Source of the DNA: an uncultured Methanosarcinales archaeon
GTDB taxonomy: Archaea > Nanobdellota > Nanobdellia > Woesearchaeales > DSVV01
Assembly: GCA_964556185.1 (NCBI GenBank)
Contig: CAZKVI010000001.1
Coordinates: forward strand, 7,165 to 71,164
Reading direction: 5' to 3'
DNA: 64,000 bases
Shown here piece by piece: positions 1-64,000 of this stretch. The notes beneath the pieces were generated by a model that was given only the letters and a program-made list of their open reading frames with translations, was not told the origin of the DNA and searched no databases. The number at the start of each line of letters is the position of its first letter. Position 1 is the first letter of the stretch. The translations under genes were made by a program, and so were the position numbers.

Positions 1-3
1 GAT

Positions 4-3000
4 ATGATGGAGAACAATGCACCAGAGATAACTTTTTCAGGTGGACATTCATTAGATCGATATATTAGTTTAGTTGAAAGTGGTGTTTTGGAATTTGGTG
101 AACATTATACTAGTGTAAGTATTAATGGTATGGATTATAGAATATATTTCTTACAAAGCCAAGGTTATGATAATCAGATGTATATATCAGGATTTAGAAT
201 TTTCTTAAATATGGGTGAGATTGATTCAAGTGATGGAGAATTCTTTGAAACTTTAACATCTGTTACAGATTCTTTGTATATCCAAGTAGAAGATAGAGAA
301 GGAACAAAGATTGAGCCAGTAGTACTTGAGGAAGAAAGTGAAGCAAGTATTACAGATGTTGATGAAGCAGCACCATTAAGTTTAGAAACTGGAGAAGTTT
401 CTGTTGAATTACCAGTACAAGGACTTGTTGGTGCAGAACAACTTGGACCATTAGAAGAACCTGTTTTTGTAGATTATAGAGAAGCTCAAGAAATGACAGA
501 TCAAGCAAGTACTAATTTATTCTTACAATCTTTACCTTTATTAGAAGATGCAGTTGCAAGAGGTGATGATAATACGATATTAACAATATTAGAATCATTA
601 GCAAATATTGCTCCTAAAGTTGATCCAACTTTAATAAGTATGACAATTCCTTATTTAGTTGATGCGTTGGGGGTTGTTGAGGATGAAGTGACATTAAATT
701 CTGTTGCTTCTCTTATAGCAAATGTTGCAGAATATTCAACTACTCCAGAACTTCTTGAAGATTTAATTGTTCCATTAGTAAATGCATATGGCCTGGTTCA
801 TGATGGTGATAAACCATCAATAACTATGGCTCTTGCAGCTGTTGTTGTAGCAGTTGATAATCTTCCTATTCCTGAATTAGTAATAATAGATATATTAATT
901 GCTGATCTAAAACAAAATGAAAATGCACTAGTTATTTCTGCTCTTGGTAAAATTGGTGAATCAGCAATTGAACCATTAATTGAAGCTTTAAAAGAGACAA
1001 ATGGTGGCACATTTGCTCAAGATTTAGGTGAGATAGCAAAAACTACAAATTCAGAATTAATTCAACAATTGGTTGATTCATTAATTACTGATTTGAAAGA
1101 GACTAGTGATTATAATGAAGCAAAAAAACTTATTTCTATTCTTGGTAAAATAGCTGGACCAGCAATTGAACCAATGATCTCTTTATTAGGGCAAATGCCA
1201 GATGAGGTTTTAGAAGTTAAGCTTGCTCAAACTATTGGTAGGATTGGTGAACCAGCAATCGAACCTTTGCTTGCTGCATTAGGTGAAACAAATGATATTG
1301 ATGTAATCTCTGGAATTGGTTCTGCTTTAAGTAAAATAACTGGAACACTAATGGATGTAGAATTATTAGAACCAATGATTGAACCCTTGGCTACTGCTCT
1401 AGTAAAGGCAAATGAACAAAACAACGATGATGCTAGATATTCTATTGTTTCAACTTTAAATAAAATAGCAAAACAAGTCAATCCAGAATTATTAAGGCCA
1501 GCACTTGAACCAGTAGCAGATCTTTTGGAAACTTCAGGAGTAAAAGATGTTCGTCTGATGGCCATCGTATTCTTGAGAGAAGTAGCAGAACCAGCAATTC
1601 CTACTTTATATTCTAGATTAAAACAAGCAAGGGCTTCAGGAAATCTCGAATTACAAGAAAATATTATACTTTCTTTTACAGGTATGGAAGATTTTTCTTT
1701 AGTAGAATTAACTGACTTAATTAAAGCAGATAATGAACAAACCAAACAAGTTCTAGAACAACTTGAATCACAAGGTTATGAATTTAGACTTCAAGATTAT
1801 GGGATATTAACTTCTTATCCAGAAGTTTTATTAGGAATTCCTTTGGAAAGAGATGAGTTAATTGCTGCAATTAGAGAAATGATGCCAGCTGAGCATATAG
1901 AAAAAACAGTTCAACCTGGTTACGAATCACAGAATTTTGATGATTATGTTGGTGAAGGCTCTGTTAATCAATTAAGTATAGTAAGTTTAGCAAAACTATA
2001 TTTAATGTTAAATACACTAAGCAATCCATCATTTGTTGATCGAGTTGGTTTATTGATTATACAGGATTTCTTAAATACAGATACAGAAACAGGTGGAGTA
2101 GTTAGATTAGTTGATGGTTCTGTTGCTTTGGTTAATTTTGAGCCAAGTAAAAGGGGAAATTATAAGGTGTTTGCTTCTCCTACTGAAGTTAAAGTTTTAT
2201 CTTTTTATGAAGTAGGGGATTATCATCTACATGCTGGTACTGGAACAACCAAAGGTAATGCAGATCTTGCGGGACCAAGTGGATTTTTACATGGTTCAGA
2301 AGGTGATTTAGTAGTGGCTCATTTAGCTAAAAGAGATGGTGTTGTTATAACTCATTTAGGGGGAGAGCATGGAAGAAATTCATATAATGTTGTGTTTTAT
2401 ACTCCAACTGGTCAAGTTGTCGATCTTGGTGTTTATAGATGGAATGAAGAAAGTGTTCCTTGGTTGACTGCAGAGGAAGAAGTAGAAGTTAAAGCAGGTA
2501 TGGAAGAAAGAAGACAATTAGCAACACAAGTAGTACAGGCTGCATTGGGGGCCAGAGTTCAAGCAATGCAAGCTGCAGAGACTGATGTTGAAACTAATTT
2601 AGGAGAATTCTTAGAAGCTAATGGATTAGAAGATACTTGCAGTGATTGTATTTTATTAATTGGTCAAGTTAGACAATTAATTAAAGATGGTAAATTAGAT
2701 GAAGCAAGAGCTTTAATTGATAGAGAAATCAATGCACTTGTTCAAGGAGCTGGAAGTAGTTTTGTTGATATTGCTAATGCAGATTATGCAAGAGCAATTA
2801 CTGAATTAAATGGATTAATTTATCTAGTAGAAAGAGATGCATCTGCATCAATTGATTTATTGAGTAGTATTGGTCAACTAACTTATCAAATTGAATTAGT
2901 TCAAGCTAAACAAGAAAGATTGGCTGCTATTGAAGATGGTGATCTTATTGAACCTTGGGATTTTGTTGATGAAGTTTACGAAGATTCAGTAAGTAATTAT

Positions 3001-6000
3001 ATGGTTGAATTACAAGATTATTATATGTCTAAAGTTATGGTTGCTTTGGAAGGAATTATTCCTGCTGAATTTATTGAAATATCATTATCACATGGATTAA
3101 AACCACAAGATATAATTAGGTTCTTTTTAGATGATTATGTAACAGATGATAATTTAGATCAAATTTCTGTATTAGGGAATGCTTTAGAAGAATATGCAAT
3201 TGCTGCAGAAACAAATCCAGATTTATCAATGACTGCAGAAGAAGCAAGGGCATTAAAAGATTTTGTTTTAGCAGCTACATCCTTTTTTATTGAAGGAACA
3301 GTTAAAATAGGAGAAGATGAAACAGTTGTAGAAGGGCAACAACTATCTTTCTTGTCACGTTATGGACGAGCAGTTGCATCAGTTGCAGCAGGTGTATTAA
3401 CACTAGCAATTGCGAAACCTGTGTTTGCAGCGACTACAATTATTGCTAGTGGGACAGTCATGCCTGCACTTGGTATTGCAGGAGGAGCAATAGCTGCAAT
3501 TATTGGCGGTTATTTTGCATATACAAAAGTAATTAAGCCTTGGTGGTTGAGAAGGAACATAGATAGTCAACTAGAGGTGCTTGCGACTTCAGATGATCAA
3601 AATGAAATAGATACAGCAGTTCAAAACTTGGTAATAATAGGAGAGCCAGCAATAGAACCATTAATGACTTACATGGAAAAGTCATTTTTTAGGGATAAGA
3701 TATTTGCACAAGCTATTGTTGAAGTTTCTAATAATGTGGGGCCAGAAGTGATGGAAACTTTTATACCTCGTTTGATTGAAGATTCTCTTAAAATCTCTCC
3801 TGATGCAAGCTTTGAAATAGGTGAAGTCTTTTCTAAAATAGGAGAGCCAGCAATACAACTCTTGGTTGAGACATTAGAATCTGCAACACAAAGAAAAGAT
3901 TATTCTGCAAAAGAAAGAATAGTGAATACATTCTCTCAAATTGCTAAAACAAATGATCCGGCACTTTTATGGCCAGCAATAAAACCATTAATTGATTCTA
4001 TGCAGGCAGAACCATTCCTTCAAAATACTGGTACAAGAAATCTTCTTACAACTATTGGTGCACCTACCATGCCTTATTTAGTGGAAGCTTTAAGTTATAC
4101 AGAAGGAGATGTAAAAAAATATGTTATTATGACTATTAAATCTATTGCTGAAAAAGAAGATGTAACAGGAGAGGAATTAGAACAAGCAATTTTACCATTA
4201 GCTGAATCTTTTTCTACAGAAGATACTTGGACTACAGTTGAAGTTGAGTTAGGGCTAGAAATTAGTAAAGCACTTACAGAAATTGCTAAAAAGTCTGACA
4301 GCGAATTATTCTTGTATACAATTGCACCTTTGAGTAATGCTTTGCGAATAGGAGATTCTTTTTCAAAAGTAGAAGCAGCTCGTGCAGTTGCAGAGATTGC
4401 TAAAAAAGAAAATATTGATGGAAATTCATTAATGCCTACAGTTTATTCTTTGATGGATTCATTTGGTGGACTTAGAAAACATGAAGATAAGATTGTTGTA
4501 GCAGCAGCTATTGCAGAAGTTGCTAAAAAAGTAGATGGTGAATTATTTGTAGAAACAGTAGATTCGTTGGTTTACATGCTTGCAATAGATTTAAGAGTAC
4601 AGAATGATGAAAGAGAAATCATAAGCGATGCTCTTGCAGCAATAGGGGTGCCTGCAATTATACCTTTACTAAACTCATTGGGAGATAAAGAAGCACGTAG
4701 CACAGAAATCACTAACACAATTGCTAAGATGGGGGATTCTGCGATTCAACCAATAGTTGATTCATTGCCAGAGTTGAAATATGAACAATCAGTCTCTCGT
4801 GCTGCAGATATTCTTGCAGAATTTGGAGAAAAAGCGATTCCAGGTTTAGTTGAAGTATTACAAAAAGCAGAAGGACTTCAAATAAATAACATCCTTTGGT
4901 CTATTACTAAAATTGCTGGCAAAGAGGATGTTAGTAGAAGGGCATTAGAGCCACTAATACAACCACTAATAGATTTATTAATGGGTTCTTTTACTCCGGC
5001 ATTAGTTCATTCTACTTTTGGAGATATTGGACCATCAACAGTCCAACCTTTATTTGAAGCATTACAAGCAACAGAGGACCATGAAACAAAGCGCAAGATT
5101 CTTTTTTCTCTTTCATACGCTATTAAAAATGTAGATCCAGAGATTGCAGAGCCATTAATACAGCCAATGTTTGAAATTATGATGGAAGGCATCACAGGGG
5201 AAGGAGTTTCTAAGATTTCATCTGATGCAATGGAGGTCTTAATCAATATGGGAAAAACATCTGTTCCATTCTTATTACAAGAACTTGAAAAAACAAAACC
5301 TTGGTCAGAATTAGTAGAAGGCAGCAAAGAATGGATGGTCAAAAAGCAGATATCTGGTGCATTAATAAAGATAGCTCAAGAGATTATGGAATCTGACTTA
5401 GAATTTGTTATGGGAAGTATAATGGATATGTATGTTGAGCTTGCATTCGAAGTTGGTATGATTGCTGATGCATCAATCCAGTCAGAGATTATTAGAAGTG
5501 CCTCTAGTTTTATTTACATATTAAATAAGAATAATGCTTTGACAAGGATGGATCAAGATTACTTAAAACAAAAGATTATTGTTCCTTTTATTTCATTATT
5601 AAAAGAACAAGATACATTTATTGATCATGATGCATCATTTGTTTTGAAAATGCTTGGTTTACCAGCACTAGAAACCATACTTACTGATAAAGATATTAGT
5701 TTGGATGATAAAAAGAAAGCATTTAATTTGTTGAAAGATACTTTGCCTGCAGCAGATCAATTCTTTTATGAATTAATCTTTGAATTGGAATCAGAAGATC
5801 AAATAGGAATAGCTAGGAGAATTTATACAAAAGGCATAATGCCTACAAACTATCTTGTAGATAATTATGAAGAAGGTATTGAAGATGAATGGGAAGCAAC
5901 TTTAACTTCAATACAAACAAGAGAGACATCAATGGATTATGATAATCCATTACATGTTGCATTAATGTATACAGACTTTAGAGGAAAAATAGATTGTTGT

Positions 6001-9000
6001 TTCTCAAGACCAAGTAAGTATAATTATGAAACTTATCAAAGTATTATGCAAGACTTAGATGCTGATGCTGTACCAAGTTTATCAGGAGATCAAGAAGCAG
6101 AGTTAGTCTATGCTGGTTATGAAGCATATAGGGTTCATCAATATTTAGTAGAATTAAATGAAATGGCAAAACAAATGGGTAGGAAATTATTGGTTGTTCC
6201 AAATTATAGTTATGGAAGATTTATAATAGAACCTATTCAAAAAGATTTAGAACGTTTAGATAATATAATTATCCAACCAGCAAGAATTGGTTCAACAGAA
6301 GCACACTCAAATGATTATTTATTACATGCATCTAATACAAATAGGTTATTTGATGAAAATACAGAAAGAATGATTTTAGAAGAGCAACCTATTATTGTAA
6401 TGGTTGATGGAAGTAATAGTTATACTAGGGGAAGAGATGCTCGTTATCCAGATGCACAAAAAGGCTTTACTAATTGGGGTATTGTATTAAATGATGTTCT
6501 TGGTGTAGAACAAGGCGAAATGCAGAGGACAGATGATCATATAACTGGTTTAAGAGAAACATCAGCTTATGCAACATTAAGAACAAGAATGGAAGGTTAT
6601 GGTATTTCTGTAGAAGGTGCAGAACAATACAATGTGCATTATTGGAATCCAGCAGGAACTTCATTAGCTTTAACAAAAGGTAAGCATGCAACAAGAGTAG
6701 TGGAAACAAAAGTTCCTGTAACACAATCTTCTGAAATTGATGGTCCAGCAGTTGTAATAATTAATTCAGTGTTTAATGATGGTTATGATGATGTTAGTCT
6801 TCCTGCTGATGTAAAAGCAAAAGGAAATAACAAACAACATGAATCTGCTTATTATGATGATACACATCATATTCAAGATATATTATTCAAGAAAGGAAGC
6901 CATGGTATAGAAATACAAGATGAAATTTATGAAGCTATTAGGGACGAATTTACAGATTTTAAACATCAGAATTCTCCATTATATGTTGCAATAGAAGAAA
7001 CAGGAATCTTAACACATAAGCAAGCAACAGAAATGAGATTGCATAGATTACAACATTATTCTGTAGAGAGAGCTACAAGTAAATTATTAGGCAAGCTTTC
7101 AAGACGAGAAATTACTTTAAGTGCTGGTCAAATTGCAGATCTTATTGCAATAATACAAACTCAACAAATTTATGCAGATAGAGAAGTCAGTTCTTCAGAG
7201 GTTGCAAGAGATATTGCTGAGGAAGAAGTAAGAGAAGCAGCAGAGACTTATTTAAGAGATCCTGTTGTAATTGAATATGGAACTTCATGTAGAAGTGCTT
7301 GTGTAATTGGTGCAGAACTTGATGAAAGGGTTATAGGTGTTGAAGAAGGAAGACATGAAGATCTTGGTCCAGTTGTTGCATCAGATGGATATGGGTTATC
7401 AGTTGCTGCAGAGATTATTGATAACTTAGATGATCCTGCAAATGATGGTAATGAACAAGCATTAGTAGATTATGCATTTAGATTATTGGATCAGGTTGAT
7501 GGAGAAGCTCAAGAGGAAGCATTTGCAAGAGCTCAATTCTTGCAAGAAATAAAAGAATTAGAAGCAGAAGTTGCAGAAGAATCAGAAACATATGAAGATA
7601 CTGTTAGTAGTGATATGGTTGACTTACAAGAGTTCCATATATCTAAAGTTATGGTTGCATTGGAAGAGATTATTCCTGTTGAGGTTATTGATGAATTCTT
7701 TTCTCTTGATGTTTCTTTACAAGAGATATTTGATTATTATTTGAGTGCTTATGTGACAGAAGATAATCTTGATCAACTTATAGAATTAGAAGAATTAGAG
7801 TTTATTGGTAGATTGCGTGAAGCAATACTTGTTGATGATCTTGAACTGAGACTCGAGGATTCAACAGAAGTAAATATAATTGGTGCTGAACAAGAAATTT
7901 CAGAACTTGAAAGAACACTTGAGAGAGAGTTTTTTAGTTTTGATGGAATATCAGCAGAATTAGCAAGTAGAATTGTAGCTGTTGATCCTGAATTAACTCC
8001 ACGTGTAATAAGTGGAGAATACACTGATGTAGTTGAAGTAATTGATTCTAGTGTAAGACATACAATAAATGTTGATATAAGGGCAAGAGATAGAATACCT
8101 TTGTTTGTTATTGATAGATTAAGAGCAGGTAGGTCAATTAGTTTACATCAAGGAACTAGTGCAGAATCTATTGTACAATTAAGAAAAGAAGGATTTACAC
8201 AGTTTAACTCATTATCTCAATGGAGACCTAAGTTATGGGTAGCAACAAATGAAGACGGCGCTCTTACTTATTTCTTTGCAGATATTTATAGTGAAAGTAG
8301 ACTTAATGATGTCCAAGCATTGTTAAAACTTTTAGATGTTCCTTCGTCTAATGTTGATACATATGATTATGGACATGAGTATGTTGGAGAAATACGCGAA
8401 GCACTTGAAGGTATTCCTGATGAAAATAAACCAGATGTATTAATTATGGGAGATCAAACAGCTTTTATGCAAGGATATCTTAGAGATGGTTATATTGCAA
8501 GTACACTTGCAACTAATTTACAAGAATTGGTTCAAAGTCAATTAGCAGAAGGAAAACCAATTGTTGAAGCATTACAATCTTATTTTTCTGTAGAAGGTGA
8601 ATGGTTCGATAATTATTATAATGAAATTGTGTCAACTAATTCAATGAGAAATGTGTTAAGGGAACATTTTGTAGAAGTAGGAAGAGCACGTGAGTTAGGA
8701 AGTGTAATGGCGCAGATAAAAGAAAGAGGTTTTATTGATAGTGATTTCTTAGATGAACTTGATGTTCCAAGAGAAGCACAGGCAGAAATATTAAATGCTG
8801 AATATTATATTTCAAAAGATGGGTTTTATGAATCACAAATTCAGTCCTTAGTTAATGATTTGATTGATTTATTTGTTAGTAATCCAAATTATGATGCTTT
8901 ATTGGGTAGTAATCCAAAGGACTTGCTTAGGGATCGGGCTTTGGCAGCAGAATTTACAAAAGCATATGAAGAAGTAGTTAAAGTCTTGGATAAACATAAT

Positions 9001-9828
9001 CTGTTTCGTAGATTTAATACACTTCAAATGCCACAAACTTTTCTTGAAAAATATGAAACTCCTTTTATAGTTATGTATGGGTTTAAAATATTGACTTCAT
9101 CTGGAGAAGTTAAAAACATAATATTAACCCCTAATCCTTATGGGGATCTTGGAGGAGATGTAGTTGATGCAGCCTTGCAGTATAGTGAAGACCATGATTT
9201 AGAGGAAATATTGTTTATTGGTACAGGAGGAGCAATAGCATCCGAAGGTCTTGAAGTACATGATATATATTTTCCTGAATCTGTTGATGTGGAAATTGGC
9301 TACTTGAAAGTTCCAAATGCAATGGCGACAAGATATAAAAGAGGAGAATTACAAACAAAATATTCAGAAGTACATTTTACAAGACACGCTTCTATAGATA
9401 CTGTATTGGAAGAGACTTATCCATTTGTAGAAGCTTTACAAGAAGATGGAATAGAAACACTTGATGTTGAAATAAATACTATTGTTGCTAGTTATAGGCT
9501 TTATTTGGGTTTTGTTTCTCATGAGTTATCCAAATTTTTAACAGAACATCAATCTAAAGCAATAGATAATCATTTACAAAATGGAGAAAGTATTGATAGG
9601 ACTTTTTTAGAAGAACTTGGTATTTCTGAAAGAGAAGTACAAGATAGAGTTCTTTCTATTACGGATAAAGTTCCTAATTTGAGTATTGTTCAACATGTTT
9701 CTGATTTACCATTAGTTCCTGGTTTGACATTAGATGAATTAGGGTTTGGAACATCTCTTGGATTACAGAGAGATAAATATTCTAATTTAATACTTGAACA
9801 TCTTGATGTAGTAGCAGTTGAACCATAA
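4..9828 (+). CDS. Giant (3274 aa) HEAT/PBS-lyase-like repeat protein with a central transmembrane hairpin. It may be 5'-partial at the window edge. A possible C-terminal nucleoside-phosphorylase-like domain is noted.
   Basis: Single uninterrupted ORF. Many GEPAIEPL(I/L)EAL-type HEAT repeats occur in two blocks (about aa 190-620 and 1190-1740). Two hydrophobic helices lie around aa 1120-1185. An internal duplicated ~60-aa module (MVELQDYYMSKVMVALEGIIP / MVDLQEFHISKVMVALEEIIP) is present. The C-terminal ~250 aa contains FIGTGGA and a DVEINT motif reminiscent of the PNP/MTAN fold. Confidence 0.7.
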   Translation: MMENNAPEITFSGGHSLDRYISLVESGVLEFGEHYTSVSINGMDYRIYFLQSQGYDNQMYISGFRIFLNMGEIDSSDGEFFETLTSVTDSLYIQVEDREGTKIEPVVLEEESEASITDVDEAAPLSLETGEVSVELPVQGLVGAEQLGPLEEPVFVDYREAQEMTDQASTNLFLQSLPLLEDAVARGDDNTILTILESLANIAPKVDPTLISMTIPYLVDALGVVEDEVTLNSVASLIANVAEYSTTPELLEDLIVPLVNAYGLVHDGDKPSITMALAAVVVAVDNLPIPELVIIDILIADLKQNENALVISALGKIGESAIEPLIEALKETNGGTFAQDLGEIAKTTNSELIQQLVDSLITDLKETSDYNEAKKLISILGKIAGPAIEPMISLLGQMPDEVLEVKLAQTIGRIGEPAIEPLLAALGETNDIDVISGIGSALSKITGTLMDVELLEPMIEPLATALVKANEQNNDDARYSIVSTLNKIAKQVNPELLRPALEPVADLLETSGVKDVRLMAIVFLREVAEPAIPTLYSRLKQARASGNLELQENIILSFTGMEDFSLVELTDLIKADNEQTKQVLEQLESQGYEFRLQDYGILTSYPEVLLGIPLERDELIAAIREMMPAEHIEKTVQPGYESQNFDDYVGEGSVNQLSIVSLAKLYLMLNTLSNPSFVDRVGLLIIQDFLNTDTETGGVVRLVDGSVALVNFEPSKRGNYKVFASPTEVKVLSFYEVGDYHLHAGTGTTKGNADLAGPSGFLHGSEGDLVVAHLAKRDGVVITHLGGEHGRNSYNVVFYTPTGQVVDLGVYRWNEESVPWLTAEEEVEVKAGMEERRQLATQVVQAALGARVQAMQAAETDVETNLGEFLEANGLEDTCSDCILLIGQVRQLIKDGKLDEARALIDREINALVQGAGSSFVDIANADYARAITELNGLIYLVERDASASIDLLSSIGQLTYQIELVQAKQERLAAIEDGDLIEPWDFVDEVYEDSVSNYMVELQDYYMSKVMVALEGIIPAEFIEISLSHGLKPQDIIRFFLDDYVTDDNLDQISVLGNALEEYAIAAETNPDLSMTAEEARALKDFVLAATSFFIEGTVKIGEDETVVEGQQLSFLSRYGRAVASVAAGVLTLAIAKPVFAATTIIASGTVMPALGIAGGAIAAIIGGYFAYTKVIKPWWLRRNIDSQLEVLATSDDQNEIDTAVQNLVIIGEPAIEPLMTYMEKSFFRDKIFAQAIVEVSNNVGPEVMETFIPRLIEDSLKISPDASFEIGEVFSKIGEPAIQLLVETLESATQRKDYSAKERIVNTFSQIAKTNDPALLWPAIKPLIDSMQAEPFLQNTGTRNLLTTIGAPTMPYLVEALSYTEGDVKKYVIMTIKSIAEKEDVTGEELEQAILPLAESFSTEDTWTTVEVELGLEISKALTEIAKKSDSELFLYTIAPLSNALRIGDSFSKVEAARAVAEIAKKENIDGNSLMPTVYSLMDSFGGLRKHEDKIVVAAAIAEVAKKVDGELFVETVDSLVYMLAIDLRVQNDEREIISDALAAIGVPAIIPLLNSLGDKEARSTEITNTIAKMGDSAIQPIVDSLPELKYEQSVSRAADILAEFGEKAIPGLVEVLQKAEGLQINNILWSITKIAGKEDVSRRALEPLIQPLIDLLMGSFTPALVHSTFGDIGPSTVQPLFEALQATEDHETKRKILFSLSYAIKNVDPEIAEPLIQPMFEIMMEGITGEGVSKISSDAMEVLINMGKTSVPFLLQELEKTKPWSELVEGSKEWMVKKQISGALIKIAQEIMESDLEFVMGSIMDMYVELAFEVGMIADASIQSEIIRSASSFIYILNKNNALTRMDQDYLKQKIIVPFISLLKEQDTFIDHDASFVLKMLGLPALETILTDKDISLDDKKKAFNLLKDTLPAADQFFYELIFELESEDQIGIARRIYTKGIMPTNYLVDNYEEGIEDEWEATLTSIQTRETSMDYDNPLHVALMYTDFRGKIDCCFSRPSKYNYETYQSIMQDLDADAVPSLSGDQEAELVYAGYEAYRVHQYLVELNEMAKQMGRKLLVVPNYSYGRFIIEPIQKDLERLDNIIIQPARIGSTEAHSNDYLLHASNTNRLFDENTERMILEEQPIIVMVDGSNSYTRGRDARYPDAQKGFTNWGIVLNDVLGVEQGEMQRTDDHITGLRETSAYATLRTRMEGYGISVEGAEQYNVHYWNPAGTSLALTKGKHATRVVETKVPVTQSSEIDGPAVVIINSVFNDGYDDVSLPADVKAKGNNKQHESAYYDDTHHIQDILFKKGSHGIEIQDEIYEAIRDEFTDFKHQNSPLYVAIEETGILTHKQATEMRLHRLQHYSVERATSKLLGKLSRREITLSAGQIADLIAIIQTQQIYADREVSSSEVARDIAEEEVREAAETYLRDPVVIEYGTSCRSACVIGAELDERVIGVEEGRHEDLGPVVASDGYGLSVAAEIIDNLDDPANDGNEQALVDYAFRLLDQVDGEAQEEAFARAQFLQEIKELEAEVAEESETYEDTVSSDMVDLQEFHISKVMVALEEIIPVEVIDEFFSLDVSLQEIFDYYLSAYVTEDNLDQLIELEELEFIGRLREAILVDDLELRLEDSTEVNIIGAEQEISELERTLEREFFSFDGISAELASRIVAVDPELTPRVISGEYTDVVEVIDSSVRHTINVDIRARDRIPLFVIDRLRAGRSISLHQGTSAESIVQLRKEGFTQFNSLSQWRPKLWVATNEDGALTYFFADIYSESRLNDVQALLKLLDVPSSNVDTYDYGHEYVGEIREALEGIPDENKPDVLIMGDQTAFMQGYLRDGYIASTLATNLQELVQSQLAEGKPIVEALQSYFSVEGEWFDNYYNEIVSTNSMRNVLREHFVEVGRARELGSVMAQIKERGFIDSDFLDELDVPREAQAEILNAEYYISKDGFYESQIQSLVNDLIDLFVSNPNYDALLGSNPKDLLRDRALAAEFTKAYEEVVKVLDKHNLFRRFNTLQMPQTFLEKYETPFIVMYGFKILTSSGEVKNIILTPNPYGDLGGDVVDAALQYSEDHDLEEILFIGTGGAIASEGLEVHDIYFPESVDVEIGYLKVPNAMATRYKRGELQTKYSEVHFTRHASIDTVLEETYPFVEALQEDGIETLDVEINTIVASYRLYLGFVSHELSKFLTEHQSKAIDNHLQNGESIDRTFLEELGISEREVQDRVLSITDKVPNLSIVQHVSDLPLVPGLTLDELGFGTSLGLQRDKYSNLILEHLDVVAVEP

Positions 9829-10770
9829 TTAAGAAATAACTTCTATTTCTGCTGCATATTTTCTAACAGATGCCATAGTTCCTTTTGGTAATTGGATTCC
9901 AGTTCTTAATAAAAGGTCGAATTTTTGATGACCTTCACCCAATGTTCTATAATATTCAGATGCTGAAATATATCTTGCTAAATCATGTTTAGGGGGAATT
10001 ATTCTAACGAAATATTGGTGAGTTCCAGATTCATCTTGTTTTATTCCAATCCCTAATAAGTCTGGTGAATCAGATTGAAATGAACACCATTGAAGTACAA
10101 GAGAATCTAGTTGACCAGAACCAACACAATAAGTATCTGATGGTGGAAGTAAAGAATCCTCAGTGATCTTACTTCTAAAATATCTGCCTTCTAATTGAAT
10201 AACTTTATTGCTTTGCCAATAATCTTCAATAGAACCACCTTCCCACCATCCTTGTCTTTGTGGCTGGAGAATTGCTCCAGGTCTATGAAATGGAACAACT
10301 CCAGGATTTAACATATGTCCTTCTGATTCTCTTCCTCTAACTTCTACTAAATGATCTCCTCTAAATATTTCGATTGTTGGTAAATTAGTTTGTTCATAAG
10401 GAATTCCCTTATCTTCTAAATTTATTCTTGTAACTGCTCTTCTTATAGCAATGTCTTGTATGTGGGTAAGTTTTTCTTGGCCAACATCATAATCTAAGCC
10501 AGAATTTACATTATCAGGAGAAGTATCATAAACATCAGAAGCAGTAGAGACTAACCATTCTAATAGTTGTCTATCATTTTTTAAGAATTGATAATAAGAT
10601 TGTTCATATTGTCTTAGTGCTTCATTTCTTGATATTGCTTTTCCATCTAAGGTTTGGGCAATTCTTACAGAATTACCATAAAATCTTGAAAGAGAATCCA
10701 TAACTCTTTCATGTAATTTTCCAATATAACCTACTCTTGCAATTGTTGTCCAGTTTTCCTGTTCACTCAT
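9829..10770 (-). CDS. Hypothetical protein (313 aa), convergent with and abutting the giant gene.
   Basis: Long ORF with no recognisable motif. Its GC content is slightly elevated relative to its neighbours. Confidence 0.45.
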   Translation of the reverse strand: MSEQENWTTIARVGYIGKLHERVMDSLSRFYGNSVRIAQTLDGKAISRNEALRQYEQSYYQFLKNDRQLLEWLVSTASDVYDTSPDNVNSGLDYDVGQEKLTHIQDIAIRRAVTRINLEDKGIPYEQTNLPTIEIFRGDHLVEVRGRESEGHMLNPGVVPFHRPGAILQPQRQGWWEGGSIEDYWQSNKVIQLEGRYFRSKITEDSLLPPSDTYCVGSGQLDSLVLQWCSFQSDSPDLLGIGIKQDESGTHQYFVRIIPPKHDLARYISASEYYRTLGEGHQKFDLLLRTGIQLPKGTMASVRKYAAEIEVIS

Positions 10771-11089
10771 ATATCAAAGAACAGATAATTTATTTATAAA
10801 CCTTTCTAATTTTAACTACTATATAATAACCAATCATCTATAATCATCAATATCGACCTTTACAGGCCATGTATGTGTCCCTTATATATGGGGATCTTAC
10901 CCTGAAGTACTAAACAAGTTATTTATTAAGCAGTTGATAAAGAATATGATAATGAAGAATTAGAACAAAGAATGTCTGGTTCAGTAGATGACTCAAGATA
11001 TGTTGATGAAATTATGCGATCTTCAATAATCGCAGGAACAATAGCAGAAGAACAAGGAATAGCTGTCGCACCTTAATTTAATATATTTA

Positions 11090-12052
11090 TTATTGGTAAG
11101 TTATTGGAGCAGAAATTGTTCTCATAAACATTTCTTTTATTTGTGCTTGGTCTGCTTCATAAACAACCTTTACATTTTCACCATCTGAAAATCTGGTTTT
11201 ACTTCCTAATACTGTGACATCAACATTCCTTCTTACAATTTTTCCTAGATCTGGATTCACAACTAAAGCTAGTGTTAGAGGATCATGCATACAAGTAAAA
11301 TATACATCTGTTTCAAATACACCATCTCTATAATCAAACCAAACATCAGCCATTGAACAAACAGCTTGATTAACTTGATCAACCCCTCTTAATGTTTCTA
11401 ATTCTTTTCTATAAAGTCTACATTGTGTTGTTACATCTAATGGAACCATTGTCATTGGTATACCAGATCTCAGAACTTTTTTTGCAGCTAGTGTGTCAGT
11501 GTAAACATTATGTTCTTGTCTTGTTCTTCTATGATTTGGTCTTTCTAAATTTAATTGTTCTGGGTAAGAAATAGATCCAGCCATCATATAAAGATGTTTA
11601 ATTCTTTCTCTAATTCTTGGTTCTTTTTGTAATGCTCTTGCAATATTTGTTAAGCCACCAAGTGTAACTATATTATATTCTCCAGGATGTTCCATTATTT
11701 CTTGAACTAAGAAATCAACTGCTCCTGTTTGAATTCCTAGTTCTCTTATATCAGCTCTTGTTTCTTCAGAAGTTAGAATTCCTTCACCTTCTCTACCTGT
11801 TGTTGCAATTCTTCTATATCCAGATCCAAATAGAAATGGTTTTGCTTCACCAGTATAAACAGGAATATCTTGTCCAGCAAGATCTACTAATTTCTTAGCT
11901 ATTTTAGCTCTAAGGTCAACATTTCCATAGACAGTGGTTATGGCTGCAATATCTAAATTAGGATGTTTTAAGGCAAATAATAATGCAAATGCATCATCAA
12001 TATCTAGTCCTATTTCAGTATCTATAATTACTCTATTTTCCTTAGTCCCCAT
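11090..12052 (-). CDS. Inosine-uridine preferring nucleoside hydrolase family protein.
   Basis: N-terminal DTEIGLDIDDAFAL motif, which is the DxDxxxDD Ca-binding signature of IU-nucleoside hydrolases. Size is about 320 aa. Confidence 0.75.
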   Translation of the reverse strand: MGTKENRVIIDTEIGLDIDDAFALLFALKHPNLDIAAITTVYGNVDLRAKIAKKLVDLAGQDIPVYTGEAKPFLFGSGYRRIATTGREGEGILTSEETRADIRELGIQTGAVDFLVQEIMEHPGEYNIVTLGGLTNIARALQKEPRIRERIKHLYMMAGSISYPEQLNLERPNHRRTRQEHNVYTDTLAAKKVLRSGIPMTMVPLDVTTQCRLYRKELETLRGVDQVNQAVCSMADVWFDYRDGVFETDVYFTCMHDPLTLALVVNPDLGKIVRRNVDVTVLGSKTRFSDGENVKVVYEADQAQIKEMFMRTISAPITYQ

Positions 12053-12166
12053 ATGTTGGAGAAATCAATTACTATTTATAAGCTTTTGTATATTAATCTA
12101 CTGATTAGTAATGAAAACCAAAAAATATAGAAACCTATTTATATGGGTTAGTTTATAAGATAAAAC

Positions 12167-12736
12167 ATGGAAATTACACCAGAATTAAAAAAGGATTTAA
12201 GCAAATATATTGGAAAAGAGAGAAAAAGAGGGTTTTCTGATGATAAGATAAAGACAGCTCTAATTAAGGCAGGATATAAAAAGAAGGATCTTAATCCATT
12301 ATTTCAGAAGTCTGGGAAGGTTGAAGTTGCTAAATCTTTTGATATGAAAAATGTTGGAAAAGTATTAACTGTTATTTTTTTAGTACTTTTTATTGGATTT
12401 ATTGCTTATGCTTTTTTGAATAATGAATGTGATACAATTGATTGTTTTATAGAACATGCAAATGAGTGTAAACCAACTTCTTTAGAAGTTGATGATTCTG
12501 GAACAATACATTATTATGAAATACAAGATAATTGTGTATTTTATAGAGAATATACAAAATTAGCTGATGATGAACCTCAAGAGGTTGTTGATTTATTATT
12601 AGGTAAGAGTTTAACTTGTAATTATGCATTAGGTGAATTTAATACAGATTGGGTAAATACAATATCTATTGGATTAGAAGATTGCGAAGGTGAGTTAGTA
12701 GATAGTATGAATGTTATAATAGCAGCTGTTTCTTAG
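12167..12736 (+). CDS. Hypothetical membrane protein. Its N-terminal ~45-aa domain is paralogous to the 57414..58151 product.
   Basis: KRGFSDDKIKTALIKAGYKKKDL resembles TKGFTKDEIREKLLGSGWRTKDV in the other ORF. It is followed by a TM helix and a Cys-containing extracytoplasmic part. Confidence 0.45.
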   Translation: MEITPELKKDLSKYIGKERKRGFSDDKIKTALIKAGYKKKDLNPLFQKSGKVEVAKSFDMKNVGKVLTVIFLVLFIGFIAYAFLNNECDTIDCFIEHANECKPTSLEVDDSGTIHYYEIQDNCVFYREYTKLADDEPQEVVDLLLGKSLTCNYALGEFNTDWVNTISIGLEDCEGELVDSMNVIIAAVS

Positions 12737-12904
12737 GAATTGATAATATTGCCAAGCGTAGTCCAAGACTTATCTTAGAATTGAACGATCCTAGGTAAAC
12801 TTATAGAACTTTGTATTGACACGGAGCGCAATATTATCGCTTGTTTGTGCACGTACAACTTATTCTTTCTTTTTACTGTGCCCGTAAGAGTATACACACA
12901 AACC

Positions 12905-12977
12905 ACAGAAGTCTGCGATACAGAAGCTAAAGCTTCTTAGTTTCTTGCAGAAACCTTCTTGGTTTCCTAACGGAAAC
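12905..12977 (+). repeat. Cluster of three short tetraloop hairpins. It shares the motifs acagaagtct and tttcctaacggaaa with the copy at 31819..31856. It is either a terminator-like element after 12167..12736 or a leader of trpS.
   Basis: agaagc-taaa-gcttct (12922-12937), tttct-tgc-agaaa (12941-12953), gtttcc-taac-ggaaac (12962-12977). A 10-mer and a 14-mer are identical to the second locus. Confidence 0.5.
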
Positions 12978-13007
12978 TTTATTAATACATATATTAGATC
13001 ATATACT

Positions 13008-14132
13008 ATGGCATATACTGTAACACCTTGGAAAGTTCAAGGAGATGTAGATTATAATAAAGTAATCAAAGACTTTGGAGTTCAAGCTATTGATGATAAA
13101 CTAGCAAAAAGAATAAAGAAACACACTGGAGAACTTCATCATTTGCTTAGAAGAAATATATTCTTTGCTCATAGGGATTTAAAATTTATTCTAGATGAAT
13201 ATGAAAAAGGAAATAAATTCTTTTTATACACAGGAAGAGCTCCATCTGGAAATACACATATGGGCCATTTAGTGCCTTGGATGTTTACAAAATGGTTGCA
13301 AGATAAATTTGATGTAGAATTATGGTTTCAGTTTCCAGATGAAGAGAAGTTTTTGTTTAATGAAAAATTAACTTTAGAAGATACTGAAAAATATACAACA
13401 GAAAACATGTTAGATGTTATTGCTTTGGGTTTTAATCCAAAGAAAACACATTTTATTGTTGATACAAAGCATGCAAACTTAATGTATAAAGAAGCTTTGA
13501 AAGTTGCAAAGAAAATAACTTTCTCGACTGCAAAATCAGCATTCGGTTTTTCAAATGATCAAAACATTGGTTCAATATTTTACACAGCAATGCAAGCAGT
13601 GCCTGCATTTTTACCTTCTGTTATTAAGAAGAAAAATATTCCTTGTTTAATTCCACATGCTATTGATCAAGATCCGCATTTTAGAGTTTCTCGTGATGTT
13701 ATTCCAAAACTTGGTCATTATAAACCTGCTTCAATACAATGTAGATTTTTACCAGGATTAGGTGGGATGCATGGGGATGGAAAAATGTCTTCTTCATCTG
13801 GCGATAATGCAACAATATTTACAACAGATGATGAAAAAACAGTTAAGAAAAAAATAAATAAGTATGCTTTTTCAGGTGGCCAAGTAACTGTTGAAGAACA
13901 TAGAAAAAAAGGTGGAAACCCAGATGTTGATGTAAGTTTTCAATGGTTGCAATTCTTTGAAGAAGATGATAAGAAGTTGAAGAAATATTATGATGATTAT
14001 AAATCTGGGAAGCTATTGACTGGCGAATTAAAGGCAATATTGATTGATAAATTGAATAAATTCTTAGTAAAACATCAAAAAGCCAGAGAAAAGGCTAGAA
14101 GTAAACTAGATCAGTATATCTACAAGGTTTAA
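13008..14132 (+). CDS. trpS: Tryptophanyl-tRNA synthetase, archaeal/eukaryotic type.
   Basis: YTGRAPSGNTHMGHLVPWMFTKWLQD is the class I HIGH region, highly similar to eukaryotic/archaeal TrpRS GRGPSS-LHLGHL. KMSSSSG is the KMSKS motif. The start is placed at the in-frame ATG 13008 after the hairpin cluster; the ORF-track start 12945 would include the hairpin. Confidence 0.75.
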   Translation: MAYTVTPWKVQGDVDYNKVIKDFGVQAIDDKLAKRIKKHTGELHHLLRRNIFFAHRDLKFILDEYEKGNKFFLYTGRAPSGNTHMGHLVPWMFTKWLQDKFDVELWFQFPDEEKFLFNEKLTLEDTEKYTTENMLDVIALGFNPKKTHFIVDTKHANLMYKEALKVAKKITFSTAKSAFGFSNDQNIGSIFYTAMQAVPAFLPSVIKKKNIPCLIPHAIDQDPHFRVSRDVIPKLGHYKPASIQCRFLPGLGGMHGDGKMSSSSGDNATIFTTDDEKTVKKKINKYAFSGGQVTVEEHRKKGGNPDVDVSFQWLQFFEEDDKKLKKYYDDYKSGKLLTGELKAILIDKLNKFLVKHQKAREKARSKLDQYIYKV

Positions 14133-14207
14133 TTTCTATATATTAATTCTTACTTTTGAGTAGAAAGGTATATAAATATTGAACTATTTCTCTGTTTTGA
14201 GGGTGTT

Positions 14208-14966
14208 TTGATGGGAAATGATAGAACTGAAGTTGATGAGGGTAATATTTTTGGTATTTCTAGAGAATCTGAGCTATGTGATACTCCAATTCCAGACTCT
14301 TTAGTACTTCGAGATGTGAATGAGCCTGAAAACACTTTAGAAATGGTATTATCTGCTTCAGGAAGTGAGGATGGTGATGAAGTATCTATTGGAGGAGACA
14401 ATGGTGCAGGTAGACCATTAGAATTACAAGTAGGAGATGAAGATTCAGGAACTACTTATTCTAGTTACAATGTGTTATTTCTTTCTCATTGGATTCCTAA
14501 ATATATAGAAGGCCATAGATACACAGTTGTTGATCCATCAGGAGCTGAAATTAGATTGAATGTCACATTATTTCCTGCTTATAAAGGCAACAATGATGAT
14601 TTAATTGCAGCACAGAAAAATAGACCGTATGATTTACTTATTTCAACAACTTCTAAAGGAGAAGTTAATGATGAAGAAGAGAAAGGAACGATTACACAAA
14701 TAGCAAGAACACCAGGAAAAAAAACAAGAACACCAATAGTTCATAAGGGTGGACAAGTTTATCTTATAGTGGACCAAGATGTTTATGAAATAGCAGATGA
14801 ATTAGATGATACATCTGTGCGAAGTTCTCAACATGGTGAATTGTTATTGCCAAGAGCCACTATTCCAGGATCTTCAGATATAACATTAAATCTATTAGAA
14901 ATAATTTTAGATAATGTGCTTGGCTATCATCAAGAATATATAAATATATTACCTTCTACAGAGTAA
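14208..14966 (+). CDS. Hypothetical acidic protein (252 aa).
   Basis: ORF only. GC content is higher than the surrounding sequence. Confidence 0.35.
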   Translation: MMGNDRTEVDEGNIFGISRESELCDTPIPDSLVLRDVNEPENTLEMVLSASGSEDGDEVSIGGDNGAGRPLELQVGDEDSGTTYSSYNVLFLSHWIPKYIEGHRYTVVDPSGAEIRLNVTLFPAYKGNNDDLIAAQKNRPYDLLISTTSKGEVNDEEEKGTITQIARTPGKKTRTPIVHKGGQVYLIVDQDVYEIADELDDTSVRSSQHGELLLPRATIPGSSDITLNLLEIILDNVLGYHQEYINILPSTE

Positions 14967-15005
14967 TACTAAAACTTTTTATATTCAATCATTCTTAAGA
15001 CCTTT

Positions 15006-15218
15006 ATGACTAAACATACTAAGACAATCAAACAACCAGGTAAAGTACCTTTGAAGCAGTCATTCTTCTTAATGAGTATTATTGGATTTATTATATCTGC
15101 AGGGTTTACTATGTCTGGGAGGATTGATACAACATGGGGTTTTACTTTTAGTTTAGTATTTGTGATAATGTTTATTGCTTCTATAGTTAGTATGACTCCA
15201 GATGTGCCAAGGAATTAG
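15006..15218 (+). CDS. Small membrane protein (70 aa, two TM helices).
   Basis: Hydrophobic ORF, convergent with trmB-like gene. Confidence 0.3.
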   Translation: MTKHTKTIKQPGKVPLKQSFFLMSIIGFIISAGFTMSGRIDTTWGFTFSLVFVIMFIASIVSMTPDVPRN

Positions 15219-15967
15219 TTCTTTGCTATTGTCCACATGAATTTAAAGTAATTTCTAAATGAATCTGCAACTTTTTGATTTTTTACTCTGAAAGCAATTG
15301 GATTTTTTATCCAGAGAGCAATAAATGTCACATCTTTGTAAATGTTTATTGTTGCAGGTGTTTCTTGAGCAAGGAATTTGTTTTCTGTTATTGGTGATTG
15401 TTGTTCATATTGAAAAGTATCTCTTGCACTCTCATTGTAAATTATTTTCCATTTCATTTTCTTTTTTTCACATTTTTTAATGATCTTTGTTATTAATGTA
15501 TTAGTTCTTTCTTTATCCTCTCCAGCATATGCTCCAAGAACATACCATGTATCATTTTTACCCATTGCTTTTATGCCTTCATTGAATACAGTTTCAATAC
15601 CTTTCCATCCTTTGAATATCTCTGCTTCTGTTTCATCAACACCAAATGTTTGTTTTAGTTTTAATTCTGGTAAAATTTTAGAAATTTCTTTTTCTTGATC
15701 TTTAATTTTCTTTTTCTTATCATCTAAGAAATCAAGTAATCTATCAGGATCAACTGCTTTGAAATGTTTAGTGTTGGCCATGATTACATGAGTGACTAAT
15801 CCTTTGTCAGCTAATCTTTCTAATCCATCATACACTTTTGATGTATGTGTGCCTGTTTTCTTGATTATTGCTCCAGTAGTTGTAGAACCAAGTTCTAATA
15901 ATGCTAAGTATATCTTTATCTCATTCTTTGATAAACCTATTGATTCGAGGATATTCTCTATTGCCAT
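15215..15967 (-). CDS. TrmB-family transcriptional regulator.
   Basis: N-terminal wHTH (LSKNEIKIYLALLELGSTTTGAIIKKTGTHTSKVYDGLERLADKGLV) typical of TrmB, followed by a C-terminal effector domain. Confidence 0.65.
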   Translation of the reverse strand: MAIENILESIGLSKNEIKIYLALLELGSTTTGAIIKKTGTHTSKVYDGLERLADKGLVTHVIMANTKHFKAVDPDRLLDFLDDKKKKIKDQEKEISKILPELKLKQTFGVDETEAEIFKGWKGIETVFNEGIKAMGKNDTWYVLGAYAGEDKERTNTLITKIIKKCEKKKMKWKIIYNESARDTFQYEQQSPITENKFLAQETPATINIYKDVTFIALWIKNPIAFRVKNQKVADSFRNYFKFMWTIAKN

Positions 15968-16069
15968 GCTTTAAGTAGTATATATTTATTATATAAATCT
16001 TTCTATTGTTCTCCCTTTAGGGAAGAAGAACGTTTATATGGTTTTCATATGTACTAAATATGGTGTAAA

Positions 16070-16744
16070 ATGACAAAATTGTATGTTAAAGCTAGACCTT
16101 ATGATTATCAATTTGAACTAGATAAAACAGCGTTAATATTAGTTGATTTTCAAAGAGATTTTTTGTATTCTGGAGGATTTGGTGAAAGTCTCGGCAATGA
16201 TGTTTCGCTTCTCCAAAGAGCAGTTGAACCAACAAAAAGAGTATTAAAAGCAAGTAGGGATTATGGTTTGCAAATTTTTCATGTGAGGGAGGGCCATAAA
16301 CCAGATTTAAGTGATTGTCCAATCTCAAAAAGAACGCGAGGAAATTTTGAAAAGAGAATTGGTGATGTTGGTCAGATGGGAAGAATTCTTGTTAGAGGAG
16401 AGTATGGGCATGGGATAATTGATGAGTTGGCTCCAATAGACGGAGAAATGATTATTGATAAGCCAGGAAAATCTGCTTTTTATAAAACTAATCTGGCTGA
16501 AGAATTAGATCAAAGAGGAATTAGATATTTAATATTCACAGGCGTTACAACAGAAGTCTGTACATTAACAACAGTTGCTCAAGCAAATGATCATGGGTAT
16601 GAAGTACTTACTTTAGAAGACTGTGTAGGTTCTTACAAACCAGATTTACATGAATCAGCATTAAAGATGATTACATCTCAAGATGGAATCTTTGGGTGGG
16701 TAACTGAATCTAGGTATTTTTTGGATGTTGTTCAGGGATCGTAG
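16070..16744 (+). CDS. Isochorismatase-family cysteine hydrolase (nicotinamidase or N-carbamoylsarcosine amidase-like).
   Basis: LILVDFQRDF and FTGVTTEVCTLTTVAQANDHGYEV motifs, which are the catalytic Asp/Lys/Cys pattern of isochorismatase-like hydrolases. Confidence 0.7.
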   Translation: MTKLYVKARPYDYQFELDKTALILVDFQRDFLYSGGFGESLGNDVSLLQRAVEPTKRVLKASRDYGLQIFHVREGHKPDLSDCPISKRTRGNFEKRIGDVGQMGRILVRGEYGHGIIDELAPIDGEMIIDKPGKSAFYKTNLAEELDQRGIRYLIFTGVTTEVCTLTTVAQANDHGYEVLTLEDCVGSYKPDLHESALKMITSQDGIFGWVTESRYFLDVVQGS

Positions 16745-16800
16745 TTTTTAGCTACTTTTTGACCTATGGGTTTATATATAAAAAGTGATTTCTCTCTATT

Positions 16801-17577
16801 ATGTTAGTCGAAGATGGGGTAGCTCAAGCGTTTGAGGCTCTTCACCAAAGGAGTCAACATGGTCGCTTTGAGCAGGGTGCATTTGATACAATAACTCATT
16901 TGTTGCAGTTAGCTAGTGAGGGTCTCAAACTTAATCTAGATACAACTGTTTTAGATGTAGGTTCTGGTCCTGGTTATAGAACTAGAAGAGTTTTCAGAGA
17001 CTGTGATTTAACTCTTTTGGAATGTAGTGAAACTGCACTTCAACAAGCAAGAGATGATAGAATTGAAGGTAGTAAAGTAACTTTATTACAAGCAGATTAT
17101 TTTGATATTCCTTTAGAAGATGGATCAGTTGATCTTCTTGTGGCAAATGGGATAAATGAACATTATTTAGATCCAGTTAGACAACAATTATTTGAAGAAT
17201 TATATAGAATTGTTAGGCCCTGCGGTGGAAGAATGGCACTAATTGTTCCAAATGGATTAAATCCATTTCACGCACTTTGGAAAGGTATTGCAGAGCAAAG
17301 GGGAACATGGTCTTTTGGTCCACAATATGATTTTACTCCTGCTGAATTGTATGCTAGGATGTATCATGTGGGTTTTGATTATCTTGAATGTTTTGGAGTT
17401 GGAGCTTTTACATCTTGGGTAAGACTTTTCCCAAAATCATTACAAAGAGAGCTAGTAAAAAACCCAACGCCATCTAGAAGATTAAATGAGTTATTAGTTA
17501 ACTTAGATTCAACTTCTACTTCTAGATCAAATAGATATCTTGGAAGGGAAGTAATGGTTGTCGGATATAAAAATTAA
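16801..17577 (+). CDS. Class I SAM-dependent methyltransferase.
   Basis: LDVGSGPGY motif I and a downstream acidic motif. The 5' part is markedly GC-richer than the genomic background. Confidence 0.6.
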   Translation: MLVEDGVAQAFEALHQRSQHGRFEQGAFDTITHLLQLASEGLKLNLDTTVLDVGSGPGYRTRRVFRDCDLTLLECSETALQQARDDRIEGSKVTLLQADYFDIPLEDGSVDLLVANGINEHYLDPVRQQLFEELYRIVRPCGGRMALIVPNGLNPFHALWKGIAEQRGTWSFGPQYDFTPAELYARMYHVGFDYLECFGVGAFTSWVRLFPKSLQRELVKNPTPSRRLNELLVNLDSTSTSRSNRYLGREVMVVGYKN

Positions 17578-18881
17578 GAATACAACGGAAACCCTTCCAT
17601 CAATTCCTCAATCTCTTCTCGTGTTTTCTTAATCAATGTTTCATCGTTGTAATTATTAACAATCTTTGTTATCCATTCACCTACTGTTTTCATTTCAGAT
17701 TCTTTCATTCCTCTTTGAGTTAAAACAGGTGTTCCTAATCTAATTCCAGAAGGTTTGAATGGTGTGCTTGGATCGTATGGAATTGTGTTTCTGTTTGTGT
17801 AAATTCCAGCTCTGGCTAATGCTTCTGAGACATCAAAACCCAAGCCAGGACCCATTGGAGTTAAATCTATTAATAACAAATGATTATCTGTTCCACCAGA
17901 AACTAATTTAAGTCCATTTTCCATTAAACTATCTGCTAAAGCTTTCGCATTCTTTACAACTTGTTGAGCAAAGTCTTTGAATTCTGGTTGCATTGCTTGC
18001 TTGAATGCAACTGCTTTTGCAGCAATTACATGTTCAAGAGGACCGCCTTGCATTCCTGGGAAGACTGCTCTGTCAATTTTTCTTGCTAAATTTTTAGCAA
18101 ACTTAGCTTTTTTCTCTTCCATATCAGAAGTATCAACAATTCTATCTTCTTTTTTAGATAATATAATTGCAGATCTTGGTCCGCATAATGTTTTGTGTGT
18201 TGTAGTTGTTACAATATCTGTAAATGGTAAAGGTGATGGATGTGCTCCACCAACAACTAATCCAGAAATATGACTTATGTCTGCCATTGAATAAGCACCA
18301 ACTTCTTCACAAATCTCATGGAATTCTTTGAAATCATAAGTTCTTGGATATGCTGTTGCTCCGCTTACAATCATTTTTGGTTTTTCTTCTTTAGCAAGTT
18401 TACATAATTTATCCATATCAATTCTACATGTATCTTTTTCAACACAATATTGAACAAAGTTGTAAGTTTTTCCAGTGAAGTTAATTGGATGTCCGTGGGT
18501 TAAATGACCGCCCTGGTCTAATTTCAAACCCATTATTTTATCTCCTGGTTTTAATAATGCATAATAAACTTCTAAGTTAGCAGTGCTTCCAGAATGTGGT
18601 TGAACATTTGCATGCTCTGCATTAAATAGTTTTTTTGCTCTTGCAATTGCAATATTTTCTACAACATCAATATTCTCAAATCCAGTGTAATATCTTTTAC
18701 CTGAATAACCTTCTGCATATTTACTTGTTAAAACAGAACCAGTAGCTTGCATTATGGCTTTGCTAGCCATACTTTCGCTAGGAATCATTACTAAAGTCTT
18801 GTTAAGTCTTTGTTTTTCTTTGTCAATAAGGTCTTTGATCTCTGGATCTACATTATTTATATCAGCCATAAAGTTTGACAT
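17574..18881 (-). CDS. glyA: Serine hydroxymethyltransferase.
   Basis: HLTHGHPINFTGK and VTTTTHKTLCGPR (the PLP-Lys motif) match full-length SHMT. Its stop overlaps the convergent methyltransferase gene. Confidence 0.9.
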   Translation of the reverse strand: MSNFMADINNVDPEIKDLIDKEKQRLNKTLVMIPSESMASKAIMQATGSVLTSKYAEGYSGKRYYTGFENIDVVENIAIARAKKLFNAEHANVQPHSGSTANLEVYYALLKPGDKIMGLKLDQGGHLTHGHPINFTGKTYNFVQYCVEKDTCRIDMDKLCKLAKEEKPKMIVSGATAYPRTYDFKEFHEICEEVGAYSMADISHISGLVVGGAHPSPLPFTDIVTTTTHKTLCGPRSAIILSKKEDRIVDTSDMEEKKAKFAKNLARKIDRAVFPGMQGGPLEHVIAAKAVAFKQAMQPEFKDFAQQVVKNAKALADSLMENGLKLVSGGTDNHLLLIDLTPMGPGLGFDVSEALARAGIYTNRNTIPYDPSTPFKPSGIRLGTPVLTQRGMKESEMKTVGEWITKIVNNYNDETLIKKTREEIEELMEGFPLYS

Positions 18882-18959
18882 TCAACCACCTCAGTTTTTT
18901 GTAAAGAAATAAGCTCTTTACAATTTTGAGGATTCTGGGGTGTTTATAAAGTTTATTGA

Positions 18960-19358
18960 ATGGTTATAGAAACACTTAAATATTACAATTGCATCTCCAT
19001 TTTTATGGGAAAAAGTGTGATTGCGGCTATGGATGATATTCTATTTTCTTCAAGGATAGATAGTACTGCAAAATTCAACAAAATTAATGTAGATTTTGTC
19101 AAGTCTAGGGACGACTTATTTGAAAAAGCAAGAATGAATAATGCTAGTTTGATTTTATTGGATTTGGATTTTAAAGAATTCGGACCAATGCGAACAATTT
19201 CTCAATTAAAAAAAGATGCTGTTCTAAGAAATGCAACAGTGATTGGTTATCTAGAAGAACATAACACAGAAACAAAAGCAGAAGCAGTTGGCGCAGGAGT
19301 CGATGCAGTTATGCTGAAAGAAGAACTAGATGGCAAATTAAGTAAGATTTTGAGTTAG
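18960..19358 (+). CDS. Stand-alone CheY-like receiver-domain protein. The true start is probably the internal Met near 19008.
   Basis: AAMDDIL acidic pocket, LILLDLDF phospho-Asp region and a conserved K in AVMLKEEL. Confidence 0.5.
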   Translation: MVIETLKYYNCISIFMGKSVIAAMDDILFSSRIDSTAKFNKINVDFVKSRDDLFEKARMNNASLILLDLDFKEFGPMRTISQLKKDAVLRNATVIGYLEEHNTETKAEAVGAGVDAVMLKEELDGKLSKILS

Positions 19359-19450
19359 ATTTAATAACTGCAGTTTTTCATTCTAATTACTGCGTTTTTG
19401 TAAAAAAGTTAGTAGGAAGTTCTATATATACATTAGTATTTCTTTATTTT

Positions 19451-21214
19451 ATGGGTGTGATGCAATATTTATCTAGTTCAAATGTAGGGCAAAAGGTATA
19501 TGCATTAGCAGCAGTTGCAACACTAGCAGCAGGAATTGGTCTTACTAAGGAAATTATTTCTCCGCAACAAGCTTTTGCACAAGAAACAACACAACAATGT
19601 GAAAGAAAATATAATGCCCATGGCCATACTGTTTTAGATTCAGAACAAGATTTTGGAACTACTTGTGAAGATTACCAAGTTCTTGATGAAATAATTGATG
19701 AAGCCAGAGAAAGAATTGATTTTAGAGATGTTCAACTTAATTCTAGAGCTGATGCTGATGAAGCTGCGCAACAAGGTGGAAGGATCTTAAAAACAATTGA
19801 TCAGATTTTGAAAGAAAAAGGTTTTGAACATGATGTAAATCATTCTACTGGTACTTATTTTAATAATTCTCTTAAAACAAAAAAATTGGATTGTGATAAT
19901 TATTCTTTTATTTATTTATCTGTTGCAGATGTATTGGATCTTCCAGTATTTGCATCTCAAGCGCCATCACATGTTTTTGTTAGGTGGCATCAAGGGACAG
20001 AAGAAAGAGGTTTTTCTTTTAATTGGGAAACATTAACAGCTAGTAGTGTTGGTGATGACCATTATAAAAGTTCTTCTAATATGACAGATGAGTCTGTTGA
20101 TCAAGGAGTTTATTTGCGTAATCTGAATAGAGATGAGACCTTGTCAATTACTTATAGTCTTTTAGTTGAAGGTTATACTGAGAATGGTGACTTTGAAAAA
20201 GCAAAAGAAGCTGCATATAAAGCAATTGGATTAAATCAAAGAAATCCTGCTGCTTATTTGGCAGCTGGAAATTTAATGAGAGAACAAGGTGCTTTTGATA
20301 AAGCTCAAGAATTATATGATGGAGTAATTGCATTGGATGCTAATTGCACTTTAGCTTACGCAGCTAAAGCAAATGCTTATCATGCTAATGGTGATTTTGA
20401 AGAGGCTATTGTATTTTTTGAAAGAGCTTTGGAACTGGGTTCTAGATATCCAGGAACTTTTGATACAGTTTCTGCAATTGCTTTAATGGCTAATTCAATG
20501 GAACAAGCAGGTAAGCCACAAGGAGAAATTGATAAAGTTGTTAGTGATTTAGAAAGTACACTTCAAGGAGGAGATACAAAAGGAGATTCTTTTCATAATG
20601 TAGGTTTGTTAAAATTTGATCAAGGCGATTATCAAGGATCTCTTGATGCACTCAATAAAGCAATAGAATTATCTGCTAGTCCTAAGAGTTATAATGGTCG
20701 TTGTGCAACCAAAATGCAGCTTGGGGATTTAGAAGGAGCATTAGTTGATTGTGAAGAAGCAATGAATTTAGGTTTAGATAATTTTAATGTTAATTATAAC
20801 AGATGTAAAGTTTTATTTAAATTAGGTAGAAATAGTGAAGCAATTAAATATGCTGAAAAAGCAGTTTCTTTAGAGCCAGAAACTGCAGATGCTCATAATT
20901 TATTAGGTGCAGTTTTACATGAACAAGGAAATTTTGAAGGAGCACTTGAACATTATCAAACAGCAATTGATTTAGGAGAACTTGGTATATTTCATTATAA
21001 TTTAAGTGTTTTACAAAAAGAAATGGGAGATCTTGATGCAGCAAAAGTAAGTCTTAAAAGAGCAGCTGATTTAGATCAACAATACCAAGATGATTATTTT
21101 AGGTTTGTGGATGGTAAATCTAGATTAGATGATAGAAAAACAGGTAGGTATATTTTAGGTGGGATATTTGCTCTTTTGCTAGGAGCAGGAGCTTGGCTGG
21201 CAATGAGAAGATAA
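19451..21214 (+). CDS. Membrane-anchored transglutaminase-like cysteine-protease domain protein with TPR repeats.
   Basis: N-terminal signal/TM. CDNYSFIYLSVADVLDLPV...APSHVFVRWH is a Cys-His core typical of the transglutaminase-like fold. There are 8 or more TPR units (AYLAAGNLMREQGAFDKAQELYD, AYAAKANAYHANGDFEEAIVFFERALEL, etc.) and a C-terminal TM. Confidence 0.6.
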   Translation: MGVMQYLSSSNVGQKVYALAAVATLAAGIGLTKEIISPQQAFAQETTQQCERKYNAHGHTVLDSEQDFGTTCEDYQVLDEIIDEARERIDFRDVQLNSRADADEAAQQGGRILKTIDQILKEKGFEHDVNHSTGTYFNNSLKTKKLDCDNYSFIYLSVADVLDLPVFASQAPSHVFVRWHQGTEERGFSFNWETLTASSVGDDHYKSSSNMTDESVDQGVYLRNLNRDETLSITYSLLVEGYTENGDFEKAKEAAYKAIGLNQRNPAAYLAAGNLMREQGAFDKAQELYDGVIALDANCTLAYAAKANAYHANGDFEEAIVFFERALELGSRYPGTFDTVSAIALMANSMEQAGKPQGEIDKVVSDLESTLQGGDTKGDSFHNVGLLKFDQGDYQGSLDALNKAIELSASPKSYNGRCATKMQLGDLEGALVDCEEAMNLGLDNFNVNYNRCKVLFKLGRNSEAIKYAEKAVSLEPETADAHNLLGAVLHEQGNFEGALEHYQTAIDLGELGIFHYNLSVLQKEMGDLDAAKVSLKRAADLDQQYQDDYFRFVDGKSRLDDRKTGRYILGGIFALLLGAGAWLAMRR

Positions 21215-21275
21215 ACTTTTATGTATTATTCTAAGGTAATCTTTATATAATGAAACGTATTTCTCTACTTTTACA

Positions 21276-22313
21276 ATGGGTGCAATGGGATATATGGCAA
21301 AAGCAGTACAAAGTAGGCCTTTACAGATGTTAGCTTTAGCTTCTACCTTAATTATAGCATCAGCCGCATATTCTCGGGATGCGAATGCTCTTGAAGGACC
21401 AAGTACATCATATAATACTATTCAGGTAATAAAGTATTCACCTGGTCAAGCAGTTGAAAAAGGTTCTGATTCAGTTTCTGATGATGGACTCGCAATTCAA
21501 GGAGGAGGTAGTGGTGTTGGTTCTCAATCTGGTTCTGGATCGTATGGCAGGCAAGAAAGTGCTGATAGGGCTGAGCCAGTTACTGATACTTATTTAGCTC
21601 AACATGTTTATGGAGATGATGTTGCAGAACCTTCTGAGGTTTATCTTGAAGAACTTGCACAAACAAGCACACCAGTTGATACTTATGTTCCTGATAATCA
21701 ATGTAGAACTGATGATTCTTTGGATTCTTTGCTTGCAGGTGTTAAGACAGATGAAAAAGTTGAAATGACAACTGAAGAAAAATATATATTAGGTGGTGTT
21801 GCAATTTTTGCTATTTTATTCCTTGGAGCGTTTGGAACTTTTGCTTATTTTGATTCAAGAAAAGAAGAACAAAAATCAAGAAGAAGTTCAAGACAAGATA
21901 GATATACTACTTCACCAGCACTTCGAGATGAAAAAAGAAGAAAAAGAGAAGAAGATGAAGAACCTTCTGAACCAAAAGAACCATCAATATTGGAAAGAGA
22001 TATATTTGAGATGTTATCTTCAGCATATTCAAGTTGGTTTGGTGGTAAAGAAAGTTCAACTGAAACATCTGATTCAACATCTGGTGCTTCACAACCAGAT
22101 ACAAGTACAACTTATGTTGATCCGGAACCTGAACCAGCTCCTGATTATAGGGGTTTAAAAAGAGATCGTGGAGCAAGAGGTATCTGGTCTCGTTTTGCAA
22201 CACCCACATCTGAACAACAACCTACTGCAACTGTTGATCCTGAAGTTGCTGCAAGAAGAGAAAAAGAAAGAAAAAAGAAAAAAAGAAGACGAAAAAGGAA
22301 AAAAGGTTACTAA
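21276..22313 (+). CDS. Secreted single-pass membrane protein with a Gly/Ser-rich ectodomain and a K/R/E-rich cytoplasmic tail.
   Basis: Signal-like N-terminus, TM (YILGGVAIFAILFLGAFGTFAYF), C-terminal KERKKKKRRRKRKKGY. Confidence 0.4.
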   Translation: MGAMGYMAKAVQSRPLQMLALASTLIIASAAYSRDANALEGPSTSYNTIQVIKYSPGQAVEKGSDSVSDDGLAIQGGGSGVGSQSGSGSYGRQESADRAEPVTDTYLAQHVYGDDVAEPSEVYLEELAQTSTPVDTYVPDNQCRTDDSLDSLLAGVKTDEKVEMTTEEKYILGGVAIFAILFLGAFGTFAYFDSRKEEQKSRRSSRQDRYTTSPALRDEKRRKREEDEEPSEPKEPSILERDIFEMLSSAYSSWFGGKESSTETSDSTSGASQPDTSTTYVDPEPEPAPDYRGLKRDRGARGIWSRFATPTSEQQPTATVDPEVAARREKERKKKKRRRKRKKGY

Positions 22314-22315
22314 CT

Positions 22316-22846
22316 CTACTTAACTCCATTCTCTGTTACAATTAAATCCATTTTGATATCATGTTCTTCTTCAAAGACATTGTTTGTGATTTGGAAGTCA
22401 AAGCATACACCAATCTTAACACACTTTTTATCTTTCAGAAACTTGTCATAGTAACCTTTGCCCATTCCTATTCTCCAACCTTTTTTGTCAAAGGCTACGC
22501 CAGGAACAATTACAACGTCTATTTCTTCTTCAAATTTGTAAGTATCTGGTTCAAGAACATCGTATTTACCAAGAACAAACTTTTCAAAATCCTCGACCAC
22601 AAACGGAACTAATTCATTTTCAATTATTCTTGGTAATAATATTTTTTTACCATGTAAGAAATCTCTCATTAAAGGAAGTAAATCAACTTCTTTGTTAATA
22701 GGATAATAAAACATAATTGATTTAGCTTTCCAAACTCTATCTACTTCAGCTAATTTTGCAATTATCTTATCACTTTTATCTCTAATGTCTTCAGTAGATA
22801 AAAATAATCTTTTTTCTTTGAATTTATCTCTAATTTCTCGTTTCAT
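22316..22846 (-). CDS. 5-formyltetrahydrofolate cyclo-ligase.
   Basis: YYPINKEVDLLPL and VIVPGVAFDKKGWRIGMGKGYYDKFL motifs. It overlaps the purD stop by 4 nt, so the two are likely an operon. Confidence 0.65.
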   Translation of the reverse strand: MKREIRDKFKEKRLFLSTEDIRDKSDKIIAKLAEVDRVWKAKSIMFYYPINKEVDLLPLMRDFLHGKKILLPRIIENELVPFVVEDFEKFVLGKYDVLEPDTYKFEEEIDVVIVPGVAFDKKGWRIGMGKGYYDKFLKDKKCVKIGVCFDFQITNNVFEEEHDIKMDLIVTENGVK

Positions 22847-24153
22847 TGTCGTAATAAGTTCATGTGATCAATTCTTTTTTGTATTAAAGGAGCTGTTCCA
22901 ATATCTTCTCTATGGAAAATCTTTCCTTTTGCTTTTGAAACACCTTCCTCTGCAATTTTTTCAGCTTCTGCAATTGTATCTGCAATTCCTAAGAATGCGA
23001 TTGCTCGAGAAGTAGACATGTTTAATTTTCCATCTTCTTTGTCTACAGAAGCAAAATACATTCTTACATTAGATGGTACTTCAGAAATATCAACTTCTTC
23101 ACCTTTGACAGGATCATCTGGATACCCTTCTGGTACTGCGTATTTTACAACAGTTGCTTTATTCTCAAACTCAACATTTAAGTCTGCTAAAGTTCCAGCT
23201 ATAACAGCTCTACAAATTTCAGTAAAATCTGTTTTTAATAATGGTAAGACATTCATTGCTTCTGGATCACCAAATCTTGCATTGTATTCAATTAATTTAA
23301 CACCGTCTTTTGTTGCAATGAATCCACCATACATTACACCTTTGTATAAATCTTTGAATTCTTGATGTAATGCATTACAAACTTTTTGTGTAATTTCTAA
23401 TGCTTCATCAACATCTTTTTGTGTTAAAAATGGTAAAGAATGATTAGCATCACCATAGCAACCCATTCCACCTGTGTTTGGACCTTTGTCTCCAACATAA
23501 GCTCTTTTATGATCTTGTGCAATTGGTGAACCAATAACTGTTTTTCCATCTGTAATACATTGTAATGAAAATTCTTCACCTACTAATTTTTCTTCAATAA
23601 CTACTTTTCCAGATCTTTGAATGCAATGTTCTGCATAAGCAATTGCTTCTTCTTTGTTCTTAAGATGTTCACCCATTAATTTTACTCCTTTACCACCAAG
23701 TAAAGCATCGTATTTAACTACAAAGTCATTTCCTAAAGCTTCCATAAATTCTACAACACCTTCCATTGTATGGAAAACTTTGAATTCTGGATTTCCTGGA
23801 ATATTATATTTTGCTAAGATATTTCTTGTAAAAGATTTAGAAGTTTCTAATTGTGCTAAAACTTTTTTTGGACCAAATGAAGGAATATTAATTTCTTCTA
23901 ATAAATCAACTACACCTGCTTCTAAAGGTGCTTCTGGTGCAACTACTGCGAACTCTGGCTTGATTTTTTCAGCGAATTCTTTTATTGATTCTAAATCATC
24001 ATATTTTCCTACATAGAATTCTTCACTGTGTTCAATAACACCAGGATTTTTACCTGCTATATATGAATATAGCTTTACTTCGTTGTTTCTCTTCAATACT
24101 TCTGCTAAAGCATGTGCTCTTGCACTGTTTCCTAATAATAATACGTTTACCAT
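22843..24153 (-). CDS. purD: Phosphoribosylamine-glycine ligase (GAR synthetase).
   Basis: N-terminal VLLLGNSARAHALAEVL, ATP-grasp core and GARS C-domain. Length is 436 aa. Confidence 0.85.
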   Translation of the reverse strand: MVNVLLLGNSARAHALAEVLKRNNEVKLYSYIAGKNPGVIEHSEEFYVGKYDDLESIKEFAEKIKPEFAVVAPEAPLEAGVVDLLEEINIPSFGPKKVLAQLETSKSFTRNILAKYNIPGNPEFKVFHTMEGVVEFMEALGNDFVVKYDALLGGKGVKLMGEHLKNKEEAIAYAEHCIQRSGKVVIEEKLVGEEFSLQCITDGKTVIGSPIAQDHKRAYVGDKGPNTGGMGCYGDANHSLPFLTQKDVDEALEITQKVCNALHQEFKDLYKGVMYGGFIATKDGVKLIEYNARFGDPEAMNVLPLLKTDFTEICRAVIAGTLADLNVEFENKATVVKYAVPEGYPDDPVKGEEVDISEVPSNVRMYFASVDKEDGKLNMSTSRAIAFLGIADTIAEAEKIAEEGVSKAKGKIFHREDIGTAPLIQKRIDHMNLLRQ

Positions 24154-24209
24154 TGTAGTTTTTCCAGAAATGGGAATTTTTATAAAGTTTATGCTGCTTT
24201 TTCCTTAAT

Positions 24210-24788
24210 ATGGTAAATGATACAGTGAGTTTTTTAGATTCACCTGATAAATTCAAATATTTGTATGATTTAATCAGTCCTTTGTTTAGTCAGCTAGTAG
24301 TAGCTATTATTCTATTATTGATTGGTTTTGTTATTGGAAAAGTAATTGGTAGATTAATACAAAAAGCTTTGCAAGAAGTTGAATTAAATAAATTAGTTAG
24401 ACATACAGTAGGACTAAGATTAAGATTAGAACAAATTATATCTGGTTTTGTAACTTATTTTATTTATTTTGTATCGGTTGTTATGGCTTTAGAAGTCATG
24501 AATTTAAGATCAATAATTGTTTATTTGATCTCAGGTGGAGTAATATTGATAATTATATTGTCAGTTATATTAGGTATTAAAGATTTCATGCCAAACTTCT
24601 TTGCAGGACTAACTTTACACAGAAAAGGTTTGCTAAAAGAAGGAGATAAAGTAAGATTTGAGAATGTTAGTGGGAAAATAATTGATTTTACATTGAATGA
24701 TGTTAAGATAGAAGCAAAGAATGGCGATGTTATATTTGTACCAAATGCACAATTTCTAAAGAATAAGTTTGTTAAGTTGAAGAAGTAA
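24210..24788 (+). CDS. Small MscS-like mechanosensitive channel family protein.
   Basis: TM helices followed by a GKIIDFTLNDVKIEAKNGDVIFVPNAQF beta-domain motif, as in MscS. Confidence 0.5.
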   Translation: MVNDTVSFLDSPDKFKYLYDLISPLFSQLVVAIILLLIGFVIGKVIGRLIQKALQEVELNKLVRHTVGLRLRLEQIISGFVTYFIYFVSVVMALEVMNLRSIIVYLISGGVILIIILSVILGIKDFMPNFFAGLTLHRKGLLKEGDKVRFENVSGKIIDFTLNDVKIEAKNGDVIFVPNAQFLKNKFVKLKK

Positions 24789-24789
24789 A

Positions 24790-25185
24790 ATGGATGATTT
24801 AGATAAAGAAATCGAAGAGTTGTACATAAATAAGAAATATAATTGTTGTAGGACAGTGATGTTTATTCTTTCTAAGAAATTTGATATTGAATTATCTGAA
24901 GAAATGCAAAAGCTTTGTAGTTTTTATGGTGGAGGAATAGGAAGATCAGGATGTGTATGTGGTGCATTGATTGGTGCATTGAATATTGCTGCTTTAAAAC
25001 ATGGTGAAGTATCTGATGATCCTCAAAATAATGCATATAAAATAGCTAATCAAATTCATTCTGAGTTTATTAAGGCAAATGGATCTGCTTGTTGTAAGAT
25101 TTTAAGAGGAGATTTTTCTAAACCAGGAGAAAATTGTAAGAAAATAATAAAGAGTGCTGTTATCATATCTTCTAATTTGTTGTAA
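24790..25185 (+). CDS. C_GCAxxG_C_C family (putative redox-active) protein.
   Basis: Cys pattern NCCRT...CVCGALIGA...CCKIL. Confidence 0.55.
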   Translation: MDDLDKEIEELYINKKYNCCRTVMFILSKKFDIELSEEMQKLCSFYGGGIGRSGCVCGALIGALNIAALKHGEVSDDPQNNAYKIANQIHSEFIKANGSACCKILRGDFSKPGENCKKIIKSAVIISSNLL

Positions 25186-25278
25186 GCAAAAAACAAAACT
25201 TTTCGTCAGAAATTAACAAAATTTATAAAGAATTTTACTTTATTGTTTTTATACTTATTGGGGGAATTCTAGCTAAAA

Positions 25279-26112
25279 ATGAATGAAAATAAAGCTTTAG
25301 TTGTCTTTCAGGACAAAAAAATCAGGAGAACTTGGCATAAAGATGAATGGTATTTTTCAGTGGTTGATGTGGTCCAGGTTTTAACAAATAGTCCAACTCC
25401 AAGACAATATTGGGGCAAAGTGAAAGATCGTGAATTTAATGCTCTTCAACTGTCCCCAATTTGGGTACAGTTGAAATTGCCTGCAGAAGATGGTAAATTG
25501 AGGCTTACAGACTGTGCAGATACTAAATCTATGTTTAGACTTATTCAATCAATACCTTCAAAAAAAGCAGAACCTTTCAAGCAATGGCTTGCTAAAGTAG
25601 GTCATGAAAGAGTCCAAGAAATAGAAAATCCTGAATTAGCGCAAGATAGAGCAAGAAAATACTATGAATTAAAAGGTTATCCACAAGCTTGGATTGAGAA
25701 AAGATTGAGAGGAATAGCTATAAGACAAGATCTTACAAATGAATGGAATCAAAGAGGAGTACAAGAAGGCAAAGAGTTTGCAATTCTTACAAATGAAATT
25801 TCTAAAGCCACTTTTGGAATTCCAATTAAAGAACACAAAAGAGTAAAAGGTCTTGAACCAAAATACAAAAATCAAAATCTAAGGGACCATATGAATGATT
25901 TGGAAATAATATTTTCAATGCTTGGTGAAAAATTAGCAACAGAAACAACAAAGAAAAAAGATGCACAAGGCTTTAATGAAAACAAAGATGCGGCAGTTGA
26001 AGGAGGCAAAGTGGCAGGCAGAGCAAGAGTCGATGCGGAGAAAAGCCTTGGGATTAAAGTTGTTTCTGAAGATAATTATTTAGATGTTGATAAGAAGAAA
26101 GAGTTGAAGTGA
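25279..26112 (+). CDS. Bro-N domain protein (DinD / phage antirepressor-like).
   Basis: N-terminus ALVVFQDKKIRRTWHKDEWYFSVVDVVQVLT matches the Bro-N core (IRvv..dge.wFva.Dva.aL). Confidence 0.55.
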   Translation: MNENKALVVFQDKKIRRTWHKDEWYFSVVDVVQVLTNSPTPRQYWGKVKDREFNALQLSPIWVQLKLPAEDGKLRLTDCADTKSMFRLIQSIPSKKAEPFKQWLAKVGHERVQEIENPELAQDRARKYYELKGYPQAWIEKRLRGIAIRQDLTNEWNQRGVQEGKEFAILTNEISKATFGIPIKEHKRVKGLEPKYKNQNLRDHMNDLEIIFSMLGEKLATETTKKKDAQGFNENKDAAVEGGKVAGRARVDAEKSLGIKVVSEDNYLDVDKKKELK

Positions 26113-26179
26113 ATTATTTTTCATACTTTATATGTAATCCACAATAACCTTTATAAACAAAACACCCTTCTTCAGGCTA

Positions 26180-27754
26180 ATGGCAGATAAACCATTACAT
26201 TGGGCTGATCAGTTAGCAGCTAGAGTAATCCATCAGAAAGGTGATAAAGATGAATATACAGTAGCTGCTGGTATAACACCTTCTGGTACAGTTCATATAG
26301 GTAATTTCAGAGAAATCATAACAGTTGATATAGTTAGAAGGGCTTTAGAGCATGCTGGCAAAAAAACAAGATTCATATATTCCTGGGATGATTTTGATGT
26401 ATTTCGAAAGGTTCCTAAGAATATGCCTGCGCAAGATATTCTAAAAGAGTTTCTAAGAAAGCCAATAGTTGATACACCTGATACTTTTGATTGCAAACAT
26501 GATAGCTTTGCAGAGCATAATGAAAAAGAAGTTGAAGATGTATTGCCTTTAGTGGATGTTAATCCAACATATATAAGACAATCAGAACAATATCGAAAAT
26601 GTGTTTATGCAGATGGACTAAAAACAGCTTTAGAAAATACAAAACAAATTAAAGAAATCTTAGACAAATATAGAAAAGAAGATTTAGCAGATGATTGGTT
26701 ACCTGTTTCTATTTTCTGTGAAAAGTGTAAAAAAGATACAGTTACAAAAATTGAGTATAAAGGAAAATACAATCTCTACTACGAATGCGAATGTGGACAT
26801 AAAGATGAATTTGATTTTAGAAAAAAAGGTATTGCAAAACTGTTATGGAGAATTGATTGGCCAATGCGTTGGCAAAAAGAAGATGTTGATTTTGAACCAG
26901 CTGGAAAAGAACATTCAACACCTGGCGGAAGTCGAACAACTGCTGTAGAGATTGCAAAAGAAGTGTACAATCAAGAACCTCCTGTTTACCAAATGTATGA
27001 TTTTATAATTATAAAAGGTCAAGGAGGAAAAATGAGTTCTTCTCTTGGAAATGTTATTAGAATTAAAGATGCTTTGGATATTTATGAACCAACAATTTTA
27101 AGATGGTTGTTTGCAGGAACAAGACCAAATACAGAGTTTGCAATTTCTTTTGATTTAGATGTTCTAAAAATCTATGAAGACTTTGACAAATGCGAAAGAA
27201 TTTATTTTGGAGAACAAAAAGTAAAGAATGAAAAAGTTTTGGCAAATGAAAAAAGAATTTATGAATTAAGTCATGTTGGAAAAATACCAAAAACAATACC
27301 TTTCCAACCATCATTTAGACATTTAACAAATGTTTTGCAACAAAATCATTTAGATATTGAAAAATCAATTTCATATTATGAAAAACAATTGAAAAACAAA
27401 GAAGATAAAGAAAGATTACGAACAAGGGCAAAGTGTGCTGTCTGTTGGCTGCAAAAGTATGCTCCTGAGGATTTTAAATTTAGTTTGAATGATAAATTAC
27501 CAAAAGGATTGGAATTATCTAAAGATCAAGTTAAAGCATTAAAAGATGTTGCAAAGATTTTGAAAGAAAAAGAATGGGAAGATAAAGAACTACATGAAGA
27601 ATGTTATATTATAATAAAAAACAACAACTTAGAAATCAAAGACTTTTTTACTGCAGCTTACCAAGTTTTGATTGGCAAAGAAAAAGGACCTAAATTAGCA
27701 GCTTTTTTAATTGAAATTAAACCTAAAGCAATTGAGTTATTTGAAGCATTGTAA
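26180..27754 (+). CDS. lysK: Lysyl-tRNA synthetase, class I (archaeal type).
   Basis: PSGTVHIGNFREI is the HIGH motif, KMSSSLGN is the KMSKS motif, and the domain order is that of class I LysRS. Confidence 0.8.
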   Translation: MADKPLHWADQLAARVIHQKGDKDEYTVAAGITPSGTVHIGNFREIITVDIVRRALEHAGKKTRFIYSWDDFDVFRKVPKNMPAQDILKEFLRKPIVDTPDTFDCKHDSFAEHNEKEVEDVLPLVDVNPTYIRQSEQYRKCVYADGLKTALENTKQIKEILDKYRKEDLADDWLPVSIFCEKCKKDTVTKIEYKGKYNLYYECECGHKDEFDFRKKGIAKLLWRIDWPMRWQKEDVDFEPAGKEHSTPGGSRTTAVEIAKEVYNQEPPVYQMYDFIIIKGQGGKMSSSLGNVIRIKDALDIYEPTILRWLFAGTRPNTEFAISFDLDVLKIYEDFDKCERIYFGEQKVKNEKVLANEKRIYELSHVGKIPKTIPFQPSFRHLTNVLQQNHLDIEKSISYYEKQLKNKEDKERLRTRAKCAVCWLQKYAPEDFKFSLNDKLPKGLELSKDQVKALKDVAKILKEKEWEDKELHEECYIIIKNNNLEIKDFFTAAYQVLIGKEKGPKLAAFLIEIKPKAIELFEAL

Positions 27755-27792
27755 TACATAACTATAAATACTAATAAAAATAAATAAAGAAA

Positions 27793-28131
27793 ATGGCAAG
27801 AAAAACTATTGGATTATACGAAGACATTGAAATTCATGGTAAAAAGAAAGAAAAAACAGTAAAAGCTAGAATTGATACAGGTGCTACAAAGAGTTCAATA
27901 GATATGACTTTAGTTGCAGAATTAGGTCTTGGACCAGTAATTAACACAAGAATTGTTAAATCCACCCATGGAACAATGTTAAGACCAGTTATAAAAGTTG
28001 ATTTAACAATTGAAGGAGATAGAATTACTGCAGAGTTTACTGTTGCAGATCGTGGTCATATGAAATATAGAGTTTTAATTGGCCAAAATGTATTAAAAGC
28101 AGAAAAATTCATTATAGATCCTTTAAAATAA
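27793..28131 (+). CDS. Retropepsin-like aspartic protease (RimK-associated putative ATP-dependent zinc protease family).
   Basis: RIDTGATKSS is a DTGA catalytic motif. The 112-aa protein sits immediately upstream of the rimK-like gene. Confidence 0.55.
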   Translation: MARKTIGLYEDIEIHGKKKEKTVKARIDTGATKSSIDMTLVAELGLGPVINTRIVKSTHGTMLRPVIKVDLTIEGDRITAEFTVADRGHMKYRVLIGQNVLKAEKFIIDPLK

Positions 28132-28142
28132 AAGGTGGGGAA

Positions 28143-29231
28143 ATGAAAGCAGCATTAATAAGTTTAGGAAGTGTATCTTCACAATGGACAATTGAAGCTA
28201 TGAAAAAATACTTTGATGAAGTTGATGAAATAGATCTTAGAAGTATTGAAGTTAATCTAGGTAAGAAATCAGAACCAGTATTATTTGAAGGAGAACCACT
28301 AAAAGATTATGATTGTATTTTTGCAAAAGGATCATTTAGATATTCAGGGATATTACATTCTTTAACATTATTTTTACAAGGTAAATCATATATGCCAATA
28401 AATGCAGATGCATTTACTTATGCACATAATAAGTTATTAACACATTTATTATTACAAAAAGCAGAAGTACCAATGCCAAGGACTTATTTCTCTCCTACTG
28501 TTAAAGCAGCAAGGCAAATCTTAGAAAAAGTTAATTATCCAATTATTATGAAGTTTCCTCAAGGAACTCAAGGTAAAGGAGTAATGTTTGCAGATTCTTT
28601 TGCATCTGCATCTTCTGTTTTAGATGCCTTAGAAACATTAAAGCAACCATTTCTAGTTCAAGAATATGTTGAAACAGAAGGAACAGACATAAGGGCAATT
28701 GTTGTCGGAGATAAAGTTGTTGCAGCAATGGAAAGACAAGCCGTTAAGGGTGAAGCAAGAGCTAATATTCACGCTGGTGGTAAAGGAAAAGCAATTACAC
28801 TAGATAATTTTACAAAAAAGATTGCAGTGCAAGCATCAAGAGCAGTTGGTGCTGACATTTGCGGAGTTGATATTCTCGAAGGACCAAAAGGTCCTGTTGT
28901 TATTGAAGTTAATATTTCTCCTGGCTTACAAGGTATAACAGGCGTAACAAAGATTGATGTTGCTGACCATATTGCAAGATTTTTGTTTGCAAAAGCTCAA
29001 GATATGAAAACATCACAAGTAAAACCAACAGCTGATGAAATATTAAAAGAAGTTCTTGAACAAGATAAACCAAAAGAACAAAAAGATGAATTTATTTCAC
29101 AATTAGATTTCAGAGGAGAAAGAATATTGTTACCAGAGGTTGTTACAAAGCATGGTGGTTTTTCAGAAGATGATGAATACACAGTACATATTGAAAAAGG
29201 TAAATTAAGTATTAAGAAATTCATATTGTGA
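28143..29231 (+). CDS. RimK-family ATP-grasp alpha-L-glutamate ligase.
   Basis: ATP-grasp core (EYVETEGTDIRAIVVGDKVVAAMERQA, GVDILEGPKGPVVIEVNISPG). Confidence 0.7.
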   Translation: MKAALISLGSVSSQWTIEAMKKYFDEVDEIDLRSIEVNLGKKSEPVLFEGEPLKDYDCIFAKGSFRYSGILHSLTLFLQGKSYMPINADAFTYAHNKLLTHLLLQKAEVPMPRTYFSPTVKAARQILEKVNYPIIMKFPQGTQGKGVMFADSFASASSVLDALETLKQPFLVQEYVETEGTDIRAIVVGDKVVAAMERQAVKGEARANIHAGGKGKAITLDNFTKKIAVQASRAVGADICGVDILEGPKGPVVIEVNISPGLQGITGVTKIDVADHIARFLFAKAQDMKTSQVKPTADEILKEVLEQDKPKEQKDEFISQLDFRGERILLPEVVTKHGGFSEDDEYTVHIEKGKLSIKKFIL

Positions 29232-29272
29232 TGGTAGTTAAATTTAAATAGGATCTTTCCCAGAATTAATCT

Positions 29273-30508
29273 ATGGAACCATTAATCCTAATATTATTAT
29301 GCTTAGCAGCTTCGTTTATTATCTCAGAATTCTTTATAATCATAGGTATTCCAAGGGTAATTGGTCCATTATTAGTTGGATTGGTTTTGGGTTTGCCAAG
29401 TGTTTATGATTTCTTTTTTGTTCTTTCTCCAGAGAATTTAACACTATTAAATGCATTTGCAGAACTTGGTTTGATATTCTTTATGTTTTATATTGGATTA
29501 AAACATGATATTTCACCTTTTAGAAAACACAGAAAAGGACAAATATTTGGAATCTTCACAGCTTTAATTCCATTTTTGTTAGGGTCTATTACAACTTTTA
29601 TTCTTTTTAAAATAGGAGCAATTCCTATAAATGGAATGAGCAATATTGGAATATTTTTTGTTTCAGTTGTTGTTGGAGGATGTTTAGCTTTATCATCACA
29701 AGCAATTCCTGTAGAAATCTTAGAAGAATTAAAATTAGGCAGAACAAAAATTGGTTCTTATATTCTTGCAGCAGGTGTTTTTGATGATGCAATTGAAATT
29801 TTATTAGTAGCCGGTTTGGTTGCATTTGCTTTTGTTTCAACTGCAGCGCAAACATCATCTGCATTGTTAATTGTTTTTGAAGGAATTATTGGATTTATTT
29901 TATTATTGTTAGTTGCAAGATTTGTTTTTGTACCTTTTAGTCTTGGAATTGTTGAGAAAACAAAATCAAAGATTGATTTATTTGTAATGGCTTTAGTATT
30001 TGCAATATTTATGGCTATTGCAGCGGAATATTTTAAATTGGGTTTGATTTTAGGTGCTTTACTTGGAGGAACAATATTAAGAAAAGTATTTTCATTAGAT
30101 AAATTCCATGAAGATAATTTAGAACATTCTGTAACAGAGCTTATAAAAGTAATAACTTTATCATTTTTTGTACCTTTTTTCTTTATTTGGATTGGTATGA
30201 ATGCTTCATTAACTTCTTTTTTTGCAAGTCCTTTTTTAGCAATTGTTTTAACATTAGTAGCAATAATTGGAAAAGTTGGTGGTTCAATGATTGCTTCGGC
30301 AATGACAGGAGAAAATCGCTTGTTTGGTATTGTTGTTGGTTTTGGATTAAATGCAAGGGGTGCAGCAGAGTTAGTTGCAGCAAAAATAGCTTTAGAAGCT
30401 TCTATTATTCCAGAAAGTGTATTCTCAGCATTAGTGTTTATGACTTTGTTTACTACAATTGTTTCTCCAATAGTGTTTTCTTTTTTAGTAAAAAAAGCAA
30501 AGACATAA
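29273..30508 (+). CDS. Cation:proton antiporter (CPA2 / Na+-H+ exchanger family).
   Basis: About 11-12 TM helices, with sodium/hydrogen exchanger-like motifs (AGLVLGLP, FFMFYIGLK). Confidence 0.6.
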   Translation: MEPLILILLCLAASFIISEFFIIIGIPRVIGPLLVGLVLGLPSVYDFFFVLSPENLTLLNAFAELGLIFFMFYIGLKHDISPFRKHRKGQIFGIFTALIPFLLGSITTFILFKIGAIPINGMSNIGIFFVSVVVGGCLALSSQAIPVEILEELKLGRTKIGSYILAAGVFDDAIEILLVAGLVAFAFVSTAAQTSSALLIVFEGIIGFILLLLVARFVFVPFSLGIVEKTKSKIDLFVMALVFAIFMAIAAEYFKLGLILGALLGGTILRKVFSLDKFHEDNLEHSVTELIKVITLSFFVPFFFIWIGMNASLTSFFASPFLAIVLTLVAIIGKVGGSMIASAMTGENRLFGIVVGFGLNARGAAELVAAKIALEASIIPESVFSALVFMTLFTTIVSPIVFSFLVKKAKT

Positions 30509-30580
30509 CTCTTTATAAATGAATCAGCACCATTTTTATATAAATTATAAGGGTTAGTTTAATATATTATAATTACATAT

Positions 30581-30623
30581 TATGTACTGAAAGCAATTAA
30601 TAAATTAATTGCTTTAGTACATA
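30581..30623. promoter_or_regulatory. 43-bp near-perfect palindrome between the antiporter and response-regulator genes. It could be a rho-independent-like hairpin or a dimeric operator.
   Basis: tatgtactgaaagcaattaat-aa-attaattgctttagtacata has 18/17-nt arms with one indel. A second hairpin, aaagca-ttttc-tgcttt, follows. Confidence 0.55.
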
Positions 30624-30708
30624 CAAAAGCATTTTCTGCTTTTAGTATGTAGTAGGGGAAAAAGATAAATCTATTATTTAGATTACTAAACAACACGGAG
30701 GGAAAATA

Positions 30709-31089
30709 ATGACAGAGAAAAAGCGAGTACTTGTGGTTGATGATGAGCCACACATTGTGAAACTAGTGAAACTTAGTTTAGGAAACCAAAATTATGACAT
30801 TGTTGGTATAACTTCAGGTAAAGAAGCAATTTCATATGTAAATGATAATGCTCCTGATATTTTGGTATTAGATCTTATGATGCCAGGAGTTAATGGCTAT
30901 GAGGTTTGCCAAGCTGTACGTGAAAATCCTAAAACAAAAGGCATACCAATTATAATCTTATCAGCTAAGAGTCAAATGCTTGATAAATTAAATGCAATTG
31001 ATGTTGGAGCAGATGATTATATGTGTAAACCATTTGATCCAGATGAATTAGCTAGAAGAATCAAACTTAATTTAAGTATGGTTACATGA
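30709..31089 (+). CDS. CheY-like response regulator receiver protein (stand-alone).
   Basis: VLVVDDEPHIV, DLMMPGVNGYEV, ILSAKSQ, KPFDPDEL. Confidence 0.8.
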   Translation: MTEKKRVLVVDDEPHIVKLVKLSLGNQNYDIVGITSGKEAISYVNDNAPDILVLDLMMPGVNGYEVCQAVRENPKTKGIPIIILSAKSQMLDKLNAIDVGADDYMCKPFDPDELARRIKLNLSMVT

Positions 31090-31118
31090 TTAAGTATTTA
31101 CAAAAAGGGGTGGTTTTT

Positions 31119-31256
31119 ATGGAAGAAGGCCTATATTTGGACTTTAGTAATTTTGAAGAATTAAATTTAGATATAAATAATATAAAAAATATAGAAAATA
31201 GGCTTATTTCAGGTGAAATAACCAAAGAAGAGGCTCTTTTTCTTTTGAAGCACTAA
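31119..31256 (+). CDS. Possible 45-aa small ORF downstream of the response regulator.
   Basis: ATG-initiated ORF MEEGLYLDFSNFEELNLDINNIKNIENRLISGEITKEEALFLLKH. It is below the ORF-track cut-off and has no homology support. Confidence 0.2.
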   Translation: MEEGLYLDFSNFEELNLDINNIKNIENRLISGEITKEEALFLLKH

Positions 31257-31370
31257 ATGTGCTATTTTTGTTACTTTTTGGCGATTTATTCGTTAAATTT
31301 AAATATTAATAAGTCCAAGAAGTAGTTTATAGTACATATTACTGTGAAAAAGTAGATATGGAGGGATATT

Positions 31371-31793
31371 ATGAGAAAGATAATAGTAACATTATTGGTG
31401 ATTGCTTTGATGCTCACTATAGCAGGATGTGGTAAGGATGCAGAACCTGCACCAGTACCAGCACCAGCACCAGTAGTTGAGCCAGAACCAGTAGTAGAAC
31501 CAGAACCAGAACCTGAATTAGTTCCAATTGAAGTTGATGAAGAAGCAAAAACAACAGAAATTAAAGAAGAACTTTATGAAGAAGGTTCATGTGTTGATAC
31601 AGATGGTGGTGAAAACTACGCTGTAGCAGGAGAAGTCTGGGACACTGATGGTGGTCATGACGACGATACATGTAGTAGAAGTAAAGTTTACGAAAATAGA
31701 CTTTATGAAATGATTTGTGGCGAAGACGGCACAAAAGAAAGAATCACATACGAATGTCCAAATGGATGTGTCGATGGTGCATGTGTTGAATAA
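31371..31793 (+). CDS. Cysteine-rich secreted lipoprotein.
   Basis: Signal peptide plus lipobox LTIAGC, a Pro/Ala/Val/Glu-rich linker, and a C-terminal domain with 6 Cys. Confidence 0.55.
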   Translation: MRKIIVTLLVIALMLTIAGCGKDAEPAPVPAPAPVVEPEPVVEPEPEPELVPIEVDEEAKTTEIKEELYEEGSCVDTDGGENYAVAGEVWDTDGGHDDDTCSRSKVYENRLYEMICGEDGTKERITYECPNGCVDGACVE

Positions 31794-31818
31794 AAAGGTT
31801 AATTCCTTTTTTTCTTTT

Positions 31819-31856
31819 ACAGAAGTCTAACGACTTCTTACTTTCCTAACGGAAAG
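31819..31856 (+). terminator. Two tetraloop hairpins followed by an oligo-T tract. This is a terminator-like element and the second copy of the 12905..12977 motif.
   Basis: agaagtc-taac-gacttct (31821-31838) and ctttcc-taac-ggaaag (31841-31856), then tttctttttttattttt. Confidence 0.5.
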
Positions 31857-31929
31857 TTTCTTTTTTTATTTTTAAATATTAAATAGTTTTAAATATAATT
31901 AAAACAATACTTAATATTGGGTGTGATTA

Positions 31930-32115
31930 ATGTTTGAATTTTTCCAAGAACATAAAATATTAGTGGGGGTTATTGTAATAACTGTTTTATATTGGCTTTA
32001 TTATATTTATAAGAATCTAACTGCTAATAATATTCAAATTTCTGGCTTTGATCAAGAATATGATAAAGTTTTGAGTTCTAGAAAGTACAAAGTCAAAGGT
32101 AAGTTTGAAGAATAA
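31930..32115 (+). CDS. Small membrane protein (61 aa).
   Basis: Single TM ORF, unsupported otherwise. Confidence 0.25.
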   Translation: MFEFFQEHKILVGVIVITVLYWLYYIYKNLTANNIQISGFDQEYDKVLSSRKYKVKGKFEE

Positions 32116-32117
32116 AG

Positions 32118-33896
32118 TTAAGGGCCACCAGGTGCTGTAAGTGCTATATCATATCCAGTAACAGTGCTTATATCACCCATAATTTCTGTCATAAGTGGAT
32201 CTAAAGCACATTCACCACCAACTCTATAAGTTGTACCACCACAAGTAGCTGTTACATAATGTTCAAATGGTGCACCAGGACAAGTTCCACTTAAATCACT
32301 AGCTAGTCCAGAGAATCCATTATCTTCTAATGATTGTTCAAGTGTTTGTAATTGTGTTGCATCTAATGTTCCATTACCTGGAGGAAGTCCAGTCATATTT
32401 ATTGAGTAAGCTCCACTAGCATCAATTGAAATTTCAAGTGATCTTCCGCCTGCTGTTAATGTATATCCCATTGGTGCAGTACATGGGCCTGTTGGTCCAC
32501 TTGCTGTTGGTGTAACAGTACTTCCAGGAACACCTGTAGTTGTTGTGCCAGTAGCACCTGCAGCAGTTGTTGGTGTGTATACTGTTGGAGCATCTCCTCC
32601 AATTAAATATTCTACACCTTCTTGGAATACTTCAGGATTTGGATTTCTAGGAATACCTTCAACTTCAATATCAAATTCATATATACAATCAGGAGCTGTT
32701 GCTTCAGCTGCTTCTAAAGGATTAATAACTACATGTACATTATTATCAGGAGAATGTGAATAAACCCATTGAACATTAAATCTTCTTTGATTAGCAGCTC
32801 CAGGTCCGCATTTGAATACATATCTTGCACTTACTTCTAAGTTTCCATCATCATTCCAATATTTGTTAGTTATTCTTCGAACTCCTGCTGCGTCAGCACC
32901 ATCAGGATTACCTATTACTCTATAATTTCCTTGATCTCCTCTAGTTATTCTTGGTAAGCTTGCTCCAGAACTTTCTGTTGGTAAATAAACAACCCTTAAA
33001 TCTTTTCTTTCTTCTGGAATTATACCAGCTAGTTCTATTCTTCTAGCTAAGTCTGCATCTTCTTCAGCTGTTCTTGCAGCTCTTAATGCAATTCTTGCTT
33101 CTGTTATTTCAGTTCTTTCTTCTTCATATGCTTCTGTTGTAGCATCAATAATTCCTTGAACAGCAATTAAATCTTGAGCATAATGAGTTAATGTTTCTTG
33201 AGCAGCTACCTTAGCATTTTCTATTCCATCTTCATAAAAATCAATATCAACCCATTGTCCACCAACATAAATTAATTTATTTCTCTCTCCTGAAACTGGT
33301 ACAGGACTTTGTTCATATCCAGCAACTAGGCTAGGATTTTTTGTTAATGTAATTGTTGTTGCTTCAAAATTACCTATTGTTACAACATCATATCTTTTTT
33401 TGTGTTCTATTCTAGATTTTCTAGCATGTCCATTTAATTCATTTGCTAAATGCCCAAATCCATCTACATTAGTATAAACATCAATTGCAATTCTTTTTTC
33501 AGTTGGTGTTTCACAATCAGTTGCTTCAGTAGTTACTGGATTGCATTCATCTGTACCAGCCACATCAGTAGTAAGTACATATTCACTAGAAGCAAAAACA
33601 TAAGCAGTGTGTGTATTTCTATCAAAGAATCTGTATTCTGTTCCATTTAAAGAATTAATTTTTCGAACATCGTAATTACTTAAACTATCAACAATTGCTT
33701 CTCTTATATTATCATGAGAATTTCTGTATATTCCTTCTAACATATCACCAAGTTCTCCTTGGTTTGGTATTTCAAATTCAGGTGTTGCAGTTGCAGTAGT
33801 TGCTTGAGCTTTTGCACCAGTATTTACAGGAAGTAATGTACTTGCTCCTAGTAATAATAATGCTGCTGCTTTTGCTAAAAAACCTTTAACTCTCAT
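32118..33896 (-). CDS. Secreted protein with a signal peptide and a Thr/Gly/Pro-rich C-terminal region.
   Basis: MRVKGFLAKAAALLLLGASTLLPVNTGAKA signal peptide. Its GC content is higher than its neighbours. Confidence 0.5.
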   Translation of the reverse strand: MRVKGFLAKAAALLLLGASTLLPVNTGAKAQATTATATPEFEIPNQGELGDMLEGIYRNSHDNIREAIVDSLSNYDVRKINSLNGTEYRFFDRNTHTAYVFASSEYVLTTDVAGTDECNPVTTEATDCETPTEKRIAIDVYTNVDGFGHLANELNGHARKSRIEHKKRYDVVTIGNFEATTITLTKNPSLVAGYEQSPVPVSGERNKLIYVGGQWVDIDFYEDGIENAKVAAQETLTHYAQDLIAVQGIIDATTEAYEEERTEITEARIALRAARTAEEDADLARRIELAGIIPEERKDLRVVYLPTESSGASLPRITRGDQGNYRVIGNPDGADAAGVRRITNKYWNDDGNLEVSARYVFKCGPGAANQRRFNVQWVYSHSPDNNVHVVINPLEAAEATAPDCIYEFDIEVEGIPRNPNPEVFQEGVEYLIGGDAPTVYTPTTAAGATGTTTTGVPGSTVTPTASGPTGPCTAPMGYTLTAGGRSLEISIDASGAYSINMTGLPPGNGTLDATQLQTLEQSLEDNGFSGLASDLSGTCPGAPFEHYVTATCGGTTYRVGGECALDPLMTEIMGDISTVTGYDIALTAPGGP

Positions 33897-34039
33897 AGTG
33901 TCACCTTTATGATCCAGGGGAACTCATTCCAGTATATAAACCTTTCCCTTTATAGCTCCTTATGAGTGGTAAATCAATTTATACACTAATATTGCAATAG
34001 ATTTATATATTCAAGTATTATTATATTGTTAAGGGGAAA

Positions 34040-35536
34040 ATGGGAGTAAGCATTCGAACAAAGATAATTATGGTTGTGTTGTTTTTAGTACTTTCTTCTA
34101 CAATGATTGTTGGGTTTTATGTTGCACATTTGAAACTACAAGAAATACTAACTCCTACTCTTACAGGGATTTTATTGCAAAAAGAGACATTGTTGATTAT
34201 AGCAATTACATTTATTATGGCGTTTATTATTGCGATAGCATTTTCTTATACAATTACTAAACCTATTGATGATCTGATTTTAGGTACACAATTGGTTTCA
34301 GCTGGTAAATTAGATAGAGAGATTGATAAATTTACAGATGATGAGATTGGGAGATTAGTGGACGCTTTTAATGAGATGAATGTTAATTTAATGCATACAA
34401 CAGAGCAAAAAACAAAGTTTTCAGAAGAAGCTATATTAGAGAAAAATAAAGCAGAACTTATAATCCAGAGCATGGGTGATGGGGTTATTGTGACTGATAA
34501 AGATCAAAAAATTGTTTTGTTTAATCAAGGTGCAGAGAATATCTTTGAAATTGAAGCAAAAAAAGTTTTAGGAAATCATCTTCTTCATTATAAAAGACTT
34601 TTTGGTTTAGAAAAGAATATCTTGGATAGAATTTATAACCCAGATTTTATAAAGAAAAAACAGTCTTTGTCGACGGAAATAGAATTATTGCAACCAACAC
34701 ATACTGTGCTTAAAGTTGATATTGCACCTCTAAAAAATGAGAAGGGTAATGTTCTTGGAACAGTTTTGGTTTGGCATGATATTACACAACAAAAAGAAAT
34801 TGAAAATATGAAAACAGAATTCGTTTCTATGGTAAGTCATGAATTAAGAACACCATTGACAAGTATTAAAGGTTATGCTGCTTTATTACAGGATCCTAAG
34901 CTTGGATTATTGACAGAAAAACAAAATCGAGCTATTTTAATTATTAACAAAGAGTCAGATAGATTAACTTATTTGATTAATGATATTTTGGATTTAAGTA
35001 AATTAGAAGCAGGAAAAATTAAGTTAAATATAGAACCAGTGAACCTCGAAGAATGTATAGATAATGCTGCATCTTTAGAAGATGTTAAAAAGAAAAATAT
35101 CTCTTTTAGAAAGAGAATTCCAAAAAATATGCCTTTAGTCCCTGCAGATAAAGGAAAAATAACACAAGTATTTACAAATCTAATTAGTAATGCAGCTAAG
35201 TTTACTAAACCAAAAGGAAAGATTATGGTTATGTTATCTAATAGAGAAAAAGATGATTTTGTCGTCGTAAAAGTTAAAGATACTGGTATTGGTATTGCAA
35301 AAAAACATATTCCAAATCTTTTCAATAAATTTTATCAAGTTGAGTCACATTTAAGGAGAAATGTTGGCGGAACAGGATTAGGGTTACCAATTGTAAAAGA
35401 GATTGTAACACTTCATAAAGGAGAAATCTCTGTTAAAAGTAAAATAAAACAAGGTACATCTATAATTTTTAAATTACCTAAATTAAAGGAGAAAAAAGAT
35501 GAAGAAGAAAAAGATAAAAAACAAAAAACAAAGTAA
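34040..35536 (+). CDS. Membrane sensor histidine kinase (TM-HAMP-PAS-HisKA-HATPase).
   Basis: Two TM helices, HELRTPLTSIKGYA H-box and N/G1/G2 boxes (NLISNAAKFT, DTGIGI, GGTGLGL). Confidence 0.85.
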   Translation: MGVSIRTKIIMVVLFLVLSSTMIVGFYVAHLKLQEILTPTLTGILLQKETLLIIAITFIMAFIIAIAFSYTITKPIDDLILGTQLVSAGKLDREIDKFTDDEIGRLVDAFNEMNVNLMHTTEQKTKFSEEAILEKNKAELIIQSMGDGVIVTDKDQKIVLFNQGAENIFEIEAKKVLGNHLLHYKRLFGLEKNILDRIYNPDFIKKKQSLSTEIELLQPTHTVLKVDIAPLKNEKGNVLGTVLVWHDITQQKEIENMKTEFVSMVSHELRTPLTSIKGYAALLQDPKLGLLTEKQNRAILIINKESDRLTYLINDILDLSKLEAGKIKLNIEPVNLEECIDNAASLEDVKKKNISFRKRIPKNMPLVPADKGKITQVFTNLISNAAKFTKPKGKIMVMLSNREKDDFVVVKVKDTGIGIAKKHIPNLFNKFYQVESHLRRNVGGTGLGLPIVKEIVTLHKGEISVKSKIKQGTSIIFKLPKLKEKKDEEEKDKKQKTK

Positions 35537-37199
35537 AGAATCTGGAAAAAAAAGAAAATTACTAACACACTCAGAGCTTGCAAAGCATGAGGGTTATAAG
35601 TATTTATTCGATTGTGCAGTAGATGGCTTTTTTGTTTCAACTAGAAATGGAATTTATATTGATGCAAATAAAAAAAGTTGTAGAATGTTAGGAAGACCTC
35701 TAAATTGGATTATAGGAAAGCATTTTACAGAATTAATGGCAGAAGAGGTAAGAAAAGAAGCTAGAAAAGGCCATAGGGAACTTTGTAAAAAAGGAAAAAC
35801 AAGGGGAGAAAGAATCTTTTTGAGAAAAGATGGCTCGCTTCTTTATGTTGATTTAAAAGCTAGACAGTTTAATGTTGGAAATAGGCGTTATTATATCTCA
35901 ATGATAAGAGATATTAGTAAAAGAAAGAAATATGAATGGGAATTAGAAGAGAGGAATAAAAGTCTTAATACTTTATTGGAAATTGATAATATTCTTGGTT
36001 CAACTCAAGAGACAGATAAGGCTTTAAAATTAATTTTAGATAAAACTGTTAAGTTTACAGAGTCAGATGCTGGATCACTTGTATTAGTTGAAGAAGGAAA
36101 TCTTGTTATTAAATATATGAAAGGTTATAAAAGAGAAGATATAACTCCTGGAGTAACTTTTAGAAAAGGTATTGTAAAAACAGCAGTTGAAAATAAAGAA
36201 TCGCTTTATGTTCCTGATACAAAAAAAGATAAAAGGGTTGTGAAGTTAGTAATTCCAGCTAGATCAGAAGTAGCAATTCCATTAAAAGTAAAAGGAAAAG
36301 TTATTGGTGTATTAGATTTAGAGAGTAAAAAAGTAGATAATTATTCTAAATTTAAACCTTATCTTAATTTATTAACAAAACATATTTCAATGGTTATTGA
36401 GAATTCTAGATTAGTAGATGAGGTTAGTGATTTTAATGAAAGATTACAGGATGAAGTTTATCAAGCAACTAAGGAATTAAGGATTAAAAATTTAGAATTA
36501 CAAAGATTAGATCAATTAAAATCAGACTTTGTTAGTAGTGTTAGTCATGAATTAAGAACTCCTTTAACAAGTGTAGCAGGTTATGCAAAAGTTCTTTATA
36601 GAGGAAAACAAGGAGAACTAACAGAAGATCAAAAAGATTCATTAAATATAATTATTGAAGAAGCTGAAAGATTAACTAGGTTGATTAATGATGTTTTAGA
36701 CTTGAGTAAGTTAGAGACAGGTAGAATTCGTTTTAAATTAGAAAAAGTTAATTTGGTTGAGAGATTAAAACAATGTGTTGATGTTGTTAAAGCATCTGCA
36801 GAAGAGAGTGGAATAAAACTGACTCTTAAAACTTCAAAAAGTCTTCCACTTATTAATGGAAATAATGATCTTCTTGGTCAAGTTTTCATGAATCTTTTAA
36901 GTAATGCCTTGAAATTTACTGATAAAGGTGGTTTTATTTCTATAATTGTTAGAAAAAAAGAGGATTATCTTCGTACAATTGTTAAAGATAGTGGGTGCGG
37001 AATTCCAGATGAAATGCTTCCAAAATTATTTAACAAATTTTACCAAGCAGATATGTCTATGTCAAGAAAACACGGTGGTACTGGTCTAGGATTGCCTATT
37101 GTTAAACATATTATACAAATTCATAAAGGAAATATTACAGTAGAATCAGAAGTTGGAAAAGGAAGTAGTTTTATTATTGATATTCCAATAAATAGATAG
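35499..37199 (+). CDS. Cytoplasmic sensor histidine kinase (PAS-GAF-HisKA-HATPase). The start is uncertain.
   Basis: HELRTPLTSVAGYA H-box, GAF-like middle region, GGTGLGLPIV G2 box. The 5' end overlaps the upstream kinase gene inside a poly-A/Lys-codon tract. Confidence 0.8.
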   Translation: MKKKKIKNKKQSKESGKKRKLLTHSELAKHEGYKYLFDCAVDGFFVSTRNGIYIDANKKSCRMLGRPLNWIIGKHFTELMAEEVRKEARKGHRELCKKGKTRGERIFLRKDGSLLYVDLKARQFNVGNRRYYISMIRDISKRKKYEWELEERNKSLNTLLEIDNILGSTQETDKALKLILDKTVKFTESDAGSLVLVEEGNLVIKYMKGYKREDITPGVTFRKGIVKTAVENKESLYVPDTKKDKRVVKLVIPARSEVAIPLKVKGKVIGVLDLESKKVDNYSKFKPYLNLLTKHISMVIENSRLVDEVSDFNERLQDEVYQATKELRIKNLELQRLDQLKSDFVSSVSHELRTPLTSVAGYAKVLYRGKQGELTEDQKDSLNIIIEEAERLTRLINDVLDLSKLETGRIRFKLEKVNLVERLKQCVDVVKASAEESGIKLTLKTSKSLPLINGNNDLLGQVFMNLLSNALKFTDKGGFISIIVRKKEDYLRTIVKDSGCGIPDEMLPKLFNKFYQADMSMSRKHGGTGLGLPIVKHIIQIHKGNITVESEVGKGSSFIIDIPINR

Positions 37200-37247
37200 T
37201 GTATTTAATTAAATAATATGTTAGTAATTAATTGAGAGAATAAGTGA

Positions 37248-37532
37248 TTATCTTCTGCCTCTGGTATTTCTTCCACCCATTCTATTGGGTCTTCTATCAG
37301 ATCTTGTTGGATCATCAATTGGTACAGCTCTTCTAGGTCTTTCTTTACCTTCTGTTTTCTTTAATCTAGTAGCATACCCAGCAATAACATTTCTTAATTT
37401 CTTAGATTCAGTATGAATAAGTTCGTCAACTATCTTTTTGTTTTCATCAAAATCCTTAGTTACTCTATCACCATGCTCTTTCATAAGCTGAGTTGTGTTT
37501 CTTTTGATTAAAGATGTTTTAATTCTTCCCAT
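37248..37532 (-). CDS. rps17e: Ribosomal protein eS17 (S17e) with an Arg-rich C-terminal extension.
   Basis: MGRIKTSLIKRNTTQLMKEHGDRVTKDFDENKKIVDELIHTESKKLRNVIAGYATRL matches the S17e core. The tail is ...RRPNRMGGRNTRGRR. Confidence 0.75.
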   Translation of the reverse strand: MGRIKTSLIKRNTTQLMKEHGDRVTKDFDENKKIVDELIHTESKKLRNVIAGYATRLKKTEGKERPRRAVPIDDPTRSDRRPNRMGGRNTRGRR

Positions 37533-37583
37533 GAATTTGCAAGAGAAAGAGGGTATTTATAAAGGTTATTGTTAAATATTATC

Positions 37584-38273
37584 TTAAGCTACTTTTCTGA
37601 GTACACGAGGAGCCCATGATCCAGGTTCAAGATCTTTAGCAGCCCTGGTTTTTTCTTCATCAAGAACAAGTTCATCGGGAAGACCATATTTTCCAAGCAT
37701 GCTCCAGCAAGTATAAATTCTTCCACTAATAGGTAAGTTTGAAGCTATGCTAGCTAATGCTTCTAAAACCAATCTTCTACTTTGTTTCCTGTGCCTTAAA
37801 GTCCATCCACTTACTTTTGCATTTGAGGCATAAATTTTAGTAACACTTTCAATAGTTGCTCCAAGAGCAAAGATATCGTCACCTGAAGCAAATTCTAATC
37901 TATCTAATTTACTTCTAATTTGTTCAAGGCGGCCTTCTTCACAGAAATATCTTCTTCTTAATCTAGTACGGTCTTCTAAAATTGCATCAGAAAGACGGAA
38001 AGTTGAACAACCTCTTGAATGATAAGGAGCTATTGATAAAAATGTTTCATAGTCTCCTCTACTTAGTGCTTCTACTCTTTCACGAACATATGCAATTTGA
38101 TGGGGATTTTTATCACAAACAATTACTCTTCCTGCATTCTCTAGCATTGCAAGAGCTTGGTCACCTCCACTTGTCACAGTTAATATGGTGTCTGAAGTAG
38201 AAGGTTCTAATCCTGCCATGATTGCGTTAACATTTTCATTTGTTGCAAAATATTCTAATCCAGGTCTGCTCAT
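37584..38273 (-). CDS. Hypothetical Rossmann-like protein (possible SAM-binding / DUF3419-like). The gene is GC-elevated.
   Basis: ILTVTSGGDQALAMLENAGRVIVCDKNP resembles a nucleotide-binding beta1-loop-alpha1 followed by an acidic beta2 end. GC is about 42% against a ~31% background. Confidence 0.3.
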   Translation of the reverse strand: MSRPGLEYFATNENVNAIMAGLEPSTSDTILTVTSGGDQALAMLENAGRVIVCDKNPHQIAYVRERVEALSRGDYETFLSIAPYHSRGCSTFRLSDAILEDRTRLRRRYFCEEGRLEQIRSKLDRLEFASGDDIFALGATIESVTKIYASNAKVSGWTLRHRKQSRRLVLEALASIASNLPISGRIYTCWSMLGKYGLPDELVLDEEKTRAAKDLEPGSWAPRVLRKVA

Positions 38274-38312
38274 AATTGTAAAGAATTAAGTTTTATTATA
38301 ATAGTCTTTTGT

Positions 38313-38981
38313 TTATTCTAACCCAATAACATCATCAATATTGACAACTGGTTTGTTGAATTTCTCGTATTCGTCGATTGCTATTCTTGGGCAGGCAGTG
38401 TTTACCCAGACTTCTACAAATGGGAAGTTTTCTAATTGACTAAAATCTACATTATCACATAAGAAAAAGTAACAAGTTTTGCCTTTTGCTTCAATCTTTT
38501 GTTTTAGTTTTTCTGCGTCTTTTAGTCTATTCTGACCAGGTTTTGTAGTAATTATAACACCAATTTCATCTGCTGTTAAGAATTTTAATATTGCTCCTTT
38601 GATCTTTTTCTTTGTTTTCTCAATGTCTTTCTCGTCGATAATTACTAATGTTTCAGTTCTTGGATCATATGCAAAAACTGGTTTCTCATTTTGCATCATT
38701 AAAGCTTGTGGATGAAATAAACCATCTCCAACATAAAGAAAAGCAGGAACATCGCATTTTATTGTTTCGCAGCCTAATATTTGGCCACTATATTTTGTAT
38801 GTTTTCCATCAATAATATGCACTTTAATGCCAGCTTTTTCTAATTGGGCTTTTATTGCTTCAAAAGAATTTATATATTGGACTGTTGTGAATAATGCTAG
38901 TTCTTTAGGAAGGGCTTTTATAACTTCTTTAGATAGTAAAAATGTCTTATTTGCTCTTGCTTCTAACCATAGGGTTTTCAT
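38313..38981 (-). CDS. dph2: Dph2-family diphthamide-synthesis protein (2-(3-amino-3-carboxypropyl)histidine synthase), short form lacking the first domain.
   Basis: GQILGCE, LYVGDGLFHP and FPFVEVWVNTACPRIAIDEY align with Dph2 domains 2 and 3 (GQVLGCN / LFIGSGIFHP / VVVACPRVPLDDY in Pyrococcus Dph2). There is no room upstream for domain 1. Confidence 0.7.
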   Translation of the reverse strand: MKTLWLEARANKTFLLSKEVIKALPKELALFTTVQYINSFEAIKAQLEKAGIKVHIIDGKHTKYSGQILGCETIKCDVPAFLYVGDGLFHPQALMMQNEKPVFAYDPRTETLVIIDEKDIEKTKKKIKGAILKFLTADEIGVIITTKPGQNRLKDAEKLKQKIEAKGKTCYFFLCDNVDFSQLENFPFVEVWVNTACPRIAIDEYEKFNKPVVNIDDVIGLE

Positions 38982-39197
38982 GGTTTTAAGGTACTAGTGG
39001 GTCTTTAAAAACCTTACTATATGATTATAGTACCCATATAGGAGTTATATGCCTTATCTACTTATAAGTAGTATAAAATAGAAAGGTTTATATACTCTAC
39101 TAGAATTCCTAATGTATTGATTTAGTCAATATTATGTATAAAAAGACAAACACTAGGGGGTGTGAATTTGGGGCTTTAAGCGCCTTAAAACGTCAAA

Positions 39198-41261
39198 ATG
39201 AAAAAATCACTATTATTCCTTATCATTGCAATCTTTTTTGTAATAAATACATCTTTTGTTTTAGCTCAGTTAAATGTTTCAGCTCCTGCAAATGTATTTG
39301 GTGAAGCAGAAGAAAATACATGGATGTGGGTATTTGCAGCTGAGTTATCTGATCCAACTCTTAATTTAAGTATTGAATGGGATTTTGGTGATGGGGATAC
39401 TGCGACTGGTTCAGAATTATCTTATTATAATTCTGTTACTGAGATGTGGATTTATGCTATACCTCATGTTTATCAACAATCACAAGGTTATCTTGCATGG
39501 GTAAGTGTTACTAATCCAAATACAGGAGAAGTGCATAGTGAAAATATTGAAGTAATTGTAGAAGAACCTAATGATCCACCTGTTGTTATTATTGATCCAG
39601 CAGAAATTGTAATACCGGTAGGAGATATTGTTGATTTTGATGCATCACAAACATATGATGATCATGATGCTACAGCAGACTTACTTTATTATTGGGATGC
39701 TGATGGAGATGGAACTTTTGAACAAGATGGACAAGGACTTATGAATGTACAAACTCAATTCAATAATTCTGGAGATTATACAATTACATTAGTTGTTTTT
39801 GATTTAGATACAACTTTTTTTTATGGCCATGATGTTTCAACACCTGAATGGGGAATGAATACATCAATTGTTCATGTTAATGAAGGCCCAATTGCAGAAG
39901 CAAACGGAGATTATTATTCAGAATTTGGTAATGATATTCAATTTGATTCAACAGGTAGTTATGATCCAGAAGGATCCCCTCTGGTTTATGAATGGGATTT
40001 TGATAATGATGGAATTGTAGATAGTAATGATGCAAATCCATTGTATGCTTATCCAGATAGTGGAGATTACACTCCTCAACTTTGTGTATATGATGATTAT
40101 AATTTCCAAGATTGTGATACAGCAGATGTTGTTGTTAATTTACCACCTGTAGCAGAAGCAAATGGACCTTATTATTATGAACATAATGAAAAAATTAAAT
40201 TAGATTCAACAGCAAGATATGAAAAAGAAGGAAACAGAGGTTATGACTATTTGAGGTTTGCATGCACAACAATTCCAGATAGTTATGATGAAAGTCCATC
40301 AATTTATTATGAAAATTATGGTGATTATTCAGTAGAATTATGTGTTGAAGATGACGACGGTGCAAGAGATTGTGATGTTGCAGAAATTTCAGTGAATATT
40401 GGACCTGTTGCAGAAGCAAACGGACCTTATGAAGCAAGACCAGATGAAAATATACAATTTAATTCAACAGGAAGTTATGATATTGATGGAAATATTACAG
40501 CTTTTAATTGGGATTTTGATAATGATGGTAATGTAGATAGTTATGATGAACATCCTGAATATGATTATGATGATGAAGGAAATTATACTGCTCAACTTTG
40601 TGTTGAAGATAATGATGGAGCTATTGGTTGTGATACTGCAGAAGTTTCAGTTGTAAGAAATGAAGCACCTGTTGCAGAAGCAAATGGACCTTATGTTTAT
40701 GAATTAAATGAGACTGTTCAATTAAATTCCTCAGGAAGTTATGATCCAGAAGGTGGAGTCTTAATATATGAATGGTATATTGATAATGATGGTTTTGTCG
40801 ACAGTTATGATGAGAATCCATTAGTTAATTATGGAAGTGCAGGAGAATATGATGTAGAACTTTGTGTTGAAGATGACGAAGGAGCTAGAGATTGTGATAC
40901 TGCAGTTGTTTTAATTAGCGAAGACTTAAGCAATGATCCAAGAAGAATAATTTTTATTGATGGAATTAGATTCATGGTTGATGAACTTGAAGTTGAACCA
41001 GGAGATGAATTACCAATTCATGTTGCTATTGAAAACATTGGAAGTTATGATATAAAGAATATTAAGATCTCTGCAGCAATCTTAGAATTTGGAGAATATG
41101 TTCCATGTACTGAGTTTGAGTTTGAAATGAGAAACAAAGAATCTCAAATAATTACTCTTATTATTCCAGAAGATGCTAATCCAGGGTGGTATGATGTTAG
41201 ATTCACAGTAAGTGATGACGACGTTAGAAGAGTTAAACACAGAGACTTCTTAGTTATTTAA
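39198..41261 (+). CDS. Secreted surface protein with about five tandem PKD-like domains.
   Basis: Signal peptide. Repeating ~85-aa units: EANGPY..., SYDP(E/D)G..., WDFDNDG.VDS.D.NP.Y.Y...G.YT..LCV.DD.GA.DCDTA. Confidence 0.65.
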   Translation: MKKSLLFLIIAIFFVINTSFVLAQLNVSAPANVFGEAEENTWMWVFAAELSDPTLNLSIEWDFGDGDTATGSELSYYNSVTEMWIYAIPHVYQQSQGYLAWVSVTNPNTGEVHSENIEVIVEEPNDPPVVIIDPAEIVIPVGDIVDFDASQTYDDHDATADLLYYWDADGDGTFEQDGQGLMNVQTQFNNSGDYTITLVVFDLDTTFFYGHDVSTPEWGMNTSIVHVNEGPIAEANGDYYSEFGNDIQFDSTGSYDPEGSPLVYEWDFDNDGIVDSNDANPLYAYPDSGDYTPQLCVYDDYNFQDCDTADVVVNLPPVAEANGPYYYEHNEKIKLDSTARYEKEGNRGYDYLRFACTTIPDSYDESPSIYYENYGDYSVELCVEDDDGARDCDVAEISVNIGPVAEANGPYEARPDENIQFNSTGSYDIDGNITAFNWDFDNDGNVDSYDEHPEYDYDDEGNYTAQLCVEDNDGAIGCDTAEVSVVRNEAPVAEANGPYVYELNETVQLNSSGSYDPEGGVLIYEWYIDNDGFVDSYDENPLVNYGSAGEYDVELCVEDDEGARDCDTAVVLISEDLSNDPRRIIFIDGIRFMVDELEVEPGDELPIHVAIENIGSYDIKNIKISAAILEFGEYVPCTEFEFEMRNKESQIITLIIPEDANPGWYDVRFTVSDDDVRRVKHRDFLVI

Positions 41262-41274
41262 TTCTTTTTTGTTT

Positions 41275-41952
41275 TTAGAATATAATTGCAGTAGATAAAT
41301 ACATTACAAGAATGAATCTAGTTATTCTTGGAATAAATGCAAAGATTACAAAGTTTAGTAAGCTTAACTTAAATATGCCAGAAATCCAACAAAATGGAAC
41401 ATAAGGTACAGGAGAAATAGCAGCAACTGCTAAGCTAAGTTTACCCCATTTTGCATACATTTTTTTCCATTTTTCATATTTTGTTTCACTATAAAGCATT
41501 TTAATTCCAAACTCTCCATAGAAGTTTCCTAATAAATAACCAACTAAGCTTGCAACAATACTCCCTGATACAGCAGCAAGAAATGCATAATATGGATTAA
41601 TACCACCTAATATTCCGCCAATTAAAGGAACATCTGGACCAATTGGTTGCATTACCATGTCTGCAGCAAAAGCAACAACAAATATACCTATAACTCCATA
41701 TGTTTGAGCGAAAAAAGTTGCTTCATCTTCAAAATGTTTGTAATTGATAATAACTATTGTAAAAACAATAATCATTAGAATGATGAAAATAAGTCCTGTG
41801 TTCTTTGCAAGCTTTTTTTGATATTCAAGTCTTTTTTTATTTATAGCAGAACCACCACTAATAATACCTTTTTCAATAGCTTTTTCTCCTCTTTTAAGAG
41901 CACTTTCACTTGTTTTTAGAACTCTTTTCCCTTTTCTAATAATTCTACTCAT
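41275..41952 (-). CDS. DedA / SNARE-associated (VTT domain) family membrane protein (tentative).
   Basis: Multi-TM protein with a G-rich re-entrant segment (PIGPDVPLIGGILGGINPYYAFLAAVSG). Confidence 0.4.
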   Translation of the reverse strand: MSRIIRKGKRVLKTSESALKRGEKAIEKGIISGGSAINKKRLEYQKKLAKNTGLIFIILMIIVFTIVIINYKHFEDEATFFAQTYGVIGIFVVAFAADMVMQPIGPDVPLIGGILGGINPYYAFLAAVSGSIVASLVGYLLGNFYGEFGIKMLYSETKYEKWKKMYAKWGKLSLAVAAISPVPYVPFCWISGIFKLSLLNFVIFAFIPRITRFILVMYLSTAIIF

Positions 41953-42055
41953 ATGTTCTTATGAGTATATGTATTTTAAATACTTTGTTAAAAATTAGAT
42001 TATTTTAGTATAATAAACACAAATAATTTAAAACCAAGTCGTGATAAATTAAGCT

Positions 42056-44083
42056 ATGCCAGAAATAGGAGAACCTCCAAAGCCAAAAAGAGTATCAGCT
42101 GATAAGTTCTTAGAGCAAGAAGAAGAAAGACATTATGTACATTCTCCTGGGGAAGCTCAACAATCAGAAGGAGAAGAACCTCAATTAGAAAAAGTACTTA
42201 GTTATCCTGTTATTTTACTTATTACTATAAATTCCATCATGGGTACTGGAATATTCTTTTTGCCTGCTGTTGGAGCAAGTTTAGCAGGTCCAGCTTCATT
42301 AATAGCATGGGCTGTTATGGCAATAATTGCTATTTATATTTCAATGATTTTTGCAGAATTAACATCTATGTTTCCAGAAGCAGGTGGAATTTATGAGTTT
42401 TGTAAGCAAGCTTATGGTTATTTTTGGAGTTTCTTAATAGGATGGGGAACTTTAATAGCTGGAAATATAACAATAGCGATGTTAGTTGTTGGTGCTATAC
42501 AATATTTAGTTCCTGTAGAAGCACCTTTGGTTACAATACCAATTGCATTATTCTTTTTGTTTATGTTTAATTATATTGCATATAAAGGTATGAAAACTTC
42601 AGCAGTTATGTTGGTTGCTTTTGCAATAATAACATTTTGTGCAATACTTGGTTTAGCAATTCCTGGTGCACTTTCATTTCATCCAGAAAATTTTACTCCA
42701 TTTTTTATCGGGCCAATGTCATTGATAATAATAACTATTTTTAGTATTTCTGAAACATTCTTTGGTTGGGAAACTGCTACATTCTTAGCAGCAGAAACAA
42801 AAGATGGAGCAAGAGTAATGCCAAAAGCATTGATTTGGGGAACAGTAATAATTGCAGTGATTGTTCTTTTTTCTGTTTTTACTAGTCTAAATGCAATTAA
42901 TTGGGAAGTATTTGGAGGTTCTTCTGCTCCATTATCTGATTTAGCAGCTGTGCATTATGGTGATCTTGGTGTAAAAATATTTACAATTATTGTTTATTTA
43001 GCTATTATTGGGTCAGTTGCTGGTTGGATTGTTTCAGCACCTAGATTAATATTAGCAATGGCTCAAGATAAATTATTTTTAAGTCAATTATCTAAAATTC
43101 ATCCTGTCTATAAAACTCCTTACAAAGCAATTATTTTTCAAACAATTGTTACGTCGATTTTAGTTATAATTGGAGGTGGAGCATATAAAACTCTATTACA
43201 TTTACTTGTTCCATTAGTTTTAATTCTTTATAGTGCAGTAATTCTTAGTTTATTGTTTTTAAGAAAGAAATTACCAGACCATACTCGTCATTTTACAACA
43301 CCTTTTGCATGGCCTGGGTGTATTATTGTAATCTTGTTTTTATTGTTCTTAATAGTTATGTGGTTAATAACAACAGCGCATGCAGTACCAATTTTCTTAT
43401 TGGCATTATCTTTGTTGTTTTTTGGAATACCAATCTATATTTTGTTAAAGGTTTATTATGATCCAGATGCTGCAGTTAGTTTAAATAATTATATTGCACC
43501 ATTGTCATTTTTATTTGATAGGTTCTTTATTTTAAAGTCTGTGAAGCAAGAAATATTTGATCTTATCGACGAGGAAATTGAAGGCAAAAGAGTTCTTGAA
43601 TATGGCTCATCTGTTGGTACATTAACTAAAGAAATTGCTTCTAGGGCAGGAAGTGATGGAGAAGTTTATGCAACAGAAATCTCAGCTAATGCAATTAAAA
43701 TAGCAAAATGGAGATTAAAAAGATTAAATTTAGAGAATGTTGAGTTTTTCCATGATCCTCATCAAGTTAATCAAGTACATCAAGGAGTTCCAAGAGTGCA
43801 TGCAATTGTTTCAATGGGCATGTTTGGTTATATGCAAGATATTGAGAAGGTTTTGAGAGAGATGCATGAAAGACTTCCTGATGGCGGAAAGATTTGTTTT
43901 TGTGATTATGTTGATTTCTTTCATATGCTTCCAAATGCAGGTTGGTTAGCAAACGAAGATATGATTAAGGATATATTTGATAAAGTTGGCTTCAGAGTAA
44001 TTATTAGAAAGAAAAAGTCTTTGTTCTGGAATTATTTATTTATCTATGGAATTAAGTCTGAGGATGAAGTTCCGTTTGCATAG
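42056..44083 (+). CDS. Fusion protein: an APC-family amino acid permease joined to a C-terminal class I SAM-dependent methyltransferase domain.
   Basis: About 12 TM helices with APC signature (ITINSIMGTGIFFLP). After about aa 480 come VLEYGSSVGTLT (motif I) and DGEVYATEIS. Confidence 0.6.
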   Translation: MPEIGEPPKPKRVSADKFLEQEEERHYVHSPGEAQQSEGEEPQLEKVLSYPVILLITINSIMGTGIFFLPAVGASLAGPASLIAWAVMAIIAIYISMIFAELTSMFPEAGGIYEFCKQAYGYFWSFLIGWGTLIAGNITIAMLVVGAIQYLVPVEAPLVTIPIALFFLFMFNYIAYKGMKTSAVMLVAFAIITFCAILGLAIPGALSFHPENFTPFFIGPMSLIIITIFSISETFFGWETATFLAAETKDGARVMPKALIWGTVIIAVIVLFSVFTSLNAINWEVFGGSSAPLSDLAAVHYGDLGVKIFTIIVYLAIIGSVAGWIVSAPRLILAMAQDKLFLSQLSKIHPVYKTPYKAIIFQTIVTSILVIIGGGAYKTLLHLLVPLVLILYSAVILSLLFLRKKLPDHTRHFTTPFAWPGCIIVILFLLFLIVMWLITTAHAVPIFLLALSLLFFGIPIYILLKVYYDPDAAVSLNNYIAPLSFLFDRFFILKSVKQEIFDLIDEEIEGKRVLEYGSSVGTLTKEIASRAGSDGEVYATEISANAIKIAKWRLKRLNLENVEFFHDPHQVNQVHQGVPRVHAIVSMGMFGYMQDIEKVLREMHERLPDGGKICFCDYVDFFHMLPNAGWLANEDMIKDIFDKVGFRVIIRKKKSLFWNYLFIYGIKSEDEVPFA

Positions 44084-44085
44084 GT

Positions 44086-45057
44086 TTAATCAGTCTGTTG
44101 CTGTCTAAGGTCATACAATGCACCGAGAGCAACTTTACCAGCAGTCATTAAGTTTTCTTCATGATTATCATCCCAGATTCCTTCTCTTCTATTATTAACA
44201 GCAGGACAAATACATCCAACATTATATCCTTGGTCTGCCATAAGATAAATTAGAATGGATGCCTCCATTTCCATATTCTCAAATCTTAATCCATCAATTT
44301 CTGGGTTTAACTCTGCAAACATTCTATCTAAATCTGGAACAGTGGGACGAGTTCTAAAAATATCTCTGCCTTGGGCTGCCCAAAATCCAGGACAAGAAAC
44401 AGTTATTCCTTTTTTATAATCAACATCATATTTTCCTGCAGCTCTTTCTAATGCATCAACAACACTTTGTGTTGCTTTTGCACTATATGGGTGGAATTTT
44501 CCTTCATGTCTTTCTCCACTTGGTGTTGCATCGTTAATAGCATTTTCTACTAATCTTTCAAGTTGTGGACAACAATCATCTGAGATTGCTGCACTATAAT
44601 ATAATCCAGCAGCATCCAAACCTACAACATATTTAGTAATAAGAGCTGATCCAAGTTGGGTTTCTTCTCTTAGTCCTCCAGATGTTCCTAGTCTTATTAT
44701 ATTAATTTGATCCCACGTTTCTTTTCTTTTCTTAGTTTCCCAAATTAATTCATTTAAAATAATAAGTTCTCCAAATATAATATCTGCAGAAGGAGTGCCC
44801 ATACCATGTGTAACAAAAGATACATATTGGCCAGTGTCTTTTGTTTTTCCTGTTACGGTTCTTAAGCCTCTATGTTCATGTGTAAAATAATCTGGTTCTA
44901 AATATTCATCAGCAAGGGTGGTAGTTCTATCAGGATCACCGACAACTATAATATCAGGAGCAATATCTCCAGGTTTTACATCTAAATGATACACTTTTCC
45001 CCCATCTGGTGAAGTTGGTAAGTCTGCTGGAGGAAAAGGTCCTGGATTCTTTACCAT
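44086..45057 (-). CDS. PNP/UDP-family nucleoside phosphorylase (uridine or purine nucleoside phosphorylase-like).
   Basis: HLDVKPGDIAPDIIVVGDPDR, THGMGTPS and RLGTSGGL motifs. The gene is GC-elevated. Confidence 0.55.
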   Translation of the reverse strand: MVKNPGPFPPADLPTSPDGGKVYHLDVKPGDIAPDIIVVGDPDRTTTLADEYLEPDYFTHEHRGLRTVTGKTKDTGQYVSFVTHGMGTPSADIIFGELIILNELIWETKKRKETWDQINIIRLGTSGGLREETQLGSALITKYVVGLDAAGLYYSAAISDDCCPQLERLVENAINDATPSGERHEGKFHPYSAKATQSVVDALERAAGKYDVDYKKGITVSCPGFWAAQGRDIFRTRPTVPDLDRMFAELNPEIDGLRFENMEMEASILIYLMADQGYNVGCICPAVNNRREGIWDDNHEENLMTAGKVALGALYDLRQQQTD

Positions 45058-45058
45058 T

Positions 45059-46660
45059 TTAGCCTCTTGTTGGTCTTGGTGTGTGTCTGTAACCCATTAC
45101 GCATGGAGATATAAACTCAAACAAATATTCTTTACTGCCTGCTTTTTTGTTTGTGCCAGATTTACCATCGCCGCCGAATGGTTGTCTTGCTACGTCTGCT
45201 GCAGTTGTTTTTCTATTAACATATAAATTTCCAGCATTGTTAATAAAAATAGGCAAGTATTTTTCTAATTTTGTTGGATTTTTTATGTAAGCACTGCCTG
45301 TTAATTTGTATCCATTTTCATCAAGTGCTTTTAATGTGTCTGCTTCATCCTCGTCGTCAAAACCATAAATTGCAATTACTGGACCAAAGATTTCTTCTTG
45401 CATTAATTTATGTCTTTTGTCTGTAACTGCAATAACTGTTGGTTTTATGTAATAACCAGAAGATTTGTCAAATGTTCCTCCTGAAATAATTGTGCAATTA
45501 GGATCTTGTTTTGCTTCTTCAATGTATGAAGTAATTTTATTAAATGCTTTTTCATTTATTACAGGACCCATATTAACTTTATTAGTTGTAGGATCTCCTG
45601 TTGTAAAATTATCAAGTCTTTGTTTTAATAATTCTAATAATGTTGGTAATAAACTTTTGTGAACATAAGCTCTGCTGTTTGCAGAACATTTTTGTCCAGA
45701 TCTTCCATAAGCTCCTGCAACAATTTGGTCTGCAACATCATCTAACCAAGGTTCTGCAGATACATCAACCCACATAAAATCTTTTCCACCTGTTTCTGCA
45801 ATTACTCGAGGGAAATGTAATCTTTTTCCAGAGCCTTCGACAATTTGTTTAATTGCCCAAGCTGTATCATAACTTCCTGTAAAATTTACTGCACTTAATT
45901 CTGGATGTTTTAATACAACATTTCCAAATTCTATCCCTGGACAAGGTATCATATTAATAACACCATCTGGGAATCCAGCGTCTTTTAAACATTGCATGAA
46001 TAAATATGAAACTAAGATTGCATCACTGCTTGGTTTCCAAACAACAACATTTCCTGTCATAGCCATTACAACAGGTAAATTATAACCAATTGCAATTGGG
46101 AAATTAAATGGAGTTATTGCAGTTGTAAATCCTTTTAATGGTCTATGTACAATTGAATTTGTTTCATCAGGACTATCTTTTAATTGTTGTTGTAAAAGTT
46201 CATGATAGAAAAATGGATTAAATCGCATAAAATCAATCATTTCTGCATAACCACCTTCTGCTTCAATAGCATTGTAACCGCATTCTAACATACCAGCTGC
46301 AATAATATCTTCGTGTCTTTGTAATAAGATCTTTTCTAAATCTTTCATTAATAGAATTCTTGTTTCTGGTTTTAATGCAGCCCAATCTTTTTTAGCTTTT
46401 AATGCAGCATCAACTGCAGCTTTCATTTCAATCTCACTACCTTTGTGGCCTATTGCTACAGTGCTTAAATTTGAAGGATTTATTGAGTTAAAAGTGTTAT
46501 TTGTTTTGATTTCTTTTCCATTGATGATTATTGGAACTTCAATAGGACCTTTTTCTTGGTATTGTCTAATTTTGTTGATTAAAGATTCCCATTTTGCATT
46601 GTCACCATAATAATTTTCAAAAGCTTGATTTTCTGGTTGTTTTATAGAAAGTATTGTCAT
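45059..46660 (-). CDS. Aldehyde dehydrogenase superfamily protein, probably 1-pyrroline-5-carboxylate dehydrogenase.
   Basis: ALDH Rossmann/catalytic motifs. IAETGGKDF matches the P5CDH-type GETGGKNF, and a Cys nucleophile (GQKCSANSRAYV) is present. Length is 533 aa. Confidence 0.65.
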   Translation of the reverse strand: MTILSIKQPENQAFENYYGDNAKWESLINKIRQYQEKGPIEVPIIINGKEIKTNNTFNSINPSNLSTVAIGHKGSEIEMKAAVDAALKAKKDWAALKPETRILLMKDLEKILLQRHEDIIAAGMLECGYNAIEAEGGYAEMIDFMRFNPFFYHELLQQQLKDSPDETNSIVHRPLKGFTTAITPFNFPIAIGYNLPVVMAMTGNVVVWKPSSDAILVSYLFMQCLKDAGFPDGVINMIPCPGIEFGNVVLKHPELSAVNFTGSYDTAWAIKQIVEGSGKRLHFPRVIAETGGKDFMWVDVSAEPWLDDVADQIVAGAYGRSGQKCSANSRAYVHKSLLPTLLELLKQRLDNFTTGDPTTNKVNMGPVINEKAFNKITSYIEEAKQDPNCTIISGGTFDKSSGYYIKPTVIAVTDKRHKLMQEEIFGPVIAIYGFDDEDEADTLKALDENGYKLTGSAYIKNPTKLEKYLPIFINNAGNLYVNRKTTAADVARQPFGGDGKSGTNKKAGSKEYLFEFISPCVMGYRHTPRPTRG

Positions 46661-46738
46661 TTTCTCACCTTTATTTGTTGATTTTATTAGGAATTAGAAA
46701 TTCTATTCTATATATAAATATTTAGATTCGAAATATCA

Positions 46739-47623
46739 TTATTCTAGGAGGCTTTTTAAATAGTCTCCTTTGAATTTGAAGCCTTTTTTCTTAGCAATCT
46801 TTGCAAGAATTCTGTCAAACTTACTTCCGTATTGTGCTGCTTTCTTTTTTCGCCAGGCGAATTCATCTGGAAGACCTTCTTCTTCTGCGATTTCTCTTAA
46901 GATTATTTTTTTTTGATCTTCATCAAGTTTATCTTTATCTGGCCAGAGCATTGCTTCAATAATTAATTCTTTATCTAAAAAAGGAGTCATTAATTCTACA
47001 TTGAAAAACTTGGCTAGGGTGTAATCTCTTACAAAATCTCTTTCCCACATATTTTTTAAGCCAGACCAACATTCTTCTGTTACATTTTCTGCAAGACCAT
47101 GTCTATCATAGCCTGCAAAGATTTCTTCAGAACCAAGTCCACTAAATAGAACATTGATGTTATCTTCTTTAGCAAGTTCAGCTGCAGCATAAACAACGCA
47201 ACCAACTCCAACTTTTACAACATTTGAATTATTGAGTGTTTTTACAGTTAGTTTTATGACTTTTTCTAATTCTTCTTCTGTTAATATTTTGTATTTTAAC
47301 TCTAGGCCAATTTCATCAGCGAGCTTTCTAGCGTATTCAACATCAGGAGAACCTTCAACACCAACTGAATAACAAATAAAATCACATTTTAGTTTTTTAG
47401 CAACTAATGCAATAAATGAACTATCAACACCACCTGATAAAAGAATTCCGAATTTGCCTTTGCAACGTGTTTTGATTGCATTAAGTAATGTTTGTCTTAG
47501 TTTTTCTTTATCTGGATCATCTGTAATTGTTTCTATTTCAGTTTTTAGATTATTGATGTATTCTTTCCAAGCTTTTTCTTCAATCAATTTTCCATTTATT
47601 ATGATGTTGGATTTTTCAGTCAT
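46739..47623 (-). CDS. PP-loop ATP pyrophosphatase, asparagine-synthetase-domain-like (no glutaminase domain).
   Basis: ILLSGGVDSSFIA is the SGGxDS PP-loop. Confidence 0.6.
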   Translation of the reverse strand: MTEKSNIIINGKLIEEKAWKEYINNLKTEIETITDDPDKEKLRQTLLNAIKTRCKGKFGILLSGGVDSSFIALVAKKLKCDFICYSVGVEGSPDVEYARKLADEIGLELKYKILTEEELEKVIKLTVKTLNNSNVVKVGVGCVVYAAAELAKEDNINVLFSGLGSEEIFAGYDRHGLAENVTEECWSGLKNMWERDFVRDYTLAKFFNVELMTPFLDKELIIEAMLWPDKDKLDEDQKKIILREIAEEEGLPDEFAWRKKKAAQYGSKFDRILAKIAKKKGFKFKGDYLKSLLE

Positions 47624-47710
47624 ATCTCTTAGATTGAGTAGAATATTTATAAAGACCTATATACTGCAGTATATAAATCGTTATATATGTTAGAAGGTAT
47701 ATAAGAGTAG

Positions 47711-48169
47711 TTGAGGGGAATGAAAAAACGTATTTTAATAGCGGATGATGAATATACAATCAGAGAACTAATAGAAATGACACTAGAGTCTGATTATGAG
47801 GTAATTAAGGCAGAAGATGGTCTAGAAGCCCTTAAAATGGCTCAATCTAAGCCTGATTTGATAATTCTTGATATTATGATGCCAAAATTAGATGGTTTTG
47901 AAGTGTGTAAGAGATTGAAATCAGATAGAGAAACTAGAGAAATTCCAATTATTATGCTTACAGCAAAGCATCAAATGGAGGATGTTAATAATGCAACATC
48001 TTGTGGTGTTGATGAATATATTACAAAACCATTTGAACCAGAGTTCTTAAAAAAGAGAATTGATGTAAATTTTAAACAAGTTGATGAGAATTTACCAGCT
48101 GAAAAGAAATTGTTTAGATATGGTAAAAGTTTGCATTACATTAAAGGCAGACAAAACGTTCCTAATTAG
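47711..48169 (+). CDS. CheY-like response regulator receiver protein (stand-alone).
   Basis: ILIADDEYTIRELI, DLIILDIMMPKLDGFEV, MLTAKHQ, TKPFEPEFL. Confidence 0.8.
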   Translation: MRGMKKRILIADDEYTIRELIEMTLESDYEVIKAEDGLEALKMAQSKPDLIILDIMMPKLDGFEVCKRLKSDRETREIPIIMLTAKHQMEDVNNATSCGVDEYITKPFEPEFLKKRIDVNFKQVDENLPAEKKLFRYGKSLHYIKGRQNVPN

Positions 48170-48531
48170 TTTTACTAGGTTCTGCTAAAACATTAGAATT
48201 ATTTTTCTTTTCTTGTTTGTACAATCTAAAAGCAGTTAAATGATCTTTGGCTTTTGGAAACATTAGTGCATATTGTATTGCAGAGAATAATTTACCTAAA
48301 ATAATGCCAGTTACTAAACATGCAAAACATGTTGCATACCATTGCAATACTGTAAATGCCATGTATTTAGAATGCTTCTGTTTAATATAAGCCTGTCCTA
48401 GGTGGAGTACGAAGATTCCGTACTGTACTTAGTTATACTTATAAAATTAATTGTAATTAAGAATAATATTATTAGAACTAACTAGAATATAATTACTAAC
48501 CCACTAACTATCCACTTTTGTCGTCGACAGT

Positions 48532-49359
48532 TTACAAAACCATCTTTGTTATAGACCAATCAATAAACACATCTGATATTGCATTCAAGTGATTGTAAAT
48601 TCTTTTCATTTCTTTTTCATTTATTAAATTAAAGAAAGTTTTGCATGCTTCAATATCTGAATCTTTCATAACTTTCTGAATTAATTTTAATATTTCTGAT
48701 AATTGTTTAAGTTCTTCTTTTGAAAGATCTCCTTTTACAACATGGTCTGCTATTTTTTCTAATTGAGCAGAAATTTCAACAATATAAAATAATTCAATAT
48801 GTTTTAATTTTGAAGGTCTTTTGAAAGTTAAGGTTCCCATTGCTGATTTTCTAATTGAAATATTATTTCTGTCAATTTCTTCTTCATATCTTTCAACAAG
48901 GTCTTTATTATGATCATCACTTATCAAATTAATCATGCTTAACATTTTTCTTACAATCATTGATAATAATACATCAGGTTCTTCAGAATATGTTGGACTT
49001 TCGCAAGTAATTTCTTTATTATTAAATTCAACAAAGTCAATACCTCCCATGTGTTCTTTAAAATGTAAAATATCTGCTGGGTTAATATCTTTGTCTAATT
49101 TGATTTTAAATGATTTTAATGGATTTAAGAAAGCTGCTTTAATGTAATTGTTGATGAATCTAGAGTCTCCATTTGGAACATTAATAACTAAGGATTCTTC
49201 TGGTTTTTCAGTGCCAAATACAGATAGCATTAATTTTCCATCTGGAGAGACATTTAGTTCAACTTTAGAATCCAATGCTATACTATTTTCCTTGCACCAC
49301 TGCGCTGGTAAGTACACATAATATGTACTTCCTGATCTTTGTATATTTCTTAGTTCCAT
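48532..49359 (-). CDS. AbrB/SpoVT-type DNA-binding domain protein with a PhoU-like C-terminal region (archaeal PhoU-type regulator, tentative).
   Basis: MELRNIQRSGSTYYVYLPAQWCKENSIALDSKVEL is a swapped-hairpin N-domain typical of archaeal PhoU homologues. EEEIDRNNISI resembles the PhoU motif. Confidence 0.45.
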   Translation of the reverse strand: MELRNIQRSGSTYYVYLPAQWCKENSIALDSKVELNVSPDGKLMLSVFGTEKPEESLVINVPNGDSRFINNYIKAAFLNPLKSFKIKLDKDINPADILHFKEHMGGIDFVEFNNKEITCESPTYSEEPDVLLSMIVRKMLSMINLISDDHNKDLVERYEEEIDRNNISIRKSAMGTLTFKRPSKLKHIELFYIVEISAQLEKIADHVVKGDLSKEELKQLSEILKLIQKVMKDSDIEACKTFFNLINEKEMKRIYNHLNAISDVFIDWSITKMVL

Positions 49360-49501
49360 ATATACAAGTAGCTAGGGGTGCCTATTTAAGGCTACCCTAT
49401 ATAGTCTACGGAATCTATATATATTACGAATAGTACTTATATCACTAAGAGGTGGTAGAATATATAAGAAAAAGTAAAAAAGCGCTAAAATAGCCGAAAT
49501 C

Positions 49502-51157
49502 CTACATCCCAGGCATTCCACCCATTGGAGGCATGCCTCCTGGTGGCATATCTCCGCCTTTGGCTCCGCCTGATGCAATTACATCGTCGATTCTAAGTAT
49601 CATCTGTGCGACTTCTGCTGCAGAACTTACTGCTTGTGTTTTAATACGTAAAGGTTCTACAACGTCTTTTTTCCAGGCATCAACTACTTTGCCTGTAAAA
49701 ACATCTACACCAGCCCATTTCTTTAGTTTGTCATGAGATGATTTTAACTCAGTTAAGACATCAATTGGATCTAAGCCTGCATTTTCTGCAAGTGTTCTTG
49801 GAATTACTTCAACTGCATCTGCAAAAGCAGTAACAGCTAATTGTTCTCTACCAGATAAACTTTCTGCGAACTTTCGTAAATTCCTGCTAAGTTCCATTTC
49901 AACAGAACCAGCGCCTGCAACGACTTTTCCATCTTGTAATGCTGCACGAACATCTCCAAGAGCATCTTCAACAGCTCTTTCAACTTCGTCAGTAACATGT
50001 TCTGTTCCACCTCGAAGTAAGATTGTAACAGCTTTTGGGTTTTTGCAATTTTCAATATAAACCATTTCTTCGTCGCCAACTTTTCTCTCGTCAACTGCTC
50101 CGCATTTTCCAAGATCATTTTTGCTTAGATCTTCTAAATTTGTAACAATTTTTGCACCAGTTGCTCTTGCTAATGCTTCCATATCTGATTTTTTTACACG
50201 TCTAGTGGCAAAGATTCCTTCTTTTGCTAAGAAGTGTTGTGCAAGATCATCAATTCCTTTTTGGCAAAATATTACAGTTGCTCCAGAATCTTTTATTTTT
50301 GCAACCATGTTTTTTAACATTGTTTCTTCTTGATCCATAAATTGTTGTATTTGAGCTGGATCTGTAATTTGTATCTTTGCATCAATTTCAGTGCTTTTAA
50401 TTTCTAATGCAGAATCAACTAATGCAATTTTTGCATTGTCTACACGTCTTGGCATTCCTGAATGAACTTTTTCTTTATCTAAAACAATTCCTTTTATCAT
50501 TTCAGATTGTTCAATAGATGCACCTGTTTTTTTCTCAAGTTTTACATCTTCACTATCTATTAACAATTCGTTGTTTTCTTTTTCCATTACTGCTTTTGTT
50601 GCTTTAACAACTAAATCAGCAAGATGTTCTTTAGAAGTTTCTGCACCTTTACCTGTCATTGCAGTTATTGCAATCTTTCTTAATACTTTGTCATCATTCT
50701 CACTTATTTTTTCAGCAACATTTTCTAAAATTGTTTGTGCTTTTTCTGCTGCTAATCTATATCCTCTTGCAATTAATGTAGGATGAATATTTTTTTCAAT
50801 TAAGTCTTCTGCATTTTTCAGTAATTCGCCTGCTAAGACTACTGCAGTTGTTGTACCATCACCAACTTCATTTTCTTGGGTTTTTGCTACCTCAACTATC
50901 ATTTTAGCTGCTGGATGCTCAATTTGCATTTCTTCTAGAATTGTGACTCCATCGTTTGTAACAACTACATCTCCTAATGAATCTACTAACATTTTATCCA
51001 TTCCTTTTGGACCTAAAGTTGTTCTAACTGTCTCAGCTACTAGTTTAGCAGCCATAATATTGTTTCTTTGAGCTGTTCTACCAGTTGTCCTCTGACTTCC
51101 TTCTGGTAAGATAAAGATTGGTTGTACTTGATCATTTGCCATATTAATTTCCCCCAT
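49502..51157 (-). CDS. ths: Thermosome subunit (group II chaperonin).
   Basis: [45 protein letters not shown] and a C-terminal [12 protein letters not shown] tail. Confidence 0.92.
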
Positions 51158-51268
51158 TTGATAATTATTTCTTATAGGCAGTGAATTTAGGGTATTTTAT
51201 AAATCTTTGTCTTATTTTAAGGTAAATTAGGATAAACTTTTTATATGTGAACCACACTGAAATATTAC

Positions 51269-53383
51269 ATGAAAAAGGGATGGGTAATTTTAGCATTGAT
51301 TATTTTGTTTCTAGTACCTATAGTTAGTGCGAAAATCACTATTTTGAGTCAATATAATGATTTTTATAATTACGGGGATACTCTAAGTATAGATGGTTAT
51401 ATTTTGGCAGAGACTAATATTGATGATGATGTTAAAATAACTTTAGATTGTGAAGACTTTTCAGATGAAAAGACTTATGATCTTGTTACAATAGCTGGGC
51501 AAAAGGTTGATTTCTCTACTTTTGGAGCAGAAGACTTTACAATTCCAGATAATGCAGGCAAACAAGAATGTAAATTTCAAATTACATATGGGCCAGATGG
51601 TGTTAATTCAGAATTATTTGAAATTACTAAAGATTTAGATGGATTTTTTGTATTAGAAAATTCAGAATTAGAATTAGGAGATAATTTAGTTGTGAATGGG
51701 TATGTGTTTAAACAAAATGGAGAAAATGTGGAGTCAGGAGATGCAGTAATATTTGTAGATGAGGGTGATGAATTAAAATCATTAGGAAGTGTTGAAATAT
51801 TAGATGGGCTTTTAAGTTTTAATGAACAATTAGTGGATATTAGTGCAGGGGTTTATTCTTATGGTGTTAGGGTTACAGATGATAATGGAAATAGTTATGA
51901 GTTTGAAGATTATGGAATATTTAGTGTTGAAAGTCATATTGATTTTACTGTAGAAGTTTCTGATGATGTATTAAATCCAGGGGAAGAATTTACAGTTTAT
52001 GGACAAGTTGAATCTGATAATGCAGTAACTGTATCAGTGTTATATGATGAAGTTTATGAAGCAGAAGTAGCAGAAGACAATTCTTATTCTGTTACATTGA
52101 CTGTTCCAGATAATGCTGCACCACAAGTACATGAAGTTCAAGTTACAGTAGAAGATAGTTTTGGGAATTCAGGTACAAGTTCAACTGTTATATATGTAAA
52201 TCAAGTTGCAACATCATTGGAAAATGTATTAAGTAGTGTAGATTTTTTACCAGCTGAAACTTTAACAGCAGCTACAAAAATACTTGATCAAACAGGAGCA
52301 GAAATGACAGGAAAGGTAGATATTGTGGTTTATGATCCTAATGGAGGAGAACTTTATTCTGGTCAACATTCTGCTGGAGAAGAGATTGAATTTGTATTTG
52401 CAAAATATAGTTTACCAGGAAAATATGAGTATGATGCAAGGTATGAAGAACTTGAAAAACTTACTGAGTTAGAGATTGCAAAAGTTGAAGAAACATCATA
52501 TTATGTTAGAGGAGATGTTTTATATTTTACAAATGAAGGAAATGTTTTGTATGAAGATACTGTAACTGTATATTTAATTAGTGTTGTTGATGGTGATAAA
52601 AGAACTTATGTTGTTGAAGAAGATGTTTCATTACAACCAGGAGGAAAAACACAAATAGATCTTTCTGAAGAAGTTCCATCTGGGGAATATGAAGTTGTCG
52701 TCGACGATGGCTTAGGCACAATAGATATTAGTAAAATAGATGAGGAAAGTTTAGCTACAGTAATTGAATCAGAAATTCCAGAAGAAGAAATTGAAACTGT
52801 TGAAGTAAGTTCTGATAATAGACCACTTATGAAGAAATTTAATCAAGGCATTTCATCTGTAACAGGTGCAGCAGTTATTGAAACAGAAGAGAAAGGTATT
52901 TTTTCAACTTTGTTGTATATTTTAGTAATTGTGTTAGTTGTAGGGGTATTAGGAACATATGTTTATAGGAATTATGATGGTTGGATGGATGGATTGAATA
53001 ATTGGTTAGAAAAAGATATGAAAAAACCAACTGGAAAGAGTCAGGTTTTTGATAAAGGAGTAGCATACAAACAACCATTTAAATTATTAAATGAAAAAGA
53101 AGAAGTTAGGAAAACTGTTGTTGCTCCAGAACCAGTTAATGTAGATGAAGCAATTCCTACAGAGAAAAAAGGTTTTGATCCTTCAACAATTAAAAGACCA
53201 GAGTGGCCAGGTGAAGAAGATAAGCCAGAGATAAAAGACAAAGAATCAGTTGAAGAAGAACAAGGTGAAAAGACTGAAGAGACTACTGAAGGTAAGTTCT
53301 GGGATGAGAATGCTAAAAAAGCACCATTAATTGATGATCTTGATCAATTAGAAAAAGATTTTATTGATGAAAAAGATGTTTAA
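51269..53383 (+). CDS. Secreted surface (S-layer-like) protein with a C-terminal TM anchor and an acidic cytoplasmic tail.
   Basis: Signal peptide, long Ig-like beta-rich ectodomain, TM (LLYILVIVLVVGVLGTYVY). Confidence 0.45.
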   Translation: MKKGWVILALIILFLVPIVSAKITILSQYNDFYNYGDTLSIDGYILAETNIDDDVKITLDCEDFSDEKTYDLVTIAGQKVDFSTFGAEDFTIPDNAGKQECKFQITYGPDGVNSELFEITKDLDGFFVLENSELELGDNLVVNGYVFKQNGENVESGDAVIFVDEGDELKSLGSVEILDGLLSFNEQLVDISAGVYSYGVRVTDDNGNSYEFEDYGIFSVESHIDFTVEVSDDVLNPGEEFTVYGQVESDNAVTVSVLYDEVYEAEVAEDNSYSVTLTVPDNAAPQVHEVQVTVEDSFGNSGTSSTVIYVNQVATSLENVLSSVDFLPAETLTAATKILDQTGAEMTGKVDIVVYDPNGGELYSGQHSAGEEIEFVFAKYSLPGKYEYDARYEELEKLTELEIAKVEETSYYVRGDVLYFTNEGNVLYEDTVTVYLISVVDGDKRTYVVEEDVSLQPGGKTQIDLSEEVPSGEYEVVVDDGLGTIDISKIDEESLATVIESEIPEEEIETVEVSSDNRPLMKKFNQGISSVTGAAVIETEEKGIFSTLLYILVIVLVVGVLGTYVYRNYDGWMDGLNNWLEKDMKKPTGKSQVFDKGVAYKQPFKLLNEKEEVRKTVVAPEPVNVDEAIPTEKKGFDPSTIKRPEWPGEEDKPEIKDKESVEEEQGEKTEETTEGKFWDENAKKAPLIDDLDQLEKDFIDEKDV

Positions 53384-53397
53384 TGTAGTTCTATAAT

Positions 53398-53940
53398 TTG
53401 ATTAAAATGATAATAACAATTTCAGGTTCAGCAGGTTCTGGAAAGAGCACTGTGGCTAAATATATTGCAGACAAATTAGATCTAACTCATTATTCTAATG
53501 GAGATTTAATGAGGCAAATGGCTAAAGAAAAAGGGGTTTCTATTTTAGAATTAAATAAATTAAGTGAGAATGACAAGAGTATTGATAAAGAATTAGATGA
53601 AAGACAAATAAGATTAGGTAAAGATGATAATAATTTTGTAATTGATTCTAGATTGGGGTTTCATTTTATACCAAATTCTTTCAAAGTATTTTTGAAGGCT
53701 GATTTACGAGTTAGGGCTGAGCGTATTTTTGGCGATCAAAGAGCAGAAGAGCGTAATACAGATATTATGCACACAATTGAGAATATTGAGAAACGCCAAG
53801 AATCTGAGAAACTTAGATATAAAGAATTGTATGGAATTGATTATACAGATGAAGCTAATTTTGATCTAGTTGTAAATACTACTGATAAGACTATTGATGA
53901 AGTAGGCGAAGAAGTTCTGAAGGCAGTTAAAGGCATTTAA
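53398..53940 (+). CDS. cmk: Cytidylate kinase, archaeal type.
   Basis: P-loop ITISGSAGSGKSTVAK. Size and architecture match archaeal CMP kinase. Confidence 0.6.
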   Translation: MIKMIITISGSAGSGKSTVAKYIADKLDLTHYSNGDLMRQMAKEKGVSILELNKLSENDKSIDKELDERQIRLGKDDNNFVIDSRLGFHFIPNSFKVFLKADLRVRAERIFGDQRAEERNTDIMHTIENIEKRQESEKLRYKELYGIDYTDEANFDLVVNTTDKTIDEVGEEVLKAVKGI

Positions 53941-54039
53941 ATAGTAATCTTTATAAATAACCACTTCTAAACATCAATTTAGACTTCTTGAGAACTTTCG
54001 GGAGGTAGTTTTGAGAATCATAATAAAAGGTAATGAAAA

Positions 54040-54687
54040 ATGGCAATAAAAGAAAAAGATTTTGTTGAAATTGAATATACAGGTAAGTTAAAAGACGAGG
54101 ATTTAGTCTTTGATACAACAGATGAGAAACTGAGCAAAGAAGCAGGTATTCATAATGAGAATACCACATATGGACCAGTTGTAGTATGTATTGGTGAAGG
54201 TCAACTTCTTAAAGGTCTTGATGATGACTTAATTGGTAAAGAAGCTGGCAAAGAATATACAGTAGATATTCAACCAGAAGATGGTTTTGGTAAGAAAAAA
54301 GCAGACCTAATCCATTTAATAGGTACATCAAAGTTCAAAAAAGAAGGAATTAATCCAGCACCTGGTATGCAAGTTAATGTTGATGGTGCTTTAGGTATAA
54401 TCAAAACAGTAACTGGTGGTAGAACATTAGTTGATTTTAATCATCCTTTATCTTCAAAAGAATTAGTCTATACATTTAAGGTTAATAAAATTGTAGATGA
54501 TGACTTAGAAAAAGCTAGTGCTTATCTAAAAGTCCAAACAGGGGCAAAAGATGTCACTGCTACATTAGAAAACAATGAGCTTAAAGTGAAGATTGGAGAA
54601 GAAATTCCAGAGGAGTTTCAGGAAAAAATGAATGAGAAATTAACAGGACTTATACCTGCTATAAAGAAAGTTACTTTTTCAAAGTAA
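54040..54687 (+). CDS. FKBP-type peptidyl-prolyl cis-trans isomerase (long archaeal SlyD-like form).
   Basis: DFVEIEYTGKL...VFDTT...GPVVVCIGEGQLLKGLDDDLIGKEAG...LVDFNHPL is strongly similar to archaeal FKBPs. Confidence 0.75.
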   Translation: MAIKEKDFVEIEYTGKLKDEDLVFDTTDEKLSKEAGIHNENTTYGPVVVCIGEGQLLKGLDDDLIGKEAGKEYTVDIQPEDGFGKKKADLIHLIGTSKFKKEGINPAPGMQVNVDGALGIIKTVTGGRTLVDFNHPLSSKELVYTFKVNKIVDDDLEKASAYLKVQTGAKDVTATLENNELKVKIGEEIPEEFQEKMNEKLTGLIPAIKKVTFSK

Positions 54688-54755
54688 GTAAGGAAAACCT
54701 TTAAATAAATAAACATCTAGGAGATTTTTGGGAAAGAGAGGGAAGATCCTTTGAG

Positions 54756-56156
54756 GTGGAATTAATGGAATCCTTTATAAATAATGCAATGGAAAGAGAT
54801 AAAGAAGAACAAGAAGATAATCAAGAAGAAAATAATCCAGTAATTAAAGATCTGGATGAAACCCAAACTTCTGAAGATGAATATCCAAAAGATGACTATG
54901 TTAATGAATATAGTAAACCAGAGGAAGCTCAAGTTCAAGAAGAAGAATCAGTAGTTGAAACTGATCCAGAACCAGTTGTAGAAGAAGAGAAACAAGAAGA
55001 GGTTAAGGAAGAAGAACCTGAACCTGAAAAACCTGAAGTTAAAAGAGAAATACCAGAGGTTAAATCTGTGCCAAAACAAGAAGTAAGAACAACATCAAAA
55101 CCAATGAGACAACATGAACTTGATGCAGAGCTTGAAATGTTATTAGCTAAGCAAAAAGCAACTGTTAAAGTTATTGGAACAGGTGGTGGTGGTAATAATA
55201 CTATTAATAGAATTACAGAAGTTGGAATTGAAGGTTCTGAAACAATTGCAATGAATACAGATGCTCAAGATTTATTATACACAACAGCTGATAAGAAAAT
55301 TTTGCTAGGAAGGGAATTAACAGGTGGCCTTGGTGCTGGAAGTATTCCAAAGATTGGTGAAGAAGCTGCTATGGAAAGTGAACAAGATATTAAGCATGCA
55401 TTACAAGGAGCAGATATGGTCTTTGTTACATGTGGTCTTGGAGGAGGAACCGGTACAGGTAGTGCACCAGTTGTTGCATCTGTTGCAAAAAAATTAGGAG
55501 CATTAACTGTAGCTATTGTTACTTTACCATTTTCAATGGAAGGTAATAGAAGATATGATAATGCAATTCTTGGATTAGAAAGACTCCAAGAAACAGTAGA
55601 CACATTAATTGTTATTCCAAATGATAAATTACTGGAATTAGCACCAGATTTACCAATGCAAACAGCATTTAAAGTAGCTGATGAAATTTTAACTAATGCA
55701 GTTAAAGGTATTGCAGAATTAGTTACAAAAGCAGGGCTAGTTAATCTAGATTTTGCAGATATTAGGGCTGTTATGGGTAATGGTGGAGTTGCTTTAATTG
55801 GTGTTGGAGAAAGTGACACTGAAAATAGAGCAACTGAAGCAGTTGAAAGAGCTATTAATAATCCTTTACTTGATGCAGACATTACAGGAGCTAATGGAGC
55901 TTTGATTAATGTTGCAGGTGGTCCTGATATGACTTTAGAAGAAGCAAGACGAGTTGTTGAAAGTGTTTCAGAAAAACTCGATGAAGATGCTAGAGTTATT
56001 TGGGGAGCACAAATTGCTGAAGATCTTTCAGGTATGATAAGAACAATGCTTATTGTAACTGGAGTTAAATCTAGTCAAATTCTTGGCGGAGTTAAAAAAC
56101 CAAAAACAAAAGACCAGAAAGAAGCAGAAATGGAGTTAGGAATCGAATTTATGTGA
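54756..56156 (+). CDS. ftsZ: Cell division GTPase FtsZ with a ~130-aa acidic N-terminal extension.
   Basis: [13 protein letters not shown], the tubulin signature [18 protein letters not shown] and the T7 loop. Confidence 0.88.
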
Positions 56157-56168
56157 TTAATAAAAAGA

Positions 56169-56369
56169 GTGATAACCATGGAAGAAGTAAAACCATCATT
56201 AATGAACAAAGGAATGGCATTTCTTCGTGAATGCCGAAGAGTATTAACAGTTACAAAGAAACCAACATCAGAAGAATTTAAAGCTATTGTTAAAGTTTCA
56301 GCTTTAGGTATGGCAGTAATTGGTTTAATTGGTTTTACAATCCAAATGATAAAGATATATTTCTTTTAG
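56169..56369 (+). CDS. secE: Protein translocase subunit SecE / Sec61-gamma.
   Basis: 66-aa protein with a single C-terminal TM. It sits in the conserved ftsZ-secE-nusG position. Confidence 0.6.
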   Translation: MITMEEVKPSLMNKGMAFLRECRRVLTVTKKPTSEEFKAIVKVSALGMAVIGLIGFTIQMIKIYFF

Positions 56370-56378
56370 GTGTAAAAA

Positions 56379-57299
56379 ATGTCAGATGAAAACAATGAAC
56401 AAGAAAAGGTCAATGAACCTGAACAAGAATCAACAGAAGTTTCCGAAGGAAACGAAGAAGTCGAAAAGACTTCTGAAGTAGTTGTTGAAGAGAAAGTAGA
56501 AGAACCAACAAAAGAAGAAGCAACAGAAGAAGTGAAAGCTCCAGCAGAAGAGAAGAAAGAAGAAGCAGTTGAAGAAGAAACAGAAAACAAAGAAGAAGAA
56601 CCAGCTGTTGACGAAGTCAACAAAGAAGCGCCAGCTTCTGTTGAAGAACCTCAAGAAGCTCCTGAGGTTGTCGACGAAACAGAGAAAGAATTCCTTGCTT
56701 CTGTAAAAGAAGATGTAGAAGAAGCAAAGAAAGAAAAAGAAGAAAAGAAAGCTGAAGAAGAGAAAGAAAAAGCTGAAGCTGAAGAAGCATCTGATAAAGA
56801 AGAAGATGAACACTCAATCTCTACAAAAATATTTGCATTAAGAACAACTGCAAATAGAGAAGATCAAGTTATGGATTTCTTAGGAAGTAATATTACAAAG
56901 AAAAAACTTGCAGTTTATTCTATCATAAGACCTCATGGAATGAGGGGTTACATTTTTATGGAAGCAGACAAAAGGATTGAAGCAGAACAAGCTGCATTTA
57001 ATGTTCCTTATGCTAGAGGAGTTTTAGCAAATGAAATTCAATACAAAGAAATTGAACATATGTTAGAACAAGTCAAAAAAGATGTCAATATTCAAAAGAA
57101 TGACATTGTTGAACTTATTTCAGGTCCTTTCAAAAGAGAAAAAGCAAAAGTTAGTAGAATTGATAAAACCAAGGAAGAAGTTGTTGTTGAATTACTTGAA
57201 GCAGCAGTACCAATTCCAATTACTGTTAGATTAGATGCAGTAAAGGTTATTAGAAGAGATACTGAAGAATCTGAAGAAGGCGAAGAACAAGAAGAGTGA
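56379..57299 (+). CDS. spt5: Transcription elongation factor Spt5 (NusG) with a ~140-aa Glu/Lys-rich N-terminal extension.
   Basis: NGN domain (ISTKIFALRTTANREDQVMDFL...GYIFMEAD) and KOW (GPFKREKAKVSRIDKTKEEVVVELL). Confidence 0.75.
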   Translation: MSDENNEQEKVNEPEQESTEVSEGNEEVEKTSEVVVEEKVEEPTKEEATEEVKAPAEEKKEEAVEEETENKEEEPAVDEVNKEAPASVEEPQEAPEVVDETEKEFLASVKEDVEEAKKEKEEKKAEEEKEKAEAEEASDKEEDEHSISTKIFALRTTANREDQVMDFLGSNITKKKLAVYSIIRPHGMRGYIFMEADKRIEAEQAAFNVPYARGVLANEIQYKEIEHMLEQVKKDVNIQKNDIVELISGPFKREKAKVSRIDKTKEEVVVELLEAAVPIPITVRLDAVKVIRRDTEESEEGEEQEE

Positions 57300-57413
57300 G
57301 CTCTTCTATTTTATTTTCTTTATTTTTTCATTTATTCTATATATTTAATTATTAATCATATATGTCATATCGAAGAATATTTATATTAAAACTTCTAGAT
57401 TATTGTAAAAGAG

Positions 57414-58151
57414 GTGAATAAGATAGATGTTGAAGATACTTTAAGGCTTATTAAATATATAAAGCAAGAACAAACCAAGGGTTTTACTAAAGATGAGATA
57501 AGGGAAAAACTACTTGGTTCTGGTTGGCGTACTAAGGATGTTGATAAGTATCTTACAGATTATGTTTTGGAAGGAGACCTTGAGAAAGCCTCTGCTGATA
57601 CTATTGAATTATTTGCAAAATATGGTAAATTCTTATTACCAGGTGAGCAGATTAAATCAACACACATGGTTGGTTTTTATAATGTTGTTTTTACTGAAAA
57701 TAGAGTTATTTTATTAAAGAAATTCCCTAAAAACATATTAGAATTTAATTTCAAAGATATTGAATTAGTTGAATATTATACAGACATACAATGGCTACAT
57801 TTACTTTATTTTCTTGGTTATTTAGTTGGTTCTATGGTTTTCTTTTTTTATCATAGTTTTCTTTGGGAGAATATTGTAATGTTTGCCTCAATTACACAAA
57901 GATTCTTTGATTTCCAACCTTTTTTAGGAATGAATGTTTTAGCTATTTTGATATTTGTATATTTAATTTATATGGCATTAAGAGATCTATATTATTTTAT
58001 AGCTTCTTTTACAGGTAAATTTAGGATAATGCCAAGGGTTATGGGGCCTACAGATATTATGTGTAAGCTTACTGGAGATGTAGAAAGAGTTATCCAAGTA
58101 ATTGAAGAAAAGATCCATGATTATGAGAAAATAGATAGGAAAACTTTATGA
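57414..58151 (+). CDS. Hypothetical membrane protein. Its N-terminal domain is paralogous to the 12167..12736 product.
   Basis: Shared N-terminal ~45-aa motif, a PH-like middle part and 3 TM helices. Confidence 0.4.
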   Translation: MNKIDVEDTLRLIKYIKQEQTKGFTKDEIREKLLGSGWRTKDVDKYLTDYVLEGDLEKASADTIELFAKYGKFLLPGEQIKSTHMVGFYNVVFTENRVILLKKFPKNILEFNFKDIELVEYYTDIQWLHLLYFLGYLVGSMVFFFYHSFLWENIVMFASITQRFFDFQPFLGMNVLAILIFVYLIYMALRDLYYFIASFTGKFRIMPRVMGPTDIMCKLTGDVERVIQVIEEKIHDYEKIDRKTL

Positions 58152-58256
58152 CTCAAATGTTAATCATATAAATCATTCTTAATTGTTTCAAGAATTAATT
58201 ATATTTTCCTATCACAAAATAGAAAAACATTTATATGCTCTCACGTCGACAAGACT

Positions 58257-59534
58257 GTGATTTATATGGTTTCTAATTTAAAATTAAAAAAATCTGATTG
58301 GCAAAAGATTATTTTAGGAATTAGAAAAAAGTTAAATTTGAGTCAAACTAAATTAGCACGAAAGCTTTGTCTAAGTAGACAAACTATTAGCAGATTTGAA
58401 TCTAAACAAAGAATTCCAAATCATAGTTATCAAAAAAAGATCTTGGATCTTATTAGTAATGAAGATTTAGATATTTGTGAGTTAATAAATGAAGGTACAA
58501 AGTATTCCAAAGAGTACATTAAAAGACAGAAAAACGAGAAACTAGATCTAAAAAGATCAGTTGAATTAGCAGAATTAATAGGAATTATTCTTGGTGATGG
58601 TGAAATAATAAGGGATGGTACAATGAGAATCTCTTTTGATCCTAAAAAAGATAAAAATTTCCTTAATAGAAGAGTTATTTTTCTTATAAAACAATTATTA
58701 AACAAGAAAATTACTTATGAAAGCAATAAAAGAATTGCTTTTGGAAATATTGCTTTTGTAAGGTATTTAGAACAAGATTGTGGTTTAAAACCAGGAAGTA
58801 AGTTTGAAAATAATTCACAAATACCTAAGTGGTGTTTTGAAAAACAAGAGTATATTTCAGCTGTTTTAAGAGGATTATTTGATACTGATGGTTATTTTGG
58901 GTATTATGATTTCACTACAGAAATAATGTATGGAAGATTTTCAGATAAATGTACTAATTTAGTTCAAGATATAATAAAAAGCCTTAAGATACTGGGGTTG
59001 AATTCCAGTGTAAAACATACTAAAGATGGAAGATTTAAAATCAGAATATGTAAAAGAACAGATGTTTTGACTTTTTTTGAGAAAATTGGAACCTCAAATA
59101 TAAAACACATTGTTCGGTTCTTATTATGGAGATTTAATAGGTATGAAGCCAAGATTGAATTAGAAGGATTAGCAAACTTAATATTGAAAACAAGGTCCCT
59201 TTACCCAAATATAGAAGCTATACAACTGCCTTTCTTCTGGAATTTGGATAATATATGCTTCAAATCTTATGTACTAGAAGATTTGAATGAAATAGAAGGA
59301 GCACAAATTAAAAATATTTATAAATGGGACATAGTTTCTCGAGACTTAATTAAATATATGGGTAACAATAAGTTAGCAAATATATTTAATATAAATAACA
59401 GAAGTGTTAGAAAATGGCGTGAAGGGAGAAGAATTCCTTCTGACATAAATGCTTCGAAATTGATCAAATTATTAAAAGAGCATAATTTGACTCCAAGTGA
59501 TTATATAATGAAAAATGGCAAAGGAAACAATTGA
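58257..59534 (+). CDS. LAGLIDADG homing-endonuclease-like protein flanked by N- and C-terminal HTH domains.
   Basis: Two LAGLIDADG motifs ~97 aa apart (LIGIILGDGEI and LRGLFDTDGYF). N-terminal XRE-type HTH (LNLSQTKLARKLCLSRQTISRFE) and a C-terminal HTH-like segment (NRSVRKWREGRRIPS). Confidence 0.7.
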   Translation: MIYMVSNLKLKKSDWQKIILGIRKKLNLSQTKLARKLCLSRQTISRFESKQRIPNHSYQKKILDLISNEDLDICELINEGTKYSKEYIKRQKNEKLDLKRSVELAELIGIILGDGEIIRDGTMRISFDPKKDKNFLNRRVIFLIKQLLNKKITYESNKRIAFGNIAFVRYLEQDCGLKPGSKFENNSQIPKWCFEKQEYISAVLRGLFDTDGYFGYYDFTTEIMYGRFSDKCTNLVQDIIKSLKILGLNSSVKHTKDGRFKIRICKRTDVLTFFEKIGTSNIKHIVRFLLWRFNRYEAKIELEGLANLILKTRSLYPNIEAIQLPFFWNLDNICFKSYVLEDLNEIEGAQIKNIYKWDIVSRDLIKYMGNNKLANIFNINNRSVRKWREGRRIPSDINASKLIKLLKEHNLTPSDYIMKNGKGNN

Positions 59535-60311
59535 TGCTCTTATTGAAGGAGGCAAAGCAACTGCAGCTCCGCCCCTTGGGCCAGCATTTTAGGTCTCAAA
59601 ACCTATGCTAGAGGACCTGTAGGGGTTAACATCGGCGAAGTTGTAGCTGAAATCAATAAGAGAACTGCTGATTTTAAAGGTATGAAAGTACCTGTTAAGG
59701 TTATAGTAGATACAGATACAAAACAGTTTGAAATTGAAGTAGGTACTCCACCAGCTGCTCAACTTATTAAAACAGAAGCTAAAATTCAAAAAGCAGCATC
59801 TAATCCATTAACAGACAAAGTAGCAGATCTAAAGATCGAGCAAATTATTAAAATATCTAAAATGAAGGAATCTTCTTTATTAGGAAAAGATAATTTCCAA
59901 AGAGTAAAAGAAATTTGTGGAACATGTCAAAGTATGGGTGTTATGGTTGAAGGTAAACCAGCAAATGAAACTATTGCAGACATTAACAAAGGTTCTTTTA
60001 AAGAAAAGATTGAGTCTGGTAAGACTGAATTAAGTGCAGATGAACTTAAAGAAATGGAAGAAGAAAAGAAGAGACTACAAGAAGAACTTGAAAAGAAACG
60101 AACAGAATTCGAAGCAACTGGTAAACAAATTATGAAAGAAATGGAAGGCAAAGAATCTAAAGCAATCAGAGCAAAGATGGTAGAAGAAGGTCTTCCACAA
60201 CAAATTGTTGATCAATTAATGCCAACTGAAAAAGAAGGCGAAGGCGCTGCAAAAGGTGGAGAAGCTAAAGAAGGCGCACCTGCTGAAGCTAATGGCGATA
60301 AGAAAGAATAA
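59515..60311 (+). CDS. rpl11: Ribosomal protein uL11 (L11), with its reading frame interrupted by a 23-nt element near 59589-59612. It carries a ~95-aa charged C-terminal extension.
   Basis: Frame 1 reads MAKETIDALIEGGKATAAPPLGPAF then TAG. Frame 0 continues (LGLKTYAR)GPVGVNIGEVVAEINKRTADFKGMKVPVKVIVDTDTKQFEIEVGTPPAAQLIK... Both halves match the L11 N-domain consensus (GGKATAGPPLGPALGPLGVNI...). The 5' end overlaps the LAGLIDADG ORF by 20 nt. Confidence 0.75.
59589..59611 (+). other. 23-nt frame-disrupting intervening element inside rpl11. Candidates are a BHB/BHL-type mini-intron, a translational bypass element or an indel artefact.
   Basis: Removing ttaggtctcaaaacctatgctag (or the 1-nt-shifted equivalent) restores PPLGPA(L/F)GPVGVNI. 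The UAG stop lies at the base of a potential hairpin (59590-59597 pairing with 59611-59619). Confidence 0.45.
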
Positions 60312-60390
60312 TTCTTTATTTTTAGTTTATATATTATTTTATCATTAAAAAGTACTAATCTTTATATAGAATAGGGTATTCCCAATTGTT

Positions 60391-62520
60391 ATGGGGTTGA
60401 CAGATTTATTAAAAGGTAAAGAAAGAAAAAAACAAGAACAGGCAGCAGTAGAAAGAATTGCAGAAGTTGCAGGGATGGAAAGTGCAGAACTTCTTGGGTA
60501 TCTTCCTGCTAGTCTTATTTATGATCGTGTAAAAACCTTAGAAGGAATTTGTGAAAACGTTAAAGTTGATGGGGAAATTGGAATTAAACGAATTCTTGAT
60601 TCATTATCAAATACTCAAAAATTATTAAGAAAAAATCCAAAGGGTTTGGTTGCTCTTGTAGATAAATATAAAGAACACACATGGGGATTATTAGATGCAT
60701 TTGGAAATAATGCTGTAAGACTAGAAAGAAGGAAGAAATATGGAAGAATTATTCGAGCAGTAAAAGAAAATGCAGGTAGTGATGTAGGAATTGCATTTTC
60801 TTATTTAAAAGTTCCAGTGATGCGTAAATATGGAGATTTGTTAATTTATGCTACTCATTCAGCAGGAGAAAACACAGGCACTATGTTTGATCGTATGAAT
60901 GATTTTTTTGAGGATTATAGAAATAGAAGAACGATTAGAAAGGTTACTGGAATAAGTGCTATGGTTGGTATGGCACTTTTTACAGTTGTAGGATTATTTG
61001 CTTCTTATTCAGATGGATTTACATTATCAAAGCGAGAAGCTTGGGAAGCTTTTACAGATGATGTTAGTGAAGTATCCCATGAAGTTAGAGATATTGGAGA
61101 GGCAGTAGGTCCAAGTTCAAGTGTACCTTTTGTAGGGGGAGAGAAAGAAGACCCCTATATTCGTATGTATCCTTCTTTAACTCCTCCGGGTGGAAATGTA
61201 GGAGTTAATGCAAGGGTTTCAGCTTTTACAGAATTTGGTTTTGAACCTGGAACTATTCCAAGAACACCAGAAAAAAGATATGGATTAGAATTATATGGAG
61301 ATCATGAATTAGTTTTTAATTCTTTTTCTGTTGAAGATGATTGTAGAGAAACATTTTCTTCTGAAGGATATACTATATTTGAATGTAGGAATGATGAAGT
61401 AGATGTTTCTTTTTCAACTGGTTCTTCTAATTTTGAAGATTATTTTCATATTAATGTAGGTTATTCAGTTAATTATACGGAGCCAGGACAACATACATAT
61501 TTATTTAGGGTGTTTGATAGAAATCAAACACTTGCTTCAGATATGGTTACAGTTACATTTACAGGAGAAGAAATGGATTTACATCCTTATTTTACTTCTT
61601 TTTCATTTTGTGATGAAGATGATGTAAATAGTGCAAGTTCTTTGTGTTCACGAGAAGGTGACTTAGGAATGAAAGTTGAGGATATAGGTGATAATCCTGA
61701 CTTAGATAGAGTAGAAGTTTTTCTAAATGGTAAAAAAGTAGGCACACAGAAGATAACAAACCCAGAATCTATTGGAGAAGTTAAGGAGACTGCTTTAGTT
61801 ACTTATGATACATCTGGTCTAACTTTAAATCCAGGAGATTTTGTTACAGCACATGTTTTTGATGGTTCTGGACAATTTGGAAGTGTACGTCCTCTTAAAG
61901 TTGAGGTTGCTTCAAAACCTTCAACTTTAGAACTTGAAGAACTAGTTATTGCAGATGCTGAAGTAAGCGTCGACGATGCAAAACTTCCAGTTTTAAATAC
62001 TACTCAACTCTTTCATGATGCTGAAGAATCATCTAGAGAAACAGTAGAAACAACTCCTACAGAACCAGGAGTTTTCAATGGTTATGAACCTGGATTTAAT
62101 TTTGCTAGAAGATCTCAACAAGAATATAAAGATAGAATTGGTGCTTATGCAAGAGATACTTTTTTTGTTCCAGAGGGAAGAGCAATTAATTATCTTGAAA
62201 CTGATGAAAGTAGTGTTTTCTTTAGACGTTATGCTGAGAACACAACAATGAGTACATATTTTTATTGTAATGGCCCTGATGGTAATCCAGAAAAAGAAAA
62301 GATAATATTTTCTTTCATAGATACTGAATCTGGACACAGATTTGACTACCATATATTCCAAGACGGAAGAACAAGAGAGATTATAACAGACCAAGATGGA
62401 AATAGATCAACAGAAAGTGACGCTGAAACTACTCGCCAGCATCTTGCAGCTATTTTCCAATACTTTGTAAACTCTGGAGAAGTATTAGAAAGTGTACCTG
62501 TTCCAGGTCCAATTGAATAA
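60391..62520 (+). CDS. Hypothetical large protein (709 aa) with one TM helix near aa 185-205.
   Basis: ORF only. It occupies the position where rpl1 would normally follow rpl11. Confidence 0.4.
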   Translation: MGLTDLLKGKERKKQEQAAVERIAEVAGMESAELLGYLPASLIYDRVKTLEGICENVKVDGEIGIKRILDSLSNTQKLLRKNPKGLVALVDKYKEHTWGLLDAFGNNAVRLERRKKYGRIIRAVKENAGSDVGIAFSYLKVPVMRKYGDLLIYATHSAGENTGTMFDRMNDFFEDYRNRRTIRKVTGISAMVGMALFTVVGLFASYSDGFTLSKREAWEAFTDDVSEVSHEVRDIGEAVGPSSSVPFVGGEKEDPYIRMYPSLTPPGGNVGVNARVSAFTEFGFEPGTIPRTPEKRYGLELYGDHELVFNSFSVEDDCRETFSSEGYTIFECRNDEVDVSFSTGSSNFEDYFHINVGYSVNYTEPGQHTYLFRVFDRNQTLASDMVTVTFTGEEMDLHPYFTSFSFCDEDDVNSASSLCSREGDLGMKVEDIGDNPDLDRVEVFLNGKKVGTQKITNPESIGEVKETALVTYDTSGLTLNPGDFVTAHVFDGSGQFGSVRPLKVEVASKPSTLELEELVIADAEVSVDDAKLPVLNTTQLFHDAEESSRETVETTPTEPGVFNGYEPGFNFARRSQQEYKDRIGAYARDTFFVPEGRAINYLETDESSVFFRRYAENTTMSTYFYCNGPDGNPEKEKIIFSFIDTESGHRFDYHIFQDGRTREIITDQDGNRSTESDAETTRQHLAAIFQYFVNSGEVLESVPVPGPIE

Positions 62521-63348
62521 TTAAATTTTCTTAAATTCCAATTTTAATTCTTCAAGAAGTAATTTTATTTGTTCTTTGTAAATTTTTAGGCCTTTCCAGT
62601 CTAAGTAGATTGTTTTGCAGTCTTCAACTGTCTTTTCCATGGCTTGCAAAATCATTTCTTTGTCTAGATTTTCTAGATTGTATTTTGGACAGCAGTGAGC
62701 AAAAGCAATATCTGTTGTTTTTTCATAATATTTTGTAAAGTTTGGCATAGTGTGTAATCCACCAATTGCTAATACTGCTTTGCATTCTTTGATTTTACTT
62801 GTTGTTAAGTGATGTATTGTTTTTGCAATTATGTTTCCACAATCTTTTCTTATCCATTGTTCTTTTGTACTTCCAATTTCAATAAACATTACTGGTTTTT
62901 GTAAAAAAGGACCATGGTGAGTGCATTCTTGGACTACATCAAAGTTTAAATTGTTTAATTCTTTTAGTTTTAAGAATGCTGCTCTTAAATATGAACTTGG
63001 AGCATTACATAATTTTCTATCTTCTCCACCTGCTTCTGCTTTTGTCCAATTTCCAGGAGAATGACAACTTAATGAAGGAATTCCAGACTTGCTTTGGTGT
63101 TTTGTTGCGAAGATGAATAAGTCTGCATCTATTTTGTCGTCGATGTTTTCGCAGAATATTGATGTAATGTCTGTTGTGTAGAGTTTAGTTTGTTTGTTTA
63201 TGTTTGATTTGTTTTCGAGTTGGTAGATTTCATTTCCACCGAATTCTTTGTCTGTTTTATTCCATTTGTATAACTCTAATAAGCATTTTTTAATATTTAC
63301 AGAAGCAGTATCATCTGTTGTTGTAATGATTGCGATTTTTTTGAACAT
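62521..63348 (-). CDS. D-aminoacyl-tRNA deacylase, archaeal DTD2-like (tentative).
   Basis: The N-terminus IAIITTTDDTASVNIKK and the size (~275 aa) resemble the DTD2 family. This rests on weak motif-level recall only. Confidence 0.4.
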   Translation of the reverse strand: MFKKIAIITTTDDTASVNIKKCLLELYKWNKTDKEFGGNEIYQLENKSNINKQTKLYTTDITSIFCENIDDKIDADLFIFATKHQSKSGIPSLSCHSPGNWTKAEAGGEDRKLCNAPSSYLRAAFLKLKELNNLNFDVVQECTHHGPFLQKPVMFIEIGSTKEQWIRKDCGNIIAKTIHHLTTSKIKECKAVLAIGGLHTMPNFTKYYEKTTDIAFAHCCPKYNLENLDKEMILQAMEKTVEDCKTIYLDWKGLKIYKEQIKLLLEELKLEFKKI

Positions 63349-63438
63349 TTACATACCCAAGTGATTAATTTTTACAAATTAATAACTTTGTATATTCTAA
63401 AATTTTAATAATATGTTTATTTACTAATTTTAGAATAT

Positions 63439-63999
63439 CTACTTTTTTGTTTTTCTACTTTTACTTGTTCTTTTCTTAACTACTTTCTTCTTACTCTTGG
63501 TTTTAGTCTTTTTGGTTTTTGTTTTAATTCTCTTTTTCGGTCTTTTCTTTGGTTTTTTTATTTCTGTGTATTTTGCATGCACAAGTTTTCTCATTTTGTT
63601 TAATTCTTTTACATATGGGCAAACTATTTTTATTGGATAGATTTCTCTTCCGTCGAATTCAAAAGCCATGATTTTTACAAAAAACTTACTTCCAATGTTT
63701 CCAGAGACACTTAAGTCTTTATGAACTTTCCATCTTCTATGTTTTCGTGTTTTCTTGACAACAACAAGAACAGATAGAGGTGTTCCACTTCTTGCAATTT
63801 CATCATAATCAGTATCACTTAAGTATTCTGGTCCATCTGGATGAGAATGAAAATCACCAATAACTCTTAAGTCAGTTACTCTTTTAAGAACATAATTCAT
63901 TCTTTTTACTTTATTTGGAGTAACAGAAACTTCAACATAACCTCTTTTTGCACTTTGATAATTTATTGTATCAATTACCATATAATGTTTTCTGTGCAT
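63439..63999 (-). CDS. JAB1/MPN/Mov34 (JAMM) metalloprotease with a Lys-rich C-terminal tail.
   Basis: GDFHSHPDGPEYLSDTD is the JAMM motif H-x-H-x7-S-x2-D. The C-terminus is KKPKKRPKKRIKTKTKKTKTKSKKKVVKKRTSKSRKTKK. Confidence 0.65.
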   Translation of the reverse strand: MHRKHYMVIDTINYQSAKRGYVEVSVTPNKVKRMNYVLKRVTDLRVIGDFHSHPDGPEYLSDTDYDEIARSGTPLSVLVVVKKTRKHRRWKVHKDLSVSGNIGSKFFVKIMAFEFDGREIYPIKIVCPYVKELNKMRKLVHAKYTEIKKPKKRPKKRIKTKTKKTKTKSKKKVVKKRTSKSRKTKK

Positions 64000-64000
64000 T

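Follow-up and report, generated by a model that had tools for sequence, protein, structure and literature searches.

Hundreds of small-genome DPANN archaea encode an APC-type permease fused to a class I SAM methyltransferase domain

We find that a single archaeal protein begins with a complete 12-TM permease of the APC/SLC7-like type, continues through a helical linker that is itself conserved, and ends in a class I SAM methyltransferase with seven strands, and that this fusion is standard in hundreds of tiny DPANN (Woesearchaeota/Nanoarchaeota) archaea. The gene studied here lies in a stretch of 64,000 nt, called the window below; nucleotide positions follow the numbering of the whole window, amino acid numbers that of the 675-aa fusion protein (Table 1). 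In the main clade of the family both modules look functional, as judged from the invariant TM1/TM6 motifs of the permease and the conserved SAM motifs of the methyltransferase. Our tentative interpretation is that the protein couples transport to the methylation of a small solute, probably one that bears an amine.

The original prediction, made from the DNA sequence, described a continuous ORF of 675 aa without a frameshift at the junction, and both statements were borne out. The ORF listing and the translation gave one ORF on the + strand with no stop inside, the predicted motif I 'VLEYGSSVGT' is present in it, and a homologue search showed that an identical protein is in NCBI (P0001). In the composition profile GC content and skew run smoothly across the junction. 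Both domains and the linker ('YYDP...') were aligned in 45/45 homologues of 53-80 % identity, permease and methyltransferase were both present in 120/120 best database matches, and all 80 best genome loci encode the full-length fusion. This join, with a conserved linker, persists in distant members, at identities down to 22-27 %. Homologues are thus clearly fused, rather than always occurring as two separate genes. Because the same join is conserved across independently assembled genomes, a chimeric assembly is very unlikely, and we give practically no weight to the artefact explanation, in which a missed stop, a frameshift or a chimeric assembly would have merged adjacent permease and methyltransferase genes. 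Nothing in favour of it was found, and it is effectively refuted. The analysis confirmed that the fusion is a real, uninterrupted archaeal gene and not a chimeric join. The intergenic region preceding it is presumed to be the promoter; no Rfam element, including regulatory RNAs or riboswitches upstream of the fusion gene, was found anywhere in the window.

Table 1. Positions of the fusion gene, its upstream region and the domains and motifs of the encoded protein
Feature	Residues (aa)	Position in window	Strand	Remarks
Upstream intergenic region		41953..42055	.	103 bp, very AT-rich; the 300-nt sliding window 41750-42049 has a GC of 0.24
Complete permease-methyltransferase fusion gene	1-675	42056..44083	+	ATG start, 675 aa + stop codon; single ORF
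N-terminal tail	1-42	42056..42181	+	Charged, predicted disordered; pLDDT <50 for residues 1-40
APC/SLC7-like permease core, 12 TM helices	43-465	42182..43450	+	Pfam, phmmer, Foldseek, AF2 helices
TM1 substrate-site motif 'NSIMGTGIFFL'	59-69	42230..42262	+	G63, T64, G65 invariant in 45 homologues
TM6 substrate-site motif 'SETFFGWET'	232-240	42749..42775	+	E233, T234, F235, F236, G237, W238, E239 invariant
Conserved helical linker/cap	466-509	43451..43582	+	Between the TM12 end ('YYDP') and strand beta1
Class I SAM-dependent methyltransferase domain	510-675	43583..44080	+	Inferred cytoplasmic
Motif I SAM-binding loop 'LEYGSSVGTLT'	514-524	43595..43627	+	G517, G521, T524 invariant
Family-specific loop 'DYVDFFHMLPNAGWL' after beta5	617-631	43904..43948	+	P626 invariant

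Pfam confirmed the domain composition that had been predicted, an APC permease of ~470 aa (about 420-470 aa in our analysis) followed by a C-terminal class I methyltransferase, with AA_permease_2, Methyltransf_11 and Methyltransf_25 all above their gathering scores. AA_permease_2 (PF13520) matched residues 53-445 with an E value of 5.6e-43 (147.9 bits vs. a cutoff of 27), and PF00324 also matched (E 3.1e-26). The phmmer alignment with BasC (6f2g; E 2.6e-28) spanned BasC residues 8-432 of 444. In Foldseek comparisons the target-normalised TM-score to BasC, GkApcT, LAT1 and AdiC was 0.82-0.85 at 20-24 % identity, and TM helices are visible in the AF2 model of the fusion (pLDDT 84.9). As modelled, the permease domain belongs to the 12-TM APC (LeuT-type) fold. 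Its TM1 sequence 'GTGIFF' aligns with 'GAGIFF' of BasC, and the TM6 sequence 'FFGWE' with BasC 'YDGW'; both are invariant in the 45 homologues. The main clade retains the TM1 motif, and a group of paralogues termed subgroup A has lost it. In APC structures these unwound segments, G-[ST/A]-G in TM1 and aromatic-G-aromatic in TM6, are what we take to bind the alpha-carboxylate and alpha-amino groups. The profile score, the fold and the two segments place the domain among APC carriers, and transport itself is predicted. BasC K154, a TM5 lysine with a pivotal role in LATs (PMC11736713), falls opposite V187, with a nearly invariant K180 seven residues upstream, in a pairwise alignment which, at 24 % identity, is not reliable at the level of single residues. 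None of the NCBIfam equivalog cutoffs, those of PotE and FrlA included, was reached: the best match was TIGR00909 (168 bits vs. 556.8), and BcaP (115 vs. 690), AdiC (99.8 vs. 574) and ethanolamine permease (69 vs. 382 bits) also stayed below cutoff. The N-terminal tail is poorly conserved (mean column conservation 0.08); most homologues lack it and start at the equivalent of about residue 43, and P0002 (80 % identity) has this extension too.

The linker begins where BasC stops in the phmmer alignment. In the AF2 model this region forms helices at residues 457-468, 470-486, 488-491 and 494-504, and at least 90 % of the 45 homologues agree at Y467 and at E488. The full-length model (pTM 0.77) lends weak support to the arrangement of the two domains, which may be placed with some confidence.

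The C-terminal domain, which by homology is probably cytoplasmic, has a seven-stranded sheet with alternating helices, as is characteristic of class I methyltransferases. Five Pfam families matched it at residues ~503-632 above their gathering scores: Methyltransf_31 (E 4.8e-12, 46.2 bits), Methyltransf_23 (E 2.7e-11, 43.9 bits), Methyltransf_12 (E 1.2e-10, 42.5 bits), Methyltransf_25 (E 2.6e-10, 41.3 bits) and Methyltransf_11 (E 1.7e-6, 29.0 bits). In the glycine-rich motif I (E/D-x-G-x-G-x-G), conservation across the 45 homologues is 90 % or more at L514, E515, V520 and T522. The position of the middle glycine, S519 here, is G or S across the family, 'GCSVG' being common; the serine is a tolerated variant and not a loss. 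The acidic residue that ends beta2 in class I methyltransferases binds the ribose hydroxyls; it is found in 'YATE541' here and in 'YATD' in most members, and is lost only in paralogues with a degenerate (pseudo-) methyltransferase. The 'HD' after beta3 is also conserved. The SAM-binding motifs of the main clade appear intact, and SAM binding and methyl transfer are predicted.

In class I methyltransferases SAM and the acceptor bind on the side after beta4 and beta5 and at the beta6-beta7 hairpin. The conserved residues specific to the fusion family sit in just these places: S586, P626 and W658 are invariant in the 45 homologues, and conservation reaches at least 90 % at G588, Y592, N627, W630 and Y660. 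We infer that this aromatic-rich set lines the acceptor face. The family-specific loop after beta5, in which F622 is conserved to the same degree as N627 and W630, would by standard class I topology also lie on this face; the motif persists in members that are 30-40 % identical, and residues 622-627 have pLDDT <50 in the full-length model. The closest folds and sequences are small-molecule methyltransferases, many of them amine N-methyltransferases (phosphoethanolamine N-methyltransferase (PMT), PmtA, GSMT/SDMT), and UbiG, DhpI and TmtA are also near. PMT is the nearest characterised relative, but not the family to which the domain belongs. In a profile alignment with AtPMT the sequence 'SRDTILHIQD' stands opposite 'vsvgmlgyiqd', which puts Tyr592 at the position of the PMT His and Gly588 at that of the PMT Asp. 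The catalytic dyad of PfPMT is Tyr19/His132 (PMC6705855), and the fusion has Tyr in place of this His, so an identity with PMT was rejected. Because the catalytic Asp128 of PMT is replaced by Gly588, and the fold neighbours are generic at 15-20 % identity, the chemistry is not that of PMT. ArsM, whose conserved cysteines bind As(III), was rejected as well: its matches were weak (29-32 bits vs. cutoffs of 263-575), and there is no cysteine among the invariant or nearly invariant columns.

With the TM6 motif 'SETFFGWET' as the search pattern, relatives were retrieved from 253 species-level genomes, and the best 80 loci were all full-length fusions in DPANN MAGs. The architecture had been called rare, which holds globally, but not within its own archaeal lineage: as far as the search shows, it is confined to this one group and is lineage-wide there. 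The methyltransferase domain was matched by just 248 of 1.84 billion cluster representatives, and the strong matches were almost all fused. At E<=1e-10 it is matched by 113 clusters (50 % identity), and ordinary methyltransferases enter the search only at about E 1e-6. The domain is therefore a closed clade found almost only in fused form. A stand-alone methyltransferase encoded in the window (16801..17577) was considered as a relative and rejected (E 5.2). Since the clade is almost only fused, and the stand-alone enzyme of the window is unrelated, the function of the domain seems to depend on its attachment to the carrier. Neither curated families nor a literature search yielded a family or a paper describing a permease-methyltransferase fusion. 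Annotation of these proteins in databases as plain 'amino acid permease' conceals the methyltransferase domain.

Some genomes carry tandem paralogues of the fusion; within the window there is no second copy. The paralogues come in 626-, ~707- and ~777-aa forms, and in some of them one of the two modules has been lost. Members of subgroup A have canonical SAM motifs and an intact methyltransferase, but their membrane domain is divergent, with weak or absent AA_permease matches, and has lost the amino-acid-site motifs. The opposite pattern, degenerate SAM motifs in a retained domain beside an intact permease, is seen in ~777-aa tandem paralogues at two loci (L078 and L062) and in P0219, P0244, P0172 and P0212. 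Because these paralogues retain the domain, it also has, or can have, a non-catalytic role, which leaves room for a regulatory or structural function. Between paralogues that differ in their transporter-site motifs ('GTG/FFGWE' vs. 'GSS/FFGFE') the residues of the putative acceptor face are nearly unchanged. The acceptor is therefore not specified by its side chain, and it may be something other than the solute that is carried.

If transport and methylation are coupled, as we tentatively propose, the 12-TM APC/SLC7-type carrier would have an alpha-amino acid or some related amine as the substrate that it moves through the membrane, and its cytoplasmic C-terminus, tied to TM12 through the short conserved helical cap, would position an active, compact, small-molecule-type SAM methyltransferase beside the cytoplasmic mouth of the carrier. 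The single polypeptide would thus act as a 'transport metabolon', in which a solute that was just released by the carrier, or awaits export through it, gets methylated. The methyl group would go to a moiety that every substrate in the paralogue family has, an amino group being the likeliest, and methylation could commit or trap the solute, or make an exchange partner. Trapping makes questionable physiological sense, because N-methylated nutritional amino acids would be useless for translation and the reaction would cost SAM in an energy-poor organism. A more radical version, which we regard as rather improbable, is SAM-driven group translocation ('vectorial methylation'), in which methyl transfer at the cytoplasmic mouth would make a reversible SLC7-type exchanger unidirectional, either for uptake or for export. 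What the data show is the architecture, its conservation, the fold and the intact motifs of the transporter and SAM sites; that the enzyme is active, what it methylates, which way the carrier works and physical channelling between the two domains are all putative. Conservation of the SAM motifs and of the acceptor-face residues, together with a methyltransferase clade that is almost only fused, fits coupling but does not show it, and both ideas of the original prediction, coupled uptake and methylation or a transceptor-like arrangement, stand as hypotheses.

It is possible, though in our view doubtful, that the domain is a SAM sensor whose SAM/SAH occupancy gates the carrier, catalysis being dispensable, so that amino-acid uptake, for instance of methionine, would be under feedback (trans-inhibition) set by the methyl-donor status of the cell. 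The C-terminus is a usual site of cytoplasmic regulatory domains in APC-fold carriers, and in Foldseek the full-length model also matches SLC12 NKCC1/NCC and c-di-AMP-bound KimA, which carry such domains. SAMTOR is a precedent for a class I methyltransferase fold acting purely as a SAM sensor (PMC10883374). The lack of stand-alone orthologues and the pseudo-methyltransferase paralogues, which hold on to the domain alongside an intact permease, are consistent with sensing, and the conserved family-specific residues could form an interface with the carrier instead of an acceptor pocket. Conservation, however, covers the whole acceptor side too, including the Tyr at the PMT catalytic position, and nothing points to methionine as the substrate. 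Moreover, since subgroup A kept its methyltransferase intact while the amino-acid-site motifs were lost, a role as mere regulator of amino-acid transport is hard to square with the data.

Subgroup A, with its intact methyltransferase on a divergent membrane domain, agrees with another explanation, which we nevertheless consider unlikely: a membrane-tethered methyltransferase with some other target, such as the head group of a lipid, a protein of the membrane or envelope or, as in CheR-like adaptation, cytoplasmic residues of the carrier itself, the permease being mainly a membrane anchor or working independently. The constancy of the acceptor face across paralogues with different transporter sites speaks for it, as do structural neighbours that include membrane-associated lipid and quinone enzymes (PmtA 8ys9, UbiG 4kdr, cyclopropane-fatty-acid-synthase-like proteins). 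In the main clade, however, the permease core is the most conserved part of the protein (mean column conservation 0.74 vs. 0.61) and its substrate-site motifs are invariant, so it does more than anchor the protein. A further argument against is that DPANN archaea are generally considered unable to synthesise their own lipids.

A recurring partner gene was not seen nearby either. In DPANN loci the fusion gene often adjoins the rpoA-nusA-S12-S7 core block. In 20/79 loci the next gene upstream, in divergent orientation, is short and Dph2-like; such a gene lies within 6 kb in 18/47, and in the window itself it is 3 kb upstream. In an unbiased neighbour census of 85 loci the Dph2-like gene was no commoner than ribosomal protein S7 (31 vs. 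30), followed by RpoA'/A'', L7Ae, NusA and S12, and about 60 % of the loci lack it. A link to diphthamide synthesis was therefore rejected, and inherited core-genome synteny is the best explanation of the association. Other recurrent neighbours encode a RimK-like ATP-grasp protein with a Zn protease, peptidase S49, RDD, RpoB and NAD(P)HX dehydratase. The neighbour censuses yielded no metabolic partner gene for the fusion, and the window contains no SAM-cycle genes.

With their minimal genomes, DPANN archaea are believed to depend on metabolites acquired from hosts or the environment, which makes transporters central to their biology; to our knowledge almost none of these transporters has been characterised. 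Several features point to a genuine functional unit as opposed to casual domain accretion: the occurrence of the fusion in at least 253 species-level genomes, the frequent adjacency to the RNA polymerase and ribosomal core block, tandem duplication in some genomes, and a methyltransferase domain with practically no occurrences outside the fusion. Should methylation and transport prove to be coupled, the protein would be a transport metabolon of a new kind; a SAM-sensing domain would instead make it the prokaryotic counterpart of nutrient sensing through SAM, built directly on the carrier. Vectorial methylation, if true, would be a new chemical way to energise or rectify transport, one that energy-poor, host-dependent DPANN archaea had invented and that tandem duplication had diversified. 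Being compact, the protein should be open to expression, and standard assays could separate the hypotheses.

It is instructive to compare the fusion with known systems. BasC, the Ala/Ser/Cys exchanger of Carnobacterium, shares the 12-TM APC fold with it, as do LAT1, AdiC, GkApcT and ApcT, and BasC aligns with the permease end to end, with the TM1 G-x-G and TM6 aromatic-G-aromatic segments in common. Carriers of the BasC/LAT/SLC7 type, however, end a few residues past TM12 without an enzyme domain, where the fusion has its methyltransferase. The methyltransferases Aquifex 3dh0, Hvo_0019, DhpI, PMT and UbiG are only 15-20 % identical to the fused domain, are soluble or peripheral and not fused to a carrier, and lack 'IPNxxWL' and 'FWNY', motifs that are specific to the fusion family. 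The concept of uptake coupled functionally or physically to modification of the solute is shared with several transporter-enzyme couples, namely the precursor-product antiport of AdiC/AdiA, SulP-carbonic anhydrase fusions, PTS group translocation and MmuP/MmuM of E. coli. The last likewise pairs an APC permease, specific for S-methylmethionine (SMM), with a methyltransferase, which acts on homocysteine and is encoded in the same operon; MmuM, however, is a Zn-dependent TIM-barrel enzyme (Pfam S-methyl_trans), uses SMM and is not fused, and none of these systems is known to have a carrier-fused class I SAM methyltransferase. The C-terminal cytoplasmic placement on an APC-fold carrier recalls the c-di-AMP-binding domain of KimA and the C-terminal domains of SLC12 transporters. 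These domains, the C2 domain of MetNI and SAMTOR show no sequence relationship to the fused methyltransferase, the likeness to SAMTOR being a functional analogy only, and the fusion differs from all four in that, besides the SAM site, the residues of its probable acceptor face are conserved.

The permease-methyltransferase protein is encoded, as the original prediction had stated, by a single continuous ORF, and the composition profile has no break in GC content or skew at the junction. The predicted motif 'VLEYGSSVGT' lies at residues 513-522, and the proposed combination of a permease with a C-terminal class I methyltransferase (MTase) was borne out by a Pfam search that matched both parts, every MTase model exceeding its gathering score. 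The fusion is thus a member of the APC superfamily joined to a member of the class I SAM-MTase superfamily. An identical NCBI protein (P0001) was found in a search of 5.8 billion proteins, and both domains were present in all of the best 120 matches (53-100 % identity; 582-694 aa, 610-694 in all but one), whose named sources were Candidatus Woesearchaeota, Nanoarchaeota or DPANN MAGs. When one genome per species was scanned, 253 genomes were found to encode a relative. In all of the best 80 loci the query was matched from about residue 43 to about residue 670, three ending early at a contig end; all 80 came from Woesearchaeota, Nanoarchaeota or Nanobdellota MAGs, some under the label 'uncultured Methanosarcinales', apparently a placeholder. 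The linker is conserved beside both domains, with Y467 and E488 at least 90 % conserved in a 45-sequence alignment. Mean column conservation, taken as the averaged frequency of the commonest residue per column, was 0.74 for the permease, 0.61 for the MTase, 0.54 for the linker and 0.08 for the N-terminal tail. The same join and a conserved linker throughout the homologues make the chimeric join that had been a concern very unlikely, and an artefact origin is essentially excluded. The protein is named 'amino acid permease' in the databases, the fusion reached no curated equivalog threshold in an NCBIfam profile search, and our literature search found no description of the architecture. It is uncharacterised, and lineage-wide within one DPANN group.

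Features of the window, of the fusion protein and of its ~777-aa paralogues
Feature	Location	Strand	Remarks
Permease-MTase fusion	42056..44083	+	675 aa, ATG start, uninterrupted
AA_permease_2	aa 53-445 of fusion		Pfam, E 5.6e-43
Methyltransf_31/23/12/25/11 (overlapping)	aa ~503-632 of fusion		Pfam, class I MTase models, E 5e-12 to 2e-6
MTase beta strands	aa 512-516, 536-541, 562-566, 583-587, 612-619, 646-654, 659-667 of fusion		AlphaFold2 model
Giant ORF	4..9828	+	3274 aa; starts 4 nt from window edge
313-aa ORF	9829..10770	-	no Pfam match at E<=1e-3 to 1e-4
Stand-alone class I MTase	16801..17577		unrelated to fused domain
345-aa ORF	21276..22313	+	no Pfam match at E<=1e-3 to 1e-4
RimK-like ATP-grasp ligase	28143..29231	+	13 kb upstream of fusion
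Stand-alone CheY-like response regulators (two)	30709..31089, 47711..48169	+	
592-aa ORF	32118..33896	-	no Pfam match at E<=1e-3 to 1e-4
PAS/GAF sensor histidine kinases (two)	34040..35536, 35499..37199	+	ORFs overlap 38 nt
229-aa ORF	37584..38273	-	directly downstream of Dph2-like gene, same strand
Dph2-like protein	38313..38981	-	222 aa; PF01866, E 1.6e-50
PNP_UDP_1 phosphorylase/nucleosidase-family protein	44086..45057	-	323 aa
Aldehyde dehydrogenase	45059..46660	-	
Asn_synthase protein	46739..47623	-	294 aa; that domain alone, no glutaminase domain
HTH_3 + LAGLIDADG_3 homing-endonuclease-like ORF	58257..59534	+	425 aa; between Spt5-like and ribosomal protein L11 genes
709-aa ORF	60391..62520	+	no Pfam match at E<=1e-3 to 1e-4
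~777-aa tandem paralogues	L078:11919-14252, L062:3846-6176, L057:6094-8427, L028:5928-8255		loci in other genomes; adjoin canonical ~626-aa fusion

The permease core is a complete 12-TM APC carrier. It aligned end to end with the Carnobacterium Ala/Ser/Cys exchanger BasC, of the bacterial LAT type (E 2.6e-28, BasC residues 8-432 of 444), and the AlphaFold2 model (pLDDT 84.9, pTM 0.77) superposed on BasC, GkApcT, LAT1 and AdiC with target-normalised TM-scores of 0.82-0.85. The TM1 'GTGIFF' and TM6 'ETFFGWE' motifs, invariant in the 45-sequence alignment, pair with the matching unwound segments of BasC. Whereas BasC ends right after 'GIPIYF...', the fusion runs on with 'YYDP' and three short helices (aa 457-504). 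In the APC carriers BasC, AdiC and ApcT both termini are cytoplasmic; because the core is such a carrier, the MTase domain probably lies, judging from homology, in the cytoplasm, where SAM is available. The first 42 residues are disordered in the model and restricted to a small subclade.

In the model, a seven-stranded class I fold follows the linker. In motif I, G517, G521 and T524 are invariant and the middle glycine, G or S family-wide, is Ser in the window protein; the acidic residue after beta2 is E541 here and D in most members, and an 'HD' after beta3 is conserved in the family. Further family-specific positions follow beta4 (S586 invariant; G588 and Y592 at least 90 % conserved) and beta5 ('DYxxFFxxIPNxxWL'; P626 invariant; N627 and W630 at least 90 %), or lie in the beta6-beta7 hairpin ('FWNY'; W658 invariant; Y660 at least 90 %). 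In the usual class I topology, the edge of the sheet that binds ligands includes all three sites, which may therefore form an aromatic-rich acceptor pocket.

By sequence, the profile of the fusion's family matched plant phosphoethanolamine N-methyltransferases (PMTs) best (E 3e-12), followed by 3dh0 (9e-11) and ArsM (6e-9). In the PMT alignment the His of 'SRDTILHIQD' is opposite Tyr592 and the neighbouring Asp opposite Gly588. This His is the one in the catalytic Tyr19/His132 dyad of PfPMT (PMC6705855), and because of these replacements we rejected a PMT identity: the domain is PMT-like in shape but not a PMT. An ArsM identity was likewise rejected because the 45-sequence alignment contains no conserved cysteines in the MTase domain.

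When residues 469-675 were searched against 1.84 billion cluster representatives, 248 matches were obtained at E<=1e-3, of which 113 reached E<=1e-10 and 47 reached E<=1e-30. Proteins of 600-860 aa aligned at about residues 430-650, and therefore fused, made up nearly all of the strong matches; the remainder were short fragments, some starting exactly at the 'YYDP' linker, and ordinary stand-alone MTases emerged only near E 1e-6. This near-exclusive fusion, together with the unrelatedness of the window's stand-alone MTase, suggests that the domain evolved in, and for, the fusion with the carrier.

The window carries archaeal housekeeping genes (thermosome, FtsZ, class I LysRS, DTD2, Spt5, L11, SHMT, GARS) at a GC content of ~0.31, and no Rfam elements were found in it; its two-component signalling genes are more numerous than might be anticipated in a reduced DPANN-type genome. 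Upstream of the fusion, at a distance of 3 kb, is a short Dph2-like gene. It aligns to residues 93-304 of the 327-aa archaeal Dph2 (6bxm; E 1.6e-30), retaining 'ILGCE' and 'NTACPR' and lacking the N-terminal ~90 residues, which we take to include the first Fe-S cysteine ligand of P. horikoshii Dph2. In the adjacent 229-aa ORF a match to DUF3419, presumably the BtaA-type SAM 3-amino-3-carboxypropyl transferase family, is confined to the first ~80 residues. Many other genomes have the Dph2-like gene in this short form (213-231 aa) directly beside the fusion and divergent from it. An unbiased neighbour census of 85 fusion loci found it at 30, as against 31 for ribosomal protein S7; RpoA' followed at 19, RpoA'' at 18, L7Ae at 17, the C- and N-terminal parts of RpoB at 16 and 12, NusA at 15, eIF1A at 14 and S12 at 13. 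From these counts the fusion adjoins a conserved rpo-nusA-S12-S7 block in many lineages; we therefore rejected a Dph2 pathway link, and the linkage looks like inherited synteny. The census contained no recurrent SAM-cycle or other metabolic partner. None of the three convergent genes immediately downstream of the fusion recurs beside it in other genomes. The RimK-like ligase gene is found upstream of the fusion in 14 other loci (e.g. L011:1058-2137), frequently together with a PF05618 Zn protease.

In some genomes two or three paralogues (~626, ~707 and ~777 aa) of identical architecture lie in tandem, and three states could be told apart when 86 diverse fused proteins were aligned. In the main clade, comprising the window protein and most homologues, transporter-site and SAM motifs are both intact. 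Subgroup A (P0165, P0186, P0200, P0238, P0246 and others) has lost the transporter-site motifs and kept the SAM motifs; its membrane domain has 15-22 % identity, with AA_permease matches absent or weak, and P0165 is homologous to canonical fusions over 96 % of its length. In the third state (the ~777-aa paralogues, P0219, P0244, P0172, P0212) the transporter site is intact and the SAM site degenerate ('MVYNSPMG', 'IIANQ'); the ~777-aa proteins, which have an N-terminal extension, are by sequence apparent pseudo-methyltransferases. The ~707-aa paralogue (TM1 'GSSLFY', 'HHHP' after beta3) is complete in L078, L062 and L057 and cut at the locus end in L028. Four fusions of 827-858 aa (P0138, P0158, P0164, P0180) have an extra ~200-aa C-terminal region past the MTase, with no Pfam match save a weak DUF3108 in P0138.

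The existence of pseudo-MTase paralogues speaks for the main rival explanation, that the MTase fold is a SAM-sensing regulatory domain, as do its location at the C-terminus, where APC-fold carriers such as KimA and SLC12 (both structure matches) typically have their regulatory domains, and the precedent of SAMTOR (PMC10883374); we consider this explanation rather unlikely. Our tentative preference is for transport coupled to methylation by an active cytoplasmic MTase, which would be held at the carrier exit and would methylate a small, probably amine-bearing solute. This coupling is favoured because main-clade proteins keep both modules intact, because the residues that probably line the acceptor face show conservation, because the nearest neighbours in fold and sequence methylate small molecules, often at nitrogen, because the MTase domains form a closed clade that is almost only fused, and because subgroup A retains the MTase. 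The acceptor-face residues are near-constant between paralogues with differing transporter-site motifs (GTG/FFGWE vs GSS/FFGFE). The weakest point of the coupling model is that the methylation of amino acids after import has no obvious physiological rationale. Still less probable is a membrane-tethered MTase acting on another target, be it a lipid, a protein or the carrier itself. SAM-driven vectorial methylation, if demonstrated, would make the fusion of much higher interest. Its conceptual relatives are the transporter-enzyme couples MmuP/MmuM and AdiC/AdiA, the SulP-carbonic anhydrase fusions and the PTS, and also the regulatory domains of carriers.

What the first reader, a model, noticed from the sequence alone, without database searches (positions are those of the whole stretch)
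57300..60390. HTH-LAGLIDADG gene and a membrane-protein gene inserted into the conserved secE-spt5-rpl11 cluster
In archaea, secE-nusG(spt5)-rpl11-rpl1-rpl10-rpl12 is one of the most conserved gene strings. Here spt5 and rpl11 are separated by a 245-aa membrane protein and a 425-aa protein with two LAGLIDADG motifs flanked by XRE-like HTH domains.

The LAGLIDADG ORF overlaps the rpl11 start by 20 nt. rpl11 is followed by an unrelated 709-aa protein rather than rpl1.

A free-standing homing-endonuclease-like gene sits directly beside a ribosomal gene that itself carries an odd 23-nt interruption. This suggests a mobile or selfish element, or its domesticated regulatory descendant, targeting this locus.
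Basis: partly seen in the sequence, partly recalled or inferred. Interest (0 to 1): 0.65.

Follow-up and report, generated by a model that had tools for sequence, protein, structure and literature searches.

The report
Selfish endonuclease gene beside intron-split rpl11
A rare LAGLIDADG endonuclease gene sits just upstream of the ribosomal protein L11 gene in some Woesearchaeota; the genomes that carry it have the most conserved spot of that gene either split by a tiny tRNA-type (bulge-helix-bulge) intron or mutated, which looks like a selfish homing endonuclease and the host's immunity to it.

Summary
Between spt5 and rpl11 lie a 245-aa membrane-protein gene and a 425-aa HTH–double-LAGLIDADG–HTH gene whose end overlaps the rpl11 start by 20 nt. 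rpl11 carries a 23-nt interruption.

The LAGLIDADG protein belongs to a discrete family of about 50 sequence clusters in Woesearchaeota and allies. In all 17 distinct loci examined it lies directly upstream of rpl11. None of 66 other species retrieved through L11 has it, and carriers are scattered over the host tree.

The 23-nt interruption is a bulge-helix-bulge mini-intron. It occurs at the same nucleotide in seven lineages (16–24 nt), shows covariation, and its removal restores the conserved PPLGPALGP.

Carriage of the gene goes with alteration of that rpl11 site. Fifteen of 17 carriers have the intron (6) or substitutions at otherwise invariant bases just 5' of the intron site (9). Only 5 of 66 non-carriers do (Fisher p≈1e-10, uncorrected for phylogeny).

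Best reading: a free-standing homing endonuclease that targets rpl11, with the intron or the substitutions as immunity. This would be an archaeal counterpart of phage "collaborative homing". Cleavage and splicing have not been tested.

The membrane-protein gene is unrelated variable cargo.

The parts
58257..59534 (+). Free-standing HTH / double-LAGLIDADG / HTH gene (425 aa from the GTG; 422 aa from the ATG at 58266). It is a putative homing endonuclease.
   Evidence: Pfam HTH_3 and LAGLIDADG_3. All 29 aligned family members hit LAGLIDADG_3 and 28 hit HTH_3. The AF2 model has pLDDT 90.9. The best PDB fold matches are I-Tsp061I, intein endonuclease domains, WhiA and I-DmoI. The orthologue family is P0001-P0052.
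58320..58421 (+). N-terminal XRE-type helix-turn-helix domain (aa 22-55).
   Evidence: Pfam HTH_3, E=3.7e-13. G21, R23, R41 and E48 are invariant in alignment A1.
58566..58607 (+). LAGLIDADG motif 1 (LAELIGIILGDGEI), with Asp114 at the catalytic position.
   Evidence: G113, D114 and G115 are conserved in at least 90% of 29 family members. One member, P0025, lacks the motif through a 42-aa deletion.
58866..58898 (+). LAGLIDADG motif 2 (LRGLFDTDGYF), with Asp211 at the catalytic position.
   Evidence: R205, G206, F208, D209 and G212 are invariant. D211 is conserved in at least 90% of members; only P0052 has Ala there.
59325..59504 (+). C-terminal helical, HTH-like domain (aa ~357-416, containing RSVRKWREGRRIPS). 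It is missing in a short-form subgroup of the family.
   Evidence: Weak P22_Cro, HTH_28 and HTH_17 hits. The model predicts helices 357-416 with pLDDT above 90. The domain is absent in P0022, P0023, P0026, P0029, P0033, P0036 and P0039.
59515..59588 (+). rpl11 exon 1 (MAKETIDALIEGGKATAAPPLGPA plus the first two bases of the Leu codon). It overlaps the LAGLIDADG ORF by 20 nt.
59589..59611 (+). 23-nt bulge-helix-bulge mini-intron in rpl11 (UUAGGUCUCAAAACCUAUGCUAG). An in-frame UAG follows directly after the 5' splice site.
   Evidence: The minimum-free-energy fold gives two 3-nt bulges separated by a 4-bp helix. Cutting after the second base of each bulge removes exactly 23 nt and restores PALGP. 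An intron sits at the same site in six other lineages, with compensatory changes.
59578..59617 (+). Full BHB motif. The elements are: outer helix 59578-82 with 59613-17 (the two Gly-Pro codon pairs GGNCC); central helix 59583-86 with 59606-09; bulges 59587-89 and 59610-12; inner hairpin 59590-59605.
   Evidence: On alignment A2, 93.4% of cells are paired and 5 pairs change on both sides; 0 of 500 shuffles reach this, and slid controls give 25-53%.
59612..60311 (+). rpl11 exon 2. It holds the rest of the N-terminal domain, the RNA-binding domain and a charged C-terminal extension of about 100 aa.
   Evidence: Pfam Ribosomal_L11, the spliced translation, and conservation of the extension in related loci.
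57414..58151 (+). 245-aa two-pass membrane-protein gene. It is variable cargo between spt5 and the endonuclease gene, not a conserved part of the element.
   Evidence: There is no tblastn match in any of about 90 related loci. It does have homologues elsewhere: 60 representatives, the best at 54% identity. It has no Pfam or NCBIfam family. Other carriers hold different genes in this position.

Best explanation
The 425-aa gene is a free-standing LAGLIDADG homing endonuclease gene (HEG), extended by HTH DNA-binding domains at both ends. It lives immediately upstream of rpl11.

Its inferred target is the DNA that encodes the near-invariant L11 motif PPLGPALGP, about 75 bp into rpl11, in genomes that lack the gene. 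A double-strand break there would be repaired from a carrier allele, which copies the endonuclease gene and the adjacent rpl11 5' region into the recipient ('intronless homing').

Carrier genomes must protect their own rpl11. They appear to do so in two ways:
- A 16-24-nt bulge-helix-bulge intron is inserted in the middle of the site. The host tRNA-splicing endonuclease and ligase would remove it from the mRNA, so the protein stays canonical ('collaborative homing').
- Alternatively, substitutions sit in the two codons just 5' of that position (GPA to GSS, GPQ or AQT).

What is shown in silico:
- the architecture and the conserved catalytic-position residues;
- strict linkage to rpl11;
- patchy distribution across hosts;
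- the BHB structure, with covariation;
- the association between carriage of the gene and alteration of the site.

What is inferred: nuclease activity, the identity of the target, immunity, gene conversion, and splicing in vivo.
For: 1. Architecture. The protein has HTH_3 and LAGLIDADG_3 domains. The model is confident (pLDDT 90.9), and its core matches the archaeal intron endonucleases I-Tsp061I and I-DmoI and intein endonuclease domains. Asp at the catalytic position of both motifs is kept in at least 90% of 29 members.

2. Linkage to rpl11. The gene lies directly upstream of rpl11 in all 17 distinct loci. This holds even where spt5 has been inverted away (L158) or separated by other genes (L160), and in genomes that keep rpl11-rpl1-rpl10(-rpl12) (L156, L161).

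3. The gene is optional. Among 66 species representatives found through L11, none has the gene or a remnant of it, and most have spt5 next to rpl11. Carriers are scattered in FtsZ+Spt5+L11 and FtsZ+L11 trees, with non-carrier sisters.

4. Site alteration.
- Of 17 carriers, 6 have the intron, 4 have GSS, 3 have GPQ and 2 have LAQ[TS].
- Two are canonical, and one of those (L156) has lost the motif-2 Asp.
- Of 66 non-carriers, 61 are canonical (Fisher p=1.5e-10).
- Intron alleles have zero mismatches at invariant exon bases, with one exception (L158, two, downstream of the site).
- Intron-less carrier alleles have 1-9 mismatches, and in most they fall in the two codons just 5' of the intron site.

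5. The intron. It sits at the same nucleotide (74 nt after the ATG) in 7 lineages, at 16-24 nt. The fold is hBHBh' or a relaxed form of it. 93% of cells are paired and 5 pairs show compensatory changes. Excision restores A-L-G-P each time.

6. Incongruence with the host. Identity of the endonuclease is uncorrelated with FtsZ identity among Woesearchaeota pairs (rho -0.08).
- L003, L005, L076 and L159 have nearly identical L11 C-terminal parts, yet carry three different site states.
- Their endonucleases are 52-53% identical where measured (L003 against L076) and 68-72% at nucleotide level.
- By contrast, the endonuclease+rpl11 block of L159 and L076 is 86-87% identical in nucleotides, above their FtsZ and Spt5 flanks at 79-82%.

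7. Degenerate copies, as a HEG life cycle predicts. There is a 42-aa deletion of motif 1 in P0025/L159, a D211A change in P0052, and C-terminally truncated forms. One allele has the intron but no endonuclease gene (L063), as expected from a short conversion tract.

8. Precedent. In cyanophage S-PM2, the free-standing endonuclease F-CphI is blocked by a group I intron at its psbA target. This was named collaborative homing (PMC6083498).
Against: - There is no biochemical evidence for cleavage or splicing. No spliced-product sequence was found by exact look-up.
- No pair of near-identical genomes differing only by the gene was found. Flanks of the closest carrier/non-carrier pairs are about 77-84% identical in nucleotides, and endonuclease copies are mostly about 50% identical. 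No recent mobility is therefore seen, and long-term retention under host selection is not excluded.
- Most copies are intact and have many invariant residues. That also fits a useful host protein.
- L002 has an intact-looking endonuclease gene and a canonical GPALGP site, with only one upstream difference.
- XRE-type HTH domains are typical of regulators.
- Carriers and non-carriers were sampled by different routes. The trees are neighbour-joining only, and the Fisher test ignores shared ancestry.
Confidence: 0.6

Rival explanations
1. The protein is a domesticated, WhiA-like DNA-binding regulator. It uses the LAGLIDADG scaffold plus HTH domains as a sequence-specific transcription or translation regulator of rpl11, to which it is coupled by overlapping reading frames. 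In this reading the altered rpl11 site is its operator, or is unrelated.
For: The architecture of a LAGLIDADG core plus HTH resembles WhiA, which is among the top fold matches (3hyi and 8dy9). The gene is always co-oriented with rpl11 and abuts or overlaps its start. Most copies are intact despite about 50% divergence.
Against: - Both catalytic-position Asp residues are conserved. From general knowledge, WhiA has lost them.
- Only 1 of 29 members gives even a weak LAGLIDADG_WhiA hit.
- The gene is absent from 66 of 66 other species that have the same rpl11.
- An operator model does not explain why intron alleles keep perfectly canonical exon bases while intron-less carriers are mutated at exactly those bases.
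- It also does not explain degenerate copies.
Confidence: 0.17
2. The gene is a selfish homing endonuclease, but its target lies elsewhere, for example the spt5-rpl11 intergenic insertion point or the rpl11 start. The intron and the GSS/GPQ variants would then be linked passengers carried along by co-conversion, with no immunity role.
For: Free-standing HEGs co-convert flanking markers (PMC2790892 abstract). Endonuclease identity correlates with L11 identity (rho 0.63) but not with FtsZ identity. Site variants also occur in a few non-carriers: L012, L031, L063 and L074.
Against: At least four different kinds of alteration all fall within the two codons 5' of one nucleotide position. These are otherwise invariant bases, and the alterations occur in different endonuclease subclades and host lineages. 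The GSS alleles use different Ser codon families (AGC and TCN), which argues for repeated selection at this position rather than hitch-hiking of one haplotype.
Confidence: 0.15
3. The protein is a maturase or RNA chaperone, acting on rpl11 pre-mRNA to help splice the mini-intron, as LAGLIDADG maturases do for group I introns.
For: The gene is adjacent to an intron-containing gene. From general knowledge, LAGLIDADG maturases exist, I-AniI among them; I-AniI is a weak sequence match.
Against: Eleven of 17 carriers have no intron, and one intron allele has no such gene (L063). From established knowledge, BHB introns are processed by the tRNA-splicing endonuclease and ligase without maturases.
Confidence: 0.03
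4. The 23-nt interruption is an assembly error, a pseudogene lesion, or a programmed frameshift or bypass signal rather than an intron.
For: An in-frame stop directly follows the break, and there is no transcript evidence.
Against: Seven independent assemblies have an insertion at the identical nucleotide. The insertions differ in sequence and length (16, 16, 17, 18, 23, 24 and 24 nt), all fit a BHB with covariation, and all restore the Leu codon exactly. Lengths of 18 and 24 nt do not shift the frame but still carry a stop. A take-off/landing bypass would not restore Leu (direct reading).
Confidence: 0.02

Closest known systems
Collaborative homing: the free-standing endonuclease F-CphI and the psbA group I intron of cyanophage S-PM2 (Zeng, Bonocora & Shub 2009, as described in PMC6083498). 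Related case: mobE / I-TevIII trans homing in phage T4 (PMC2790892).
   Same: An optional free-standing endonuclease gene lies next to a conserved gene. The target is the intron insertion site of intron-less alleles. The intron, which has no ORF of its own, blocks self-cleavage and can be mobilised in trans.
   Different: This case is in cellular archaea, not phages. The enzyme is a LAGLIDADG protein with flanking HTH domains, not an Endo VII or HNH enzyme. The intron is a 16-24-nt BHB intron removed by host enzymes, not a self-splicing group I intron. An alternative immunity by amino-acid substitution coexists in the same family. Activity is untested here.
Archaeal intron-encoded LAGLIDADG homing endonucleases (I-DmoI, I-Tsp061I, I-PorI) in rRNA BHB introns.
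   Same: The monomeric double-LAGLIDADG fold is the best structural match (2dch TM 0.69; I-DmoI about 0.6). Both involve archaeal hosts and an association with BHB introns.
   Different: Those enzymes are encoded inside large rRNA introns and have about 170-200 aa with no extra domains. This one is free-standing, has 425 aa with N- and C-terminal HTH domains, and is paired with an intron far too small to encode anything, in a protein-coding gene.
cbf5 pre-mRNA BHB intron of Crenarchaeota (PMC2738675), and the HVO_1309 intron of Haloferax (PMC10485636).
   Same: All are short BHB introns (16-44 nt in cbf5) in an archaeal mRNA, with relaxed motifs in some lineages, gain and loss among relatives, and mis-annotation of the split gene by gene callers.
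   Different: The gene (rpl11) and the lineage (Woesearchaeota/DPANN) are different. The outer helix is built from two exonic Gly-Pro codon pairs. There is a statistical association with a neighbouring endonuclease gene, which was explicitly not found for cbf5.
WhiA (DUF199), a bacterial LAGLIDADG-derived transcription factor.
   Same: Both have a double-LAGLIDADG scaffold fused to an HTH domain, and WhiA is a significant fold match (3hyi).
   Different: WhiA is bacterial, broadly conserved and vertically inherited, and lacks the catalytic acidic residues (general knowledge). This family keeps them, is patchy, and has an XRE-type N-terminal HTH instead of the WhiA N-domain.

Membership tests
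LAGLIDADG endonuclease superfamily (monomeric, double-motif) | Two LAGLIDADG helices, with a profile match to the family. | tested here: met
   Motifs lie at aa 104-117 and 204-214. LAGLIDADG_3 gives E=3.5e-9, and 29 of 29 family members match it.
LAGLIDADG endonuclease superfamily (monomeric, double-motif) | An acidic residue at the metal-binding position of each motif. | tested here: met
   D114 and D211 are conserved in at least 90% of 29 members. The exceptions are P0052 (D211A) and P0025 (motif 1 deleted).
LAGLIDADG endonuclease superfamily (monomeric, double-motif) | A pseudo-symmetric alpha-beta-beta-alpha-beta-beta-alpha fold resembling solved enzymes. | tested here: met
   The AF2 model has pLDDT 90.9. 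Foldseek matches are I-Tsp061I at E=1.4e-6 (TM 0.69), followed by I-DmoI, PI-SceI and I-SceI.
LAGLIDADG endonuclease superfamily (monomeric, double-motif) | Site-specific double-strand DNA cleavage. | not testable with these tools
   This needs a purified protein and rpl11 DNA substrates.
Free-standing homing endonuclease gene (intronless or collaborative homing) | An optional gene at a fixed position between conserved genes, present or absent among related genomes. | tested here: met
   Seventeen carriers all have the gene upstream of rpl11. None of 66 L11-retrieved species has it or a remnant. Carriers are scattered among non-carriers in host trees.
Free-standing homing endonuclease gene (intronless or collaborative homing) | A conserved target in the neighbouring gene that is intact in genomes lacking the endonuclease and disrupted in genomes carrying it. 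| tested here: met
   The test is indirect, because the target is inferred. The site is altered in 15 of 17 carriers and 5 of 66 non-carriers (p=1.5e-10). In most intron-less carriers the substitutions fall in the two codons just 5' of the intron site.
Free-standing homing endonuclease gene (intronless or collaborative homing) | Horizontal spread: a gene history incongruent with the host's. | tested here: inconclusive
   There is no correlation with FtsZ divergence (rho -0.08). The L159/L076 block is more similar than its flanks, and related hosts (flanking genes 79-84% identical in nucleotides) carry alleles about 52% identical. But only NJ trees and identity comparisons were made, and no recent transfer was seen.
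Free-standing homing endonuclease gene (intronless or collaborative homing) | Unidirectional gene conversion after cleavage. | not testable with these tools
   This needs genetic crosses or a heterologous assay.
Archaeal bulge-helix-bulge (splicing-endonuclease) intron | Two 3-nt bulges on opposite strands separated by a 4-bp helix, with the splice sites in the bulges. | tested here: met
   The geometry is canonical in the 23- and 24-nt introns (window, L005, L007). In the 16-18-nt introns it is relaxed, with the 5' bulge merged into the loop.
Archaeal bulge-helix-bulge (splicing-endonuclease) intron | The structure is conserved by compensatory change. | tested here: met
   93.4% of cells are paired and 5 pairs change on both sides. 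0 of 500 shuffles reach this, and slid controls give 25-53%.
Archaeal bulge-helix-bulge (splicing-endonuclease) intron | Excision restores the reading frame and the conserved protein. | tested here: met
   All seven introns restore PPLGPALGP and a full-length L11.
Archaeal bulge-helix-bulge (splicing-endonuclease) intron | Cleavage by EndA and ligation in vivo. | not testable with these tools
   The exact spliced-protein look-up found nothing, which is uninformative. RNA-seq or an in-vitro assay is needed.
WhiA family | WhiA-type domains, with loss of the catalytic acidic residues. | tested here: not met
   Only 1 of 29 members gives a weak LAGLIDADG_WhiA hit, and no other WhiA-type family appears among the families matched by the 29 members. 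The catalytic-position Asp residues are retained.
Intron- or intein-encoded homing endonuclease | The ORF is embedded in a self-splicing intron, a BHB intron or an intein. | tested here: not met
   The ORF is independent and lies upstream of rpl11. The intron is 16-24 nt, and no intein splicing domains were detected.

The most novel reading that the evidence does not exclude
This would be the first archaeal case of collaborative homing. A free-standing LAGLIDADG endonuclease would drive itself through Woesearchaeota populations by cutting the most conserved segment of rpl11. A BHB mini-intron, spliced by the host tRNA-splicing machinery, would serve as portable immunity and be spread by the same breaks. 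That would give a concrete selective reason why BHB introns can arise and persist in archaeal protein-coding genes, and it would add a ribosomal-protein gene to the very short list of spliced archaeal mRNAs.
Probability: 0.5. Interest if true: 0.88.

Novelty: new variant of a known kind. Interest (0 to 1): 0.78.

Why it matters
Only two archaeal mRNAs are generally cited as spliced by the tRNA-splicing endonuclease: cbf5 and HVO_1309 (PMC10485636). An rpl11 intron in DPANN archaea, backed by covariation across seven lineages, would be a third, and the first in a ribosomal-protein gene. Gene callers currently truncate or mis-fuse this gene.

The link to a neighbouring free-standing LAGLIDADG gene offers a testable origin story for such mini-introns. 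In this story they protect against homing endonucleases, extending the phage concept of collaborative homing to cellular archaea and to a different intron class. The family could also supply new meganuclease scaffolds with built-in accessory HTH domains.

The case is also a caution about synteny. Conserved gene order among carriers does not argue against mobility for a site-specific element.

Tried and rejected
- Rfam (gathering thresholds) and ARAGORN found nothing in the window.
- The MFE z-score of the 81-nt region is unremarkable (-0.59). The case for the intron rests on geometry and covariation, not on stability.
- I looked for the endonuclease gene or remnants of it near rpl11 in 66 other species, using tblastn and a family HMM over all stop-free frames. 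None was found.
- I looked for the 245-aa and 709-aa genes in about 90 related loci. None was found, so I reject the idea that they form one element with the endonuclease gene.
- I considered that the endonuclease gene is a fixed, vertically inherited host gene, because the first three relatives had the same gene order. I rejected this after the L11-based sampling.
- I considered maturase, translational-bypass and sequencing-error explanations of the interruption. They are rejected for the reasons given under the rival explanations.
- The metagenome scan with the family profile mostly returned generic LAGLIDADG genes; only 6 of the 80 loci (L076-L081) were true family members.
- The exact look-up of six spliced L11 proteins, as possible metatranscriptome products, found none.
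- The literature searches found no report of an rpl11 intron or of this gene family.
- NCBIfam has no family covering the protein.

Full report
**1. What is in the window.**

The + strand carries the following genes in order:
- an FKBP gene (54040-54687);
- ftsZ (54756-56156);
- secE (56169-56369);
- spt5 (56379-57299);
- a 245-aa ORF with two hydrophobic segments (57414-58151);
- a 425-aa ORF (58257-59534);
- a split rpl11 (59515-60311);
- a 709-aa orphan ORF (60391-62520).

DTD2 then follows on the minus strand.

Pfam confirms SecE, Spt5 (NGN+KOW), the L11 RNA-binding domain and DTD2. For the 425-aa protein it gives HTH_3 at aa 22-55 (E=3.7e-13), LAGLIDADG_3 at aa 198-278 (E=3.5e-9) and a weak Cro-like HTH at aa 363-395.

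The LAGLIDADG ORF overlaps the rpl11 ATG (59515) by 20 nt. G+C is lower over the two inserted genes (0.25-0.29) than in the flanks (0.32-0.37).

**2. The 425-aa protein is a well-folded double-LAGLIDADG protein with HTH domains at both ends.**

A search of 5.8 billion proteins gave a discrete family. P0001 to P0052 score E from 1e-278 to 6e-64, are 34-67% identical, have 350-455 aa, and are named Woesearchaeota, Nanoarchaeota or Aenigmarchaeota where named at all. The scores then drop sharply to generic LAGLIDADG_3 proteins at E~1e-19.

In a 29-sequence alignment the second motif (LRGLFDTDG) is almost invariant and the first (LGDGE) nearly so. This includes the Asp at the metal-binding position of each motif, D114 and D211. 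The exceptions are informative:
- P0052 has D211A.
- P0025 lacks motif 1 through a 42-aa deletion.
- A subgroup lacks the C-terminal HTH domain.

AlphaFold2 on this alignment gives pLDDT 90.9 and pTM 0.81. Foldseek against the PDB ranks, in order, the archaeal intron-encoded I-Tsp061I, intein endonuclease domains, WhiA and I-DmoI. No curated NCBIfam family covers the protein.

**3. The gene is tied to rpl11 but is optional.**

In every one of 17 distinct loci that carry a family member, the gene lies directly upstream of rpl11, co-oriented with it and abutting or overlapping its start. These loci are the window, L001, L002, L003, L005, L007, L008, L076, L077, L079, L081 and L156-L161.

The linkage holds in several rearranged contexts:
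- in L158, where the ftsZ-secE-spt5 block is inverted away;
- in L160, where other genes separate spt5 from it;
- in L156 and L161, which keep rpl11-rpl1-rpl10(-rpl12).

Had I stopped there, the gene would look like a fixed host gene. I therefore retrieved 66 species representatives through the spliced L11 protein. None of them has the gene, either by tblastn or by a family HMM run over all stop-free frames. Most have spt5 50-100 nt upstream of rpl11. Some have unrelated genes at that junction, such as a pirin-like or a deaminase-like gene.

In neighbour-joining trees of FtsZ+Spt5+L11 and of FtsZ+L11, carriers are scattered, each beside non-carriers. The nearest L11 neighbour of L079 and of L081 is the non-carrier L062.

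**4. The '23-nt interruption' is a bulge-helix-bulge intron.**

The minimum-free-energy fold of 59560-59640 has these elements:
- an outer helix;
- a 4-bp helix (AGCA/UGCU) flanked on opposite strands by two 3-nt bulges (UUU and AGA);
- an inner hairpin.

Cutting after the second base of each bulge removes exactly 59589-59611. It joins GCA UU|A GGA, giving ...PPLGPALGPVGVN... and a 257-aa L11.

The same nucleotide position, 74 nt after the ATG, is interrupted in six other lineages:
- L005/L006, 24 nt;
- L007, 24 nt;
- L008/L009, 16 nt;
- L063, 16 nt;
- L081, 17 nt;
- L158, 18 nt.

The 24- and 18-nt insertions keep the frame but contain a stop codon. All seven introns have UAG or UAA right after the 5' splice site.

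The inner hairpins differ completely in sequence yet still pair. The central helix changes by compensation: AGCA/UGCU, AGCU/GGCU, GGCU/GGUC and CGCU/GGCG. The outer helix is formed by the two exonic Gly-Pro codon pairs (GGNCC with GGNCC), whose synonymous third positions co-vary.

On the seven-sequence alignment, 93.4% of cells are paired and five pairs change on both sides. No shuffle out of 500 reaches the observed values, and slid controls give 25-53% pairing. The three long introns are canonical hBHBh'. The short ones are relaxed, with the 5' bulge merged into the loop.

Gene callers have mis-handled all of these loci. L11 is truncated to its C-terminal domain, or exon 1 is fused to the endonuclease ORF.

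Published archaeal mRNA introns of this kind are cbf5 in Crenarchaeota (16-44 nt) and HVO_1309 in Haloferax. I found no report of one in rpl11 or in DPANN archaea. Splicing in vivo is not shown; an exact look-up of six spliced products found nothing.

**5. Carriage of the endonuclease gene goes with alteration of one spot in rpl11.**

The state of the PPLGPALGP site splits sharply by carriage:

| Site state | Carriers (17) | Non-carriers (66) |
|---|---|---|
| Intron | 6 | 1 (L063) |
| PP[VI]GSSLGP (GSS) | 4 (L001, L076, L077, L159) | 1 (L012) |
| PPLGPQLGP (GPQ) | 3 (L003, L079, L161) | 0 |
| [PQ]QLAQ[TS]LGP | 2 (L157, L160) | 0 |
| GPS | 0 | 2 |
| GPAI | 0 | 1 |
| Canonical | 2 (L002, L156) | 61 |

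One of the two canonical carriers, L156, is the one whose endonuclease has lost the motif-2 Asp. The Fisher exact test gives p=1.5e-10, but it is not corrected for shared ancestry.

The nucleotide view is sharper:
- The spliced junctions of the intron alleles have no mismatch at positions that are invariant among non-carriers. L158 is the exception, with two mismatches downstream.
- Every intron-less carrier allele has 1-9 mismatches.
- In most of them the mismatches fall in the two codons just 5' of the intron insertion site.

The GSS alleles use different serine codon families (AGC and TCN). This argues for repeated selection of the same change rather than one inherited haplotype.

So carriers either split the site and keep it canonical, or leave it unsplit and mutate it. 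That complementary pattern is what is expected if the canonical sequence is dangerous in the presence of this protein.

**6. Gene history against host history.**

Among Woesearchaeota carriers, endonuclease identity is uncorrelated with FtsZ identity (rho -0.08). It is correlated with identity of the linked L11 (rho 0.63).

L003, L005, L076 and L159 have almost identical L11 C-terminal parts (distance 0.04-0.11), and their flanking genes are 79-84% identical in nucleotides. Yet they show three different site states: GPQ, intron and GSS. Where measured, L003 against L076, their endonucleases are 52-53% identical in amino acids; at nucleotide level they are 68-72% identical.

Conversely, the endonuclease+rpl11 block of L159 and L076 is 86-87% identical in nucleotides. 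That is more than their ftsZ and spt5 flanks, at 79-82%.

This decoupling fits allele replacement by recombination. It is not proof, because the trees are neighbour-joining only and no very recent transfer was seen.

**7. Interpretation.**

The most economical reading is a free-standing homing endonuclease gene that targets the PPLGPALGP-coding stretch of rpl11 in genomes lacking it. On this reading it is protected at home in two ways. One is a BHB mini-intron that host enzymes remove from the mRNA. The other is substitutions next to the cleavage centre.

The intron-only allele (L063) and the GSS-only allele (L012) are the expected products of short conversion tracts or of later loss of the endonuclease gene. 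The degenerate copies (P0025, P0052 and the truncated forms) fit the usual cycle of invasion, decay and loss.

The phage precedent is collaborative homing. There, F-CphI is free-standing beside psbA, cuts intron-less psbA, and is blocked by an ORF-less group I intron. Trans homing of I-TevIII by mobE is a related case.

What is new here is the host (cellular DPANN archaea), the enzyme class with accessory HTH domains, the intron class, and the coexistence of two immunity routes. I put this reading at about 0.6.

The main rivals are:
- a domesticated WhiA-like regulator (0.17);
- a selfish endonuclease with a different target, the site variants being passengers (0.15).

Maturase and artefact explanations are unlikely.

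**8. The other genes in the finding.**

The 245-aa membrane protein is a real gene with homologues elsewhere (60 representatives, the best at 54% identity). It is absent from all related loci. Other carriers have different genes between spt5 and the endonuclease gene. It is variable cargo at a recombination-prone junction, not part of the element.

The 709-aa ORF after rpl11 has no family and no counterpart in related loci. Separation of rpl11 from rpl1-rpl10-rpl12 is general in these Woesearchaeota; only L156 and L161 keep them together.

**9. Verdict.**

It is sharpened into a specific and testable mechanism that links the endonuclease gene to the rpl11 interruption.

The intron itself is well supported (about 0.9). 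The homing and immunity mechanism is inferred. In novelty it is a new variant of a known kind.

Noticed in passing
window 59990-60311; also L002 7231-8013 and L003 7122-7913: L11 carries a C-terminal extension of about 100 aa: a charged coiled-coil-like stretch, an 'LP..I(I/V)..L(L/M)P' motif, and an Ala/Gly/Glu/Lys-rich tail. It is conserved across Woesearchaeota loci (L11 is 240-275 aa instead of about 160). The tail recalls the acidic tails of stalk proteins, and rpl11 is unlinked from rpl10/rpl12 in most of these genomes.
   Followed up: partly
window 56379-56810 (Spt5) and 54756-55145 (FtsZ): Spt5 and FtsZ both have long, highly acidic, low-complexity N-terminal extensions of about 145 and 130 aa. 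Relatives have shorter ones.
   Followed up: no
L082 3761-5275 and L083 160-1680: A distant paralogous subfamily with the same HTH-LAGLIDADG-HTH architecture (504-506 aa, 28-30% identical, with an extra N-terminal domain) lies convergent to the topoisomerase VI subunit A gene and overlaps its 3' end in two metagenome contigs. These may be endonucleases with a different essential-gene target.
   Followed up: partly
window 59590-59592; same position in L005, L007, L008, L063, L081 and L158: Every rpl11 intron has an in-frame UAG or UAA immediately after the 5' splice-site codon. Unspliced mRNA would therefore give only a 25-aa peptide. This holds even for the 18- and 24-nt introns that keep the frame.
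   Followed up: partly
window 57380-57387, 58231-58237 and 60361-60368: A TTTATAT(T/A/G) box lies 23-34 nt upstream of the start codons of the 245-aa, 425-aa and 709-aa ORFs. This suggests separate archaeal promoters with very short or no leaders. No such box lies at that distance upstream of the rpl11 ATG, so rpl11 may be co-transcribed with the endonuclease gene.
   Followed up: no
window 57447-57560 (aa 12-50 of the 245-aa protein) and window 12197-12295: The N-terminal module of about 40 aa in the membrane protein (…EIREKLLGSGWRTKDVDKYL…) recurs as up to 10 tandem copies in large proteins elsewhere (for example P0137, 1358 aa). It also has a weak match elsewhere in the window.
   Followed up: no
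L159 3001-4170 (P0025): This endonuclease copy has a 126-nt in-frame deletion that removes the first LAGLIDADG motif. The copy is nevertheless 86-87% identical in nucleotides to that of L076. It looks like a recently shared but decaying copy.
   Followed up: partly
L041, L044, L048, L052, L055, L059, L064 and L065, between spt5 and rpl11: In several Woesearchaeota without the endonuclease gene, the spt5-rpl11 junction holds 1-4 kb of unrelated genes (pirin-like, cytidine-deaminase-like, flavodoxin-like and two large unknown ORFs). The junction is a general insertion hotspot.
   Followed up: partly
L158 2928-3167: A small ORF with a weak GIY-YIG nuclease hit lies about 0.8 kb upstream of the LAGLIDADG gene, on the opposite strand, in the rearranged locus.
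   Followed up: no
window 60391-62520: The 709-aa ORF between rpl11 and DTD2 has no Pfam or NCBIfam family and no counterpart in any related locus. Related loci have DTD2 directly after rpl11, or other genes there.
   Followed up: partly
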